This document shows positions 1 to 46,508 of a stretch of DNA of 46,508 bases, in pieces. The translations under genes were made by a program, and so were the position numbers. Each line of letters starts with the position of its first letter. The first letter of the stretch is position 1. Source of the DNA: Desulfobacteria bacterium. Lineage in GTDB: Archaea; Halobacteriota; Syntropharchaeia; Alkanophagales; Methanospirareceae. Under the pieces are notes generated by a model that was not told the origin of the DNA, made no database searches, and was given only the letters and a program-made list of their open reading frames with translations. The stretch lies in NCBI GenBank assembly GCA_035528755.1, contig DATKXZ010000009.1, positions 1 to 46,508 on the forward strand, written 5' to 3'.

Positions 1-160
1 TTGAGTAGAGATGCGGCAGTTATCGGTAAGATCTTAGGATCGGTTACCAATTTGGTATCGAAGGTCAAGAACTTTTTAGGTTTCCATCCAATAGTTAACT
101 TTAAGTGTCACTGCTGATAATGGATTGGTAGACGGCCTCTAATAGAAAGAAACAAATAAA

Positions 161-1588
161 ATGAGCATCACTGATAATAACATGAGTTCTGAATCCCGCA
201 TCAAAACCATCACCAACCCAAAATCATGCTTCTTAGATTTATCATACACATCCGGGAGTTCTCCCAGCAGAATCGAGCGGATATTAACCGATTATTTTAC
301 GGGACGAGGATTTGAGGTGAAGACCGGCAGAATGACTCCGGGTGGTGAACCGAACGATCGTGGTATCCTACAGGTGATTAAATCGTGTAGTTTTGGCATT
401 GTTGTGTATAACGAGTTCAGACACAACATCGGCTACGAATGGGGCCTTATGGAAGCACTCGATATGCCAGTAATACCCTTCAAAGATAAAAACACACATA
501 TAGACTTTGACAAAGATTTTTCTGACAAAAAGGGCATCAATTTCGTGCAGTATTCAGGAGATTCCGATGAAAAGGAGATTATAAAGGAATTGGAGAGCAG
601 TGATAGTTTGAAAGCAGCGCTAGAAAACGTTGAAAGAAGAATAGGTGAGCGAATCAGTCCTGAAAAGACAGAGGAAGTTAAAGAAATATCGAGGTTACTT
701 ATCGAATCAAATATCCCGCTTGGTGGGATCACAGCCGATAAAGAAGGTCGTGTAATTATCGGTGTTGCCAGGGCACTGGAGACGGCATTTTCAGAAGTTA
801 GAAAACTTACGTCAGAAGGTCATTTCTATCGTGCTAATGCCTACTATTACTCTGGAGATTTTGAAAATGCTGAGAAAGAATATAAAAAAGCACTTGAGGT
901 TGAGCCTCATTCTGCAACTACTCATTATAATCTCGGAGTTTTGTTCACCGAATTAAAACGTTTTGAAGAAGCCGAGATGGAATACAGAGAAGTAATTAGG
1001 ATTGATCAAGATTTTTCAATGGCGCATAATAATCTTGGGAGTTTGTTATACAATTTGAAAAGATACGAAGAGGCCGAGATGGCACTCCGTCAAGCTACAA
1101 GAGCTGATCCTGATTACGCATTTGCACACAACAGCCTCGGACTTTTGCTTGTTAAGTTAGGACAAGTTGAAGAAGCAGAAAAAGAATACCGAGAAGCAAT
1201 AAGAATCAACCCCGATTATGCCGAGGCGCATAATAATCTGGGATATTTATTAGACGATTTGAGAAGATACGAAGAGGCCGAGATAGAATACCGAGAAGCA
1301 ATAAGTTTAAAAGATAATTTAGCGGATAGGGGTGCAAAACCCCATAGTAATCTTGCGGTTGTGCTATACCATTTGAAGAGATATGAAGAGGCGGAGGCGG
1401 AATTCCGAGCACTAATAAGAATTACTTCAGATTATGCTGATGCTTACTATAATCTTGGTATTTTATATTCACAAACGGGGAGATTAGGAGAAGCAAAAAA
1501 AGAATTAAAGACTGCTAGGAGACTGTTTGAGGAGCAAGGACGAGCTGAGGATGTGAAGATAGTGGAAAAGTTGCTGAAGTCGCTTTGA
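161..1588 (+). CDS. TIR-like (COG4271-type) N-terminal domain fused to about 7 TPR repeats
   Basis: 475-aa ORF. The N-terminal ~150 aa carry SCSFGIVVYNEFRHNIGYEWGLMEALDMPVIPF, which matches the N-[IV]-x-[FY]-E-x-G core I associate with prokaryotic TIR-like / nucleoside 2-deoxyribosyltransferase-like domains. The C-terminal ~260 aa are consecutive 34-aa TPR units (e.g. AEKEYREAIRINPDYAEAHNNLGYLL). The repeats are visible in DNA as agatacgaagaggccgagat at 1061-1080 and 1265-1284. Confidence 0.7.
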   Translation: MSITDNNMSSESRIKTITNPKSCFLDLSYTSGSSPSRIERILTDYFTGRGFEVKTGRMTPGGEPNDRGILQVIKSCSFGIVVYNEFRHNIGYEWGLMEALDMPVIPFKDKNTHIDFDKDFSDKKGINFVQYSGDSDEKEIIKELESSDSLKAALENVERRIGERISPEKTEEVKEISRLLIESNIPLGGITADKEGRVIIGVARALETAFSEVRKLTSEGHFYRANAYYYSGDFENAEKEYKKALEVEPHSATTHYNLGVLFTELKRFEEAEMEYREVIRIDQDFSMAHNNLGSLLYNLKRYEEAEMALRQATRADPDYAFAHNSLGLLLVKLGQVEEAEKEYREAIRINPDYAEAHNNLGYLLDDLRRYEEAEIEYREAISLKDNLADRGAKPHSNLAVVLYHLKRYEEAEAEFRALIRITSDYADAYYNLGILYSQTGRLGEAKKELKTARRLFEEQGRAEDVKIVEKLLKSL

Positions 1589-1600
1589 TACTTCTAAACT

Positions 1601-1697
1601 GCTATTTCTTCGTCAGCTTCTCGATCGTAATGCTCTTGCCACAGGTGTTGCACTTCACGCGGTACGGTTTTTTTTGAAGATGAGGCGCGATTCTTGC
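1601..1697 (-). pseudogene. Degenerate duplicate of the 3' end of the small gene at 2263..2466
   Basis: About 97 nt align with 2262-2360 at roughly 85% identity by eye, with two 1-nt indels. One indel lies in a T8 run at ~1668-1675. The last 23 codons still read KKPYRVKCNTCGKSITIEKLTKK*, compared with KRPYRVKCNNCGKSITIEKLSKK* in the intact copy. Confidence 0.7.
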
Positions 1698-1841
1698 TTG
1701 TGATATACGTACGCAAGAACTCTCACGTTTTTAAACCAACCTCTGCCACACCGCAGCTTTAACTTAACATTCTTCCGGTTTGATAGTATAAGTATAAACG
1801 AACATACCCAAAAAAGGAAGAATAAAGGGGTGAAGCTGAGC

Positions 1842-2045
1842 ATGTTGCGGCATTTTACCTTGGAATATTGGATCGATGAGGGGTGGTACATCGGGCGACT
1901 CAAAGAAGTTCCCGGCGTATTTAGCCAGGGCGAATCCCTGGCAGCGTTAGAAGAGAATATCCGTGACGCATACCACTTGATGATAGAAGATGAAATTCCG
2001 CATCGGACTATGGTGCAGACAAAAGAGATAGGTATAGTGGTGTGA
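1842..2045 (+). CDS. hicB: HicB-family (UPF0150) antitoxin
   Basis: The ORF track gives 1830..2045 from a GTG. The ATG at 1842 follows a ggggtga SD-like element. The sequence FTLEYWIDEGWYIGRLKEVPGVFSQGESLAALEENIRDAYHLMIED is typical of the HicB N-terminal fold. Confidence 0.8.
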   Translation: MLRHFTLEYWIDEGWYIGRLKEVPGVFSQGESLAALEENIRDAYHLMIEDEIPHRTMVQTKEIGIVV

Positions 2046-2226
2046 ACCGAAACGGCGTGAGCTTGTCAGGGAGTTAGGAGATGGTGGCTGCTATTTGAGC
2101 CGCCATGGTAAAAAGCATGATATCTACGTGAACCCAAAAACCGGGAAGAAAGCCCCTGTACCTCGCCACTCAGAACTAAAGAACAGTCTTTGCGACCTAA
2201 TCAGAAAGCAGCTCGGACTCAAATAA
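2038..2226 (+). pseudogene. hicA: HicA-family toxin reading frame lacking any in-frame ATG/GTG/TTG at its 5' end
   Basis: My own translation of frame 1 after the TAG at 2035-2037 gives WCEPKRRELVRELGDGGCYLSRHGKKHDIYVNPKTGKKAPVPRHSELKNSLCDLIRKQLGLK*. This matches the HicA/YcfA pattern (KxxELxxxL...G.H..Y..P.TGK...VPRH). The first possible start is TTG at 2095, well inside the domain. The frame is +1 relative to hicB, whose stop is at 2043-2045. Confidence 0.6.
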
Positions 2227-2262
2227 CTGATGGAGCATCGTTTCTTATCCGCGCATAAAAAG

Positions 2263-2466
2263 CTATTTCTTTGACAGCTTCTCGATCGTAATGCTCTTAC
2301 CACAGTTATTGCACTTCACGCGGTACGGTCTCTTTTTGAAGAGTACGGCGCGATTCTTGCGCCACATTACTACGGTGCCCGTCTTCTCGCCCTGCTCGTT
2401 CTGCAATTTCCTGCTCGTGATGTATGCAAGCTCATTTATATCCGTTATACCTTCAGGTAGTTTCAT
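2263..2466 (-). CDS. Small hypothetical protein (67 aa) with one CxxC knuckle
   Basis: The ORF overlaps the 3' end of the upstream reductase gene by 14 nt, which suggests co-transcription. A diverged partial duplicate at 1601-1697 keeps the same reading frame, which argues that this is real coding sequence. Confidence 0.55.
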   Translation of the reverse strand: MKLPEGITDINELAYITSRKLQNEQGEKTGTVVMWRKNRAVLFKKRPYRVKCNNCGKSITIEKLSKK

Positions 2467-3295
2467 CTTCTGTTTCTGCTCCTAATAATTTGTCTAGTAG
2501 GCCTACTTCTTCCTCATCAGCTTTCGGCTCCTCTTCTTTGTCATGAAGCACACACCATTTCAGCAACACGCCCTCATCCAGCTTCTCCACACGCAGCAGC
2601 TCCAGCTTCACTGGCGCATCTCGCTCGCCAAATCCCGGCCCGTCCACGAGTGTCGGTGCGGTCTCACCGCCCAGTATCATATTCCCGACGTACGTGTAGA
2701 TCTCGTCAACGAGCTGCTGCGAGAGCAAGGACCAATTAAGCCTTGCACCGCCCTCGACCATCACTCTGCGTACGCCATTCTGCCACAGCACGTAAAGGAG
2801 CTTCTTCAGGTCCACTTCATCCCTGCCGCAGACCAGAACGTCCGCTTTCTCGCCCAGCTTGCCCACGTCCTCCACAATCGCTTGTTGCGAGATCGCAATG
2901 ATCCGTTTGCCCACGCCCTTATCCAGGATATCAGCGTCAACCGGCGTTCGCGCCTTACTGTCCACGACGACACGCAGCGGATTTTCGTCCTTACCCGTGC
3001 TCATCCTTTTCCCTCGGTGCTTCTTCGATTTTACCGTCAACGACGGGTTATCCGCCAGGACGGTGCCGATACCAACCATAATCGCATCGCATTCCGCCTT
3101 CAGCGAATCCACCCGCTCAAGATCTCTCTTGCCGCTTATTCGCGTTTGCGTTCGATCGATCGTGGCTATTTTACCGTCCGCGCTCATTGCTGCGTTGATA
3201 AAGACAAACGGGCGCTCTATTTTCTCATAAACCTCTTCAGCGCCCTCGCCCGGCTCGCTCTTCAAAAAGTCCTCCAGGGTTACGCATTTCTCCAT
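2453..3295 (-). CDS. 2,5-diamino-6-ribosylamino-4(3H)-pyrimidinone 5'-phosphate reductase (RibD C-terminal-domain family, archaeal riboflavin pathway)
   Basis: 280-aa ORF. FVFINAAMSADGKIATIDRTQTRISGKRDLERVDSLKAECDAIMVGIGTVLADNPSLTVKS is the RibD_C / dihydrofolate-reductase-like signature. It has an acidic C-terminal tail. Confidence 0.85.
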   Translation of the reverse strand: MEKCVTLEDFLKSEPGEGAEEVYEKIERPFVFINAAMSADGKIATIDRTQTRISGKRDLERVDSLKAECDAIMVGIGTVLADNPSLTVKSKKHRGKRMSTGKDENPLRVVVDSKARTPVDADILDKGVGKRIIAISQQAIVEDVGKLGEKADVLVCGRDEVDLKKLLYVLWQNGVRRVMVEGGARLNWSLLSQQLVDEIYTYVGNMILGGETAPTLVDGPGFGERDAPVKLELLRVEKLDEGVLLKWCVLHDKEEEPKADEEEVGLLDKLLGAETEDETT

Positions 3296-3353
3296 TTTGC
3301 TACGGGTTTATCTGGACGTGCTATATGATTCCTACCTCCACTTTTATAAACCT

Positions 3354-4418
3354 TCAGTAAATAACCGTATCAAGCGAATCCTCCCTGAGTGCAGCTTTTA
3401 GCTCCCGTGATATCCGCCTGCCGGTGCTCATCGGCTCATCGTAGAGCAGTTGCGAGTACGGCGAGCCGTTAATGTACAGATTGGTACCCGCGACGATGCG
3501 TGCCGAGATCTCGAACGCGATAAATTCCAGATCCTCTTTGCAGATCGTTTCTATGCAGAACGGCCCGGTCAGACCAGGACTGAACAGCTCCTGTGAGGTC
3601 CGGATCACTTGCTGGCCCATTTCCAGTATCCGAGGCAGGAGCGACTCGCGAACGACAACCGGGAGATTGCCCGTGACGACAAATGAAGGCTCCTGCTGGC
3701 GGTCCCGGAGTATATGAGCCATCCGAGCGATGCCATCAATGTTGGATTCGTACCGGATGTCCATACTGAGGAGCTCCAGCCGGTCAGTCAGCGGCGAGTA
3801 GAAATAGTGCGGGTAGAACCGCGTTCCTATTACGAACTCCTGGATGGTGAACCTATCCTTATCCTTCAGTTCCAGTTTCCTGTGCTTCTCCTCAAATTCC
3901 GCTGGATTACTGGCAAGAATGTAGTCTCTCCCGCCTTTAGCGCCCGGGAACTTCACCATTACCAATCGATCGATCTCCGCAGGGTCTTTGAACTCCCGGG
4001 GCAGTTTCAGACCTGCGCGCTCCAGCCATTCCCGCTCCTTATCGCGGTCCGATTCCCAGTCCAGCACCCTTCGGTTACCGAACATGGGCACAAAGAGCTC
4101 GTTCTCTATCCTGACGGGAGAAAGGTACTCGACGAAGGAGCCGTGTGGAATAAGAACGACGTTTCGCGCTATCAGTTCCTCCTGGAATTTTCGCTCCAGG
4201 ATCTGCTGGAAATTCTCGACCGTGAGGAGTTCATCAGCGAGTCCGAACTGCTTATAAACCACTTCAGTGCCGCGTTTACAGATTACCAGGTTCTTGAAGC
4301 CCTCGTCCCGCGCGCCTTTCAGTATCTGGAGTGCGGTATGGCTTCCTATCGTGGCTACCGTTATGTTCTCTTTATCGTAGCTTGCCAGAATCTCCCAGAT
4401 CGCGCGCTGGTCTATCAT
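3354..4418 (-). CDS. purP: 5-formaminoimidazole-4-carboxamide ribonucleotide (FAICAR) synthetase PurP
   Basis: 354 aa. The N-terminus IATIGSHTALQILKGARDEGFKNLVICKRG and the ATP-grasp C-terminal half are typical of archaeal PurP. Confidence 0.9.
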   Translation of the reverse strand: MIDQRAIWEILASYDKENITVATIGSHTALQILKGARDEGFKNLVICKRGTEVVYKQFGLADELLTVENFQQILERKFQEELIARNVVLIPHGSFVEYLSPVRIENELFVPMFGNRRVLDWESDRDKEREWLERAGLKLPREFKDPAEIDRLVMVKFPGAKGGRDYILASNPAEFEEKHRKLELKDKDRFTIQEFVIGTRFYPHYFYSPLTDRLELLSMDIRYESNIDGIARMAHILRDRQQEPSFVVTGNLPVVVRESLLPRILEMGQQVIRTSQELFSPGLTGPFCIETICKEDLEFIAFEISARIVAGTNLYINGSPYSQLLYDEPMSTGRRISRELKAALREDSLDTVIY

Positions 4419-4427
4419 TTATTTAGC

Positions 4428-5564
4428 TCAGGTAACCGTCTCGTCCAACCGGTTCTGTTGAATGGCTTTCTGGAGTTCCATTGCCACTCGCTTACCTACC
4501 GAAAGCGATTCGCCATAGTAGTAGCCGGAATACGGCGTGAACATGGTTCCGGGAGATCCCTGGACTCGCATGGAGATGTCAAAGACGACCGCGGTCTCTT
4601 TCGGAGGCCCCGGCGTGAACGAAGCCTGTAACGCAAAGGGGCCAACGATTCCCGGAGGGTACTCGTCCCGTGCCACGCGTACGAATTTCTCGCCGAGTTC
4701 GAATATCTGCTCTAAAAGTGATTCTTTCACCGTGCAGGCGATGTGTCCGGCTTCGATGGCCTTGATACCCATGTGCTTCAATGCTTCTAACTGCTGCGGT
4801 GCGGGAAGGCGTAGAATCCCGTCCAGATTGGTCTGTCTCCTGGTGTCCGTCCCCAAAAGCTCCAGCCGCTGGTCCAAGAGCGAATAGAAATAATTGAAGT
4901 TGAACTGCGCACCCATCACGAATTCCTCGATTACCGCTCTCTTCAGGCCTGCCTCCGTTATCTTCCCCGCCCGGATCATCTGCTCGGAATTCGTGTAAAA
5001 TTCATCGGGCGAGGATGCGAAGAAGAATGCACGCTCGTACGTACGCTGAGCCTCCGGCGCTTTTACCAGAACCAGGCGGTCTATTTTCTCAGGGCTCTCA
5101 TACGTTCTGGGATAGGGGATCCCGCCCTTCTCCATCAGATAATACTGGTTCCTCGGCGCGTCGCGCTCCTCTGCCCGGAGCATGCTTCTCGAACCTAACA
5201 GCGGCAGCAGGAATTCGTCTTCGATCCGGTCAAAGCCCACGTAGACCTCGAACGATCGGTGCGGGATGAAAATGACGTTATTATCACGCATCTGGCTCTG
5301 CACGCTCTCATCGGTTATGTCCGAGAACTTGTCGAGGATGATGGTCTGATCCACGACGCCGAATGAGTTCTCCGAACGATAGTAGCGGTCATACGTCTTC
5401 TCCCTGCCCTTCTGGCACACCACCAGCGTTCGGAAGCCAAAGTCTTTCGCGCCTCGACATATGTCCAGTGCGGAATGTGATCCAAGGACACCTATAGTCG
5501 CTTTATCAAGTTCATAGCCGTCAAGAACCTCTTTTATCTCGCTTCTCTCAATCATCTTTCCCAC
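4428..5564 (-). CDS. purP: PurP paralog (FAICAR synthetase family)
   Basis: 378 aa. IGVLGSHSALDICRGAKDFGFRTLVVCQKGREKTY parallels the adjacent purP. The two genes form a tandem paralog pair. Confidence 0.88.
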   Translation of the reverse strand: MGKMIERSEIKEVLDGYELDKATIGVLGSHSALDICRGAKDFGFRTLVVCQKGREKTYDRYYRSENSFGVVDQTIILDKFSDITDESVQSQMRDNNVIFIPHRSFEVYVGFDRIEDEFLLPLLGSRSMLRAEERDAPRNQYYLMEKGGIPYPRTYESPEKIDRLVLVKAPEAQRTYERAFFFASSPDEFYTNSEQMIRAGKITEAGLKRAVIEEFVMGAQFNFNYFYSLLDQRLELLGTDTRRQTNLDGILRLPAPQQLEALKHMGIKAIEAGHIACTVKESLLEQIFELGEKFVRVARDEYPPGIVGPFALQASFTPGPPKETAVVFDISMRVQGSPGTMFTPYSGYYYGESLSVGKRVAMELQKAIQQNRLDETVT

Positions 5565-5638
5565 CCTCTGGATGGATATAACTCTTGAATAATATTAATA
5601 GGTATCTAAATCCATCTTTTATCTGACGCGTGAGTGGA

Positions 5639-5722
5639 GCGGGGATAGCCGAGCTGGACAAAGGCGCAGGACTTAAGATCCTGTTCCGCAGGGATACGAG
5701 GGTTCGAATCCCTCTCCCCGCA
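5639..5722 (+). tRNA. tRNA-Leu (anticodon UAA), class II with long variable arm, no encoded CCA
   Basis: Hand-folded. Acceptor stem GCGGGGA/TCCCCGC plus discriminator A. Anticodon stem CAGGA/TCCTG with loop CTTAAGA. Variable arm TTCCGCAGGGATAC. T arm GAGGG-TTCGAAT-CCCTC. Confidence 0.9.
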
Positions 5723-5792
5723 TGGATTATCCATCAAAATGTGTTACAACAAGTGAGTCACAGTAGCCACCATTACTACTCTTACGGATTAT

Positions 5793-6647
5793 TCATTCCG
5801 GAGTGGCAAGCTCTCGCACTTTCTGCAGATTCCCTAAATCATCTCTACTGGCATCAATAGGCGTTTCGAGAATCATCGGTAGTTCTTTGAGCCGTGCATC
5901 GTTCAGAATTACGCGAAAACCATCCTCACCGATGTACCCCAGCCCGATATGCTCGTGCCGATCCAATCGCGAGTCCAGACCGCCCTTGGCATCGTTGAGG
6001 TGAATGAGCTTGAGCTGTTCAAGCCCTAACACTTCGTCAAAGTGCTGCAGCGTTTTGTCCAGATTTTCTTCAGTACGCAACTCGTAACCGGCGGCAAAGG
6101 CATGGCAGGTGTCAAAGCAGATGCCAATCCGGTCCTTATGCTCAAGACGATCCATTATGTTCCTGATAGCCTCAAACGTGCCACCCATGCTGTTCTTCGT
6201 CCCCGCGGTATTCTCAAGCAGCAGCATCACACCGTTAGCTTCATCTATGCCACTAAAAGCCGTGTCGATCGCGTCCACAATCCGCTGCAGCCCTGTTTCT
6301 TTACCGGACCCGCGATGACTGCCGAGGTGCGTGACTAGATAAGGGATCTGCAAAGCGTTGCACCGTTCCAATTCCTCGGTAAGCGTTTCGACTGATTTGG
6401 TATATACGTCATCAGTCGGTGCGGCGAGATTGGGCAGATACGGCATGTGGTCGACCGGCGGGAATAGCCCCGTCCGGTTAAGTTTCTCAATGAATCGTGA
6501 GATGTCAGTCTCGGTCAGCGCCTTGATCTTCCAGCCGCGCGGATTTCGTGAGAAGATCTGGAACGTATCACAGCCTTTTTCCTGTGCTCGATCCACGGCC
6601 TTATCGATCGAGCCCGCAATTGAGACATGAACACCAACGCGAATCAT
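5793..6647 (-). CDS. nfo: Endonuclease IV (AP endonuclease family 2)
   Basis: 284 aa. MIRVGVHVSIAGSIDKAVDRAQEKGCDTFQIFSRNPRGW, LENTAG and HLNDAK are Nfo motifs. Confidence 0.9.
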   Translation of the reverse strand: MIRVGVHVSIAGSIDKAVDRAQEKGCDTFQIFSRNPRGWKIKALTETDISRFIEKLNRTGLFPPVDHMPYLPNLAAPTDDVYTKSVETLTEELERCNALQIPYLVTHLGSHRGSGKETGLQRIVDAIDTAFSGIDEANGVMLLLENTAGTKNSMGGTFEAIRNIMDRLEHKDRIGICFDTCHAFAAGYELRTEENLDKTLQHFDEVLGLEQLKLIHLNDAKGGLDSRLDRHEHIGLGYIGEDGFRVILNDARLKELPMILETPIDASRDDLGNLQKVRELATPE

Positions 6648-6744
6648 TAGCTTTTCACTCGCCTTTCAATGAGATCAAAGGTGTTGATCAAAAAAGGGTT
6701 TGGTTAGATTTCCTGGCTTCTCACGTTGGTTATTCTGACCTTTT

Positions 6745-7059
6745 TCACCCCACGGACTCATCCACCCATTCCAGATACTTATCATACCCCGCAACAATCG
6801 GCAGTGCGATTATTTCCGGCAATTCGTAGCTGTGCACTTCCTTTATCCTTTTGATAATCTTATCCACCCTGCTCTTCTCGGTCTTTATTATCAGCAACGC
6901 CTCGTTATCCTTGCAAACCTCACCCTGCCAGCGGTAATGAGACTGCACCGCCGTGATGTTCACGCACGCCGCCAACCGTTCCTCGACCAGCGTCTCCGCT
7001 ATCTTATCGGATTCGTCCACGCTCGCCGTGCAGAACAGCACGCAAAACTCCTTATTCAT
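6745..7059 (-). CDS. cutA: Divalent-cation tolerance protein CutA
   Basis: 104 aa. The sequence TASVDESDKIAETLVEERLAACVNI...YRWQGEV...E..LIIKT...ELPEIIALPI matches the CutA1 family pattern. Confidence 0.85.
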   Translation of the reverse strand: MNKEFCVLFCTASVDESDKIAETLVEERLAACVNITAVQSHYRWQGEVCKDNEALLIIKTEKSRVDKIIKRIKEVHSYELPEIIALPIVAGYDKYLEWVDESVG

Positions 7060-7062
7060 TAC

Positions 7063-7224
7063 TTACTGGGATTTGGCACTCAGCTCTTCCACGACTTCTC
7101 GCGGCAACTGCTTCGCGATATCTAGCTTCTTCACACAGTGGGTCTTTATCCCTCTCTTCTTGGCCTCGGCGTTTAAATCCTTCGCCTTTATCTTCTTTAC
7201 CAACTCTTCTAATTCCTCGCTCAT
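7063..7224 (-). CDS. Small HeH/Rho_N-like (SAP-like) protein, 53 aa, absent from the ORF track because it is under 60 aa
   Basis: My own translation gives MSEELEELVKKIKAKDLNAEAKKRGIKTHCVKKLDIAKQLPREVVEELSAKSQ*. An alternative start lies two codons upstream at 7230. The helix-extended-helix pattern (L..EAKKRGI......KK.DIA) resembles Rho N-terminal/SAP motifs. Confidence 0.5.
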   Translation of the reverse strand: MSEELEELVKKIKAKDLNAEAKKRGIKTHCVKKLDIAKQLPREVVEELSAKSQ

Positions 7225-7319
7225 GCGCATCACCACCCCCTTTAGTTCTTCTTATACTTATATTATACCAATTCCCAAATAATGTATTAGAGTGTGTAGA
7301 TGCAAAGGGGGTGATTGTG

Positions 7320-7472
7320 ATGTGTAGTGTGGGAGGAGGCGACTTCAACCTTGAGGTTGAAGAGTTAGAAATGGAGCAATATCGGTGCAAAGACTGCGGC
7401 AACAAGTTTAACGGGATGGGCGAGGATGTTGTCTGCCCTGGTTGCCAGTCACCAAACGTTGAGAAATTATAA
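7320..7472 (+). CDS. Small zinc-ribbon protein, 50 aa, absent from the ORF track
   Basis: My own translation gives MCSVGGGDFNLEVEELEMEQYRCKDCGNKFNGMGEDVVCPGCQSPNVEKL*. It has two CxxC knuckles 15 residues apart. An internal ATG (MEQYRC) is an alternative start. Confidence 0.5.
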   Translation: MCSVGGGDFNLEVEELEMEQYRCKDCGNKFNGMGEDVVCPGCQSPNVEKL

Positions 7473-7637
7473 CGTGCACAGTAGGTGCTTCATCGTAACG
7501 GACGCGATTCCGCTGTAGGTATGTATGTAATCAGATAGCTAGCGCTGAGGGTTACTGGTCTGTTATTTATAAATAGCACAGCGGAGCATAAGATTACGTA
7601 AAGTAGCGATAAGGTCCAAGGAGCGGGACGAGCGAAG

Positions 7638-8228
7638 ATGAAAACGGAATTAAATACTCTGTTGGAAGAATTGAAGCACATCCATTCGGATTTTAAACTG
7701 ATCGCCACTGATAAGATCGAGGTAGAAGAGTGGGTGCGGTGGAAATGTCGGTACGGCTGCAAAGCCTATGGCAAGCATCTGAACTGCCCCCCGTATGTTC
7801 CCGCGGTCGAAGAGACGAAGCGAATGATAGAGTGTTATGAGAAGGCGATACTGGCACGATTTGACGCGCACCCGAACCGCGACGTGCCGCCTTCGCACAT
7901 ACATCATTTCCTCTGGGACGCCATAAAAGAGCTGTGTGACACGATGTTCGAATTCGAGCGAAATGCCTTCCTCTCTGGCTATTACAAGGCTTTTGCGCTG
8001 GTCGGTCTTTGCTGTGCCTACTGCGATGACTGCATACCGGAGCGGAAGGATACCGTTTTGGATCAGGCGCCAAAGCGATTCTGTGCGCACCCACAGAAAA
8101 TGAGACCGGGAATGGAGGCCTGCGGCATCGACGTGTTCCAGACGGCCCGGAATGCAGGCTATGAACTGGAAGTGCTCACCTCACCGTATGAAAAGATAAC
8201 CTTCTTCGGCTTGCTCCTGTTAGAATAA
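7638..8228 (+). CDS. DUF2284-type predicted metal-binding protein
   Basis: 196 aa. WKCRYGCKAYGKHLNCPPYVP and a later CCAYCDDC cluster match the DUF2284 cysteine pattern as I recall it. Confidence 0.7.
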   Translation: MKTELNTLLEELKHIHSDFKLIATDKIEVEEWVRWKCRYGCKAYGKHLNCPPYVPAVEETKRMIECYEKAILARFDAHPNRDVPPSHIHHFLWDAIKELCDTMFEFERNAFLSGYYKAFALVGLCCAYCDDCIPERKDTVLDQAPKRFCAHPQKMRPGMEACGIDVFQTARNAGYELEVLTSPYEKITFFGLLLLE

Positions 8229-8325
8229 CCGCAATCGAACCCCGAATCATACCGGTTATCACTATGAGAAATTACGCTTGATTCGTGACTGTTCAGTCGC
8301 CACGTGCGCTGACCGTAGAAAGAGC

Positions 8326-8607
8326 CTACACCACCCGCTTCTCTTTTACCAACCTTTTAGCCTCGCCTTCATCTTCAATCTTCAATATGAACGTTCCATG
8401 ACAGGGCTTCACGTACGGAAATATAACATAATTATCTTTGATCCCTATAAAAATCGGCGGAACGCCAATCAAATAAACATCAAACAGCTTATATCCTGGT
8501 TCCACCTCGTATACGTCTTTGAATTTCCCTCGTATATAGTCCCGCCCCTCTTTGAACGAAGTGCGCGATAATAAGATCTTGTAGTCCAGCAATTCGATAC
8601 AGCCCAT
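8326..8607 (-). CDS. Methanogen-type conserved hypothetical protein (I recall DUF1894)
   Basis: 93-aa ORF immediately downstream of the next gene (4-nt gap), in the ycaO-tfuA gene string. The family name is from memory only. Confidence 0.5.
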   Translation of the reverse strand: MGCIELLDYKILLSRTSFKEGRDYIRGKFKDVYEVEPGYKLFDVYLIGVPPIFIGIKDNYVIFPYVKPCHGTFILKIEDEGEAKRLVKEKRVV

Positions 8608-8611
8608 CGTT

Positions 8612-9070
8612 TTACCTCAACTCCTTTATCGTTGTGTCTATCCGCTTCTTCAGTGGCATCGGGTTATGAACGGCTTTGGCAACGAGCTTCTCGCACTCGA
8701 AATCGATCTGCCCCGCGAGGGTTTCCGCATCCCGCCCGAAGATGACCGCGAAGAGTTTCGCCTTTGATATGCTGCGGATAGTAGCGAGATACGATAACCC
8801 TGCATCGTTATGCACGAAAACGGCGCACAGATCGAAGTCCAATCGCTTCTCCGCAAGCGCCCCTATGCACTTATCCAGATTTTTCATCCGCTCTGCGTCT
8901 ACATAACATCCTCGTGGGTCAGAGACTTCCAAAAGACGGAGCGCAGCATCCGTTCCCGCAACGAAAACCTCCAGCCCCGCTTCTTTCAGCTCGCTCGCAA
9001 GGTAAAGCGCCGCGCCCGTCTGAACCGGCAGTTCCGGACACCCCAACAGCAGCAAAGCCTTTTTAATCAT
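8612..9070 (-). CDS. Methanogen-type conserved hypothetical protein (I recall DUF1890)
   Basis: 152-aa ORF. Its start overlaps the tfuA 3' end by 8 nt. The N-terminus MIKKALLLLGCPELPVQTGAALYLASELKEAGLEV suggests a Rossmann-like fold. The family name is from memory only. Confidence 0.55.
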   Translation of the reverse strand: MIKKALLLLGCPELPVQTGAALYLASELKEAGLEVFVAGTDAALRLLEVSDPRGCYVDAERMKNLDKCIGALAEKRLDFDLCAVFVHNDAGLSYLATIRSISKAKLFAVIFGRDAETLAGQIDFECEKLVAKAVHNPMPLKKRIDTTIKELR

Positions 9071-9719
9071 CCCCCTTCACCATCTCCTTTATCCGTTTCA
9101 ACGCTTCGATCGCGTCTGCTCGCTTCAAATCTATCCTTCTCTCGCTTAAAAATATCCGTAGCTGCGTCAAGTCCACCTTCAGTTCCGCCTCCACAGTTGA
9201 TAATAACCGCTCATAATCCCGTTCCGGGTAATACAACGATTTGGCAACCGTCAGCAGCTTTTCCTCCGCTTCTTTGCTTATGAGATCCGCCTTCTCGGCG
9301 AGGCCAAGATTGTAGCGTATATTCACGAGCGGTTCGGAGACCGGCGCAAGCGTCTCGGGATCGAAAAGCAACGCGACCTCATCGTCTGAAACCAGCTCGC
9401 CTTTCTTATATTGCTCATATATCGCCCCAACGCCCTCCATACCATAAAGATCGAGTTCAGAAGCCCGTAAAGCGCCCATACTCGAAGCTCCTATCACTTT
9501 CACACCGTTCTCCAACGCATACAGGATCTCACGATGCGCGATCGCACAGGCTTGAAAGAAGACACCGTCTATCAACCCGATAATCCGTGCCCCTTCTTTT
9601 ACCGCCATGAAAATGTCGCCTCGTGCTGCAGGAGGCTTGTAATCGGCATCCAGAATACCTTTCGCGGTTTCTGTATCAAGACTCGGTCCCAGGAATACGA
9701 CCACTTTGCTTTCGTGCAT
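9063..9719 (-). CDS. tfuA: TfuA-like protein (YcaO partner)
   Basis: 218 aa. VVFLGPSL...YKPPAARGDI...IGLIDGVF matches the TfuA N-terminal signature. It overlaps the ycaO 3' end by 44 nt. Confidence 0.85.
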   Translation of the reverse strand: MHESKVVVFLGPSLDTETAKGILDADYKPPAARGDIFMAVKEGARIIGLIDGVFFQACAIAHREILYALENGVKVIGASSMGALRASELDLYGMEGVGAIYEQYKKGELVSDDEVALLFDPETLAPVSEPLVNIRYNLGLAEKADLISKEAEEKLLTVAKSLYYPERDYERLLSTVEAELKVDLTQLRIFLSERRIDLKRADAIEALKRIKEMVKGDD

Positions 9720-10914
9720 CTCTGCACCTCCCCCCTATCCGCTCACCATCAACGCCGAACATCTCCAGGCCCGGCACGATCACTCGCACTACGGGCACGC
9801 CGATCTCCGCTCGCGTTAAATCCACCACGATCACTCGTTCTAATCCCGCAGCCCTTAACCGGGTCAGTACGTGCTGTATATCCTCGAGGAAATCATCGTT
9901 ATCCCGCGAAACGGAATCCAGCGCATCAAAATCCTCGCTATCCGCTATATCAAACCAGTGCTGGTTCTGCTTTCGCATCCACTCGTAGCCCATCACGCGC
10001 CTCAGGTCTGCGGTGGTCGTATCTTCCCTCGCGCCGTGTATCTGCGTGAGCCTGCTCTGTGCGACCTCCGTAATCGCTCGCTGTATCGCGACACGCGCAT
10101 TCGTATGCGTGCCCATCCCGATAGTGAGCAGCGTGGGGTCTTTCAGCATGATATCGTCCGAAACGGCTGCGAAAGTAGGTATACCGATGTTACTCGTTAT
10201 GTCCCGTACAAGCACGGAGACCTCAGCGTTCAGAAATTTATCGATAAGCGCGCGGATATCACCGCCGTCTACGTTCACCGTAGGGCCCGGCTTGCGCGTT
10301 ATTTCCACCAGAGACCACGCGTCACGTTCGATCACCTCAGCAAGCCCGTGAAAAATCGCCTCCTCCAGCTCGTTACCGCCCGCCAGCCCGTTCGTGTTCG
10401 TCCGGAACAGTCTGACCTTATCGTATCGAGAAGGTAATGGATGGAATACCGCATTCGCAGGCACATAGATCGCCTCCTCATTCATTAAATCGTAACCTTC
10501 CACCCACGGGATACGGACAGCCTCGACGTCCCGCACGTAATCGGGAAGAATCAACTCTCGCGGGTTTAATACGTTCTCGTGCCCATGCTCACGAAGTCCT
10601 GCATAGCTATCCACTAGAAGTTCCTGATCGCCGACTTCCGCGGAGTACCGTTCCACCGCCTCCATCATTGCGGACACTTTCGCCTCCGCCACCGTCGTTC
10701 CTTTGCCGTTATACACGGAAATGGCTCCGCCCTCTGCGGTTGGTCGTATGCTTGAGAATACCGGTATCCCGATTCTATCCAGTCCGGTTATATCCGCAAC
10801 GCGGGTAACACCAGCCACGGGCAACTTGGGATCCACACGAGCACAAGTCTCCTCCGGAGGCACTGCACGATGCGTCCCCTTCTTATAACCCTTGACACAG
10901 GACTTCAGTTTCAT
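9676..10914 (-). CDS. ycaO: YcaO-family ATP-dependent amide activator (methanogenesis marker 1 type)
   Basis: 412 aa. GKGTTVAEAKVSAMMEAVERYS and NGLAGGN are hallmark YcaO motifs. The gene is paired with tfuA. Confidence 0.9.
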   Translation of the reverse strand: MKLKSCVKGYKKGTHRAVPPEETCARVDPKLPVAGVTRVADITGLDRIGIPVFSSIRPTAEGGAISVYNGKGTTVAEAKVSAMMEAVERYSAEVGDQELLVDSYAGLREHGHENVLNPRELILPDYVRDVEAVRIPWVEGYDLMNEEAIYVPANAVFHPLPSRYDKVRLFRTNTNGLAGGNELEEAIFHGLAEVIERDAWSLVEITRKPGPTVNVDGGDIRALIDKFLNAEVSVLVRDITSNIGIPTFAAVSDDIMLKDPTLLTIGMGTHTNARVAIQRAITEVAQSRLTQIHGAREDTTTADLRRVMGYEWMRKQNQHWFDIADSEDFDALDSVSRDNDDFLEDIQHVLTRLRAAGLERVIVVDLTRAEIGVPVVRVIVPGLEMFGVDGERIGGRCRDARKQSGRIPGTES

Positions 10915-10959
10915 TCTTGCTGTTAAATAAATGAGTGTTAAACGCTTTAAGATATTATA

Positions 10960-11751
10960 TCAAATCAGCACAGCACCGTAGAAATCAGCACAATCGACGC
11001 ATTCCAGGTTCCTCTCAACCACAAACTCCTCCATCCTTGTATCCAGGCCATCCCAGACCAGGAGCCTGTTGGTCAGCAGCTCTCCCACGCCCACTATATA
11101 TTTCACCACTTCAGTCGCCTGTATACAGCCGATAACGCCGCAGGTAGCGCCGAGTATCGGGAACGTTTCTGGTGGATACTCTTCCGGGAAGAGGCACCGT
11201 AAGCACGCGGTCTTTCCGGGTATTATCGTGGTCGCCTGGCCTTCGAATCCGTACACCCCGCCATGAAAGAGCGGTATATCCTTCTCTAACGCAACCCGGT
11301 TGAGCAAGTAGCGCGTTTGAAAGTTATCCATCGCGTCAACGATCGCATCAGAATCGCCAACGATCTCCGCAACGTTCTCTTCTACTATCCGCTGACTCGC
11401 CACCACCACTTCCACTTCTGAATTCATCTGGGAGAGTTTCTCTTCAAAAGATTCCGCTTTACTCTTACCGATATCCTTCTCCCAGTGCAATATCTGGCGG
11501 TTTAAGTTGCTCAACTCCACCGTATCATCATCAATGATCCGTATCCTTCCAACTCCAGCAACCGTCAGATACGTCGCGGATACCGAGCCAAGCCCGCCAG
11601 CGCCCGCTATGGTAATTGTTGCCTTTTTAAGCTTCCTCTGACCCTCTTCTCCAAATATCTTTATTTGTCTCGCGTATCGCGCTAATTCAGCTTCATCTAC
11701 CGCAGCAGCAGCCACCGCATCCACTCCCCTCAATCCTTTTATAGAAGCCAT
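10960..11751 (-). CDS. ThiF/MoeB/HesA-family E1-like adenylyltransferase
   Basis: The ORF track starts at a GTG at 11811. I prefer the ATG at 11751 (MASIKGLRG...). Motifs are ITIAGAGGLGS (nucleotide-binding loop), DDDTVELSNLNRQ and CxxC pairs (CLRC, CVDC). Confidence 0.8.
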   Translation of the reverse strand: MASIKGLRGVDAVAAAAVDEAELARYARQIKIFGEEGQRKLKKATITIAGAGGLGSVSATYLTVAGVGRIRIIDDDTVELSNLNRQILHWEKDIGKSKAESFEEKLSQMNSEVEVVVASQRIVEENVAEIVGDSDAIVDAMDNFQTRYLLNRVALEKDIPLFHGGVYGFEGQATTIIPGKTACLRCLFPEEYPPETFPILGATCGVIGCIQATEVVKYIVGVGELLTNRLLVWDGLDTRMEEFVVERNLECVDCADFYGAVLI

Positions 11752-11836
11752 AGCAATCGCGGCACATCTGTCGCCCGTAGAGTTCCATCGGGTTCTCCGT
11801 TTCCTCGCCACACAGTTCGCATTTCACCATTTTCAT
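11696..11836 (-). CDS. Candidate 46-aa zinc-ribbon ORF, ATGA-coupled to the NifU-like stop and overlapping the ThiF-like start in another frame
   Basis: My own translation gives MKMVKCELCGEETENPMELYGRQMCRDCYGFYKRIEGSGCGGCCCGR*. Its ATG (11836-11834) shares a base with the TGA stop of the upstream gene (11838-11836). The tail overlaps the ThiF-like frame, so it may be spurious. Confidence 0.35.
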
Positions 11837-12096
11837 CACCGCCTCATTGCCGTTTCCCAACGCTCTCTGGGATCGTTGGCCGAGATTACTTTCTTCACTT
11901 CCGGAATCCTGGCTTTCAGCGTCGCTTCAACGAAGTTCACCAGCGTGAATTGGCTCATTGGGCATCCTGCACATGCTCCCTGTAACTGAACCTTCACCAC
12001 ACCGTCATCCACGCTCACCAGTTCGATACTGCCACCCTCCAGCGCTAATAATGGCTTTATCTCTTTCTCGATTACTTCCTTCACTTCTTCGATCAT
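11836..12096 (-). CDS. NifU C-terminal-domain (Nfu-type) Fe-S scaffold protein
   Basis: 86 aa. IKPLLALEGGSIELVSVDDGVVKVQLQGACAGCPMSQFTL contains the CxxC Nfu signature. Confidence 0.85.
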   Translation of the reverse strand: MIEEVKEVIEKEIKPLLALEGGSIELVSVDDGVVKVQLQGACAGCPMSQFTLVNFVEATLKARIPEVKKVISANDPRERWETAMRR

Positions 12097-12351
12097 TTAT
12101 ACCACTTATCACTATAGCGATTGTTATATAAAAATACGGTATTTTTAAGAGAGCGGGTCAAAGAAAGGCTCTTTGCACGGTGCCGTTCGTAAACCAGTTC
12201 ATCACGAAGACTCACAGAACCCCCGTGAGGTAGGTCATCGTTGCCTTTCTGGTGGAGCGGAGCATACAAAGGATGCTTTTGGGGCTCTTAAATTCCGCTA
12301 TGAGCTGGAGGAGAATACGAAAAGTCGAGAATTGATGACGTACGTTTATAC

Positions 12352-13551
12352 TTATGACCGAGCGATAAGGATCTTCGCGAGGTATTTAGCCAGGGCGACG
12401 ATCGTCAGTATAGGCGGGGCACCGGGAGATGCGGGAAGAACCGATGCGTCCGCGACGTACAACCCGTTTATTTCGGTTGCCAGGCTTGTATCCACCGCTT
12501 CACCGATTCGCGCTGTTCCGCCCGGATGCGCGCCCCGTAACGGCGTGGAGACAAAGGTCCTGGAGTCGGCACCGGCTTCCTCTAACAGAGCGCCTGCAAT
12601 AGCCGTTCCCTCTGCGATCCGAACTGCATCCCTGTTCGTTATACCTTTCTCCACGTCGTCATCCACTGCTCCCACTTCCTCGTCTTTTATCTTCACCATT
12701 AGCCCGAGTACATCCTCCTGAGAGGCCTTTACCCTCTTCTCTTCCATTCTCTTCACCAGGTGCTTGGAAAAATGCGGAGAGAGCATGAAATTCTCGAGTG
12801 CGATAAGAGCATTCATTGTCACTTCCCCGTTCTGCTTTATTCCTTCGAGAACGCCGCCGATGGTGACGAAGGTGTCAACGAAGAGGTTTGGCGTGGTCGG
12901 CAGTCCCTGCTTTTTAAGCAGCCGTGGCGTTTCCAGCGCGCCTGCGGCGAGCACGACAATATCGGCTGAGATGACCTTATCCTTGCTTATCACACCAATT
13001 ACGTCGCCTTTTTTTACCATTATGTCGTCAACGGTCCGATCTGTCAGTACCTCTGCACCGTTCCGTTCCGCCTCCTTTACAAAAGCGAGTGCACTCCATT
13101 TCGCACTGTTCGGGCAGCCGGATGCGCACTTACCGCACGGTACGCATTTCGCAGGATCGATAAATTTTGGCATCTTCTCCACGGGGAATCCAAGCTTCTC
13201 AGCAGCCGCCATAATCTTTTTGGTGCCGTCGCCGAAGTGCGAATCGGGAAGGGTTCGTACACCAAGCTCTCGCTCCGCTTCCGCGAACTCCTCATGCAGA
13301 TCGAGCCCCAGCACCCTTAACTCCTTTTCCAGAACCCGCACGCCGTTTCCCCCTGATACCATAGTGGTACCACCTAAACAGCAGGTCCTCAGAATCCTCA
13401 TCTCGGAGCCGACATTTGCATAGTATTGCGAGACGTCTCTTTCGTCTATCGCAGGACCTTTCTCTATAAGGAGTACCTCAATGCCTTTAGCGGATAGCTC
13501 TTTTGCTGCCGTAGCTCCGCCGGCGCCCGAGCCCACAACTATTGCCCGCAT
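12352..13551 (-). CDS. FAD-dependent oxidoreductase (GMC-like)
   Basis: 399 aa. The N-terminal VVGSGAGGATAAKELSAKGIEVLLIEKG is a dinucleotide-binding motif. There is an internal CVPCGKCASGCP cluster. The C-terminal GTARIG...LYVADASVLP resembles GMC-family enzymes. Confidence 0.75.
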   Translation of the reverse strand: MRAIVVGSGAGGATAAKELSAKGIEVLLIEKGPAIDERDVSQYYANVGSEMRILRTCCLGGTTMVSGGNGVRVLEKELRVLGLDLHEEFAEAERELGVRTLPDSHFGDGTKKIMAAAEKLGFPVEKMPKFIDPAKCVPCGKCASGCPNSAKWSALAFVKEAERNGAEVLTDRTVDDIMVKKGDVIGVISKDKVISADIVVLAAGALETPRLLKKQGLPTTPNLFVDTFVTIGGVLEGIKQNGEVTMNALIALENFMLSPHFSKHLVKRMEEKRVKASQEDVLGLMVKIKDEEVGAVDDDVEKGITNRDAVRIAEGTAIAGALLEEAGADSRTFVSTPLRGAHPGGTARIGEAVDTSLATEINGLYVADASVLPASPGAPPILTIVALAKYLAKILIARS

Positions 13552-13708
13552 CGTTGGTTCTCTCTTTTTATAAGAGTGTAATAAGGGTGAAGGGGTAATG
13601 AAATTAGCGACGATAGTGAAAACTTCCTTTAGAGAGTTTTGATTTACCGTTCTTGCCAGCCCCCGTCTTCATCCACTTTTTGGATGTGTTTTTTGCACGA
13701 CGCGGTAT

Positions 13709-14311
13709 CTATTCCGCGTCATGTTGATACGGTGCCGTCGAGCAAACCTGTTCGATGAAGCGCGTCCAGTCCACTGATCCTGGCTTGTACTTCTCTCTGA
13801 GCGCTTCCCTTCTCTCGCTTCCGCTTTCTTCTTCACTCTCAGCCTCTACCTCAGCATCAATGATCGCACGCACTACAGCAGCTACGTCTTCTACGCTCTT
13901 ACCCGTTGTATCCACTTCATAAACAATGTCGCACAGCTCTACCGCTTCTGCCAGTATAATATCCAGCGTTTCCGCTTCCACGTTCTCCTGTATCTTCTGC
14001 GGTGGAAACCCCTTCTGCTCCAGCCGGTCGGTAAGCACGGACGGCTTTGCACGCAGCACGACTGCAACATCAGGCTTCAGAAGATGAGCTAAGTGACTCT
14101 CGGCTATTATTACCGACAGCCTTTCTTCTTTATGCCGCACGTATTCGTTCAGTTTATCAAGATCCGCGATTAAACACCCCCTCTGGGTATCCACGCCGGT
14201 AAAAAAGCCTTTCTCCTCTATGATGCTATTCAGATCCGTATATTCAAGTCCGCATGCCTTACATACGCTTGTCTTTCCCGTACCGGGCGTTCCGGTGATG
14301 GCGAGAATCAT
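13709..14311 (-). CDS. Adenylate kinase isoenzyme 6 / Fap7-like NTPase
   Basis: 200 aa. It has the P-loop MILAITGTPGTGKTS and an acidic C-terminal extension. Confidence 0.75.
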   Translation of the reverse strand: MILAITGTPGTGKTSVCKACGLEYTDLNSIIEEKGFFTGVDTQRGCLIADLDKLNEYVRHKEERLSVIIAESHLAHLLKPDVAVVLRAKPSVLTDRLEQKGFPPQKIQENVEAETLDIILAEAVELCDIVYEVDTTGKSVEDVAAVVRAIIDAEVEAESEEESGSERREALREKYKPGSVDWTRFIEQVCSTAPYQHDAE

Positions 14312-14648
14312 ATTATGGTTAGAGAAGGGAGCTTTATCAAGAAGATTATTTAATCACAGCAAAGCAAAACAAACGCGAACCCTGTAACGAAAAACGCAAA
14401 GAAAAGCGAAACTGATATAAAGCACGAGCGTCAAAAATATCACACTCATCTCGTTCGGATGAGAGCGCTTACGGCATGGCGCTTTATAAGTGATGTCGAA
14501 AAACCGAAAAAGATAAAAATATATAGAAGACTCTAGTAAAGGATAGAATAGAGAACAAGGGGGAAAAGGGAGATGAAGCTAAAGGCGAAGGTGAAAGGGC
14601 AAGGTAGGAGTGCCACTGGCACTTCGAACCGCACGCTGAACCGAAAAC

Positions 14649-14690
14649 TTTATATACCCCCTTTTCTATTGGAAAAAAATTAGGAGGTGA
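14649..14690 (+). promoter_or_regulatory. Putative TATA box (tttatata, 14649-14656) and Shine-Dalgarno (aggaggtga, 14682-14690) for the surface-protein gene
   Basis: Read directly from the sequence. The SD contains the GTG that the ORF track uses as the start, which favours the ATG at 14702 as the real start. Confidence 0.5.
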
Positions 14691-14701
14691 AAAGTAAAAA
14701 A

Positions 14702-16960
14702 ATGAAAACAAAGATAATAGGCATTACACTGGCAGTAATCATGCTCGCTTCGATCTTCGGCGCTATGGTTCCTTCAACGTTGGCTACTGTAAAGCCTGCT
14801 ACACAAGTAATGACGAGCTATAATCAGACGTTTACGGTGAACTTAGACCATGTAACCCTTTGGTTGGATGGACAAGCTAGTGCCGTAGTCGTCGGTCAAC
14901 TCATAGTATTCAATAAAGATGGCGGTGCTGATGTCGCCCAAGTAACGTTGACGGGTGTCGAAGGTACTGATACCGAAGGAGAAGTTGTATTCTCAGACAA
15001 TACAGGAAAACTCGACACCACAGGACTCGAAAGGGGCCCGTATGATGCTACAGCCGATGGTGCCACTGCAACAAGAATTAACATAGGTACTGCTCGTGGC
15101 GAACTAGACCTTCGAGATACGGCAGACACGAAAACTATATCAAGCGTAACCCAAGGGAGTCCGTTTAGAGTGAAGTTTACACATTCGTTGGATGGCAATG
15201 ATGGCGTAAGTTTGAAAGTTTCAGGTCCTGCAGACTACAAACAAAATCCCGCGGATAAGAAAGTGTTCGAGAAGATAAACGTGAGTTCCATAACTGGAGA
15301 TAATGCAATAATCGATACAGATGGTTGGAGTTTAGGTACCTATACCATATACATTAAAACGGATGAGCAGTATGCACGCGGATTAGCTTTATCGACCAAC
15401 GAAAAGGAGATAACTGTGATGTCAGGTAAGATTGCCATAGCAGCAGATACAACAGAAGTGACAAAAGGATCAAAGGTGAAAATAACCGTGACTGGCGTAG
15501 CAGGTGACACAATAAAAGTTACCGCGGATGAGGGGGAATTCCCGGTCGGTGAAAATGACAATCCGAACACCGCAGTAGCCAATAACTTTGAACACACCAT
15601 AGATTCTGATGGCGTAAGAGCGTATATTGTTAAATTTGTAGATACCGGTTCAAAGAAGGTGAAGGTTGAAGTTATTGCTGGTAACCAGGTAGGTAAGGAT
15701 GCTAGTGTTACTATAACAGTAAAGAAAAAAACGGTAACATTCGATGTTCCATCGACAGCAATAATCGGTGAGGAAGTTACGATAGCTGGTGCTATAAGTT
15801 CAGGGACTGATGTGGATATCGTCATCGAGGATGCAGAGAAGGTATTCGACGACGAACCGGTAGATGAGAACAAGGAGTTCTCAGTGAAGTGGGATACCTC
15901 AAAATTGACAAAGGGCTCTTACAAGATCGAGGTATTCATTACCTCTGACATAGATACCGAAGATCCTGTGAGCTACAAAGGTGAAGATGAAGACGGCTCA
16001 ATAACGATACGGTTAACCACAGGAGAACTTACTGCTGAGCAGGCGAGAAACGTCATTGCAGAAGACGATGACTATACCTTAAAGGGAACGGCAACCGGTG
16101 TAGATAACGTGGATATAGTGCTTATCGGGCCAAAGGGATCGAAGGGTGGAGCCATCGATGACGTGAAAAAGGGGCTTTTAATAACCGATGCATCAGTAAC
16201 TGATGACGAGTTCTCCGAGGATATTGGGATGGACGAAGGTTTAGATACGGGCACGTGGATAGCGTTGGTTCTCACACCTGGACGTGATGCTGTATATGGA
16301 GACTTAACGGATAAAGTCGGGGATCCCCTTGACGCAGGTAAATTAAAAACAGCAGACCTTGACTTCACAGGTAAGGATCAAAGTCAGATTCTGGCAATAA
16401 TCAATGACAGAACGGTTAGTGTAGCAGGAAGTGATGATATAATGGAGCCGTTATCCTTCAAGGTTGAGTCCGGGTACGTGAGATTCGATCCCATCGAGTC
16501 CGTAGGAGTTGGAGATCCTTTGAACATAACGGGCAAGACCAACAGAGAGCCGGATACCACGATAACCATTTCGACCTTTGCGGGACCAACCGACCTGCCT
16601 GCAGCTATTTCAAAAGTCGCGTGGGAAACTAAGGATAACGGTGTATTCTCCGCGACCATCGACACCACTGATGCTAAGGAAGGTACGTATACCTTGCAGG
16701 CAGATGACGGCGATGGGAACACGGATACCGTAACGGTGACGATTGGCGCAGCTGCACCAGCGACACCGGCACCAACCACAGCACCAACCACAGCACCAAC
16801 CGCAGCACCAACCGCACCACCACCAGTAACAACGCCAACACCAACCGCAGCACCAACCGCAGCACCAACAACAACGCCTGAAGAACCAGGCTTTGAAGCG
16901 GTGTTCGCAATTGCAGGCTTGTTAGCTGTAGCTTACCTCGTACTGAGGATAAAGAAGTAA
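14702..16960 (+). CDS. Secreted cell-surface (S-layer-like) protein with Pro/Thr linker and PGF-CTERM archaeosortase sorting signal
   Basis: The signal peptide is MKTKIIGITLAVIMLASIFGAMVPSTLA. The body is long, acidic and beta-rich. The C-terminus APATPAPTTAPTTAPTAAPTAPPPVTTPTPTAAPTAAPTTTPEEPGFEAVFAIAGLLAVAYLVLRIKK shows a PGF motif, a TM helix and a basic tail. Confidence 0.85.
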   Translation: MKTKIIGITLAVIMLASIFGAMVPSTLATVKPATQVMTSYNQTFTVNLDHVTLWLDGQASAVVVGQLIVFNKDGGADVAQVTLTGVEGTDTEGEVVFSDNTGKLDTTGLERGPYDATADGATATRINIGTARGELDLRDTADTKTISSVTQGSPFRVKFTHSLDGNDGVSLKVSGPADYKQNPADKKVFEKINVSSITGDNAIIDTDGWSLGTYTIYIKTDEQYARGLALSTNEKEITVMSGKIAIAADTTEVTKGSKVKITVTGVAGDTIKVTADEGEFPVGENDNPNTAVANNFEHTIDSDGVRAYIVKFVDTGSKKVKVEVIAGNQVGKDASVTITVKKKTVTFDVPSTAIIGEEVTIAGAISSGTDVDIVIEDAEKVFDDEPVDENKEFSVKWDTSKLTKGSYKIEVFITSDIDTEDPVSYKGEDEDGSITIRLTTGELTAEQARNVIAEDDDYTLKGTATGVDNVDIVLIGPKGSKGGAIDDVKKGLLITDASVTDDEFSEDIGMDEGLDTGTWIALVLTPGRDAVYGDLTDKVGDPLDAGKLKTADLDFTGKDQSQILAIINDRTVSVAGSDDIMEPLSFKVESGYVRFDPIESVGVGDPLNITGKTNREPDTTITISTFAGPTDLPAAISKVAWETKDNGVFSATIDTTDAKEGTYTLQADDGDGNTDTVTVTIGAAAPATPAPTTAPTTAPTAAPTAPPPVTTPTPTAAPTAAPTTTPEEPGFEAVFAIAGLLAVAYLVLRIKK
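16751..16878 (+). repeat. Imperfect tandem repeat (gcaccaacc[a/g]ca units) encoding the Pro/Thr/Ala linker
   Basis: Seen directly in accaaccacagcaccaaccacagcaccaaccgcagcaccaaccgcaccaccacca...ccaaccgcagcaccaaccgcagcaccaaca. Confidence 0.8.
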
Positions 16961-16998
16961 AACCAAACCAACCACAAGTAAAAAGAAAAAAGGTTTTT

Positions 16999-17039
16999 GG
17001 AGGGGATTTTTTTATCCCTCTCTTTTTTGTTTTTTTTTC
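16999..17039 (+). terminator. Hairpin plus long oligo-T tract downstream of the surface-protein gene
   Basis: ggaggggat-tttttt-atccctctc is followed by ttttttgttttttttt. Oligo-T tracts act as archaeal termination signals. Confidence 0.5.
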
Positions 17040-17379
17040 TCTCTTACAAACCTTTTAGAAAAAGGTTCGATCCAACCATCTGAGTTTCTTTGATCCAACT
17101 TTCTTTGTTTTGTGAAAGAAAGTTTGAGGTCTGGCCCCTTATAAAGAAAACCTGTGCTAAAAAAGAGAAAAACAGAAATATTCTTTTGTTAAAACTTTTC
17201 TGTCTAAGAAAAGGTTTGTGCTAAGGAAAAAACTAAAAGGCCATTCTAACTTTGATTAAACTTTCTTTGTGCGGAGTAGAAAAGAGAAGATGAAGTTTAC
17301 ATCACTCCGCAGCTCGCACACGTCAAATACTCATAGTTTAACTATCCTCTTACTCTAGGGTAAAATGTGAGAGGCTACG

Positions 17380-18372
17380 ATGAGAACGATAGCGTGGGAT
17401 GATGAGAGGGCCGTGGTGACACTCATAGACCAGACGTTATTGCCGGCGGATTATAAAATCGTAGCGTGTGCACAGGTGGATGACCTTATCGATGCGATAA
17501 AAGATTTGAAGGTGCGTGGTGCACCGGTTTTAGGCGCGGCTGGCGCGTTTGGTGTGGTATTAGCATGCAGGAACGAGCGTGATGAAGCTGCTATTAAGAA
17601 GGAGGTACATAAGCTGAGAAACGCGCGACCAACCGCTGTAAACCTCTCGTACGGGGTTGATAGAGCGTTAGCGGCCGCACTATGTGGAGATACCTTGCAG
17701 GAGATGATACGATTGGCGTTGGCGGAAGCGAAACGGATTGCAGAGGAGGACGTGGCGACGAACAAGAAGCTCGGGGAGTATGGAAGTGCGCTTTTAGAGG
17801 ATGGCGATGTCGTGCTGACGCATTGCAATGCCGGTCGGCTCGCCTGTGTGGACTGGGGCACCGCGCTAGGAGTGATACGAACGGCAGTACAGAACGGAAA
17901 GCGAATAGAAGTAATCGCATGCGAGACGCGACCACTCAATCAGGGCTCACGACTCACCGCGTGGGAACTGCTGCAAGATAACATCCCTGTAACGCTTATT
18001 ACCGACAGCATGAGTGCGGCGGTGATGCGTGCAGGACGAGTGGATAAGGTGCTGGTAGGTGCGGATCGAGTGGTGAAGGAAGGCGTGTTTAACAAAATAG
18101 GGACGTACATGCAGGCGGTGGTTGCGAACGCGCATGGGATACCGTTTTACGTTGCCGCGCCGCTTTCGTCGTTCGATACGAGCCGGAGTTATAAGGAGGT
18201 GGAGATCGAGGAGCGGAGTCCCGAGGAACTTTTATTCTGCGGCGAGAGGCAGATCGCACCTCTTCACGTGAAAGTTTACAATCCTGCCTTTGATTTCACA
18301 CCGTTCGAGCTGATCGAAGCGGTAATCACAGAGAAAGGCGTGATTCGGCCTGCTGATTTGGACGGGATGTAA
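17380..18372 (+). CDS. eIF-2B alpha/beta/delta-family isomerase (methylthioribose-1-phosphate or ribose-1,5-bisphosphate isomerase)
   Basis: 330 aa. IDQTLLP, VRGAPVLGAAGAFG, RPTAVNL, CNAG and GADRV are family motifs. I cannot distinguish MtnA from R15P isomerase by eye. Confidence 0.85.
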   Translation: MRTIAWDDERAVVTLIDQTLLPADYKIVACAQVDDLIDAIKDLKVRGAPVLGAAGAFGVVLACRNERDEAAIKKEVHKLRNARPTAVNLSYGVDRALAAALCGDTLQEMIRLALAEAKRIAEEDVATNKKLGEYGSALLEDGDVVLTHCNAGRLACVDWGTALGVIRTAVQNGKRIEVIACETRPLNQGSRLTAWELLQDNIPVTLITDSMSAAVMRAGRVDKVLVGADRVVKEGVFNKIGTYMQAVVANAHGIPFYVAAPLSSFDTSRSYKEVEIEERSPEELLFCGERQIAPLHVKVYNPAFDFTPFELIEAVITEKGVIRPADLDGM

Positions 18373-18390
18373 ACCGCTGCTACTGTTTGT

Positions 18391-18612
18391 TTACCCGACA
18401 GATATAATTCTGATGATCGTTATCTCCGCGTCGGCATCGACGTTATCAGCCACAAACTCGTCCTCAGGCACGGGCTTACCGTTGCGCAGCACAAGAACCT
18501 CTTCGGGATTAATGTCCAGTTTTTCTAGCACCGTCTCGTAGGTATCGGCATTCGTGATTTCTAAACTTCTCTCTTCTTCTTTCTCCGCGCGTATCTTCAC
18601 ATTTATGTTCAT
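18391..18612 (-). CDS. Small beta-grasp (MoaD/ThiS/SAMP-like) protein ending in ...ISVG
   Basis: 73 aa. Its size and pattern (ETVLEKLDINPEEVLVLRNGKPV......EITIIRIISVG*) resemble ubiquitin-like sulfur carriers. The C-terminus is Val-Gly, not Gly-Gly. Confidence 0.5.
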   Translation of the reverse strand: MNINVKIRAEKEEERSLEITNADTYETVLEKLDINPEEVLVLRNGKPVPEDEFVADNVDADAEITIIRIISVG

Positions 18613-18696
18613 GAACCATTTCTTACAAAGAAAAGCTTTACCAAAAGAAATAAAAGAGACTTTGTCTTAGGAAGAAAGTCCTTTCAAGGGAGCTTT

Positions 18697-19668
18697 TTAT
18701 ATTCGTGAGTGAAGAGAGCGCGAGCGAATCCATTCATCCTTGGCCTCTCTTGTGGTGCCCACAACTAATCGCGTCTCATGTTTCGTCTGCTCCAGCACGC
18801 CGCGAGCTTCTATTGTCTCACCCGCTAACGCCTGTCCGGTATACGTATGCGTGAACGAAAGAACTTTGTTCACCTCGGAGTGCTCGATTTCGTAGATCGC
18901 CGGACTGTCGAACGAAAAAGACGCGTCTGTTACTTCTGCTGTTATCGTTCTATACCCTGCTCGTTCACCAGGTTCATAATTCCGTCTATCCAACTGCTGT
19001 AACTCTTTCGGGTCACGCACGTAGAGGATATCGAAATATGTGCCGCCAATCGCGCCCCTGTGCCCTTTTCTCAGCTCGTGTGCGACGAACTCCTCATAAC
19101 TCAACTCCGGCTTCCGTTTACGGTAAATCTGCTGCCACAATTCTTCTTTTAGTCCGGTGAGCAAACCCGCTTCGGTCGCAGCTTTAACGAGCGTTCTCGC
19201 TTTGTCGAAGTTCGCACGCCCGTAAACGACGAAATCGAGGTCCGAATTCGCTCCGTTAAGACCGCACAAAAAGGAGCCGGTAATGCCTATGCGCTCCTTT
19301 GGGATATGCTGTCCAAGGAGTTCGTAAACAGCTCTGGCGTGCTCGTTTCGCTCCGCGATTACCGGTAGCCGCACCTCTGGCCTCAAAATCTTCTTTATAT
19401 CGCCTTTGGGAACCACGTGCACGTCTTTTACGTATTCCGGCTGGTGCTTTTTTAAGAATGTATAAGCTTCGTAAAAATCCAATTTCCGGTATCGTCCACG
19501 CTCTGAGACGCGCTCGCCCTTCTCGTCCGGGACGTAGCGCAGGAGACAGTTCAATTCCTCGTCGCCTAGATCGTAGCTGACCACCGAGAAGATCCAATCC
19601 TGCTCCGTTACCACGAAATCCCGTATCCGCGCTCTCATGCTCTGCATACTCGCCTCGCCGTCAGTCAA
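18697..19668 (-). CDS. Predicted nucleotidyltransferase (Pol-beta-like fold) with C-terminal beta-rich domain
   Basis: 323 aa. GITGSFLCGLNGANSDLDFVVYG fits the G[SG]-x9-12-DxD nucleotidyltransferase motif. I do not recognise the exact family. Confidence 0.6.
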   Translation of the reverse strand: MTDGEASMQSMRARIRDFVVTEQDWIFSVVSYDLGDEELNCLLRYVPDEKGERVSERGRYRKLDFYEAYTFLKKHQPEYVKDVHVVPKGDIKKILRPEVRLPVIAERNEHARAVYELLGQHIPKERIGITGSFLCGLNGANSDLDFVVYGRANFDKARTLVKAATEAGLLTGLKEELWQQIYRKRKPELSYEEFVAHELRKGHRGAIGGTYFDILYVRDPKELQQLDRRNYEPGERAGYRTITAEVTDASFSFDSPAIYEIEHSEVNKVLSFTHTYTGQALAGETIEARGVLEQTKHETRLVVGTTREAKDEWIRSRSLHSRI

Positions 19669-19712
19669 TCCTACACTTTTATAAAAACGAAAGAGAAATA
19701 TAAAGCAGATAA

Positions 19713-20087
19713 ATGAAGCTGCTATTGAAGTTCCCGCTATCGCTGGATGAAATGCCGTATACGGCTGAGGTTGTGCTCGAGACGGGAGTGAAACTAAGCA
19801 TAGACAGTGCGACGCGAGGCGAGCTTATCATTGATGTTCCGGGGTCTCAAGCAGACCAGGTTGCTGAACTATTCAGGGAGAAAGGGGTTGAAGTACGGAC
19901 ATTACTGAAGCTGATTGCCTGGGATGAGGGGCGGTGTGTGCACTGCGGTGCGTGCATTTCCGTCTGTCCTACCAAGGTATTCTCGTTCGATCCCTCGTGG
20001 AGCCTCGATTTGGACGAGGAGAAATGTGTCCGGTGCGAGGTCTGCGTAAAAGCGTGTCCTCGTAGCGCTTTAAACTGTGTGAGTTAA
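19713..20087 (+). CDS. NIL-domain protein fused to a 2x[4Fe-4S] ferredoxin domain
   Basis: 124 aa. The N-terminal ~70 aa are NIL-like. The C-terminus carries CVHCGACISVCP and CVRCEVCVKACP. Confidence 0.8.
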   Translation: MKLLLKFPLSLDEMPYTAEVVLETGVKLSIDSATRGELIIDVPGSQADQVAELFREKGVEVRTLLKLIAWDEGRCVHCGACISVCPTKVFSFDPSWSLDLDEEKCVRCEVCVKACPRSALNCVS

Positions 20088-20123
20088 CCAACCGATTGAG
20101 AGCATAAGAGGCGGGGTAGGTAG

Positions 20124-20594
<471 letters not shown>

Positions 20595-20641
20595 ATAGAA
20601 AGGGTTATTTAACTAAACATACAATTAGTGTAGAGAAAGAA

Positions 20642-21649
20642 ATGATAAAGAAGCTAAAAATAAAGAACTACAAGAGCTTGAAAGACGTAGAACTTGAACT
20701 CGATAAATTCAACGTCTTAATCGGCCCGAATGCGAGCGGAAAGAGCAATTTGTTGGATTGTTTAGCGTTTGTTTCCGAAATTGCCCAAGGAAGTGTTTCT
20801 GAGAGCTTAACAAGAAGAGGCGGTTATGAACGTGTAGTATTCGGTGGCGAAAATCAGAACATAGAGTTAACCATTGATTTCACACTTGATAACGAACTAT
20901 TTACTTATCCTCTCTCGATTTCGAGAGAAGGAATAGATAAAGAGAAATTATATGTTGGAGACAAAATTAAAATAGATAAGCAAAATATCGGCTGGGCCAC
21001 TACGATTTATCAACACTCCGAGATAAGAGAGTATTTCAACTCGTTGCGATCATACAATTTCATCACTTCTGCGATGCGAAGGACCGATTTGGCCAAGAAG
21101 AATCTCATTCTGGATAAAAACGGGGGAAATTTAGCGCAAGTTCTCCTCTCATTGCATAACGAGCGCCCCAAGACCTTTGATAGAATAGAGGACATACTGA
21201 AGCAGGCGATTCCGCAGATAGACGAGCTTCTGACACCGTTAACGGAAGATGGACAGACTTACGTAGCGCTAAGAGAAAGAGGCTTTGATTCGCCGTTTAA
21301 TTACTTCCAGGTTTCCGATGGCACGCTTAAGCTGCTGGCGTATATCACCGCAATCGCTTCCGAAGAGGCGAACGTGGTTTGTTTTGAGGAACCGGAGAAC
21401 TTTATTCATCCGCGACTGTTTGAGCTTTTAGTGGAGGTTTTGAAGAAGTCGGATAAACAGATCATCCTCTCCACGCATTCTCCTTATCTCGTCGATTGGG
21501 TTGAGCCCGAGGATGTAATAATAGTAGAGAAAAAGAATAAAGAGACGGTGACGAGTAGATTAAAGGATGAAGATAGGCTTAAAAGACATTTGAAGGAAAT
21601 AGGTCTTGGTGAATTGCTTTACAGTGGAGAGACTGGTGGGACTCCGTGA
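20642..21649 (+). CDS. ABC/SMC-like ATPase (AAA_15/AAA_21 type)
   Basis: The track ORF starts at a GTG at 20591. I prefer the ATG at 20642 (MIKKLKIKNYKSLKDVELELDKFNVLIGPNASGKSN, typical N-terminus plus Walker A). Walker B/D-loop is VVCFEEPENFIHP and the H-loop is ILSTHSPYL. Confidence 0.85.
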   Translation: MIKKLKIKNYKSLKDVELELDKFNVLIGPNASGKSNLLDCLAFVSEIAQGSVSESLTRRGGYERVVFGGENQNIELTIDFTLDNELFTYPLSISREGIDKEKLYVGDKIKIDKQNIGWATTIYQHSEIREYFNSLRSYNFITSAMRRTDLAKKNLILDKNGGNLAQVLLSLHNERPKTFDRIEDILKQAIPQIDELLTPLTEDGQTYVALRERGFDSPFNYFQVSDGTLKLLAYITAIASEEANVVCFEEPENFIHPRLFELLVEVLKKSDKQIILSTHSPYLVDWVEPEDVIIVEKKNKETVTSRLKDEDRLKRHLKEIGLGELLYSGETGGTP

Positions 21650-22188
21650 TTGGATTTATAGTGGAAGGTCCTTCTGATGAGAAGGTGGTAGAGGAAATCT
21701 GCCGGAAACTTCAGGTACAGCCGAAAATAAAGCAAATGCGTAAAGCAATTAATCCCAGGAAAGCAAAGGTTTTTGCAGAATTTTTGTTAGGCCTGGATTG
21801 TGAGAAAGTGATCATCCTCCAAGATTCTCACTGTTCTGACCCTGCAAAGATAGAGGGAAATTTGAAAGGTAGGCTTATAGAAGAGAGTTTAAGAGATAAA
21901 ATGGATAGAGAGGTTAAAATTTGTGTAGTAGTTCATGCAATAGAATCGTGGCTCCTCGCTGATGAAGAGGCAATTGGCGACTATCTCAGGTCAAAAGTAA
22001 GAGGCATTCACAATCCTGAGAATGAGTGTAAGCCTGAAGAAGTTTTAGATGAAATTTTTAAGAGGCACGACGAGCAGAAATATTTAAAGGGGGGTGAAGC
22101 CCCGCGGGAAATAGCAAAAAGATTGAGCTTGGACAGGGTTATAGAAAAGTGCCCTTCTTTTATAAAATTCAAAACGTTTATAGAATAG
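21646..22188 (+). CDS. DUF4276-family protein (TOPRIM-like)
   Basis: 180 aa. The GTG start overlaps the ATPase stop (GTGA). The N-terminal MIGFIVEGPSDEKVV, the ILQDS motif and HAIESWLLADEEAI match my recollection of the DUF4276 pattern (xVEG...D.D...EaWlLaD). Confidence 0.75.
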   Translation: MIGFIVEGPSDEKVVEEICRKLQVQPKIKQMRKAINPRKAKVFAEFLLGLDCEKVIILQDSHCSDPAKIEGNLKGRLIEESLRDKMDREVKICVVVHAIESWLLADEEAIGDYLRSKVRGIHNPENECKPEEVLDEIFKRHDEQKYLKGGEAPREIAKRLSLDRVIEKCPSFIKFKTFIE

Positions 22189-22205
22189 GAGAGCGTGAAG
22201 TGAAA

Positions 22206-22637
22206 ATGGCAAAAGGAAAAGAAGAAGGAGAGATAAAATTGGGTTTTGTCGTCTCTGAATTTCATCGGGACATCACGTATCAGATGGAGATACTGGGTAG
22301 GGAGCACGCTTCGTTTCTTGGTGCGACCGTTCATCGTACGGCATATACGCCGGGAACCTTTGACATGCCGTTAGCGGTGAAAAAAATGCTCACGGAGGGG
22401 GACGTCGATGCGGTCGTTACGCTTGGCTGCATCATTGAAGGCGCGACGGGGCATGACGAGGTAATCGCATCGCAATTGACGAGGAAGATCATGGACCTCT
22501 CACTGGAGTACGATAAGCCAGTGAGTTTGGGTGTTGCAGGCCCGGGAATGACGAGGTTAGAAGCGCAGGAACGAGTGGATTATGCAAAGAGGGCGGTAGA
22601 AGCAGCAGTGAAGATGGTGAAGCGATTAAGAGAGTAG
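22206..22637 (+). CDS. ribH: 6,7-dimethyl-8-ribityllumazine synthase
   Basis: The track ORF starts at 22149 inside the DUF4276 gene. The ATG at 22206 (MAKGKEEGEIKLGFVVSEFHRDIT...) is the likely start. VPGTFDMPLA and the VTLGCIIEG.T.H motifs fit the family. Confidence 0.88.
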   Translation: MAKGKEEGEIKLGFVVSEFHRDITYQMEILGREHASFLGATVHRTAYTPGTFDMPLAVKKMLTEGDVDAVVTLGCIIEGATGHDEVIASQLTRKIMDLSLEYDKPVSLGVAGPGMTRLEAQERVDYAKRAVEAAVKMVKRLRE

Positions 22638-23533
22638 AAATAAAGAAGCAGAAGCACCGCGAGACAAACAAAGGCGAAGAGAATTGAGGACAGCTCCATT
22701 ACGCGTATTGCGCTTTCTATATGCTCGTCTGATGCCGGCTCAAATTGTCCGCCTACGACATAATGCCCCTCTTTCTCCAGCTTTACGCGTAATGCGAGGC
22801 TCATTGCCGCTATTGTCAAATGAACTCCTTTGGGTACATTAACTGCTCGAAACTCTCTCCAATTTGAAGGAGTCATTAGCAATATTAAAGTTGCTGCAAT
22901 CCGTTCTGGTAGGTAACTCAGCACGTCATCCGTTTTTGCCGAGAACCTGCCGAAATGGAGGTATTTTTCGGTTTTGTAGCCAACAACGGCGTCCAGAGTA
23001 TTGAACACGCGATAACCCATGGCACCACAAACGCCGAAGAGCGCGAAATAGAAGAACGGCGCGATAACGCTATCGGTGAGGTTCTCCGCTACCGATTCGA
23101 TCGTTGCGGAGTCGAGATGCACCCTATCCGAGGCCTTCACGTCTCTGCTGACTATCTTCCCCACAGCGGCTCTTTTCGCTTCCAAATCAGCTGCTGCCAT
23201 TGCATCACGGCCGAATCGCTCCAAACCCTTGATCGTGAAGGTCATCTTGAAGACGAGCGCGCCAACAACGATGTATACCAAATCGCTGTGAGCACGAAAG
23301 AGCAATAGGCATGGCGAAACGAAAATCGTCAGTATGAGTAAGGGATACACCACACCAAGCATTCTTTCTTTCTTTGGATCGCCTCGCTTCGTCCTTCGGT
23401 CAAAAAAATACATCAGCCGGCTTATCCATACAACGGGATAAAATCTGTCCAGCTTCTCGGAAGGGTCGCCTACGGTCAGATCGATAGCGAGAGCAATAAT
23501 GATGATAAGGATATGATCAATGAGGAAATTCAT
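22580..23533 (-). CDS. cbiB: Adenosylcobinamide-phosphate synthase CbiB/CobD
   Basis: 317 aa, polytopic membrane protein. The N-terminus ALAIDLTVGDPSEKLDRFYPVVWISRL is the CbiB signature. Its 3' end overlaps ribH convergently by 58 nt. Confidence 0.85.
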   Translation of the reverse strand: MNFLIDHILIIIIALAIDLTVGDPSEKLDRFYPVVWISRLMYFFDRRTKRGDPKKERMLGVVYPLLILTIFVSPCLLLFRAHSDLVYIVVGALVFKMTFTIKGLERFGRDAMAAADLEAKRAAVGKIVSRDVKASDRVHLDSATIESVAENLTDSVIAPFFYFALFGVCGAMGYRVFNTLDAVVGYKTEKYLHFGRFSAKTDDVLSYLPERIAATLILLMTPSNWREFRAVNVPKGVHLTIAAMSLALRVKLEKEGHYVVGGQFEPASDEHIESAIRVMELSSILFAFVCLAVLLLLYFYSLNRFTIFTAASTALFA

Positions 23534-23535
23534 TT

Positions 23536-23904
23536 TTACGGTGTCGGTGGATATTTCTCTTTTAACCGTGAGAATATTCTCTTGAGTTCTTCTGGCCGTT
23601 CCTCGATCTCGTCAACGGTCGCTATTCCACATCTTATTCTGTTGAATTCTGCCAATAGTGCCTTCGCAACGTCCGAGCAATGTATCCAGAAACACTTTGA
23701 GCAGCCCCAGATGCGGCTACCGTCCTCCTTCTCCACCCATTTACCACCGACTTGCTCGTCCTCACAGGGATAAAACGGGCAGAAGCACCACGTGCAATCC
23801 TGCCCCGTGAAATGGCAGGGATAATAATCACATTCTTCATCCGGTCCGACAAGTTTCTTTTCGTCCAGCACCTTCTTCAGGTACTCATAAGCAAGCGGAT
23901 GCAT
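23536..23904 (-). CDS. Cysteine-rich small domain protein (zf-like, PF04071-type as I recall)
   Basis: 122 aa. The motif is CDYYPCHFTGQDCTWCFCPFYPCEDE....CSKCFWIHC. It ends 3 nt before the cbiB start. Confidence 0.65.
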   Translation of the reverse strand: MHPLAYEYLKKVLDEKKLVGPDEECDYYPCHFTGQDCTWCFCPFYPCEDEQVGGKWVEKEDGSRIWGCSKCFWIHCSDVAKALLAEFNRIRCGIATVDEIEERPEELKRIFSRLKEKYPPTP

Positions 23905-24015
23905 CTTTATTCGGGCTCACCGTCCTCTCGCCGGTACATGCTTATAACCAACGCCCTAACAGCTACTTATAAGATTCCCTTTTTGATCGCTCTGCCTACT
24001 GGCAATCGCATTACG

Positions 24016-25017
24016 CTAATGCGTTCCTTCAAGGTACCGACTGAGGGGAAAGGAGAAGCCGCAGATGTTGCAATGTAACTTTTTCCCCGGCAGTTCCGCT
24101 TTGCAGAGGGGGCATACCTTCTTTCCGGTCGCCCCAGGCTTCGGTACTTCGCCCACAACCGTTCTGTAGATTTCGTAGAAATAGAGATGCTCTTTATTCA
24201 TGAATTCCAGCCCGTATTCCCGTTTCTTATCCTCAAATTCGGTATCAGAAATTTTCCGCTGGATAACGTCCCGGAGCTGTGTTGTGCCTGAACCAAACTC
24301 GATTGGCTCCTTTGCTCGCCAGGCCACTTCCCCCAATTCTGCTTCAAATGCTTTTCGTAATAGCCACTTGCCGTATGTTCTACCGTCTCGCTCCCTTACC
24401 TTCAGCGCAGGATCCACATCACGTGCGAAGTCAATAATTTCTTTATCGAGATACGGTTGTTTAATCTCCACGCCGAGAGAAGCTCCGAGCTTGTTCGAGG
24501 AGAACCACATCGTCCTCAAGATAGTCTCAATATACCGGCTTAATGCGTCAGGGGAGAGCGCGTGCATGTACGAATACCCCGCGAAAAGCTCGTCCGCGCC
24601 ATCGCCGGTCATTAAACTTCTTATTCCGAGCGCCTTTGCTTCTTCTAACGCGACATAGATGGTCAAATCGTTAGGAAGCGCAGGATCGAAACTTCTCACT
24701 GCTTTTACTACGTCCGGCAGCTTTTCCAATGCCTCGGTTTCTGTTATGCAAATCACATGGTGCTCATACCGGAACTTCCGTGCTATTTTCTGTGCATAGT
24801 CGAGATCCTGCGCGCGAGCCCCCGCCAGAACGACGGTAAGTGCCTTCTTGCTCATTCTACTCGTATCGTTCGAAAGAGCGGCCAAAATGCTCGTGTCTAA
24901 CCCGCCGGAAAGCAGCAGCGCCTCTGCATCGTTCTTTGCCACTGCAGCGCGTAAGAGCTCTCGTAACGTGCTGCAGAGTTCTTCTTCATCAGCTTTCATC
25001 TTCTTAGCGGGTATCAT
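24016..25017 (-). CDS. Asparagine-synthetase-domain PP-loop ATP pyrophosphatase with C-terminal zinc ribbon
   Basis: 333 aa. It has the LLLSGGLDTSILAAL PP-loop, MTGDGADELFAGY, and the C-terminal CPLCKAELPGKKLHCNICG. There is no glutaminase domain. Confidence 0.75.
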   Translation of the reverse strand: MIPAKKMKADEEELCSTLRELLRAAVAKNDAEALLLSGGLDTSILAALSNDTSRMSKKALTVVLAGARAQDLDYAQKIARKFRYEHHVICITETEALEKLPDVVKAVRSFDPALPNDLTIYVALEEAKALGIRSLMTGDGADELFAGYSYMHALSPDALSRYIETILRTMWFSSNKLGASLGVEIKQPYLDKEIIDFARDVDPALKVRERDGRTYGKWLLRKAFEAELGEVAWRAKEPIEFGSGTTQLRDVIQRKISDTEFEDKKREYGLEFMNKEHLYFYEIYRTVVGEVPKPGATGKKVCPLCKAELPGKKLHCNICGFSFPLSRYLEGTH

Positions 25018-25150
25018 TCGGAACTTGGGAATACTGTGTGAAGCGCTCTTACTCGTTAGATGCGCTCCCTAACTAACGTAATAACATGCCAGAGCTGGTA
25101 GGTAATTAAAGGGTATTGAGGTTATTTAAAATACAGCGACAGGAGCGGAG

Positions 25151-25864
25151 ATGAAGGAGAGCTTCAGGCTAAAGGAGACGTTCGTATGGATAACTGCGGA
25201 TGAAAAGAGGTATATCGAGATAGCAAAGGAGGAAATAAGACAGCGAAGGCGAGATTTGGAACGGTTCGTACGCTGGCATCCTTATTTCCTCGTAACGTTC
25301 GAACGGTACCGGACAGAAGTTGAAGTTGGTGGTACTCGAGAAACGGGCGAGATCCCAGAGGTCGTGCGAAGAATGATAGACGCTGCGAGTGGATTTGGCA
25401 TAGGGCCGATGGCTGCGGTTGCAGGCACGTTAGCCGAGTTCGCCGTGGAGACGATGCGTGATGCCGGCGCGACGTACGCAATGGTGGACAATGGCGGGGA
25501 TATTGCATTAATTAACGATCGCGAGGTGCTTGTGGGGATCTACGCGGGCGAGAGCCAATTTTCGAACACGCTTGCGCTGCGGATAAAACCCTCGCCCGCT
25601 TTAACAGGTATATGCACGTCCTCTGGAACGGTCGGGCATTCTATCAGCTTCGGAACCGCGGATGCCGCAACCGTGATTAGTAAGAGTGCGGCGCTGTCAG
25701 ATGCCGCCGCTACTGCGCTCTGTAATACTGTCACGGACGAGCAATCGATTAAAGAAGCGTTCCGTGCAATCAACCACGTAGACGGCATTGAAGGTGCGTT
25801 GGTGATCTATAAGGACACGCTGGCAACGTGGGGAAAAGTGCCCGACATCGTAAAAACGAAATAA
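25151..25864 (+). CDS. UPF0280 / ApbE-like family protein
   Basis: 237 aa. GIGPMAAVAGTLAEFAVETM....MVDNGGDIAL resembles the ApbE-like UPF0280 archaeal family. Confidence 0.7.
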   Translation: MKESFRLKETFVWITADEKRYIEIAKEEIRQRRRDLERFVRWHPYFLVTFERYRTEVEVGGTRETGEIPEVVRRMIDAASGFGIGPMAAVAGTLAEFAVETMRDAGATYAMVDNGGDIALINDREVLVGIYAGESQFSNTLALRIKPSPALTGICTSSGTVGHSISFGTADAATVISKSAALSDAAATALCNTVTDEQSIKEAFRAINHVDGIEGALVIYKDTLATWGKVPDIVKTK

Positions 25865-25970
25865 GTTGGATATTAAGGCGATTGGCCTGGAAAAGTTTAT
25901 ACAAAGAGCCTCAAATTAATTAATAAGTACGTTCAGTAACAGGAAAAAAAGGAAGAGCAACGCGTTAAAA

Positions 25971-27266
25971 ATGAGCAGTTTTACCAGCGTCAAATGGGAG
26001 GAGCACGAATTAGAGCGAGTGGCCATAGCAGAAGGTACGAGCGTGGAGAAATTGCGAAGACTGCTCGACGCTGGGCGAGTGGCCATTCCGAGGAACGCAA
26101 AGCGAAGAGATGAAGCTGGGAACAGGGCGATAGCGCTCAAAGCGATTGGCGAAGGAATGAGCACGAAGGTGAACGTGAATGTCGGGACGTCAAAAGACTA
26201 CGTTAACCTTGATGACGAGGTGGAGAAGGCGACGGTTGCGGTACAATACGGTGCCGATACGATAATGGACCTCTCGACCGGCGGCGACCTTGATGAAACG
26301 CGCAGGATGATTTTGAAGGCGGTAGACGTGCCCATGGGGACGGTGCCGATCTATCAGGCGGCGTTAGAGAAGGCGGACGTACGAGCCGTCGTGGATATGA
26401 GTTCGGACGACATGTTCAACGCCGTGCGGCAGCATGCGGAAGATGGCATAGACTTTGTTACGATCCATGCGGGCGTGAATCTCAATGCGCTGGAGCGCTT
26501 GAGGCGTAGTGGACGCATCTTGGACGTGGTGAGTCGCGGTGGCGCGTTCCTCATTGCCTGGATGATACACAACGAACGCGAGAATCCGTTTTATGCGGAA
26601 TACGAGTATCTTCTGGAGCTCGCACGGGAGTACGAGTTGACGCTCAGCTTGGGCGACGGCATGCGACCCGGCTGTATTGCTGATGCTTCAGACCGCGCGA
26701 AATTTATGGAAGCCATTACACTTGGCGAACTCGTACGAAGTGCCCGAGAAGCAGACGTTCAGGCACTTATCGAAGGCCCGGGTCACGTGCCCCTGGACGA
26801 AATAGAGGCGTCGGTAAAGGTGATAAAGCACGTCACGGATTTCGCACCGCTCTATCTCTTAGGGCCGCTGGTTACGGACATCGCGCCAGGCTACGACCAT
26901 CTGGTGAGCGCAATCGGAGGCGCGGTTGCCGGCATGTACGGTGCGGATTTCCTCTGCATGGTGTCGCCGTCAGAGCATTTAGCGTTGCCCTCAGTGAAAG
27001 ACATTAAGGAAGGCACGATCGTCACGAAGATAGCAGCGCATGTGGTAGACCTTGTAAAAGCGGGGCAGCGCGACCGTGCGAGAGAAATAGACGCCGAAAT
27101 GGCGCACGCACGCAAAAATTTAGATTGGGATCGGCAGTTTGAACTCGCGATTGATCACGAGGAAGCGCAGCGCATAAGAAAGAGCAGACCTTCGGAAAGC
27201 GATGCGTGCTCCATCTGCGGCGATTTGTGCGCGATCAAGTTAGTACGGGATTTTTTGAAGAAGTGA
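25971..27266 (+). CDS. thiC: Phosphomethylpyrimidine synthase ThiC
   Basis: 431 aa. The motifs are [23 protein letters not shown], and the C-terminal [11 protein letters not shown] Fe-S motif. Confidence 0.92.
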
Positions 27267-28083
27267 AGACTTTTAAAACGCCAGCCTTCGGCTCATAGCA
27301 GATCTCTTCCACAATAAGCTCCTCAATTACTTCCTCTACCCACTCCGTTTTGAAACCTTGTGTCTTCAATGCGCTCACTAACCGCTCTCGTGCCACACCG
27401 CTCTTGCCCGCTTTCTTCAGTAGCCCGACTACCAGCTCCTTTGCCCTGGTGTGGTACTGCAGCCACATGCGTGTTACGGCATTTATCGCCATGCTCGCAA
27501 AGGCGTCCAGTGTATCATCGTCAAGGGCATAATGCTCCTGAAGCTCTTTACCACCACCCAGACCCGAAAACTCGTTTGCCTCTTTATTTGGCAACGCTGA
27601 AGGGCTTATGCGCAATGCATCTATCCGCTCCATTGTCCTCCGTGCGGTGTTCAATATCCAGCCGTTTCTTACACGTTCCTCTACCGTTCCGACTTCTTCT
27701 GCCAGTAGCATAATTTTTGTTCTTGTTCCTGCGCTCTCACGTACGTGCACAGTGCCGCGGAACGCGATAAAAGGCCTCTTAAGCTCTGTATGCGCAGTTA
27801 TATCGCCCCCAAGGATTCGTCTGCTCGCGTAGAGAGAGAGCGTCGCAGTCAAGTCGTTTAGCTTGAGTCTGACTATGTTCCCTCGCGCTTCTACTTCTTC
27901 CACTTCCCCAACGCCAAAGAGCTCCTTGCACCGTGCACCGGTGGGCGTGACGAGAAACGTACTTCCATCCTCTTGTAAAATAAAATCGCTCTTCAAAAAC
28001 TCGTCAAAAAAAACCCTGCAGGTCGGAAACAAGTTTAGGTCTTTTCCGCTCTCCATAAGCACTACCTCCGTTTCACAGCACAA
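27235..28083 (-). CDS. Conserved hypothetical protein (possibly OB-fold plus C-terminal winged-helix)
   Basis: 282-aa ORF. The likely start is M10 (MESGKDL, 28056). Its 3' end overlaps thiC convergently by 32 nt. The function is not recognisable by eye. Confidence 0.55.
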
Positions 28084-28109
28084 GCCACGATAGATAGATA
28101 AATAAGTAA

Positions 28110-28910
28110 TTACACGATGATAATGCCGCCGTAGCCCACGACACTGGACCGATCACCGATGATGTCACCACTGGTCATGTATTTCGTCACCCGCCCTTCC
28201 GTTGCACCGAGTTTCTTCGCGGCGTGCATCATTGCAGCTATCTGATCAACGCCACATGCGGTCACGTTTCGTTCGTACACCCGCTTGTAGAACTTCGCCA
28301 CGTCCAACTCTCTTATCGCCTCGATCACGTATTCGTCCTTCGCTCTTGCTATTCCGTCAGGTTCGTAGTGCGTGAAGTCCGAGGAAGCAATAATGACCAC
28401 TTTTTTATCGATTTGCTTGATCGTGTCTGCCAGATTCTCCCCCACCTCTCTCGCAGTATCTATGTCTATTAACCCGAAACTAATAGGAACAACGCGGAAC
28501 GTTTTATCGAACAGGAACTGAAGGAACGGGATCTGAAGTTCTATGGAATGCTCGTAGCGATGCGCGGTTTCGTCCACGTCGATAATCCGTTTCGGGAGCG
28601 CATCGACGAACGCTTCGTCTACTTCCACCTCTCCCAACGGAGTCGCCCACGTTTCCCGTGAAACCGCAAGAACCGATCCGATACCCTGGTGATTCGTGCC
28701 GAGAATGACGAAGATGTCCGCTGGCGGTAACGTAGCGTAGACAGTCGCCGCTACGCCACCTGAATACATATAGCCCGCATGCGGCACGACGGCCCCGATA
28801 ATAGCCTCGTTCTCTTCTCGGGGTAAGCCGGAGAATAATTCTCGTAGCTGTTTTTCCAATTGCCCCTTCTCGCCTTCATACCAGGAACCAGCTACTACCG
28901 GTCTTCTCAT
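28110..28910 (-). CDS. MEMO1-family protein (AmmeMemoRadiSam system protein B)
   Basis: 266 aa. MRRPVVAGSWYEG......VPHAGYMYSG is the family signature. Confidence 0.85.
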   Translation of the reverse strand: MRRPVVAGSWYEGEKGQLEKQLRELFSGLPREENEAIIGAVVPHAGYMYSGGVAATVYATLPPADIFVILGTNHQGIGSVLAVSRETWATPLGEVEVDEAFVDALPKRIIDVDETAHRYEHSIELQIPFLQFLFDKTFRVVPISFGLIDIDTAREVGENLADTIKQIDKKVVIIASSDFTHYEPDGIARAKDEYVIEAIRELDVAKFYKRVYERNVTACGVDQIAAMMHAAKKLGATEGRVTKYMTSGDIIGDRSSVVGYGGIIIV

Positions 28911-28966
28911 ACTCGCCTTTTAGCTTGCTTATTTTAGCTTTTTTTAGCTTCAGCTTAGCGCATATA

Positions 28967-29590
28967 TTATATTGCGGCTTCAAAATCCTCTGCAGAATAA
29001 TCGAAGCTGAATTCGGCTTCGTTACCCGCTTTACGATGCCGCTCCCGTAACATCTCGCGAGCAAGCAGCCAGTAAACGGTGGCAAGCGCCTTTCTACCTT
29101 TGTTATTCGTGGGAATGATAAGATCGATAGTAGAGGTAGAATTGTTAGCGTCACAGAGTGCCACGATGGGGATATTGACACTCACACCCTCTTTTAAAGC
29201 CTGCTCATCGGTCATCGGGTCGGTCACAATCAGTATGGAAGGCTCGATGAAGTACGCACTGCCAGGATTCGTTAACGTCCCGGGAATGAATCGCTCGACG
29301 ATCGCCTTTGCTCCGGTAACCTTAGCGAACATGCTCACCGGGTGATGTCCGTATTCGCGTGCGGATACAACCAGAATCGAAGCCGGATCGTAATTAGCCA
29401 AGAACTTCGCCGCTGTCCGCAGTCGCTTGTCCATCACCTTTATATCCAACAGATACAAGCCGTCCGGTCTCGCTTGATAAATGAATCGCTTCATGTCGCC
29501 GGTCTTTTGCTGCGTGCCGATATGGACACCGCTCGCTAAGTATTCCGTGCCGGGTATTAACGTCTCTTCCCTCTCCTTCTCCGCTGCCAT
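28967..29590 (-). CDS. rps2: 30S ribosomal protein uS2
   Basis: 207 aa. [31 protein letters not shown] is typical of archaeal S2. Confidence 0.92.
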
Positions 29591-29636
29591 AGTGGTCTTT
29601 ACCTCTCTGTATTATTATTCTCGGACAAATATATAA

Positions 29637-31673
<2,037 letters not shown>

Positions 31674-31946
31674 GTGACCCAGCTTCTGCATGCTGGACTT
31701 AGTATCCACGAAGGCACCTTTTGATAAAGTCTAAATATTTCAGAAAGTAATCACTGAGGTCGCCTTCTTCGGCGAAGCCTTTCTTCGGTTTGAAACTATC
31801 AATGCTGGGGTTGGGACTTAAAGTAAAAGTTTAAGGTAAGGCTTGACCAAGCTTACTTCTTTGCCGTTGCTTTAGCCCGCTCCTTCAGCCTTCAAACGAG
31901 GTAAGAGGTCATGATAATAATGGACCGCGGGTTATCAATAGATATG

Positions 31947-31953
31947 TTTATAT
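31947..31953 (+). promoter_or_regulatory. Putative TATA box (tttatat) about 28 nt upstream of the ATG at 31978, implying a leaderless transcript
   Basis: Read directly from the sequence. The spacing fits archaeal TATA-to-TSS distances. Confidence 0.35.
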
Positions 31954-31977
31954 GTAACGTCGATACGACATTAAACC

Positions 31978-32463
31978 ATGACAAGTACATGGACAATGAC
32001 AAAGAAGCTCAAGAGAAATTTTGGCATCTCTGAAGAAGTAGCCAATGCCAAGTTAGCCTTAGATTTACTTAGATACACTGCCAAAGATCGTGGATTAGCA
32101 GAGCTGGGATATGAGCCTAATGAACTAAAAGGGCATTTGTCACGCGGAAGGGATCTTCTGATCATCCTTAAAGAAACTCTGGAGATGATTAGTGATAAAA
32201 AAACAGGGGAACTTGACGATGCTGTTGCTGATTTAGTTTATTCTCTTAAGAATTTGCGTGAGACTACAAATAAAATGTTATTAGAAAATCTTGAAGAGGG
32301 CATTGCGGAGTTGGATAGTCTGGGTGAGGATTTTTCTAATATTAATAATATTACCGTAAGTTACGATTTATTTTTGTACCTTAACTCTGCAGTTTCACAA
32401 CTTACATTCGTCACGTCTGACAGACTCAGGAGGAATTTAGGTGCGTGGACTGCACGAACTTAG
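31978..32463 (+). CDS. Hypothetical all-helical protein (161 aa), first gene of a two-gene unit
   Basis: The ORF lies in the AT-rich island. The sequence looks helix-rich by eye (LALDLLRY, LIILKETLEMI, LVYSLKNLRETTNKMLLENLEEGIAELD). It overlaps the next ORF by 23 nt. Confidence 0.6.
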   Translation: MTSTWTMTKKLKRNFGISEEVANAKLALDLLRYTAKDRGLAELGYEPNELKGHLSRGRDLLIILKETLEMISDKKTGELDDAVADLVYSLKNLRETTNKMLLENLEEGIAELDSLGEDFSNINNITVSYDLFLYLNSAVSQLTFVTSDRLRRNLGAWTART

Positions 32464-33571
32464 AAAGGACATTCTCCTCAAGAAGTTCAATCATGTAAAA
32501 GGAGAAATTGGCCAAATCAAATCGCAGGAAAGGCAATTTTTTTCTTCTATTTTAAGTGAGATTGAAAAACGATTTGGAGAGCTGCCAAGATTGGAAAACC
32601 TGTTTTTAAAAACTGGGAATAAAGAATTCTACAAATCGTATTTGTCGAAATTGGATGATATAGAGGTTCTAATAGACCAATATCTAGAAATGAATTGGTA
32701 CTTGTATGAGACATACAAATATCAGCATGAAGATCCAAAACTTAAAAAGGAACTCCACTTAATTGAAAGTTTTGTAGAGAAGATTTTAACTTCTACTGGA
32801 GCTAAAAACGATCTATTGGTGATTCTAGGAAGTGTTCTTTCTGTAATGGATAGTATTGGTATGGAGGAACATGAATTTGGCCGTTTTTTCTTCATTCCCT
32901 TTTTTGAAAGGGAAAATTATCTTTTGTGGCCTCTCTTTCCTCACGAGTTAGGTCACGCTTTTTACGACCAAAAAAGACCAATCTTTGAACATTTCTATGA
33001 AGAGATGAGCAAAGTTGTTAAGAGGGATTTCATAAAAACTCCTGGTGAGGAATCGGAAAGGAAGCGAGAGGAACAACTCAGAAGGTTCAAAACTACGTGG
33101 CATGATTGGATGTTGGAGATATTTGCGGATATTTACGGTGTTCTAACTTTGGGCCCTGCTTTCCTTTTTTCATACTTACATCAAAACCTCTGTGCCAACC
33201 CCTATAGGTTACTCGAAAATGAAATGGGTAGATATGAACATCCCCCACACATAATTAGAACAAAAATTCATTTTAGTGTTCTAAAGGGGATTATTCAAAA
33301 CGAGATTATCATGGAAGTAGTTGAAGATTTGGAGAGAAAGTATGATCTATACGAACAAAATGTTGCAGAACCGGAAAGCACATTATATCAAATGTTAGTC
33401 TGTGATGATTTAATAAATGCAAGCATTAAGGAATGCGAAAATATTCCTCGCATATATGTTGATAAAGAGGAAAAAATAGCTTCTGAGTTAGATAGCCCAA
33501 AATCAACGTTAAATGAGGATCCAATTACAGCTTTGAACGTTATATGGCTCAAGAAACTTACGGAGGCTTGA
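32441..33571 (+). CDS. Hypothetical HExxH...ExxAD zinc-metalloprotease-like protein (376 aa)
   Basis: The GTG start is preceded by aggagg at 32428-32433. HELGH is at ~32942-32956 and EIFAD at ~33116-33130, giving a gluzincin-like arrangement as in M48/ImmA-type peptidases. The N-terminal ~150 aa look helical. Confidence 0.65.
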   Translation: MRGLHELRKDILLKKFNHVKGEIGQIKSQERQFFSSILSEIEKRFGELPRLENLFLKTGNKEFYKSYLSKLDDIEVLIDQYLEMNWYLYETYKYQHEDPKLKKELHLIESFVEKILTSTGAKNDLLVILGSVLSVMDSIGMEEHEFGRFFFIPFFERENYLLWPLFPHELGHAFYDQKRPIFEHFYEEMSKVVKRDFIKTPGEESERKREEQLRRFKTTWHDWMLEIFADIYGVLTLGPAFLFSYLHQNLCANPYRLLENEMGRYEHPPHIIRTKIHFSVLKGIIQNEIIMEVVEDLERKYDLYEQNVAEPESTLYQMLVCDDLINASIKECENIPRIYVDKEEKIASELDSPKSTLNEDPITALNVIWLKKLTEA

Positions 33572-33577
33572 GTCTAC

Positions 33578-35773
33578 CTACCAGGGGATATAATCTAGTG
33601 AAAAGCCTCGTTCAGCAAAAGGGATTACATCTTCTGCTATTTTAATTGTTACTGGCATTTTCATGCCTCTGAGTGGAGAGCCCCAATTAAGTTCAGAAAG
33701 ATAGAGAACATCTCTACAAACTTCTTTTATGTCAAAAGTTCCCTCAAAACTGACAACCTTGGTAAGCAGGGGATTTGCAGTTCCTTGTGTGAGTGAGGGG
33801 GCACCAGTAGTTGCTAAGATTGCATCGCTATTGCTCAATAGGGTAACCGACCCTATCCCACACATTTGTGCAGTTTCATTGTCACCCTCATAAATCCGAA
33901 AGGGGTTGAGTTTTCGGAGTTCAACGCCATAGCAATTAATTACTTCGGGAAGTAACCCTTCTTTTTTCAATCTGGAGATGGCATCGCTTATGCCGTTCTT
34001 CTCACTTTTTCTAATTTCGCCATCCCTGTGAATAACTATAGACTTAATCCTCGCCGATTCGTCTTTGTATTTTCTAATTGAATCAAAAATAGCATCGGAA
34101 ACAATTTCAACCATCGTGTCTTCACTGATGGCTTCCCCCCGTTGTGGAATTGTTTTCCCGATCTCCATGTAAGTTCCGCTTTTATCGATTATGTAGCAGT
34201 TCCCCATCACGTGGGACCTATCACCACCAACATCAAGACCTATATAACAATCGGCTGATAATTGCGTTTGTAGAACCCAGGGTTTAAATCCCATTTTAGC
34301 AGCAAATCCTACTGCAGTTACAAAAATCATATTTTTATACTTTCTCAAAACCTCTCCCCTTGTTTTGAGGGAAGAAGAACGATAACACTGAAGAGGAATG
34401 TTTTTCAAAACCTTCTTAAGATAAAAATAGCTGCCGTCTTCCCAGCGATGCAATGCTAATGCACCGCTTAATTTTTGACTATAGTCAGATAACCAAGTCT
34501 CTATTTCTCCCCGGTCTTCATAGCTCATAATTTGGATCCTTTCTGGTAGAGAATACTTTAGATACTTATTAAATGCGTGTTTAATGTCACCGTAAAATTG
34601 TATGGCATCCGCTCTAGAAACAATTCCCGAGTGAAATAAAACAAATGTGTCCAGAAACCTAGGTATAGAGTATGGACCAAAGTCTTTTAGAAGATTTTTT
34701 TTCTTAAAGTCCCAATTTCTTAGATCCTCATCATTAGCCTCTAAAAAAGCCTTATTTCCAAACTCTAATGTTGGCAGCGTTAAAGTATCGAATTGAAATT
34801 TTCCTTCAGATTTACCATCAAGATCAACGTTTATGTCATACTCGCCCAGTTTAATTGGAGTGAAAAAGTTGAGTAATTGTTTCGTTAATTCCCAACGTCT
34901 TTCAGGGTCAAGGAAAATGTAGTCCTTTTGGATTGAATTAGGGATATCCTCTGTGCCCACAGTAGACTTCAGGAGTGATGAGGCTTCCCGATATGGTTCT
35001 CTTTGTTTGTCGTAATATTTTATTAAAATTACATTCTCATTCGGATTGATTAATTCAGCAATATCCGGTCTTTTTCTAATATCCCTATGATATTCTAAAA
35101 CACTTGTAAGCCTCCCTTTATAAAGGAAAGATTTCTCAGACGCTTTTTTAGAGGATACGGCATGGAATCGGCATCCCCTTTTTGTATCAGGAAAACATTC
35201 GACTAATTTATGTCCTGTTAATTCCGAAGTAAGCTTAGTTATCCCGATTTCGTCCATCTTCTGTTTCAAAGTTTGCGATTCCAAAGTTTTCGTTGTTGGG
35301 TCTAAAGTCAGCATAAAACCTTTGTAGAAATCAATTCGAAAAACTACCCCTTGATAAAGTTCAAACTCGCCTCGTTCTACCGTTGGATTACGCATGTAGT
35401 AAGTGTTGTATTTTCCCCAAAATTTATGCTTGGTTTCAAGCTTATTTCTAATACCAGAATATAAGAGATCTCTAAAGGCTTCTCGATCCGTTTTTTTTGA
35501 GAAATCTAATGTATATTCTTTGAGAAATTTGAGTTCATATACGTTGTCTACGTAAAATGGAGCTTTATCTTCATAATTTCCCAGCAAAAGAACGCAAGGT
35601 TTCCCTTCATAGAAATAATCTGTTGCATATGATCTTAAATAATTGCCAAAAGATCTCGCACAGTACTTAAGTTTCCAAAAAATTTCATTGCTTTGTGGTA
35701 GCCCATCAACACTGTACAAACTACATGAGATCTCTTGTTCGACGCCACTAATATCAAAAGAGTTCAAGAACAT
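33578..35773 (-). CDS. Long prokaryotic Argonaute (N-PAZ-MID-PIWI)
   Basis: The track ORF is 747 aa from a GTG at 35821. The ATG at 35773 (MFLNSFDISG, preceded by ggtgat) gives 731 aa. MID 5'-end pocket candidates are YLKK...PLQC...AAKMG (Y-K-Q-K). PIWI motifs are YIGLDVGGD, QRGEAI, IVIHRDGE and a C-terminal PVTIKIAEDV. Confidence 0.85.
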   Translation of the reverse strand: MFLNSFDISGVEQEISCSLYSVDGLPQSNEIFWKLKYCARSFGNYLRSYATDYFYEGKPCVLLLGNYEDKAPFYVDNVYELKFLKEYTLDFSKKTDREAFRDLLYSGIRNKLETKHKFWGKYNTYYMRNPTVERGEFELYQGVVFRIDFYKGFMLTLDPTTKTLESQTLKQKMDEIGITKLTSELTGHKLVECFPDTKRGCRFHAVSSKKASEKSFLYKGRLTSVLEYHRDIRKRPDIAELINPNENVILIKYYDKQREPYREASSLLKSTVGTEDIPNSIQKDYIFLDPERRWELTKQLLNFFTPIKLGEYDINVDLDGKSEGKFQFDTLTLPTLEFGNKAFLEANDEDLRNWDFKKKNLLKDFGPYSIPRFLDTFVLFHSGIVSRADAIQFYGDIKHAFNKYLKYSLPERIQIMSYEDRGEIETWLSDYSQKLSGALALHRWEDGSYFYLKKVLKNIPLQCYRSSSLKTRGEVLRKYKNMIFVTAVGFAAKMGFKPWVLQTQLSADCYIGLDVGGDRSHVMGNCYIIDKSGTYMEIGKTIPQRGEAISEDTMVEIVSDAIFDSIRKYKDESARIKSIVIHRDGEIRKSEKNGISDAISRLKKEGLLPEVINCYGVELRKLNPFRIYEGDNETAQMCGIGSVTLLSNSDAILATTGAPSLTQGTANPLLTKVVSFEGTFDIKEVCRDVLYLSELNWGSPLRGMKMPVTIKIAEDVIPFAERGFSLDYIPW

Positions 35774-35798
35774 ATCATCACCAGAGTTTATTCTTACT

Positions 35799-36368
35799 TT
35801 ACAGCACCTCTTTTTCTTCACATTCTATATTACACCATTCACAACTAGCACCAACAAATGCAGATGGCGGTGAATCACTCATTAAAATATTGGTGTATTC
35901 TCCAATTTCTGATGGCAGATCGTCATATATGTCACTTAAACTGTAGCTAATATTTGCATCTTCATAGTGTATCACCCCTCTCAGTGGGTTCTCTTCGAAT
36001 AGATCTAATTTATCAACCATATACAAATATATCATCATTTGTACATGATGACTGGCACTTTGCCTACCACCTTTGCAATCGTAAATTACAACTTCGTCAT
36101 CTGCAATGTGTAATAAATCTACTCTACCGACTAATGTCCCTCCAGAAACATCCAATTTTACATATTCTTCCTTTTTAATTCTTCCGCCTCTTTTTTCCAG
36201 TCCATTACTCAGATCCTTCAGCATTTTAGTGTGGTTGATCTTCCACTGAACCAAACTCTTACTTAGTTGTGCTGTAGCTTCTTTGTGCCTCATTTTATAC
36301 CAAATCTTAAAGAGGCAAGCCTCATCTCCTGAAATCAGCCTACTCAAATCTGATACGGCAACGTTCAT
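35799..36368 (-). CDS. Cas4-like / RecB-family PD-(D/E)xK nuclease with 4-Cys Fe-S motif
   Basis: 189 aa. GRVDLL (motif II D), VVIYDCKGG (D-x-K) and HHVQMMIYLY (QxxxY) are present. There is one N-terminal Cys (DEACLF) and the C-terminal CEWCNIEC. It ends 25 nt before the pAgo ATG on the same strand. Confidence 0.75.
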   Translation of the reverse strand: MNVAVSDLSRLISGDEACLFKIWYKMRHKEATAQLSKSLVQWKINHTKMLKDLSNGLEKRGGRIKKEEYVKLDVSGGTLVGRVDLLHIADDEVVIYDCKGGRQSASHHVQMMIYLYMVDKLDLFEENPLRGVIHYEDANISYSLSDIYDDLPSEIGEYTNILMSDSPPSAFVGASCEWCNIECEEKEVL

Positions 36369-36418
36369 TTTATCGTCAAAAAGAGATAAGGGAAATACAT
36401 TAATATTAAGTTAAGCCA

Positions 36419-36676
36419 TCAATGATTTTTATAGGGTAAATTACTCCGTAAACACGGGCAGACTTTTATAAGGGGCTCCCTCTGTTTTTGAGAATAATTG
36501 GATGTGGGGCAATTTATCTCTAAATCCTCACGGATTTCCCGATTAAAGTTTTTATCGGTTGGATGTGCATGTAAAATAACCACACTTTCAAAAAACCCTA
36601 ACGCCAGTTGCAATGAGTCAAATCCCGAGGAAACGGTAATTATTCTCCTCTTTTTATTTCCCAATACCGAATTCAA
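36419..36676 (-). pseudogene. Start-less or degenerate reading frame upstream of the nuclease-pAgo pair
   Basis: The track shows 85 aa from a TTG. By my translation the frame stays open upstream to ~36740 (LQEYLNYQKPLFLPSNGTLLQKPDSVQEALNSV...) with no ATG. VVILHAHPTDKNF...EINCPTS faintly resembles the C-terminus of small metallophosphoesterases (GHTH...NPGS), but key residues differ. Confidence 0.3.
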
Positions 36677-36783
36677 CGCTTCTTGTACGCTATCAGGCTT
36701 CTGTAGAAGCGTACCATTCGAGGGAAGAAATAGTGGCTTCTGATAATTTAAATATTCCTGGAGTTAGTTAGCAATAGTAAGAG

Positions 36784-38514
36784 ATGCACAACCTCGATAT
36801 AGCACGAATTTTTAACGAGATTGCGGATATTCTGGAAGTGAAAGGCGAGAACGCCTTTAAGATACGCGCGTACCGAAAGGCCGCACTGACGATCGAAACA
36901 CTCATCCAGGACTTAACGGTGATCGCCGAGCGCGGCGGCGTGAAAGAGCTGAAGCAGATCCCGGGTATTGGCGAAGGTATTGCGAAGAAGATCGTCGAAA
37001 TCGCAGAGACCGGCGATTGCAAGAAGCACCGCGAATTGAAACAGGAAATGCCGTCGGAGTTGCTCGAGCTCTTAGCCATACCGCGTGTCGGCCCCAAGAC
37101 GATCGCGAAGGTGCATCAGGAGCTTGGTATAACGAATATAGAGGAATTGGAGCAGGCTGCGAAATCGCATCAGTTAGCTGGCATTCCGGGATTCGGCGCC
37201 AAGGTGGAGGAGAACATTGTGAAGGGTATAGCGCAATACCGGGGTTATCAAGGCCGTGCATTGCTGTCCGTCGCGCTTCCCTACGCCGAATCGATCGTTA
37301 ACGAACTGAAGAAGTTGGATGCCGTGGAGCAGCTAATAATAGCAGGCAGTTTGCGACGAATGCGTGAGACGATCGGCGACATCGACATACTGGTCGTCTC
37401 GAAACGGCCTAACGAGGTGATGGATGCATTTACAAGCCTTGACGGTGTGGAGGACGTGATCGCAAAGGGCACAACGAAATCCTCGATTATCATCAACGGT
37501 ATAAACGCGGACGTGCGTGTGGTGGAGGCGGTTTCCTTCGGCGCGGCGGCACATTATTTCACCGGTTCCAAGCACCATAACGTACGAATACGGGAGTTAG
37601 GCGTGAAGAAGGGGCTGAAGATAAACGAATACGGCGTTTTCCGCGGTGAGGAACGGATTGGCGGTGAGCATGAGGAGGACGTGTTCGCGAGTGTTGGGCT
37701 CTCGTACATTCCTCCTGAGCTGCGGGAAGATCGAGGAGAGGTAGAAGCAGCGAAGGAGAACAGAATACCGATGTTGATCGAGCTCAGCGATCTCAAGGGC
37801 GACTTGCACGTGCATACCAACTGGAGTGACGGGCGGGACAGTATAGAGGGGATGGCGGAAGCTGCGCTCGCGTTAGGCTACGAGTATATCGCCGTGGCTG
37901 ACCATTCCCCTGCAGTGGGCGTCGCAGGCGGCTTGAACGAGGAGAAAATACCGAAGCGGCTGGAAGAAATAGAACGGGTGAACACGCGATTTGAAGAAGA
38001 AGGAGTTAAATTCAGGGTGCTCAATGCAGTCGAGGTGGATATAAAGTCAGATTTCTCCATGGATTTCTCTGATGAGATATTAAAAGCTCTGGACGTAGTC
38101 GTGGGTGCTGTCCACTCAAAATTTTCGCAAGACCGCCCGGCGATGACGAAGCGGATCGTCACCGCAATGGAGAACCCGCACGTAGATATCATTGCGCACC
38201 CTACCGGTAGGCTGTTAGGCAAACGGGACCCGTACCAAGTGGATATGGAGCAGCTTATGGCGGCTGCAAAGGACACGGGGACCACGCTGGAACTGAACTC
38301 GTTCCCGACACGGCTTGACCTCAACGATCTCCACTGCAAGATGGCGAAAGAATACGGCGTTTTAGTCGCTATCTCCACGGATGCGCATGCGACCACGCAG
38401 ATGCGGGATGTGCGGATGTATGGCGTAGCAACCGCTCGGCGCGGCTGGCTCGAACCAAAGGACGTGCTCAATACGAGAAGCTTGAAAGAACTAATAAAGT
38501 GTGTGAAGCATTAA
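36784..38514 (+). CDS. polX: Family X DNA polymerase with C-terminal PHP domain (PolX)
   Basis: 576 aa. The N-terminus IARIFNEIADILEVKGENAFKIRAYRKAA has HhH motifs. GSLRRMRETIGDIDILV carries the catalytic aspartates. PHP motifs are DLHVHTNWSDG and DAH. Confidence 0.92.
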   Translation: MHNLDIARIFNEIADILEVKGENAFKIRAYRKAALTIETLIQDLTVIAERGGVKELKQIPGIGEGIAKKIVEIAETGDCKKHRELKQEMPSELLELLAIPRVGPKTIAKVHQELGITNIEELEQAAKSHQLAGIPGFGAKVEENIVKGIAQYRGYQGRALLSVALPYAESIVNELKKLDAVEQLIIAGSLRRMRETIGDIDILVVSKRPNEVMDAFTSLDGVEDVIAKGTTKSSIIINGINADVRVVEAVSFGAAAHYFTGSKHHNVRIRELGVKKGLKINEYGVFRGEERIGGEHEEDVFASVGLSYIPPELREDRGEVEAAKENRIPMLIELSDLKGDLHVHTNWSDGRDSIEGMAEAALALGYEYIAVADHSPAVGVAGGLNEEKIPKRLEEIERVNTRFEEEGVKFRVLNAVEVDIKSDFSMDFSDEILKALDVVVGAVHSKFSQDRPAMTKRIVTAMENPHVDIIAHPTGRLLGKRDPYQVDMEQLMAAAKDTGTTLELNSFPTRLDLNDLHCKMAKEYGVLVAISTDAHATTQMRDVRMYGVATARRGWLEPKDVLNTRSLKELIKCVKH

Positions 38515-39755
38515 AACGTTCTTAATTCCCCCCTCGTCGCCTTCTTCGTGATCTCCGATACGCTCGAGAGCCCTTCGTCGATGATGCGCTGCACCTTCTT
38601 CTCCAGCCATTCCCTGTTCACACCGCTCAGCGGGATAATCTGCGCGGTTGCTACTTTTGGATCGTCTATCCGTCGACCGATCTCCGAGAGGATCTGGAGT
38701 CGTACTTCACGAATCCCATCGACGTTCTCAACGATCTCGCTGGCTATCCGATTGGCGAGCAAGTTGTAAATCTTCCCCGTGTGGTTCACCGGATTCTTTC
38801 CCGGGGTTGCCTCCAGGCTCATCGGTCTGTTGGGCGTAATAAGTCCGTTACACCGGTTACCACGGCCCGTCGCGCCGTCATCACCCATCTCCGCCGACGT
38901 GCCCGTCACCGTAAGATAAACCGATTTGGGCATGTCTGCCATGTTCACCAGCACGTTGACGTCGCATGCGGTATAGTCGTTCGCGACGCAGGTTATAAAC
39001 TCCTTTAACCGGTGCTTTGTCTCTATATAGTGATCGTAATCGTCCACGTATTTGGAGACGAACGCGTCACCCACTGTCAACGTTATCCTGTCTCGCTCAC
39101 GCAGTCCCATCACCTTCATGTCCTCGCCTATCGCCTTCTCCTTGTCTCTGAACTCCGCCATCACCTTCTCCTCGACATTGAGCACTATCGATTCCGTCTC
39201 GGAAAGCGGCGCATGCGCAACGCCAAAAGAGGTATCGTTCGCCATCGGCACACTCGGCTCTGCGTTCTCGTTCTCGTTCTCCTTCTCGCTCTTGTTACCC
39301 TTGAAGACCTCGATAAGATCCGAAGAACCTCCTCCCAACTTGCTATCCACGATCACGTGACTTTCGACGTCCAGGTTCCTGACGTTTCGTAAATACTCCT
39401 TCGCCGCACGGATGGCCACGATATCAACGGCGATTTCCTCGCCTTGAAACACGCGCGTTGCCCGTCCACCCAGCAGTATGTAGATTGGCGAAATGACCTC
39501 GCCGCCACCGTATCGCGGCTGTGATCTGCCGGCAGCGAGTTGCACTTTATCCGTGTTGTGATGCAGAATCACACCACACTTTTCCCGATATTCTCTACAC
39601 AGCGCTACACTCACCGCGTCTGCAATGCCGTCGCATAAGCTGTCAGGATGGCCGAGCCCCTTTCGCTCCACCATCTCTATCGCTTGCTCTTCAACAGGTT
39701 CCCTGCTCACGAACTCTACCTTTATGTTCTTCTCCATCGAATCCCGCATACCCAT
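38511..39755 (-). CDS. mat: Archaeal-type S-adenosylmethionine synthetase
   Basis: 414 aa. [18 protein letters not shown] and [17 protein letters not shown] are family motifs. It contains an acidic insertion [12 protein letters not shown] encoded by a (gagaac)x3 repeat at ~39262-39285. Confidence 0.9.
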
Positions 39756-39818
39756 TTTTACGCCCTCTTACACTCTCTTTTATCGCAATAACCACCTAAG
39801 AATGAGTTTGTTTATCTA

Positions 39819-40337
39819 TTAAGTACCCTCTTCTTTTTTATAGAAAAGTTTATTGGGAATTATCGCGCTGTTACCCGTAGGATCTTCGATTATTAACGTC
39901 ATACTCGCTTTACCCAACTTTATTTCTGATATCTGCTTCAGAACCTCATCTGCACGCTCCTTGCTCGCGCCATCTCTGGCCAGCATCATCAACACGTTCT
40001 CCACACGCTTCAGCACGCCCTCTACCGTGGATATAAAAGCTTCTCCGCGCTTCGGCTCCACGCTTACGCCCAACTCCGGGATCTCAATGGTTCCGGACGA
40101 AGACCGCACGACGATTGCATTAACATCCTCCGTCGACGAAACCACCAGCTCGCATCGTTTCTCCTTCGCTTCCGCGAGCGTCAGTACGTCGGTAGCGTGA
40201 TAGCCACACGAGGGGCAAACCAAGGTAAATATCATCACTTCACCGAAGAAGGGAATGTCGTAGGGTACAACCTGTGATTCGCTTTCTGCCCCACAGAGTG
40301 GACAAGTCTCTTTCACGGCACGGTAACTCCCCTGCAC
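39819..40337 (-). CDS. ZPR1-type zinc-finger protein
   Basis: 172 aa. The motif is CPLCGAES....VPYDIPFFGEVMIFTLVCPSCGY. Confidence 0.85.
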   Translation of the reverse strand: MQGSYRAVKETCPLCGAESESQVVPYDIPFFGEVMIFTLVCPSCGYHATDVLTLAEAKEKRCELVVSSTEDVNAIVVRSSSGTIEIPELGVSVEPKRGEAFISTVEGVLKRVENVLMMLARDGASKERADEVLKQISEIKLGKASMTLIIEDPTGNSAIIPNKLFYKKEEGT

Positions 40338-40371
40338 AGCAGCCAGAAAGAAAGGAGGCTGCTACGCTACG

Positions 40372-40767
40372 CTACTTCCTGGTCAGCTTCTTCCGTTCGA
40401 TCTTAATGCCTAATGGCGCTACAATCACCTGGTCATCCGAGATGCCCGCGATGTCTCCGCCCACATCGAATGCCGCCATCTTCAAGTCTTTTATCGCCTT
40501 CTCTACCAGCACCTTGTCCTGCTTCGCCAGGGATATGTCCAGAATTAAGATATTACCTCCGTAGATCTCCTTCTTCAAATCGGGAATGTCATATAACCCT
40601 GTTAATTCCGCGAGTTTTATGTACATCCGTACGCCTTCTTCTTCCCTGAGCTCCTCTTCGTACTCCCCTAAGTCCAAGTCCTGATAATCATCCGCGTCAC
40701 TTATTCCCTCTTTCTTCACAAATAGCTTCTCAAAACCTTCTTTTAATCCCATTTTTCCCCCTCTCAC
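40372..40767 (-). CDS. sepF: Cell division protein SepF
   Basis: 131 aa. The start may be M6 at 40752. The C-terminal GGNILILDIS......AIKDLKMAAFDVGGDIAGISDDQVIVAP matches the SepF domain. Confidence 0.85.
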   Translation of the reverse strand: MRGGKMGLKEGFEKLFVKKEGISDADDYQDLDLGEYEEELREEEGVRMYIKLAELTGLYDIPDLKKEIYGGNILILDISLAKQDKVLVEKAIKDLKMAAFDVGGDIAGISDDQVIVAPLGIKIERKKLTRK

Positions 40768-40828
40768 TCATCATGCATGCATGAATAATCTATTTCTCGC
40801 TCTGACATTAAAGATATGGCCCGATCAA

Positions 40829-41224
40829 TTAAAAACTGTTGCATATATTGCATGACGTTCGAAATCGTGAGCGTTTTGGTTGAACGTCGTAGAAGTCGCC
40901 TGTTTCGCACACGGCCGTATAATCCCCTGCCTGGTGCCCAACCTCAGAACTGGCACAGTACCTATTCAGCAGCCGAAGAGCCGCTGACACCCGTAGAAGC
41001 AGCACGGATAATGACCTTCGAGCGGCGGAGATCTCACTTACGTTGAGAGGATTGTGGCGATCTCAGGGGGCAATCCACACCACACTGAACAGGCCCGCGC
41101 TGAAAAAGCGCGTTTGCTCGCATGCGGATACCAATGCTGTAATAGTGCTCTCAGGGATTAGAGAGATGCGTTCGTTCTCTCCGGTACAACTGACAGAGCC
41201 GTTGTATCGTTTGATGACCTTCAT
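40829..41224 (-). other. 131-codon reading frame with one in-frame TGA (41063-41065): a possible pseudogene or recoded gene, and possibly not coding at all
   Basis: I translated the minus strand base by base: MKVIKRYNGSVSCTGENERISLIPESTITALVSACEQTRFFSAGLFSVVWIAP-TGA-DRHNPLNVSEISAARRSLSVLLLRVSAALRLLNRYCASSEVGHQAGDYTAVCETGDFYDVQPKRSRFRTSCNICNSF*. I do not recognise any family. Confidence 0.25.
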
Positions 41225-41413
41225 AAAAAAGAAGAACGGATAGCTGGCGGGTGGGTCACCGGATTACCGGCCAGAGATCGGGTGCTGCGCGTTACGTTAG
41301 AATCGAAGATTCATAGAATTGTGCTTACAACCTTTATATAGTGGTAATTGAAACATATAGCATAGAGAGGTAGATAAGAGAGAGGTTTAGACTTTTTTCT
41401 TGAATAGAAAAGA

Positions 41414-42613
41414 ATGGAATATTTTAGAAAGCTAGGTATTATTGAGCCTATTTTGAAATCAATAGAAGATGAACAGTTTGAAAAGCCAACAGAGATACAG
41501 GAGAAGTCGATTCCGTTAATTCTTACGGGAGAGGATGTTATCGCGGGCGCGGCAACGGGTTCTGGAAAGACGCTTGCCTTTGCAGCGGACATCATCCAGA
41601 AAGCTAAGAAAGGAGATGGAATTCAGGCGTTGGTATTAACGCCAACACGGGAACTGGCACAGCAAGTGGCTGCTGCGTTAAGGGTTTTTTCGAAGTACAA
41701 GCCGTTAAAGATCATTGCGATTTTTGGCGGGTTGTCGATCAATCCACAAATGGAGCAGTTAAGGACAGCGGATGTGGTTGTAGGAACCCCAGGTAGGATT
41801 TTAGACCATATAGGAAGAAGGACAATCAATTTACGCTCGGTGAACACACTGGTGTTAGATGAAGCGGACAGAATGCTGGATATGGGCTTTATCGATGATG
41901 TGAAGCAGATAATACGAGAGTGCCCGCGAGAGCGGCAGACGCTCTTGTTTTCCGCGACCATTCCACGAGAGATAGCGCAGCTCGCGCAGAGATATATGAG
42001 GGCGCCTGTTGAAGTTGCTGCAGAACCGTATGTCGATCCGACAAAGTTAACGCAGTTTTACTATGACGTCCCTGACAATCTGAAATTCTCGTTGTTAGTC
42101 CATTTATTGAAGCATGAAAAGGCGGGGCTGGTTATGGTCTTCTGCAATACGCGGAAGAATACAGACTTTGTGGCCAACAACCTCAAAGCTGCGGGAATCG
42201 ATGCGCTGGCCATTCATGGCGGATTGACTCAGGATAAGAGAGATAGGGTAATGCAGCGATTTCATGCTCAGAACGTCTGTGTTCTTGTCTGCACCGATGT
42301 CGCCGCACGAGGTCTAGATATCCCTGGTGTGTCGCATATTTACAATTACGACATTCCGAAGGACAGCAATGATTATATTCATCGGATAGGGAGAACGGCA
42401 CGAGCAGGGGAAGAAGGGAGAGCAATTAATATCCTCGCAAGCAGGGATCACGATAGTTTCAGACGCGTCATGAGACTCAGGGATGTCACGATAACTGAAG
42501 AACGACTCCCCGATGTAAAGAAAGTAGGAATAAAGTGGAAAGAACAGCCACAAAGAAAAACGATGAGACCACGAGGGCGTGCGGCGTATAGGGGTAGGGC
42601 AAGCTATTTTTAA
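41414..42613 (+). CDS. DEAD-box ATP-dependent RNA helicase
   Basis: 399 aa. It has a Q-motif region, AATGSGKTLAF, DEAD, SAT and HRIGRTARAG, plus a basic C-terminal tail. A TATA-like tttatata lies at ~41333-41340. Confidence 0.92.
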   Translation: MEYFRKLGIIEPILKSIEDEQFEKPTEIQEKSIPLILTGEDVIAGAATGSGKTLAFAADIIQKAKKGDGIQALVLTPTRELAQQVAAALRVFSKYKPLKIIAIFGGLSINPQMEQLRTADVVVGTPGRILDHIGRRTINLRSVNTLVLDEADRMLDMGFIDDVKQIIRECPRERQTLLFSATIPREIAQLAQRYMRAPVEVAAEPYVDPTKLTQFYYDVPDNLKFSLLVHLLKHEKAGLVMVFCNTRKNTDFVANNLKAAGIDALAIHGGLTQDKRDRVMQRFHAQNVCVLVCTDVAARGLDIPGVSHIYNYDIPKDSNDYIHRIGRTARAGEEGRAINILASRDHDSFRRVMRLRDVTITEERLPDVKKVGIKWKEQPQRKTMRPRGRAAYRGRASYF

Positions 42614-42673
42614 GCCACCGCTCGTACTTGCCCCCTATACTTTTTGGGGGCATATCCCCCGGTTTTCCGTTTT

Positions 42674-43837
42674 TCACAGATCTCGGTAGTCCGAAATTAC
42701 TATTCGCAGCTCGTTCGCGTTGGCTGCTTCACGTAGTACGGACTCGATCTCATGGCGATCTTGTGGGTCATTGATATATCTTACAGAATCGCCATACCCA
42801 CTCACGATACGTTCAAGTGTACCTTCTGGAATAGGCTGCCCGCCGGTTGTCTCTGTTTTGCCGTTATAAAATAGTACTATCTTCAGCGGGATCTTTCGTT
42901 GCACCGCTTCCGGCAGACCCAGGTGTCCCGCAGCGATGAAAGAGAAGTCGCCGGTTAATGCCCAGACATCATGATAGCCCGCCAAATACGCGCCGATTGC
43001 AAGCGGGATGCTGCCGCCCATATACGTCGTTATATCAACGCAGTTGTACGGTGGAAAAGCGAACAGGCTTGACACCCCGGTATCTCCGATCACTATTTTG
43101 CCCCGGATAGATTGGAATACCGCAAACAACCGAACGTACGATTCAGCAACCGTTTTCCAGTGCCCGGGTAGCGAATCGGGGATTATAGGCGCTGCAGGTT
43201 TTGGCAGCTTCGTCCAATCGCCATCCTGCCGTTTGGCGCGAAGTACTTCGTGCTGATACTCGCTAAAGAACGGGCACAGCACATGCTGCGTGATCTCCCT
43301 CCTGTACGGAATACGTTCGTTACGGCCGTCGCTCGAATCCGTGTCCGATAGAAGGTCTAAATCACCGGACTCGACGACAAGCGCATACGGGAGTTGATAT
43401 CTTTCTGAGTGCTCGAAACAGCCAACAACATCCTGATAGATAGTTTCGGGATCTCCTGATCGATAAGGAATGCCGATTCCGTCAAGGTACGCAGCAATGT
43501 CAATTATACTGTCCGAATGTGCGCCTTCTTTGTCATCGAAAATAACGGTGACGAATCCCGCGGTGGTGCCTGCGTACAACGAATCTATAACGCTGTTGCC
43601 CGCTTTCACGAACCCGTGTGCTTTCATCAAGCTCGACGCTCGTACGCCAGCCAAGCTCGCACCGTGCGCAATGGAATAGGCAACCTCTTCGTTAAAAGAG
43701 ATCGGATGCTTCCGGTTAGTGATTTCGCAGAACTTAGAGAAGACCTCAGTGCCACCAGAACCGGGAACGCACGTGCTAACGGCAACACCGGCATCATAGA
43801 GTGCCTGAGCAACGATCTCTGATAGCTTCTTTTTCAT
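42674..43837 (-). CDS. Thiamine-pyrophosphate enzyme resembling the alpha subunit of indolepyruvate:ferredoxin oxidoreductase (short form)
   Basis: The track ORF is 432 aa. I prefer M46 (MKKKLSEIVAQALYDAGV, ATG at 43837). MKAHGFVKAGNSVIDSLYAGTTAGFVTVIFDDKEGAHSD parallels the IorA MKHVGLNVA...DDPG.HSS motif. The C-terminal GDTG....GGSIPLAIG is a TPP-binding region. There is no ferredoxin domain and no iorB nearby. Confidence 0.6.
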   Translation of the reverse strand: MKKKLSEIVAQALYDAGVAVSTCVPGSGGTEVFSKFCEITNRKHPISFNEEVAYSIAHGASLAGVRASSLMKAHGFVKAGNSVIDSLYAGTTAGFVTVIFDDKEGAHSDSIIDIAAYLDGIGIPYRSGDPETIYQDVVGCFEHSERYQLPYALVVESGDLDLLSDTDSSDGRNERIPYRREITQHVLCPFFSEYQHEVLRAKRQDGDWTKLPKPAAPIIPDSLPGHWKTVAESYVRLFAVFQSIRGKIVIGDTGVSSLFAFPPYNCVDITTYMGGSIPLAIGAYLAGYHDVWALTGDFSFIAAGHLGLPEAVQRKIPLKIVLFYNGKTETTGGQPIPEGTLERIVSGYGDSVRYINDPQDRHEIESVLREAANANELRIVISDYRDL

Positions 43838-43946
43838 GGCGTGACCTCTCTCCGTGCTTTTATGATGGCCCTTGCGGATATAAAAAAAGAAGCTTTCTCG
43901 TCTTGAATAGGAACTGCGGTCACAAAAGCGTATGGAACGCAGGTCA

Positions 43947-44339
43947 TTAGTTTGCCCGCCTGTTGTATACAAACTGAATTACTGAGCCGATCAGACTCCA
44001 GAGGATAATCGAGACAACAACATAGACCTGTGGGATTCGAAGGATCCAGGGGATAGTGTAATGCGCCTGCGGTGAGCTTATATCTCCAAGGTACAGGGTG
44101 GATAAGTGATAAACCTCGTCACCAAGGAACGCGGTAAAGTAATTAATGATGACTGCCAAGTCACCAGGCCATGCCCAGGCAACCAGGAATCCGGTTACAG
44201 TCCCGAACAGTAAAAAGCTCAGGCTAATTCGCTTTTCCGGTGAAATTCCCAGCGTACCGAGACCCGTAAAGATACCAAAAATCGCGAGTCCATAAAGTGC
44301 TGAGAGAACAAGAAGCTGTACTATAGCGTCGTAAATCAT
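43947..44339 (-). CDS. Hypothetical integral membrane protein (about 4 TM segments)
   Basis: 130-aa hydrophobic ORF. I do not recognise a family. Confidence 0.55.
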   Translation of the reverse strand: MIYDAIVQLLVLSALYGLAIFGIFTGLGTLGISPEKRISLSFLLFGTVTGFLVAWAWPGDLAVIINYFTAFLGDEVYHLSTLYLGDISSPQAHYTIPWILRIPQVYVVVSIILWSLIGSVIQFVYNRRAN

Positions 44340-44515
44340 GGTTATATTATTTATTTTCTGTTAAGTTGAATTTTAAGCATTCTGACGTGACCTTTTTGGC
44401 AACCGGCTCGCGTTTGAGAGAAGTTCGTCTATTAGTGATTTGAGCAGCGTAGCACGTTCTATATGCTTGAATATCAAGGCTATGTCAAGGCTACGTAATC
44501 GCGTGCCTGAGGGAT

Positions 44516-45037
44516 TTAAATTGCCGAATCAAACGGCGGACTGTACTTCACCACGCCGCGTACGTTCTTCAACGCACCGGGAACAAGCTCAAGCACCATA
44601 AACGCTTCGTCAGGCACTTCAAATGGCGCCTTTATGCCACAGTCGCGCGCAGGCCTGAACCCGAACCGGGGATAGTACTCAGGATGCCCAACCACGATCA
44701 CGATCGAATAGCCGAGCTTTTTACATGCTGCCAACCCGTGCTGAACTAACAGAGTACCAATACCGCTGTTCTGGCATTCGGTGAGAACGGCCATGGGGGC
44801 AAGTGCTAACGCCTCTACTGAAGTTTCAGGCGATTCGATTTTTACTGGACTAAAAAGGATATGGCCGACTGTTTGAGTATTATCGTCTAAGGCCACAAGG
44901 GATAATTCGGGGATGAAATAGTCTGAAGTACGAATAGCCGCGATTAAGTTCGCTTCCTCCTCGCCCTGAAAAGCGCGGGTGGTTACGTTTTCGATGCTTG
45001 CGATATCTTCCGGTTTTTCTGGTCTGATATGGATCAT
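44516..45037 (-). CDS. GNAT-family N-acetyltransferase
   Basis: The track ORF starts at 45076. M14 (MIHIRPEKPEDIASI, ATG at 45037) is the likely start and coincides with the end of the direct repeat. QNSGIGTLLV is the acetyl-CoA binding motif. Confidence 0.85.
   Translation of the reverse strand: MIHIRPEKPEDIASIENVTTRAFQGEEEANLIAAIRTSDYFIPELSLVALDDNTQTVGHILFSPVKIESPETSVEALALAPMAVLTECQNSGIGTLLVQHGLAACKKLGYSIVIVVGHPEYYPRFGFRPARDCGIKAPFEVPDEAFMVLELVPGALKNVRGVVKYSPPFDSAI
44889..45037. repeat. Direct repeat copy 1 (5' end of the intact GNAT gene)
   Basis: 44910-45037 equals 45602-45729 (128 nt) with a single mismatch (ggtCtgat versus ggtTtgat), counted by eye. The adjacent 21 nt (44889-44909 versus 45581-45601) still encode the same PELSLVA peptide but differ at 7 synonymous positions. 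Confidence 0.9.
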
Positions 45038-45072
45038 TGTTACAAAAAAGAGGGCTAATACTACGCTAATTT

Positions 45073-45329
45073 TCACCGAGCATATACCTTACTCCGCCTA
45101 TCGAGCTTTAGTATAACAACCCTCTTCTGATCCTCGTTTATTTCATACAACATGCGGTACGCACCCAGCCTGATTCTGTAAAGATTGGTCTCTCCACGGA
45201 TTTTTCGATAGGGGTGAGAAAAAGGGTTGCTTTTCATATCCTCTATAACAGTTCTCAAGTTCTCTCTGTGAGCCCTCGGCAGTTCTCCTACGACTTCGCA
45301 GCCTTTCGGGCGAATACAATGTCATACAT
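45073..45329 (-). pseudogene. relE: RelE/ParE-family toxin gene interrupted by a frameshift after codon ~12
   Basis: My own translation: the ATG at 45329 gives MYDIVFARKAAKS* (stop at 45288-45290). The -1 frame continues VVGELPRAHRENLRTVIEDMKSNPFSHPYRKIRGETNLYRIRLGAYRMLYEINEDQKRVVILKLDRRSKVYAR*, which the track reports as 45073..45258 from a TTG. Joined, the two parts give a typical ~85-aa RelE. Confidence 0.75.
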
Positions 45330-45528
45330 TATCTTCGTCCCCGAAGACCTCGTCGAAATGAAGATATTCTCCTGCTTCTATCTCTTTCTGGAGCGCCTCG
45401 ACCTCATTCTGCTCGTCCTTGTCCAACTCCTCAAAGCCGAGAAAGTTATCGATTTTGGCATTAAGCTTCTGTAATAGACTCTCAATACGATCGATTTTCT
45501 CCATCAGGGCCTCAGACATTTTTTTCAC
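45322..45528 (-). CDS. Putative antitoxin (acidic coiled-coil, 68 aa) paired with the relE-like gene
   Basis: Its stop (45322-45324) overlaps the toxin ATG region (aatgtatga), the typical TA gene arrangement. I do not recognise the family by eye. Confidence 0.6.
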   Translation of the reverse strand: MKKMSEALMEKIDRIESLLQKLNAKIDNFLGFEELDKDEQNEVEALQKEIEAGEYLHFDEVFGDEDNV

Positions 45529-45580
45529 TTAAAGTAACTACTACTCAACAGTATTTAAAATTACCCGAGATCTTTTCTGA

Positions 45581-45729
45581 GCGGCTACTAAAGATAGCTC
45601 AGGGATGAAATAGTCTGAAGTACGAATAGCCGCGATTAAGTTCGCTTCCTCCTCGCCCTGAAAAGCGCGGGTGGTTACGTTTTCGATGCTTGCGATATCT
45701 TCCGGTTTTTCTGGTTTGATATGGATCAT
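45581..45729 (-). pseudogene. Truncated 5' fragment of a GNAT gene (direct repeat copy 2)
   Basis: It encodes MIHIKPEKPEDIASIENVTTRAFQGEEEANLIAAIRTSDYFIPELSLVA, then runs into unrelated sequence (AQKRSRVILNTVE*). The track ORF 45541..45789 is this fragment with an artificial N-terminal extension. Confidence 0.85.
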
Positions 45730-45758
45730 ACATCTTTCATAATCTGCCGTAAAACTTC

Positions 45759-46316
45759 TTAATCTGCCTCTATTATTTGAATATCCCAAATGAAGCCCTC
45801 AGTGTTATTCTTTCCAGTATAATAGTTAACTATCCCATGATATTTTCTCTTATTTTTTGGATTGTTAATTTCCCAATAATCTAGCATTATCTGCATAAGG
45901 AATCCATCACTTTCAGAAATATTGTTCATGATTTCCGACGCGGGTATAGAAATTTTTTCGTTCTTTTGTGTAGGAAAGACAAAATATGTTATATTTATAT
46001 CTTCAGCTAGATCTTTTCTCCCCAATTCTGTAAAAGGCGTCTGATAAAAAATTATATCTCCTCTTTTAAATTCTATTGCTGCTGGAAGTTTCCCACTATT
46101 CTCTAGAACTACCCCTATAGATGAAGTGCCACTATCAACGAGAATGTCTGAAACAAAAACAAAAGGTCGATTATTTGCTTCAAAGTCATTTTTCATTGTT
46201 GAAGCCATTTTATGTGTAGAGACAGCATAATACATAGTAACACCTACTAAAGCAAGCACTAGGATGACTTGGATTTGTTTATCATTATTACCAATCCAAT
46301 TCCAAACTTTCCTCAT
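45759..46316 (-). CDS. Hypothetical N-terminally membrane-anchored protein in AT-rich DNA
   Basis: 185-aa ORF with one TM segment (IQVILVLALVGVTMYYAV) followed by a beta-rich domain. I do not recognise a family. Confidence 0.5.
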   Translation of the reverse strand: MRKVWNWIGNNDKQIQVILVLALVGVTMYYAVSTHKMASTMKNDFEANNRPFVFVSDILVDSGTSSIGVVLENSGKLPAAIEFKRGDIIFYQTPFTELGRKDLAEDINITYFVFPTQKNEKISIPASEIMNNISESDGFLMQIMLDYWEINNPKNKRKYHGIVNYYTGKNNTEGFIWDIQIIEAD

Positions 46317-46508
46317 TTGTTAAACAACATCTAAGCTATCGTGAACATATATAGTTTCGCATGCTCCCGAGGCTGTCCAACAATTATCTACGAATCGATA
46401 GAATACACTTAGATCTAAAGCTCACTTGCTATCCTTCCAGCTTGTGTTAACGTGTCTATGAATTATTGGACGTGCAAAAACCGGTTGATTTTTATATTAG
46501 TGGTTCAT

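Follow-up and report, generated by a model that had tools for sequence, protein, structure and literature searches.

The described partners of pAgo proteins comprise nucleases, NADases (SIR2/TIR), membrane effectors and Cas4-family enzymes. To our knowledge, RslAgo and the enzymes of the PnyAgo group have been studied only as isolated proteins. CapH/CapP and ImmR/ImmA, each consisting of an HTH repressor and a zinc metallopeptidase, control CBASS as well as further defence or mobile elements. Their proteases belong to M78/COG2856, the partner is a clear XRE-HTH protein, and the cassette is usually transcribed divergently from the operon that it regulates. Gluzincin anti-repressor proteases are an established theme. 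Craspase combines Cas7-11 and the TPR-CHAT protease with Csx30 and a sigma factor; CalpL/CalpT/CalpS belongs to type III CRISPR. The Lit protease acts on its own.

The text of Lisitskaya et al. 2022 (PMC9360449) names only a nuclease, an HTH regulator and a sigma factor in D-R pAgo operons (PliAgo/RslAgo and PnyAgo groups) and reports a sigma70 operon layout for the PnyAgo group. That text does not mention the two genes downstream, a small gene and a protease gene. APACE1 (PMC12094033) combines a long-A pAgo with the Cas4-family nuclease ACE1, and the accessory protein boosts plasmid interference. The archaeal locus described here resembles both. As in the D-R pAgo operons, its pAgo gene is preceded by a PD-(D/E)XK Cas4-like gene, and as in APACE1 a long pAgo that appears catalytically competent is co-encoded with a Cas4-family nuclease with the D..DxK residues and 1+3 cysteines. 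However, ACE1 is a cyanobacterial protein of ~278 aa, whereas the nuclease of the locus has 189 aa, and APACE has neither a protease nor a small partner. RslAgo's own operon does carry a small gene and an M48-like protease gene directly downstream, as does the sigma70-type operon of Emticicia. In these bacterial operons the pair is collinear with the pAgo gene, whereas in the archaeal locus it is convergent and there is no HTH or sigma gene.

The window, i.e. the whole stretch of 46,508 nucleotides that was analysed, contains the locus as a compact island with the following features:

31900 to 36750, no strand assigned: low-GC island of four genes, 35-40% GC, flanked by the genes for NAD-dependent DNA ligase and PolX.
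31947 to 31954, plus strand: TATA-box-like element TTTATATG, by direct reading; a putative promoter element.
31978 to 32463, plus strand: ORF1, 161 aa, ATG start, from the ORF call and homologues.
32429 to 32434, plus strand: AGGAGG, a Shine-Dalgarno-like motif within the 3' end of ORF1, by direct reading.
32441 to 33571, plus strand: ORF2, 376 aa, GTG start, a predicted M48-like gluzincin (AF2 model and alignments).
33578 to 35821, minus strand: long pAgo, 747 aa (Pfam Piwi and PADLOC pAgo models).
35799 to 36368, minus strand: Cas4-like PD-(D/E)XK nuclease, 189 aa (PDDEXK_1, Cas_Cas4 and PADLOC Cas4 matches).

The coordinates bear out the arrangement given in the preliminary description, in which ORF1 and ORF2 overlap by 23 nt (32441-32463) and converge on the pAgo gene. 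The gap is 6 nt, because ORF2 ends at 33571 and the pAgo stop codon occupies 33578-33580. The AT-rich composition said to be common to the pair and the pAgo operon is also found: the GC content between about 32 and 37 kb is 35-40%, compared to ~50-57% in the flanks. The AGGAGG motif had been placed 7 nt before the GTG start; the motif is present, but the spacer is 6 nt. Because it lies within the 3' end of ORF1 at this distance from the GTG codon, translational coupling of the two ORFs is suggested. The ATG start of ORF1 and the GTG start of ORF2 are supported, because the N-termini of the homologues begin at the same points, and sequence comparison confirms both ORFs as genuine genes. The end of TTTATATG lies 23 nt 5' of the start codon of ORF1, a distance at which the archaeal mRNA would have a short leader or none at all. 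On the opposite strand, the Cas4-like gene overlaps the start of the pAgo gene by 23 nt.

In related loci the shared homology stops at the start of the Cas4-like gene. The ligase and PolX genes are outside the conserved neighborhood, and these loci also lack the 85-aa ORF that precedes the Cas4-like gene in the window. A contig with a ligase of the same 90%-identity cluster diverges just past the ligase coding region, and this empty-site comparison ended at the contig end. No Rfam family matched the island, no att-like repeats were present among the repeats of its flanks, and no regulator gene is evident within it. The only tRNA gene of the window, tRNA-Leu at 5639-5722, is far outside the island. 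None of the RNA-seq runs searched for the locus sequence contains it.

The HELGH sequence of ORF2 and the EIFADIYG said to follow it by about 55 residues occupy residues 168-172 and 226-233, respectively, and E226 is 54 residues past H172. When the catalytic-domain profile is aligned with E. coli HtpX (hhalign Prob 78.7%, E 1.7e-5), three motifs are in register:

32942 to 32956, plus strand: HELGH (H168 E169 L170 G171 H172), the zincin metal-binding/catalytic motif, by conservation and alignment to HEISH of HtpX.
33116 to 33130, plus strand: ExxxD (E226-I-F-A-D230) with the putative third zinc ligand, a Glu, aligned to EFHAD of HtpX.
33239 to 33259, plus strand: HPPxxxR (H267-P-P-H-I-I-R273), aligned to THPPLDKR of HtpX.

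The HPPxxxR motif marks the C-terminal end of M48 catalytic domains. In an alignment of 52 sequences H168, E169, D230, P268 and R273 are invariant, and G171, H172, H267 and the presumed zinc ligand E226 are at least 90% conserved; these nine residues, together with W220, W223 and G238, are conserved family-wide. The preliminary description had allowed that HExxH might not be conserved among homologues. Among the relatives of at least 300 aa (n=139), HExxH and ExxxD are each present in 137/139, H[PY]x4-6R in 132/139 and all three in 132/139. An exhaustive HMMER profile search returned 739 cluster representatives, 49 of them at E<=1e-10; a word-indexed search had yielded five relatives, and a search of this kind with the 52-sequence profile added almost none. 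A pattern-based scan of 185,579 GTDB representative genomes, one per species, seeded with two peptide patterns, confirmed no relative.

The AF2 model of ORF2 has a pLDDT of 92.8 and a pTM of 0.90 (with a 5-sequence alignment the pLDDT was 57.6). Its N-terminal four-helix domain (approximately aa 1-120) is followed by a three-stranded sheet with the active-site helix (aa 125-178), then by the glutamate helix (aa 203-237) and finally by a helical C-terminal part. HELGH falls within the predicted helix 160-178, and the succession of sheet, active-site helix and glutamate helix makes the zincin layout visible. A Foldseek search of the PDB placed ZMPSTE24 first (prob 0.95, E 0.09, TM 0.28; global superposition is limited, because ORF2 has an additional N-terminal domain and no membrane barrel), with MATCAP, Ste24p and abylysin among the top matches. 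The same search against viral structures (BFVD) gave nothing.

Comparison of ORF2 with Pfam, NCBIfam, PADLOC, PHROG and PDB-sequence models gave no match, and PADLOC found nothing in nine more family members and their partners. PDB sequence searches with the single protein and with the catalytic-domain profile gave no peptidase match, and the full-length profile gave only coiled-coil noise over residues 1-130. The weak Pfam matches that recur among the relatives are to M48, M78 and M13 only. PF01435, unmatched by ORF2 itself, is weakly matched by 6/52 relatives (best E 0.0019), and relative P0120 falls just short of the cut-off (20.2 versus 20.3 bits). Because it is below this curated threshold, the family is filed as distant M48-like and not as a member of PF01435. 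PF06114 (M78) is likewise unmatched by ORF2 and weakly matched by 5/52 relatives. Family members of 500-600 aa show no informative domain fusion by Pfam.

The preliminary description had offered an M48-like or an ImmA/IrrE-like assignment. The former stands, given the HtpX alignment and ZMPSTE24 as first fold match, whereas the latter does not, given the missing PF06114 match and an ORF1 without HTH. HExxH, E-x-x-(A/C)-D and (T)HPPxxxR occur in the same order and spacing in M48 (HtpX, Ste24/ZMPSTE24, BepA, Oma1) and M56 (BlaR1/MecR1) proteins, and in M56 this fold can serve as a signal-transducing anti-repressor protease. Unlike both, ORF2 has no predicted TM segment, possesses a unique N-terminal four-helix domain and has an obligatory small partner gene; it is also below every curated threshold. 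Motif conservation, the HtpX alignment and the top fold match to ZMPSTE24 are the reasons for calling ORF2 a soluble distant M48-type gluzincin. As shown by sequence and model, it is a predicted cytoplasmic zinc metalloprotease related distantly to HtpX/Ste24.

The product of ORF1, which may be helical as the preliminary description read it, is an acidic (pI 5.15) soluble protein with no TM segment. It has no Pfam or PDB relative, and NCBIfam, PADLOC and PHROGs gave nothing meaningful. The ORF1 family alignment has 17 members, and the small partners in most loci were found by jackhmmer. The partners of the ORF1 type have no HTH and no other DNA-binding match, and 13/18 small partners are acidic. 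The bacterial partners have no detectable homology to ORF1. The small gene is always directly upstream of the protease gene.

The pAgo matches Pfam Piwi at 2.5e-7 and PADLOC pAgo models at up to 6.8e-71. The nearest solved structures are those of VbAgo (7.6e-21) and PliAgo (3.2e-19). Its predicted tetrad is D530, E563, D600 and E730; with the VbAgo tetrad as reference (PMC13219720), the first three residues are conserved and E730 takes the place of D756. The fourth position is D or E in most members of the clade, and its pAgos apparently keep an intact DED(D/E) tetrad. The identity to bacterial pAgos is ~27-31%, mostly in the PIWI half. Judged by its nearest relatives only, the pAgo of the window is probably DNA-guided and RNA-cutting. 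The Cas4-like nuclease (PDDEXK_1 5e-9, Cas_Cas4 6.8e-6, PADLOC Cas4 1.3e-9) has the residues C18, D84, D98-x-K100, Q110..Y114 and C176/C179/C183. Its gene is optional in the pAgo loci, whereas the pair of small gene and protease gene is constant. Proteolytic removal of an auto-inhibitory C-terminal tail of the pAgo, as described for VbAgo, was set aside as a role for the protease, because the pAgo of the window ends only 17 residues past its fourth tetrad residue.

Recurrence beside pAgo genes, a point raised in the preliminary description, is the rule. A small gene followed by the protease gene adjoins a long pAgo gene in 27/28 metagenomic loci with enough flank. The pair is followed by a convergent pAgo gene in L001-L008, L010, L011, L013, L014, L016-L023, L025-L027, L030 and L031; L015 and L035 have the collinear order pAgo, small gene, protease, and L024 has the pair without a pAgo. 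On short-form plasmids of cultured strains the pair is linked to a pAgo gene in 6/6 cases and directly adjoins it in 5/6, including the plasmids of Halorientalis, Haloplanus and Halobacterium salinarum. On the Natrinema plasmid the pAgo gene is 2.9 kb from the pair, beyond an IS5. Plasmid pRUNSL03 of Runella slithyformis carries an HTH gene, a PD-(D/E)XK gene, the gene of RslAgo (accession confirmed as WP_013921749.1), a 125-aa gene and the gene of a 378-aa protease; the operon runs from WP_041344179 to WP_013921747. The Emticicia operon, which has the sigma70 layout, consists of sigma70, a 180-aa gene, a 295-aa gene, pAgo, a 128-aa gene and a 382-aa protease. XRE-HTH genes are found only at the starts of bacterial operons.

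The linkage of pair and pAgo holds down to ~20-25% identity, whether the layout is convergent or collinear, and adjacency is near-absolute over ~11 lineages that share <35% identity and include archaeal and bacterial replicons. The pAgo operon itself contains the pair in Runella, Emticicia, L035 and L015, where the genes overlap or are at most 26 nt apart. Across loci, the identity of ORF2 varies together with that of the pAgo (Pearson 0.93; 78 non-independent pairs). Among the neighbors in the pair loci are a Type ISP R-M enzyme, an SNF2 helicase, TIR-NACHT, TIR-UvrD and a Type I R subunit. No locus has the short form beside another defence system in place of pAgo. In a long-form sister branch the small gene and the protease gene are followed by a DCD-like gene in 5/5 loci, and the Bradyrhizobium operon of this type starts with MerR. 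A literature search found the pair unreported and a protease partner of pAgo undescribed, in agreement with the earlier statement that such a link would be new.

The pair is thus probably a conserved accessory module of one pAgo clade, co-encoded across divergent genomes, and it looks like an overlooked part of the pAgo defence system. The preliminary description had left open whether the pair is independent or coupled to the pAgo; the genomic evidence, namely the adjacency and its retention in two gene orders, favors coupling over independence. In the best reading, the protease and its partner form a control module for defence effectors that could harm the cell itself, here a PliAgo/VbAgo-like pAgo. 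Regulated proteolysis as an on-switch is the most economical mechanism, because the same pair accompanies an unrelated, potentially self-harmful dCTP-deaminase-like enzyme. ORF1, mostly acidic and presumably translated in a coupled manner with ORF2, would probably bind the protease as a substrate, inhibitor or adaptor. An infection-related cue would cause the protease to cut an inhibitory or regulatory protein. The target could be its own small partner or, in bacteria, the XRE-HTH or sigma/anti-sigma regulator that is encoded first in the operon. Cleavage would license the DNA-guided, probably RNA-cutting pAgo, for which the Cas4-like nuclease may supply guides.

Several observations weigh against such control of the pAgo. 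Its relatives cleave RNA alone in vitro (PMC9360449) and its tetrad is apparently intact, so that a partner is not obviously required. Furthermore, the pair of the window is transcribed towards the pAgo operon and not together with the pAgo gene, its island has no regulator gene, and ORF1 has no recognizable domain. L024 lacks a pAgo, no homology is detectable between ORF1 and the small partners of bacteria, and co-localization in defence islands is possible without functional dependence. As for the protease assignment, the E-value of the Foldseek match is weak, its TM-score is low, and ORF2 itself passes no curated M48 model.

A role of the pair in transcription only, as a switch like ImmR/ImmA, CapH/CapP or BlaI/BlaR1, is unlikely. 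In such a switch a stress or infection signal would turn on the pAgo operon through cleavage of a DNA-binding repressor or anti-sigma factor, with ORF1 as the regulator or an adaptor for it. Like CapH/CapP and ImmR/ImmA, the pair is a two-gene cassette of a small protein and an HExxH protease, modularly attached to different defence effectors, and control of two different effectors by one module is typical of regulators. Operon starts encode XRE-HTH proteins (L035, Runella), sigma-70 and a 180-aa protein (Emticicia) or MerR (Bradyrhizobium, DCD type), and Lisitskaya et al. (PMC9360449) also give HTH or sigma70 for such operons. However, ORF1 has no DNA-binding signature, its counterparts are largely acidic, and ORF2 fails Pfam M78. 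A regulator is found neither in the window's island nor as a conserved neighbor in the archaeal loci examined. The pair is operon-distal or convergent, and not promoter-divergent as in CapH/CapP.

An Argonaute counterpart of Craspase/CalpL, with pAgo, protease and small protein forming a guide-dependent proteolytic signalling system, is unlikely. Recognition of invader RNA by the DNA-guided pAgo would activate the M48-like protease, which would cut the small partner or a bacterial anti-sigma factor or repressor and so cause a transcriptional or growth-arrest response; the same cassette would be re-used to gate dCTP deaminase. The likeness lies in the combination of a guide-dependent RNA-targeting effector, a protease and a small protein, with a sigma factor in some bacterial operons (Emticicia). 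The proteases differ, however, being caspase-like or Lon in those systems and a gluzincin here, and the pAgo of the window apparently retains its own nuclease tetrad.

It is rather unlikely that the two genes constitute a separate module for defence, abortive infection or toxin-antitoxin action that merely travels with the pAgo and works by itself as the Lit protease does, the protease being the effector or toxin and the small protein its inhibitor or sensor. The pair is separable from the pAgo, because L024 and the long-form DCD loci have none. Its transcription in archaeal loci is separate and convergent, and its contexts are defence islands, where unrelated systems cluster. Against this stand the almost absolute adjacency to pAgo across divergent archaeal and bacterial lineages, the position of the pair within four pAgo operons, the parallel divergence of ORF2 and pAgo, and the lack of any other defence system in the place of the pAgo beside the short form. 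Lastly, despite its distant M48 homology, the notion that ORF2 is an HtpX-like housekeeping or quality-control peptidase beside the pAgo by chance is highly improbable and effectively refuted by context: the family is rare, patchy, without a relative confirmed in the two-pattern GTDB scan and always paired with a small gene, ORF2 lacks a TM segment, the flanking ligase and PolX are not conserved neighbors, and the pair is found in defence islands, on plasmids and in low-GC islands, not in housekeeping loci.

The pair also defines a sizeable protein family, whose 739 cluster representatives have no Pfam, NCBIfam or PADLOC model. Cultured hosts exist (Runella slithyformis DSM 19594, Emticicia oligotrophica DSM 17448 and Halobacterium salinarum KBTZ03). 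Because the pair sits in the RslAgo operon and in the sigma70 operon of Emticicia, it gives a lead on the cellular role or restraint of DNA-guided RNA-cutting Argonautes. The second branch, linked to dCTP deaminase, suggests a protease switch that prokaryotic immunity can reuse.

An island of 35-40% GC, with DNA ligase and PolX gene regions of ~50-57% GC on either side, holds four genes in the window. The features of the locus are as follows.

Ending 23 nt before the ORF1 ATG, plus strand: TATA-like TTTATATG, by direct reading of the sequence
31978-32463, plus strand: ORF1, small protein gene, 161 aa
32429-32434, plus strand: AGGAGG, 6 nt before the ORF2 GTG
32441-33571, plus strand: ORF2, protease gene, 376 aa, GTG start, with HELGH at residues 168-172 and EIFADIYG at residues 226-233
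33578-35821, minus strand: prokaryotic Argonaute (pAgo), 747 aa, convergent to ORF2; Pfam Piwi 2.5e-7, PADLOC pAgo models down to 6.8e-71
35799-36368, minus strand: Cas4-like PD-(D/E)XK gene, 189 aa

Checked against the ORF list and the sequence itself, the preliminary description holds for the coordinates, the 23-nt overlap of ORF1 and ORF2, the GTG start, both motifs and the 6 nt between the end of the ORF2 stop (33571) and the pAgo stop. The Shine-Dalgarno spacer is 6 nt, not 7 nt as described there. The sequence suggests that ORF1 and ORF2 are translationally coupled. The Cas4-like gene shares 23 nt with the start of the pAgo gene, and its product has one N-terminal and three C-terminal cysteines as well as D..DxK and QxxxY.

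Three more stretches of lowered GC (40-45%) lie at 1-2000, 14000-16000 and 45000-46508. The contig L038 carries a ligase of the same 90%-identity cluster as the window ligase and shares its upstream synteny (S2, Memo, ThiC). All similarity is gone just past the ligase coding region (L038:8024-8366 compared with 31674-31977), which points to the region 3' of the ligase as a spot where insertions vary, in a comparison that spans 343 nt up to the contig end. The 90%-identity cluster of the PolX protein (36784-38514) contains the NCBI entry HUV03294.1, labelled 'Desulfobacteria bacterium'; the labels on close relatives of ORF1 and ORF2 read Methanophagales/ANME-1, and the other window genes are archaeal in appearance. 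Inconsistent binning or labelling of public MAGs is the probable cause.

ORF2 has no match in Pfam, NCBIfam, PADLOC, PHROGs or the PDB sequences. Among 5.8 billion proteins, a word-indexed search picked out only four relatives, of which one shares 25% identity and the others 73-77%; an exhaustive HMMER search with an alignment of these relatives expanded the family to 739 cluster representatives at E<=1e-3, of which 49 reach E<=1e-10. The proteins are mostly 350-400 aa long, with a second group of 450-500 aa, and all database homologs encountered are annotated 'hypothetical protein'. Residues H168, E169, G171, H172, W220, W223, E226, D230, G238, H267, P268 and R273 are conserved in a 52-sequence alignment. 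Among the 139 family representatives of at least 300 aa, HExxH is present in 137, ExxxD at the right distance in 137, and HExxH, ExxxD and HPPxxxR together in 132, which removes the earlier concern that HExxH might not be conserved among homologs. Such conservation is what active enzymes would show.

HExxH, ExxxD and HPPxxxR are motifs of M48 peptidases. The profile of the catalytic region of the family was compared by hhalign with HtpX of E. coli K-12 (from NC_000913.3) and aligned over 107 columns (Prob 78.7%, E 1.7e-5), pairing HExxH with HEISH, ExxxD with EFHAD and HPPxxxR with THPPLDKR. The AlphaFold2 model calculated from 52 sequences has a pLDDT of 92.8 and a pTM of 0.90 (pLDDT 57.6 from five sequences). 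It predicts that the chain begins with four long helices, followed by a three-stranded sheet; HExxH lies on a helix at 160-178, and E226 and D230 lie on a long helix at 203-237. The top Foldseek match in the PDB is ZMPSTE24 (prob 0.95, E 0.09, TM 0.28; no match at E<1e-3), followed by MATCAP, with abylysin and Ste24p lower; all are gluzincins. Weak Pfam matches among the relatives are to M48 (6), M78 (5), M13 (3) and WLM (1), and ORF2 has no transmembrane segment. By profile and model, ORF2 is predicted to belong to a family of soluble gluzincins that are distantly M48-like and fall outside the curated PF01435 model; the HtpX alignment bears out the M48-like option proposed originally, and the weak ZMPSTE24 match agrees with it.

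A gene of 112-180 aa lies upstream of the protease everywhere, overlapping it or a few bases apart. Close homologs of ORF1 are 66-83% identical, one being a 'hypothetical protein' of a Candidatus Methanophagaceae (ANME-1) MAG. The small partners (n=17) align weakly, the archaeal group sharing an N-terminal MTRQWQLMRDA..FL...AN.AL signature, and homology between bacterial and archaeal partners is not detectable. They have no relative in Pfam or PDB and no transmembrane segment; 13 of 18 are acidic.

Contexts were sampled for ~45 loci of the family of 739 representatives, and all fetched loci were HMM-scored; 36 were metagenomic, and 4 of these 36 were too short to judge. A pAgo adjoins the protease in 27 of the 28 evaluable short-form (ORF2-type) loci, which include many close relatives and amount to ~11 lineages at <35% protease identity to one another. 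The layout is convergent in 25 of these 27, ranging from a few-nt gap between the stops to a gene overlap of ~36 nt, and collinear with the pAgo upstream in two (L015, L035). At L024:6580-8965 the small gene and protease are kept, with no pAgo within 8 kb. Between the window and distant loci the proteases are 24-29% identical and the pAgos 28-35%, and the pairwise identities of the two proteins correlate (Pearson 0.93, 78 non-independent pairs). These loci and the plasmids below answer the question of whether the pair recurs beside pAgo genes: the protease cassette is almost always linked to a single pAgo clade, and the linkage takes two gene orders. That the pair is an independent defence or toxin-antitoxin module is improbable.

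The Cas4-like gene is confined to L016 and the subclade of the window. The L035 operon consists of XRE-HTH, PD-(D/E)XK, pAgo (758 aa, VbAgo/PliAgo-like), a 149-aa gene and the protease, the PD-(D/E)XK gene being upstream of the pAgo; TIR-NACHT and TIR-UvrD genes flank this operon. Near other linked loci are genes for a Type ISP R-M enzyme, an SNF2 helicase and a Type I R subunit. The neighbors of the pair are typical of defence islands, and a housekeeping role for ORF2 is effectively excluded.

In archaeal loci the protease and pAgo genes run towards each other, and the 3' ends of their coding regions usually overlap (L002, L010, L011, L017-L025), by ~36 nt in all loci of the P0005/P0011/P0012 type (named after individual ORF2 relatives) and by 4-16 nt in other loci; in the window 6 nt lie between them (33569-33580). 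With coding ends so placed, the predicted transcripts would overlap antisense at their 3' ends. The pAgo at L021:2672-4862 is broken into two ORFs; L021, L024 and the Natrinema caseinilyticum plasmid are three decayed or rearranged copies.

Searching annotated plasmids by tblastn located the module in cultured organisms.

Halorientalis sp. IM1011, Haloplanus rubicundus, Halobacterium salinarum KBTZ03: small gene, protease, convergent pAgo
Natrinema caseinilyticum NZ_CP100447.1 (L045), 4550-10934: pAgo 2.9 kb from the pair, behind IS5
Runella slithyformis DSM 19594 pRUNSL03 (L040), 1499-6684: HTH, PD-(D/E)XK, WP_013921749.1, 125-aa gene, 378-aa protease
Emticicia oligotrophica pEMTOL01 (L041): sigma70, 180-aa gene, 295-aa gene, pAgo, 128-aa gene, 382-aa protease

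WP_013921749.1 is RslAgo, a DNA-guided RNA-cleaving pAgo characterized by Lisitskaya et al. (Methods, PMC9360449); the text of that paper names only a nuclease, an HTH regulator and a sigma factor as operon partners. Directly after RslAgo lie the unannotated WP_013921748.1 (125 aa) and WP_013921747.1 (378 aa, HELAH..EFFCD..HPPDEAR), and a multiubiquitin/ThiF/DUF6527 cluster is found just downstream of the operon. In Natrinema, the IS5 transposase and three other genes separate the pair from the pAgo. The Emticicia sigma-70 gene starts the operon and overlaps the unannotated 180-aa protein gene by 4 nt (L041:619-1757); this protein has no Pfam match and is a candidate anti-sigma factor and possible protease substrate. 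On Halorientalis pHOS300 (L039:2804-5345), the module is preceded at 0.2-2.8 kb by a TFIIB-family gene and by a DUF2250 gene whose product is weakly similar to MarR; this may be a coincidence on a TFB-rich plasmid.

The nearest solved relatives of the window pAgo are VbAgo (7.6e-21) and PliAgo (3.2e-19), two nucleases that use DNA guides to cut RNA (PMC13219720, PMC9360449), and by analogy with them it may target RNA. Mapping from VbAgo D550/E584/D617/D756 and the clade alignment places its tetrad at D530, E563, D600 and E730. The pAgo is probably catalytically competent, because these residues fit the D-E-D-(D/E) of the clade, from which few members deviate, by loss of one residue (L014, L027, L031). 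The E730 codon (33632-33634, minus strand) specifies Glu at the position of VbAgo Asp756, where D and E alternate within the clade.

A sister branch of the family, the long form (462-480 aa), occurs in operons of a small gene (145-179 aa), the protease and a dCTP-deaminase-like (DCD-like) gene (PF22769, 9.4e-31), in this order in 5/5 loci, four metagenomic and one plasmid-borne.

L032:921-3491; L033:7015-9480; L034:1006-3550; L036:208-2587: metagenomic DCD-type loci
L043, Bradyrhizobium quebecense plasmid NZ_CP088023.1, 3637-6568: MerR gene first, then small gene, protease, DCD-like gene

This operon looks like an undescribed three-gene defence candidate of the nucleotide-depletion type. The cassette of protease and small partner is modular, because it is re-used with the pAgo and with the DCD-like enzyme, two unrelated effectors. 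Both could harm the host if unrestrained.

We infer that the cassette controls or licenses its effectors by proteolysis, which might work in three ways. The protease might destroy an inhibitor, the acidic small partner being the obvious candidate. Alternatively, it might cleave a transcription regulator of the operon (XRE-HTH, anti-sigma, MerR), as do ImmA, CapP and BlaR1, proteases that act on such regulators; for the archaeal systems, an ORF1 devoid of a DNA-binding signature and a window devoid of a regulator count somewhat against this. Finally, target recognition by the pAgo might switch the protease on, as in Craspase or CalpL. This third possibility is made somewhat less likely by the apparently intact tetrad of the pAgo, by the existence of a branch linked to DCD-like genes and by the location of the pair at the far end of the operon.

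The words 'protease', 'peptidase' and 'metallo' are absent from the text of Ryazansky et al. 2018. No description of the small gene and protease pair was found in the literature searched (pAgo proteases, D-R pAgos, VbAgo, dCTP deaminase), which leaves most subscription-journal papers outside its reach; within it, the expectation that an Argonaute-linked protease would be new holds. pAgo systems with accessory proteins are already known; the protease accessory and the ORF2 family appear to be new.

What the first reader, a model, noticed from the sequence alone, without database searches (positions are those of the whole stretch)
33578..36368. Long pAgo preceded by a Cas4-like Fe-S nuclease: candidate nucleic-acid-guided defence operon
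Two same-strand genes lie 25 nt apart inside an AT-rich island.
- The upstream 189-aa protein has the full RecB/Cas4 motif set: D in GRVDLL, D-C-K, QxxxY, and a 1+3 cysteine arrangement (...EACLF... and CEWCNIEC).
- The downstream 731-aa protein has a Y-K-Q-K type MID pocket. Its PIWI domain carries GLDVGGD, RGE and HRDGE, so it is a long pAgo that may be catalytically competent.

Computational surveys of pAgo neighbourhoods report association with nucleases, including Cas4-like ones. To my knowledge no pAgo plus Cas4-like pair has a worked-out mechanism. A TATA-like ttaatatta ~35 nt upstream of the nuclease ATG suggests the pair has its own promoter.
Basis: partly seen in the sequence, partly recalled or inferred. 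Interest (0 to 1): 0.85.

Follow-up and report, generated by a model that had tools for sequence, protein, structure and literature searches.

The report
Archaeal four-gene Argonaute defence cassette

Summary
On the minus strand, a 189-aa Cas4-family nuclease (35799-36368) lies 25 nt upstream of a 731-aa long pAgo (33578-35773), inside a 37% GC island with 51-53% GC flanks.

- **pAgo.** It has a YKQK MID pocket and a D514-E547-D584-E714 tetrad. Its AF2 model (pLDDT 92) superposes full-length on PliAgo.
- **Outdated claim.** "No pAgo plus Cas4 pair has a worked-out mechanism" no longer holds, because APACE1 was published in 2025. This locus is not an APACE1 member.
- **Four genes, not two.** A convergent operon (31978-33571) encodes a 161-aa helical protein and a 376-aa protein with invariant HExxH...ExxAD...HPP motifs.
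- **Conservation of the convergent pair.**
  - The HExxH protein accompanies every relative of this pAgo whose downstream flank I could read, down to 24% identity.
  - Those relatives span Bathyarchaeia, Nitrosopumilus and haloarchaeal plasmids carrying slicer-dead pAgos.
  - They also include the operons of Runella RslAgo (a characterised DNA-guided RNA cleaver) and of a cyanobacterial plasmid.
  - A small protein gene always precedes the HExxH gene. Its homology to the 161-aa protein holds for the archaeal loci only.
- **Conservation of the 189-aa Cas4.** It is restricted to the window's subclade and to one unrelated pAgo locus. Sister clades carry about 300-aa Cas4/Csa1-like nucleases instead.

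Verdict: a new variant of a known kind, namely an archaeal counterpart of D-R-type pAgo operons. Its protease-like accessory pair is, as far as I could find, undescribed.

The parts
31750..36783 (.). Low-GC island (37% GC against 51-53% in the flanks) that contains exactly the four cassette genes. It lies between an NAD-dependent DNA ligase gene (29640-31673) and a PolX gene (36784-38514).
   Evidence: Composition profiles. Each of the four genes has GC 0.357-0.385. Flank identities come from NCBIfam. No flanking repeats or tRNA were found.
36401..36409 (-). TATA-like box TTAATATTA, 32 nt upstream of the Cas4-like ATG. Probable archaeal promoter of the Cas4-like/pAgo operon.
   Evidence: Sequence read. 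A TTTATATA-type box sits at the same position in L001, L002, L008, L014 and L007, where the surrounding intergenic DNA has diverged.
35799..36368 (-). Cas4-family PD-(D/E)xK nuclease, 189 aa. Motif residues: C18, D84, D97-x-K99, Q110xxxY114, C176xxC179xxxC183 (a putative 4Fe-4S site).
   Evidence: Pfam PDDEXK_1 5e-9 and Cas_Cas4 6.8e-6, both above gathering score. PADLOC Cas4 models 1e-9. TIGR00372 1.4e-8, below its cut-off. Motifs are invariant in 7 homologs, except C183 (6 of 7). The only PDB sequence hit is Cas4 4r5q.
35778..35782 (-). GGTGA ribosome-binding-like motif, 4 nt before the pAgo ATG. It lies inside the 25-nt Cas4-pAgo spacer.
   Evidence: Sequence read.
33578..35773 (-). Long pAgo, 731 aa, with full N/L1/PAZ/L2/MID/PIWI architecture. 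MID pocket: Y449 K453 Q462 K493 (codons 34295-34429). PIWI tetrad: D514 E547 D584 E714 (codons 33632-34234).
   Evidence: Pfam Piwi. PADLOC pAgo models, up to 1.5e-70 full length. PDB sequence hits: VbAgo 7e-21, PliAgo 3e-19. AF2 pLDDT 92.3, pTM 0.91. Foldseek: PliAgo E 8e-45, TM 0.77 over about 790 columns. Motif columns.
32441..33571 (+). HExxH metallopeptidase-like protein, 376 aa. It has an N-terminal region of about 110 aa that matches coiled-coil proteins. Invariant residues: H168-E169-x-x-H172, W223, E226-x-x-A-D230, G238, H267-P268, R273 (codons about 32942-33260). It is convergent with the pAgo, and the two stop codons are 6 nt apart.
   Evidence: 12-sequence alignment A10. The A10 HMM hits the gene next to the pAgo in every relative locus with readable flank. 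Only sub-threshold Pfam hits to Peptidase_M78 (0.015) and M48 (0.026). No PDB sequence relative.
31978..32463 (+). Small acidic helical protein, 161 aa, with no known domain. It is the first gene of the convergent operon, and its stop overlaps the GTG start of the HExxH gene by 23 nt.
   Evidence: ORF and overlap. Homologs occupy the same position in the archaeal loci. The A8 HMM hits held-out L026, L029, L031 (7.7e-8) and the haloarchaeal proteins. No Pfam, PADLOC or NCBIfam hit.
31947..31954 (+). TATA-like box TTTATATG, 23 nt upstream of the ATG of the 161-aa gene. Probable promoter of the convergent operon, which would give a leaderless or near-leaderless transcript.
   Evidence: Sequence read. 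Conservation in homologous loci was not tested.

Best explanation
**What it is.** The island is a horizontally acquired, four-gene Argonaute defence cassette in the chromosome of a Halobacteriota-type archaeon. It is the archaeal counterpart of the bacterial operons that encode DNA-guided, RNA-cleaving (D-R) pAgos such as RslAgo, PliAgo and VbAgo.

**Shown**
- The pAgo is a complete long pAgo with a canonical 5'-phosphate-binding YKQK pocket and a carboxylate tetrad D-E-D-E.
- It is co-transcribed (same strand, 25-nt spacer, shared conserved TATA box) with a minimal Cas4-family Fe-S nuclease.
- It is convergent with a translationally coupled pair: a 161-aa helical protein followed by a 376-aa HExxH/ExxAD zinc-peptidase-like protein.
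- The HExxH protein co-inherits with this pAgo family across archaea and bacteria.

**Inferred mechanism**
1. The Cas4-like enzyme threads and cuts single-stranded DNA ends of invading or replicating DNA. This generates or trims 5'-phosphorylated small DNA guides, as ACE1 does for APACE1 pAgos.
2. The pAgo loads these guides through the YKQK/Mg2+ pocket. It slices complementary invader nucleic acid.
3. RNA transcripts are the more likely target, given the closest characterised relatives. DNA is not excluded.
4. The small-protein/HExxH pair acts as a regulatory or output module coupled to the pAgo, for example a protease and its substrate or inhibitor.
   - The HExxH protein, always preceded by a small protein gene, is retained even where the pAgo slicer site is dead and where no nuclease is present.
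   - It therefore provides a function the pAgo cannot replace.
For: **Identity of the two reported proteins:**

**Operon structure:**

**One transferred unit:** all four genes have uniform low GC.

**Cas4-pAgo adjacency:** seen in all 13 other contigs of this clade, with gaps of 18-39 nt.

**A 58%-identical Cas4-like gene beside an unrelated pAgo:** it sits next to an 880-aa pAgo in L007. That pAgo has a degenerate tetrad, GRTN.

**The HExxH protein, preceded by a small protein gene, beside the pAgo in every lineage sampled**

| pAgo lineage | Identity to window pAgo |
|---|---|
| P0011 | 45% |
| P0013 | 31% |
| Bathyarchaeia, 4 MAGs (one with the gene in fragments) | 28-33% |
| Nitrosopumilus | 37% over the PIWI part |
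| Slicer-dead P0025 | 27% |
| Haloarchaeal plasmids | about 25% |

**Same gene set in bacterial D-R-type operons**
- Runella pRUNSL03: HTH, PD-(D/E)xK nuclease, RslAgo, 125-aa protein, 378-aa HExxH protein.
- An Aphanizomenonaceae plasmid: nuclease, pAgo, 145-aa protein, 381-aa HExxH protein.
- L032: Csa1-like nuclease, pAgo, HExxH protein, with no small-protein gene called between them.

**Closest characterised pAgos**
- The nearest in both sequence and fold are VbAgo and PliAgo. Both cleave RNA with DNA guides (PMC9360449; PMC13219720).
- K711, three residues before E714, matches the lysine conserved in D-R pAgos, where TtAgo has histidine.

**Precedent for guide processing by a Cas4-family partner:** PMC12094033.
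Against: - No biochemical or expression data exist for this locus.
- Identity to characterised D-R pAgos is only about 18-25%. Guide and target chemistry cannot be read from the sequence.
- A glutamate at the fourth tetrad position is not among the described X residues (D, H, K). I found no paper reporting DEDE. Slicing is therefore plausible but unproven.
- The 189-aa Cas4-like protein is not demonstrably orthologous to the about 300-aa nucleases of the D-R operons (hhalign E 0.003, probability 10%), nor to ACE1 (no hit).
- Its AF2 model failed (pLDDT 39). Its assignment rests on profiles and motifs only.
- The HExxH protein has no significant match to any curated peptidase family or solved structure. 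Its fold could not be predicted with an alignment.
- The bacterial 125- and 145-aa proteins are only positional analogues of the 161-aa protein (no A8 HMM hit).
- The HExxH pair also occurs without any pAgo, next to a dCTP deaminase in Bradyrhizobium. It is therefore not pAgo-specific.
Confidence: 0.55

Rival explanations
1. APACE-like DNA interference. The pAgo is a DNA-guided DNA endonuclease. The Cas4-like enzyme is a functional equivalent of ACE1 that forms a heterodimer with the pAgo and trims its siDNA guides. The two convergent genes are merely regulators or passengers.
For: - The D-DxK plus 1+3 Cys signature is the same as in ACE1 and ACE2.
- The gene order nuclease-then-pAgo matches.
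- Most long-A pAgos with YKQK-type pockets target DNA (PMC9360449 introduction).
- Foldseek also gives strong matches to the DNA-targeting CbAgo and TtAgo (TM 0.69-0.72).
Against: - The APACE1 pAgo CtAgo (9IAD) is a remote hit (E 0.0036), against 7e-21 for VbAgo.
- The Cas4 profile does not detect ACE1 chains 9IAB or 9IAC, even at E 10.
- ACE1 averages 278 aa and is reported only from cyanobacteria. ACE2 averages 313 aa. This protein is 189 aa and archaeal.
- The convergent pair is far more conserved with this pAgo family than the nuclease is. Passenger status is therefore unlikely.
Confidence: 0.25
2. Sensor-effector (abortive infection or signalling) system. Guide-directed target binding by the pAgo, rather than slicing, is the key event. 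It activates the HExxH metalloprotease, which cleaves the small helical protein or host targets to trigger a downstream response. This would be analogous to CRISPR-linked proteases. The Cas4-like nuclease is an optional guide-supply add-on.
For: - The HExxH protein, preceded by a small protein gene, is retained in lineages whose pAgo tetrad is degenerate: SRNR, STNK and SDNA in L031 and the haloarchaeal plasmids.
- Inactive pAgos in other clades rely on co-encoded effectors (PMC6299218; PMC12094033 discussion).
- The HExxH, ExxAD and HPP..R residues are invariant across all 12 aligned members. The same motifs are present in the Runella, Aphanizomenonaceae, Bradyrhizobium and Halosimplex members.
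- The two genes are translationally coupled.
- The same pair sits next to another defence effector, a dCTP deaminase, in Bradyrhizobium.
Against: - Peptidase activity is not established. The best Pfam hits are below threshold.
- There is no evidence of interaction with the pAgo.
- In the window the pAgo keeps an apparently functional active site. Direct slicing could therefore suffice.
- The convergent orientation is also compatible with a simple transcriptional regulator or anti-toxin role.
Confidence: 0.15
3. Coincidental neighbourhood. The Cas4-like gene is a stand-alone DNA-repair or CRISPR-adaptation Cas4 that happens to lie beside a pAgo in a defence island.
For: - Solo Cas4 genes are common.
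- TIGR00372 and the PADLOC Cas4 models are the best profile matches.
- pAgo relatives below 50% identity lack this gene.
Against: - The gene is always immediately upstream and co-oriented with the pAgo, 18-39 nt away, in 13 other contigs spanning 68-85% pAgo identity.
- It shares the island's GC and a conserved promoter position.
- There is no CRISPR array in the 46.5-kb window and no cas gene within the island or immediately flanking it.
- A 58%-identical homolog is again next to a different pAgo.
- Cas4-family nucleases recur upstream of sister pAgo clades.
Confidence: 0.05

Closest known systems
D-R pAgo operons: PliAgo/RslAgo and PnyAgo/HpeAgo groups (Lisitskaya et al. 2022, PMC9360449), and VbAgo (PMC10448046, PMC13219720)
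   Same: - These are the closest characterised pAgos by sequence (VbAgo 7e-21, PliAgo 3e-19) and by fold (PliAgo TM 0.77).
[quoted passage not shown]
- The Runella RslAgo operon and a cyanobacterial relative also encode a small protein plus a homolog of the 376-aa HExxH protein (A10 HMM 4e-27 and 3.5e-23).
- The MID pocket is YKQK, like VbAgo's Y484/K488/Q497.
- The lysine at position -3 from the last tetrad residue is shared.
   Different: - The host is archaeal.
- The pAgo is shorter (731 aa against 780-800 aa).
- The fourth tetrad residue is Glu, not Asp.
- There is no HTH or sigma-factor gene in the island.
- The nuclease is 189 aa, not about 300 aa, and is only marginally related (hhalign E 0.003).
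- The small/HExxH pair is inverted into a convergent operon.
- The PliAgo-type RHSY pocket is absent.
- The paper's operon scheme names only the nuclease and the regulator.
APACE1 and APACE2 systems (Bobadilla Ugarte et al. 2025, PMC12094033)
   Same: A long-A pAgo is co-encoded with an upstream Cas4-family enzyme that carries D-DxK and 1+3 Cys (Fe4S4). This gives an experimentally supported model for what such a nuclease does: an ssDNA endonuclease that trims guides in a heterodimer with the pAgo.
   Different: - The pAgo clade is different (CtAgo 9IAD E 0.0036).
- ACE1 structures are not detected by the Cas4 profile.
- ACE1 averages 278 aa and is reported only from cyanobacteria. ACE2 averages 313 aa and is bacterial. 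This protein is 189 aa and archaeal.
- No HExxH or small-protein partner is named among APACE1's components in the sections I read.
CRISPR-associated Cas4 (Pfam PF01930, TIGR00372; for example PDB 4r5q)
   Same: Best profile and PDB matches, similar size (about 180-220 aa), RecB motifs, and four cysteines.
   Different: It scores below the TIGR00372 equivalog cut-off (34.7 against 65). No CRISPR array is in the window, and no cas1/cas2 gene is within or beside the island. Its constant partner is a pAgo.
Gluzincin metallopeptidases with HExxH...ExxA(D/N) motifs: M48 (HtpX/Ste24-like) and M78 (ImmA/IrrE anti-repressor proteases)
   Same: The 376-aa protein has invariant HExxH and a downstream E-x-x-A-D. 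In M48 and M78 enzymes this motif supplies the third zinc ligand (my recollection of those families). Sub-threshold Pfam hits fall on exactly these regions. Like ImmA/ImmR, it is encoded right after a small partner gene.
   Different: No significant profile or structure match. The HExxH-to-Glu spacing is 54 residues. The protein has an N-terminal coiled-coil-like extension and an invariant HPP..R motif. The partner protein has no detectable HTH.

Membership tests
Long pAgo, catalytically active type (long-A) | Full N-L1-PAZ-L2-MID-PIWI architecture | tested here: met
   The AF2 model has pLDDT 92.3 and pTM 0.91. It aligns over about 770-800 columns with PliAgo, CbAgo and TtAgo at TM 0.69-0.78. 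Pfam detects only Piwi.
Long pAgo, catalytically active type (long-A) | DEDX catalytic tetrad (X = D, H or K) | tested here: inconclusive
   D514, E547 and D584 are present. The fourth position is E714, aligned to PliAgo D762 and VbAgo D756. In 38 family members the tetrad is DEDE in 12 and DEDD in 8. Glu is not a described X.
Long pAgo, catalytically active type (long-A) | (Y/H/R)KQK 5'-phosphate pocket in MID | tested here: met
   Y449, K453, Q462 and K493 are invariant in the ten closest members. They align to VbAgo Y484/K488/Q497.
Long pAgo, catalytically active type (long-A) | Guide-dependent target cleavage | not testable with these tools
   Requires biochemistry.
D-R pAgo operon (PMC9360449) | pAgo belongs to or is nearest to the PliAgo/PnyAgo clades | tested here: inconclusive
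   These are the nearest characterised relatives, but only at 18-25% identity. About 44 representative clusters are closer to the window pAgo than these (E below 1e-30). No formal tree with labelled references was built.
D-R pAgo operon (PMC9360449) | Upstream Cas4-related PD-(D/E)xK nuclease gene | tested here: met
   It is of a different size class, and its homology to the Runella-type nuclease is marginal.
D-R pAgo operon (PMC9360449) | Associated HTH regulator or sigma-70 factor gene | tested here: not met
   The island holds only four genes, and none has an HTH or sigma profile hit.
D-R pAgo operon (PMC9360449) | Small protein plus HExxH protein genes beside the pAgo (seen here in the Runella and Aphanizomenonaceae operons) | tested here: met
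   The A10 HMM scores 4e-27 (Runella) and 3.5e-23 (Aphanizomenonaceae). Orientation is inverted in the window. Homology of the small proteins is not shown for the bacterial loci.
D-R pAgo operon (PMC9360449) | DNA guide, RNA target specificity | not testable with these tools
   Requires cleavage assays.
APACE1 (PMC12094033) | pAgo in the ACE1-associated cyanobacterial long-A subclade | tested here: not met
   CtAgo 9IAD scores E 0.0036, about 17 orders of magnitude weaker than VbAgo.
APACE1 (PMC12094033) | Nuclease in the ACE1 clade (about 278 aa, cyanobacterial) | tested here: not met
   This protein is 189 aa. The Cas4 profile A1 finds no ACE1 chain (9IAB, 9IAC) at E up to 10.
APACE1 (PMC12094033) | D-DxK triad plus 1+3 cysteines | tested here: met
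APACE1 (PMC12094033) | pAgo-nuclease heterodimer and guide trimming | not testable with these tools
   No co-folding tool was available, and the monomer model failed.
CRISPR-associated Cas4 | Profile membership | tested here: inconclusive
   Pfam Cas_Cas4 is above gathering (26.7 against 22.7). TIGR00372 is below its equivalog cut-off (34.7 against 65).
CRISPR-associated Cas4 | Location in a CRISPR-cas locus | tested here: not met
   No repeat array in 46.5 kb. Neighbours are the pAgo and PolX.
Zinc metallopeptidase (gluzincin, M48/M78-like), for the 376-aa protein | HExxH plus a downstream Glu ligand motif | tested here: met
   H168, E169, H172, E226 and D230 are invariant in 12 aligned sequences. 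The same motifs are present in further members checked by eye or regex.
Zinc metallopeptidase (gluzincin, M48/M78-like), for the 376-aa protein | Significant match to a curated peptidase profile or solved peptidase structure | tested here: not met
   Best hits are M78 at E 0.015 and M48 at E 0.026, both below cut-off. No PDB hit.
Zinc metallopeptidase (gluzincin, M48/M78-like), for the 376-aa protein | Peptidase fold | not tested

The most novel reading that the evidence does not exclude
The small helical protein and the HExxH/ExxAD protein form an undescribed protease-based output or control module. This module is an ancestral, obligatory partner of a whole pAgo superfamily: archaeal chromosomes and plasmids, plus bacterial D-R pAgos such as RslAgo. 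Under this reading, pAgo target recognition is transduced into proteolysis, or proteolysis licenses the pAgo. That would be a pAgo analogue of CRISPR-associated protease signalling. It would also explain why slicer-dead members persist, and what D-R pAgos do in vivo.
Probability: 0.2. Interest if true: 0.85.

Novelty: new variant of a known kind. Interest (0 to 1): 0.6.

Why it matters
- **Biological role of D-R pAgos.** These enzymes are being developed as RNA-targeting tools, but their biological role and guide source are unknown. This locus ties an archaeal pAgo family to them through shared accessory genes.
- **An overlooked conserved partner.** The most conserved partner is a protease-like protein preceded by a small protein gene, not the nuclease. 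I found neither in the pAgo literature I could search.
- **A tractable test system.** The same trio occurs on plasmids of cultured haloarchaea, including Halobacterium salinarum, Halorientalis and Halosimplex, with slicer-dead pAgos. The question "what does the accessory pair do?" could be tested genetically there.
- **Modularity and the tetrad.** The locus adds a third, independently assembled pAgo/Cas4-family combination, which bears on how modular guide-supply nucleases are. It also adds a DEDE tetrad variant whose activity is worth testing.

Tried and rejected
- **AF2 model of the Cas4-like protein.** With the 5 permitted homologs it failed (pLDDT 39). No fold search was done for it.
- **Structure prediction of the 376-aa protein.** Both jobs were then spent.
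- **Word-indexed homolog searches.** They returned only very close relatives: 4 clusters for the pAgo and 6 for the Cas4-like protein. The third search, with a 38-sequence profile, added nothing useful.
- **Metagenome DNA-pattern scan with the Cas4 alignment.** It gave one already-known contig.
- **First genome scan.** It failed because the alignment was too diverse. It was repeated with 10 sequences.
- **Mobile-element borders.** No direct or inverted repeats or tRNA mark the island ends. An integration mechanism cannot be proposed.
- **Sigma-70 promoter scan.** It is uninformative for an archaeon and gave fewer hits than shuffled sequence.
- **Small-protein homology.** hhalign between the window's 161-aa family and the Bathyarchaeia 150-160-aa family was not significant. 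Homology is argued instead from synteny, collinear motifs and held-out hits of a joint HMM. It is not established for the bacterial 125- and 145-aa proteins.
- **The 387-aa HExxH protein of L007.** It shares only the motif with the 376-aa family. I do not count it as a homolog.
- **PADLOC model PprPIWI.** This was the best PADLOC hit. I could not trace it to any paper, so I did not use it for classification.
- **Rejected idea: the Cas4-like gene is a CRISPR adaptation gene.** There is no array in the window and no cas gene within or beside the island.
- **Plasmid and phage searches.** No tblastn hit for the Cas4-like protein in plasmids or for the HExxH protein in phages.

Full report
**1. Observation**

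ORF listing shows two co-oriented minus-strand genes at the stated coordinates.
- The first is a 189-aa ORF at 35799-36368.
- The second is a pAgo ORF ending at 33578. Its ATG at 35773 gives 731 aa.
- A GTG at 35821 would give 747 aa but would overlap the upstream stop. Homolog N-termini do not support it.
- The spacer is exactly 25 nt and contains GGTGA 4 nt before the ATG.

The genes lie in a sharply bounded low-GC island.
- The island spans 31750-36783 at GC 0.374. The flanks are at 0.528 and 0.509.
- It sits between an NAD-dependent DNA ligase gene and a PolX gene.
- The host chromosome is archaeal: archaeal-type uS2, archaeal methionine adenosyltransferase, and a PGF-CTERM S-layer protein.

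**2. The two reported proteins**

*The 189-aa protein*
- It passes the Pfam gathering scores for PDDEXK_1 and Cas_Cas4.
- It matches several PADLOC Cas4 models at about 1e-9.
- It matches TIGR00372 at 1.4e-8, which is below the equivalog cut-off.
- In seven homologs the following are invariant: C18, D84, D97-x-K99, Q110xxxY114, C176xxC179. C183 is conserved in six of the seven.
- The only PDB sequence relative is Cas4 4r5q.
- An AF2 model with five sequences failed (pLDDT 39).

*The 731-aa protein*
- It matches Pfam Piwi and, full length, PADLOC pAgo models up to 1.5e-70.
- An exhaustive HMMER scan of 1.84 billion representatives found 563 relatives, 44 of them below 1e-30.
- With a 38-sequence alignment, AF2 gave pLDDT 92.3 and pTM 0.91.
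- Foldseek aligned about 790 columns to PliAgo (E 8e-45, TM 0.77). It then aligned to CbAgo, KmAgo, TtAgo and eukaryotic Agos. This is a complete long pAgo.
- MID residues Y449/K453/Q462/K493 are invariant among the closest members. They align with VbAgo's 5'-phosphate ligands.
- The tetrad is D514/E547/D584/E714. E714 aligns with PliAgo D762 and VbAgo D756, and K711 aligns with the D-R-specific lysine.
- Family tetrads are DEDE (12), DEDD (8) and many degenerate forms.
- I found no paper describing a DEDE Argonaute.

**3. The locus is larger than reported**

The island has two further plus-strand genes, convergent with the pAgo.
- One is 31978-32463 (161 aa). The other is 32441-33571 (376 aa, GTG start).
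- They overlap each other by 23 nt.
- The stop of the 376-aa gene lies 6 nt from the pAgo stop.
- All four genes share GC 0.36-0.385.
- All close relatives of the pAgo (68-85% identity, metagenome contigs L001-L011) show the same layout: Cas4-like, then pAgo, then the convergent 376-388-aa and 159-161-aa genes.

**4. Which partner is conserved?**

The following pAgo relatives keep the convergent about 340-400-aa and about 142-160-aa genes but lack the Cas4-like gene.

| Locus | Identity to window pAgo | Upstream of pAgo |
|---|---|---|
| P0011 (L026-28) | 45% | AAA_14/DUF4143 ATPase |
| P0013 (L029) | 31% | contig edge |
| Bathyarchaeia MAGs L017-L020 | 28-33% | ABC-type ATPase (L017); PLD nuclease (L020) |
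| Nitrosopumilus MAG L021 | 37% over PIWI | contig edge |
| Slicer-dead P0025 (L031, tetrad SRNR) | 27% | unannotated 186-aa ORF at contig edge |

An HMM of the 376-aa family hits the neighbouring gene in every one of these loci.

The tblastn search against PLSDB extended the picture.
- Plasmids of Halorientalis, Halobacterium salinarum, Haloplanus and Halosimplex carry the trio.
- Natrinema carries it too, with an IS5 insertion between the genes.
- The haloarchaeal tetrads I extracted (Halorientalis, Halobacterium, Natrinema) are degenerate.

The same gene set also appears in bacteria.
- Runella slithyformis pRUNSL03 carries: HTH, PD-(D/E)xK nuclease (311 aa), pAgo (801 aa), a 125-aa protein, and a 378-aa protein with HELAH...EFFCD...HPP (A10 HMM 4e-27).
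- That pAgo is from the organism of RslAgo, shown in vitro to be a DNA-guided RNA endonuclease (PMC9360449).
- An Aphanizomenonaceae plasmid has nuclease (304 aa), pAgo (794 aa; DEDD, HKQV), a 145-aa protein, and a 381-aa HExxH homolog (3.5e-23).
- L032 has a Csa1/Cas4-like nuclease (301 aa), pAgo, and a co-directional HExxH homolog. L033 has a Csa1-like nuclease and pAgo.

The window's 189-aa Cas4 clade was found in only two settings.
- The first is the window's own subclade.
- The second is L007, at 58% identity. There it is convergent to an operon of wHTH, a 387-aa HExxH-motif protein, an 880-aa PAZ-containing pAgo with tetrad GRTN, and a 309-aa protein.

**5. The 376-aa family**

- Twelve aligned members share invariant H168, E169, H172, W223, E226, D230, G238, H267, P268, R273 and Y304.
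- HExxH followed by ExxAD is the zinc-site signature of M48-type gluzincins and resembles ExxAN of M78/ImmA. This is my recollection of those families.
- The only Pfam hits are sub-threshold M78 and M48 matches on these segments.
- No PDB sequence relative exists. The N-terminal 110 residues match coiled-coil proteins only.
- The protein is soluble and acidic.
- A family member (HMM 7.8e-16) also occurs without a pAgo on a Bradyrhizobium plasmid. The order there is MerR, a 145-aa protein, the HExxH protein, and dCTP deaminase. The pair is therefore portable.

**6. The 161-aa family**

- It has no domain hits.
- Across the archaeal loci the proteins are collinear: MTxxW, S..AN, GxxLL.
- A joint HMM recovers held-out members, including L031 at 7.7e-8 and the haloarchaeal proteins at 1e-8 to 1e-11.
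- hhalign between the two subfamilies is not significant.
- The bacterial 125- and 145-aa proteins are not detected.

**7. Promoters**

- The TTAATATTA box sits 32 nt upstream of the Cas4-like ATG. It aligns with TTTATATA-type boxes at the same position in five homologous loci.
- A TTTATATG box lies 23 nt upstream of the 161-aa ATG.
- This indicates two convergent transcription units with almost no room for termination between them.

**8. Comparison with the literature**

- Cas4-like nucleases next to pAgos were noted in 2009 and 2018.
- APACE1 (2025) established the following:
  - ACE1 is an end-requiring ssDNA endonuclease.
  - It binds the pAgo as a heterodimer.
  - It trims siDNA guides.
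  - It boosts plasmid interference.
- The window's pAgo is remote from the APACE1 pAgo CtAgo (9IAD, E 0.0036).
- Its nuclease does not detect ACE1 structures.
- D-R pAgo operons were described as nuclease plus pAgo plus HTH or sigma factor.
- I found no in vivo study of them, and no mention of a protease-like partner.

**9. Interpretation**

The best-supported reading is a four-gene pAgo defence cassette homologous in gene content to D-R pAgo operons.
- The Cas4-family enzyme is an exchangeable guide-supply or processing nuclease.
- The pAgo is the guide-directed slicer. The RNA-versus-DNA target question is unresolved.
- The small/HExxH pair is a conserved control or output module of unknown biochemistry.
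- Retention of the HExxH protein, preceded by a small protein gene, with slicer-dead pAgos argues that it is functionally central. Its occurrence beside a dCTP deaminase argues that it is modular.

**10. Verdict**

The novelty claimed for the pAgo/Cas4 pairing is overstated.
- The locus is a new variant of a known kind. It has a genuinely under-described accessory module that deserves experimental attention.

Noticed in passing
L007:10001-15720 (JGI 3300029812, 21-kb contig): A 58%-identical homolog of the window's Cas4-like protein lies convergent to an operon. The operon order is: wHTH (112 aa), a 387-aa protein with a HELCH motif, an 880-aa PAZ+PIWI pAgo with degenerate tetrad GRTN, and a 309-aa CxxC-containing protein. 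This is a second, unrelated pAgo context for the same Cas4 clade.
   Followed up: partly
L007:1036-9351: Upstream on the same contig are a UvrD-like helicase, a PDDEXK-like protein, TGT, GTP cyclohydrolase I, PTPS (QueD-like), QueC and a radical-SAM (QueE-like) gene. This set resembles 7-deazaguanine DNA-modification (Dpd-like) clusters, which would make the region a defence island.
   Followed up: no
L039:4637-7568 (Bradyrhizobium quebecense plasmid pBq66S1MBa): A member of the HExxH family (462 aa; HEVGH, ELLAD, HPP; HMM 7.8e-16) follows a 145-aa protein and a MerR regulator. It precedes a dCTP deaminase. No pAgo is annotated within the 12.3-kb stretch examined. The small-protein/HExxH pair may therefore be a portable module attached to different defence effectors.
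   Followed up: partly
L038:2011-7196 and L040:6047-10936; also L034:10450-11391 (haloarchaeal plasmids): In Natrinema and Halosimplex the slicer-dead pAgo follows a conserved string: TFIIB-family factor, a 316-aa MarR-type regulator, and a 289-aa unknown protein. Halorientalis also has a TFB gene nearby. This may parallel the sigma-70 factor or HTH gene of bacterial D-R pAgo operons, or it may be chance on TFB-rich plasmids.
   Followed up: no
L020:5740-7851, L017:4766-7751, L026:1871-6732: The gene upstream of the pAgo varies between relatives. L020 has a 703-aa PLD-family nuclease. L017 has an ABC/AAA ATPase plus a terminase-like ATPase. L026 has an AAA_14/DUF4143 ATPase next to two AbiE modules. 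This looks like accessory-gene swapping within defence islands.
   Followed up: partly
window:33571-33578, and the equivalent junctions in L002, L017, L026 and L034: The pAgo and the HExxH gene are convergent. Their 3' ends are 6 nt apart in the window and overlap by 12-36 nt in relatives, which leaves no room for terminators. Convergent read-through would produce complementary RNAs next to an Argonaute gene.
   Followed up: no
window:29640-31673 and 36784-38514: The island is inserted between a bacterial-type NAD-dependent DNA ligase LigA (909 bits) and a PolX polymerase/PHP exonuclease. These are two DNA-repair genes in an archaeal chromosome.
   Followed up: no
window:16769-16869: A 12-nt-period tandem repeat (8.7 copies, GCACCAACCGCA) lies inside the 757-aa PGF-CTERM S-layer glycoprotein gene (14687-16960). 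It probably encodes a Thr/Pro-rich linker.
   Followed up: no
window:1-2000, 14000-16000 and 45000-46000: Other stretches have GC 0.40-0.45, below the window mean of 0.48. These include a 475-aa ORF at 161-1588. They may be further acquired segments.
   Followed up: no
L002:4732-5409: In one close relative the cassette is flanked by a gene with a type I/IIG restriction-enzyme N-terminal domain (HSDR_N, MmeI_N; weak hits). That context differs from the window's, which fits a mobile cassette.
   Followed up: no
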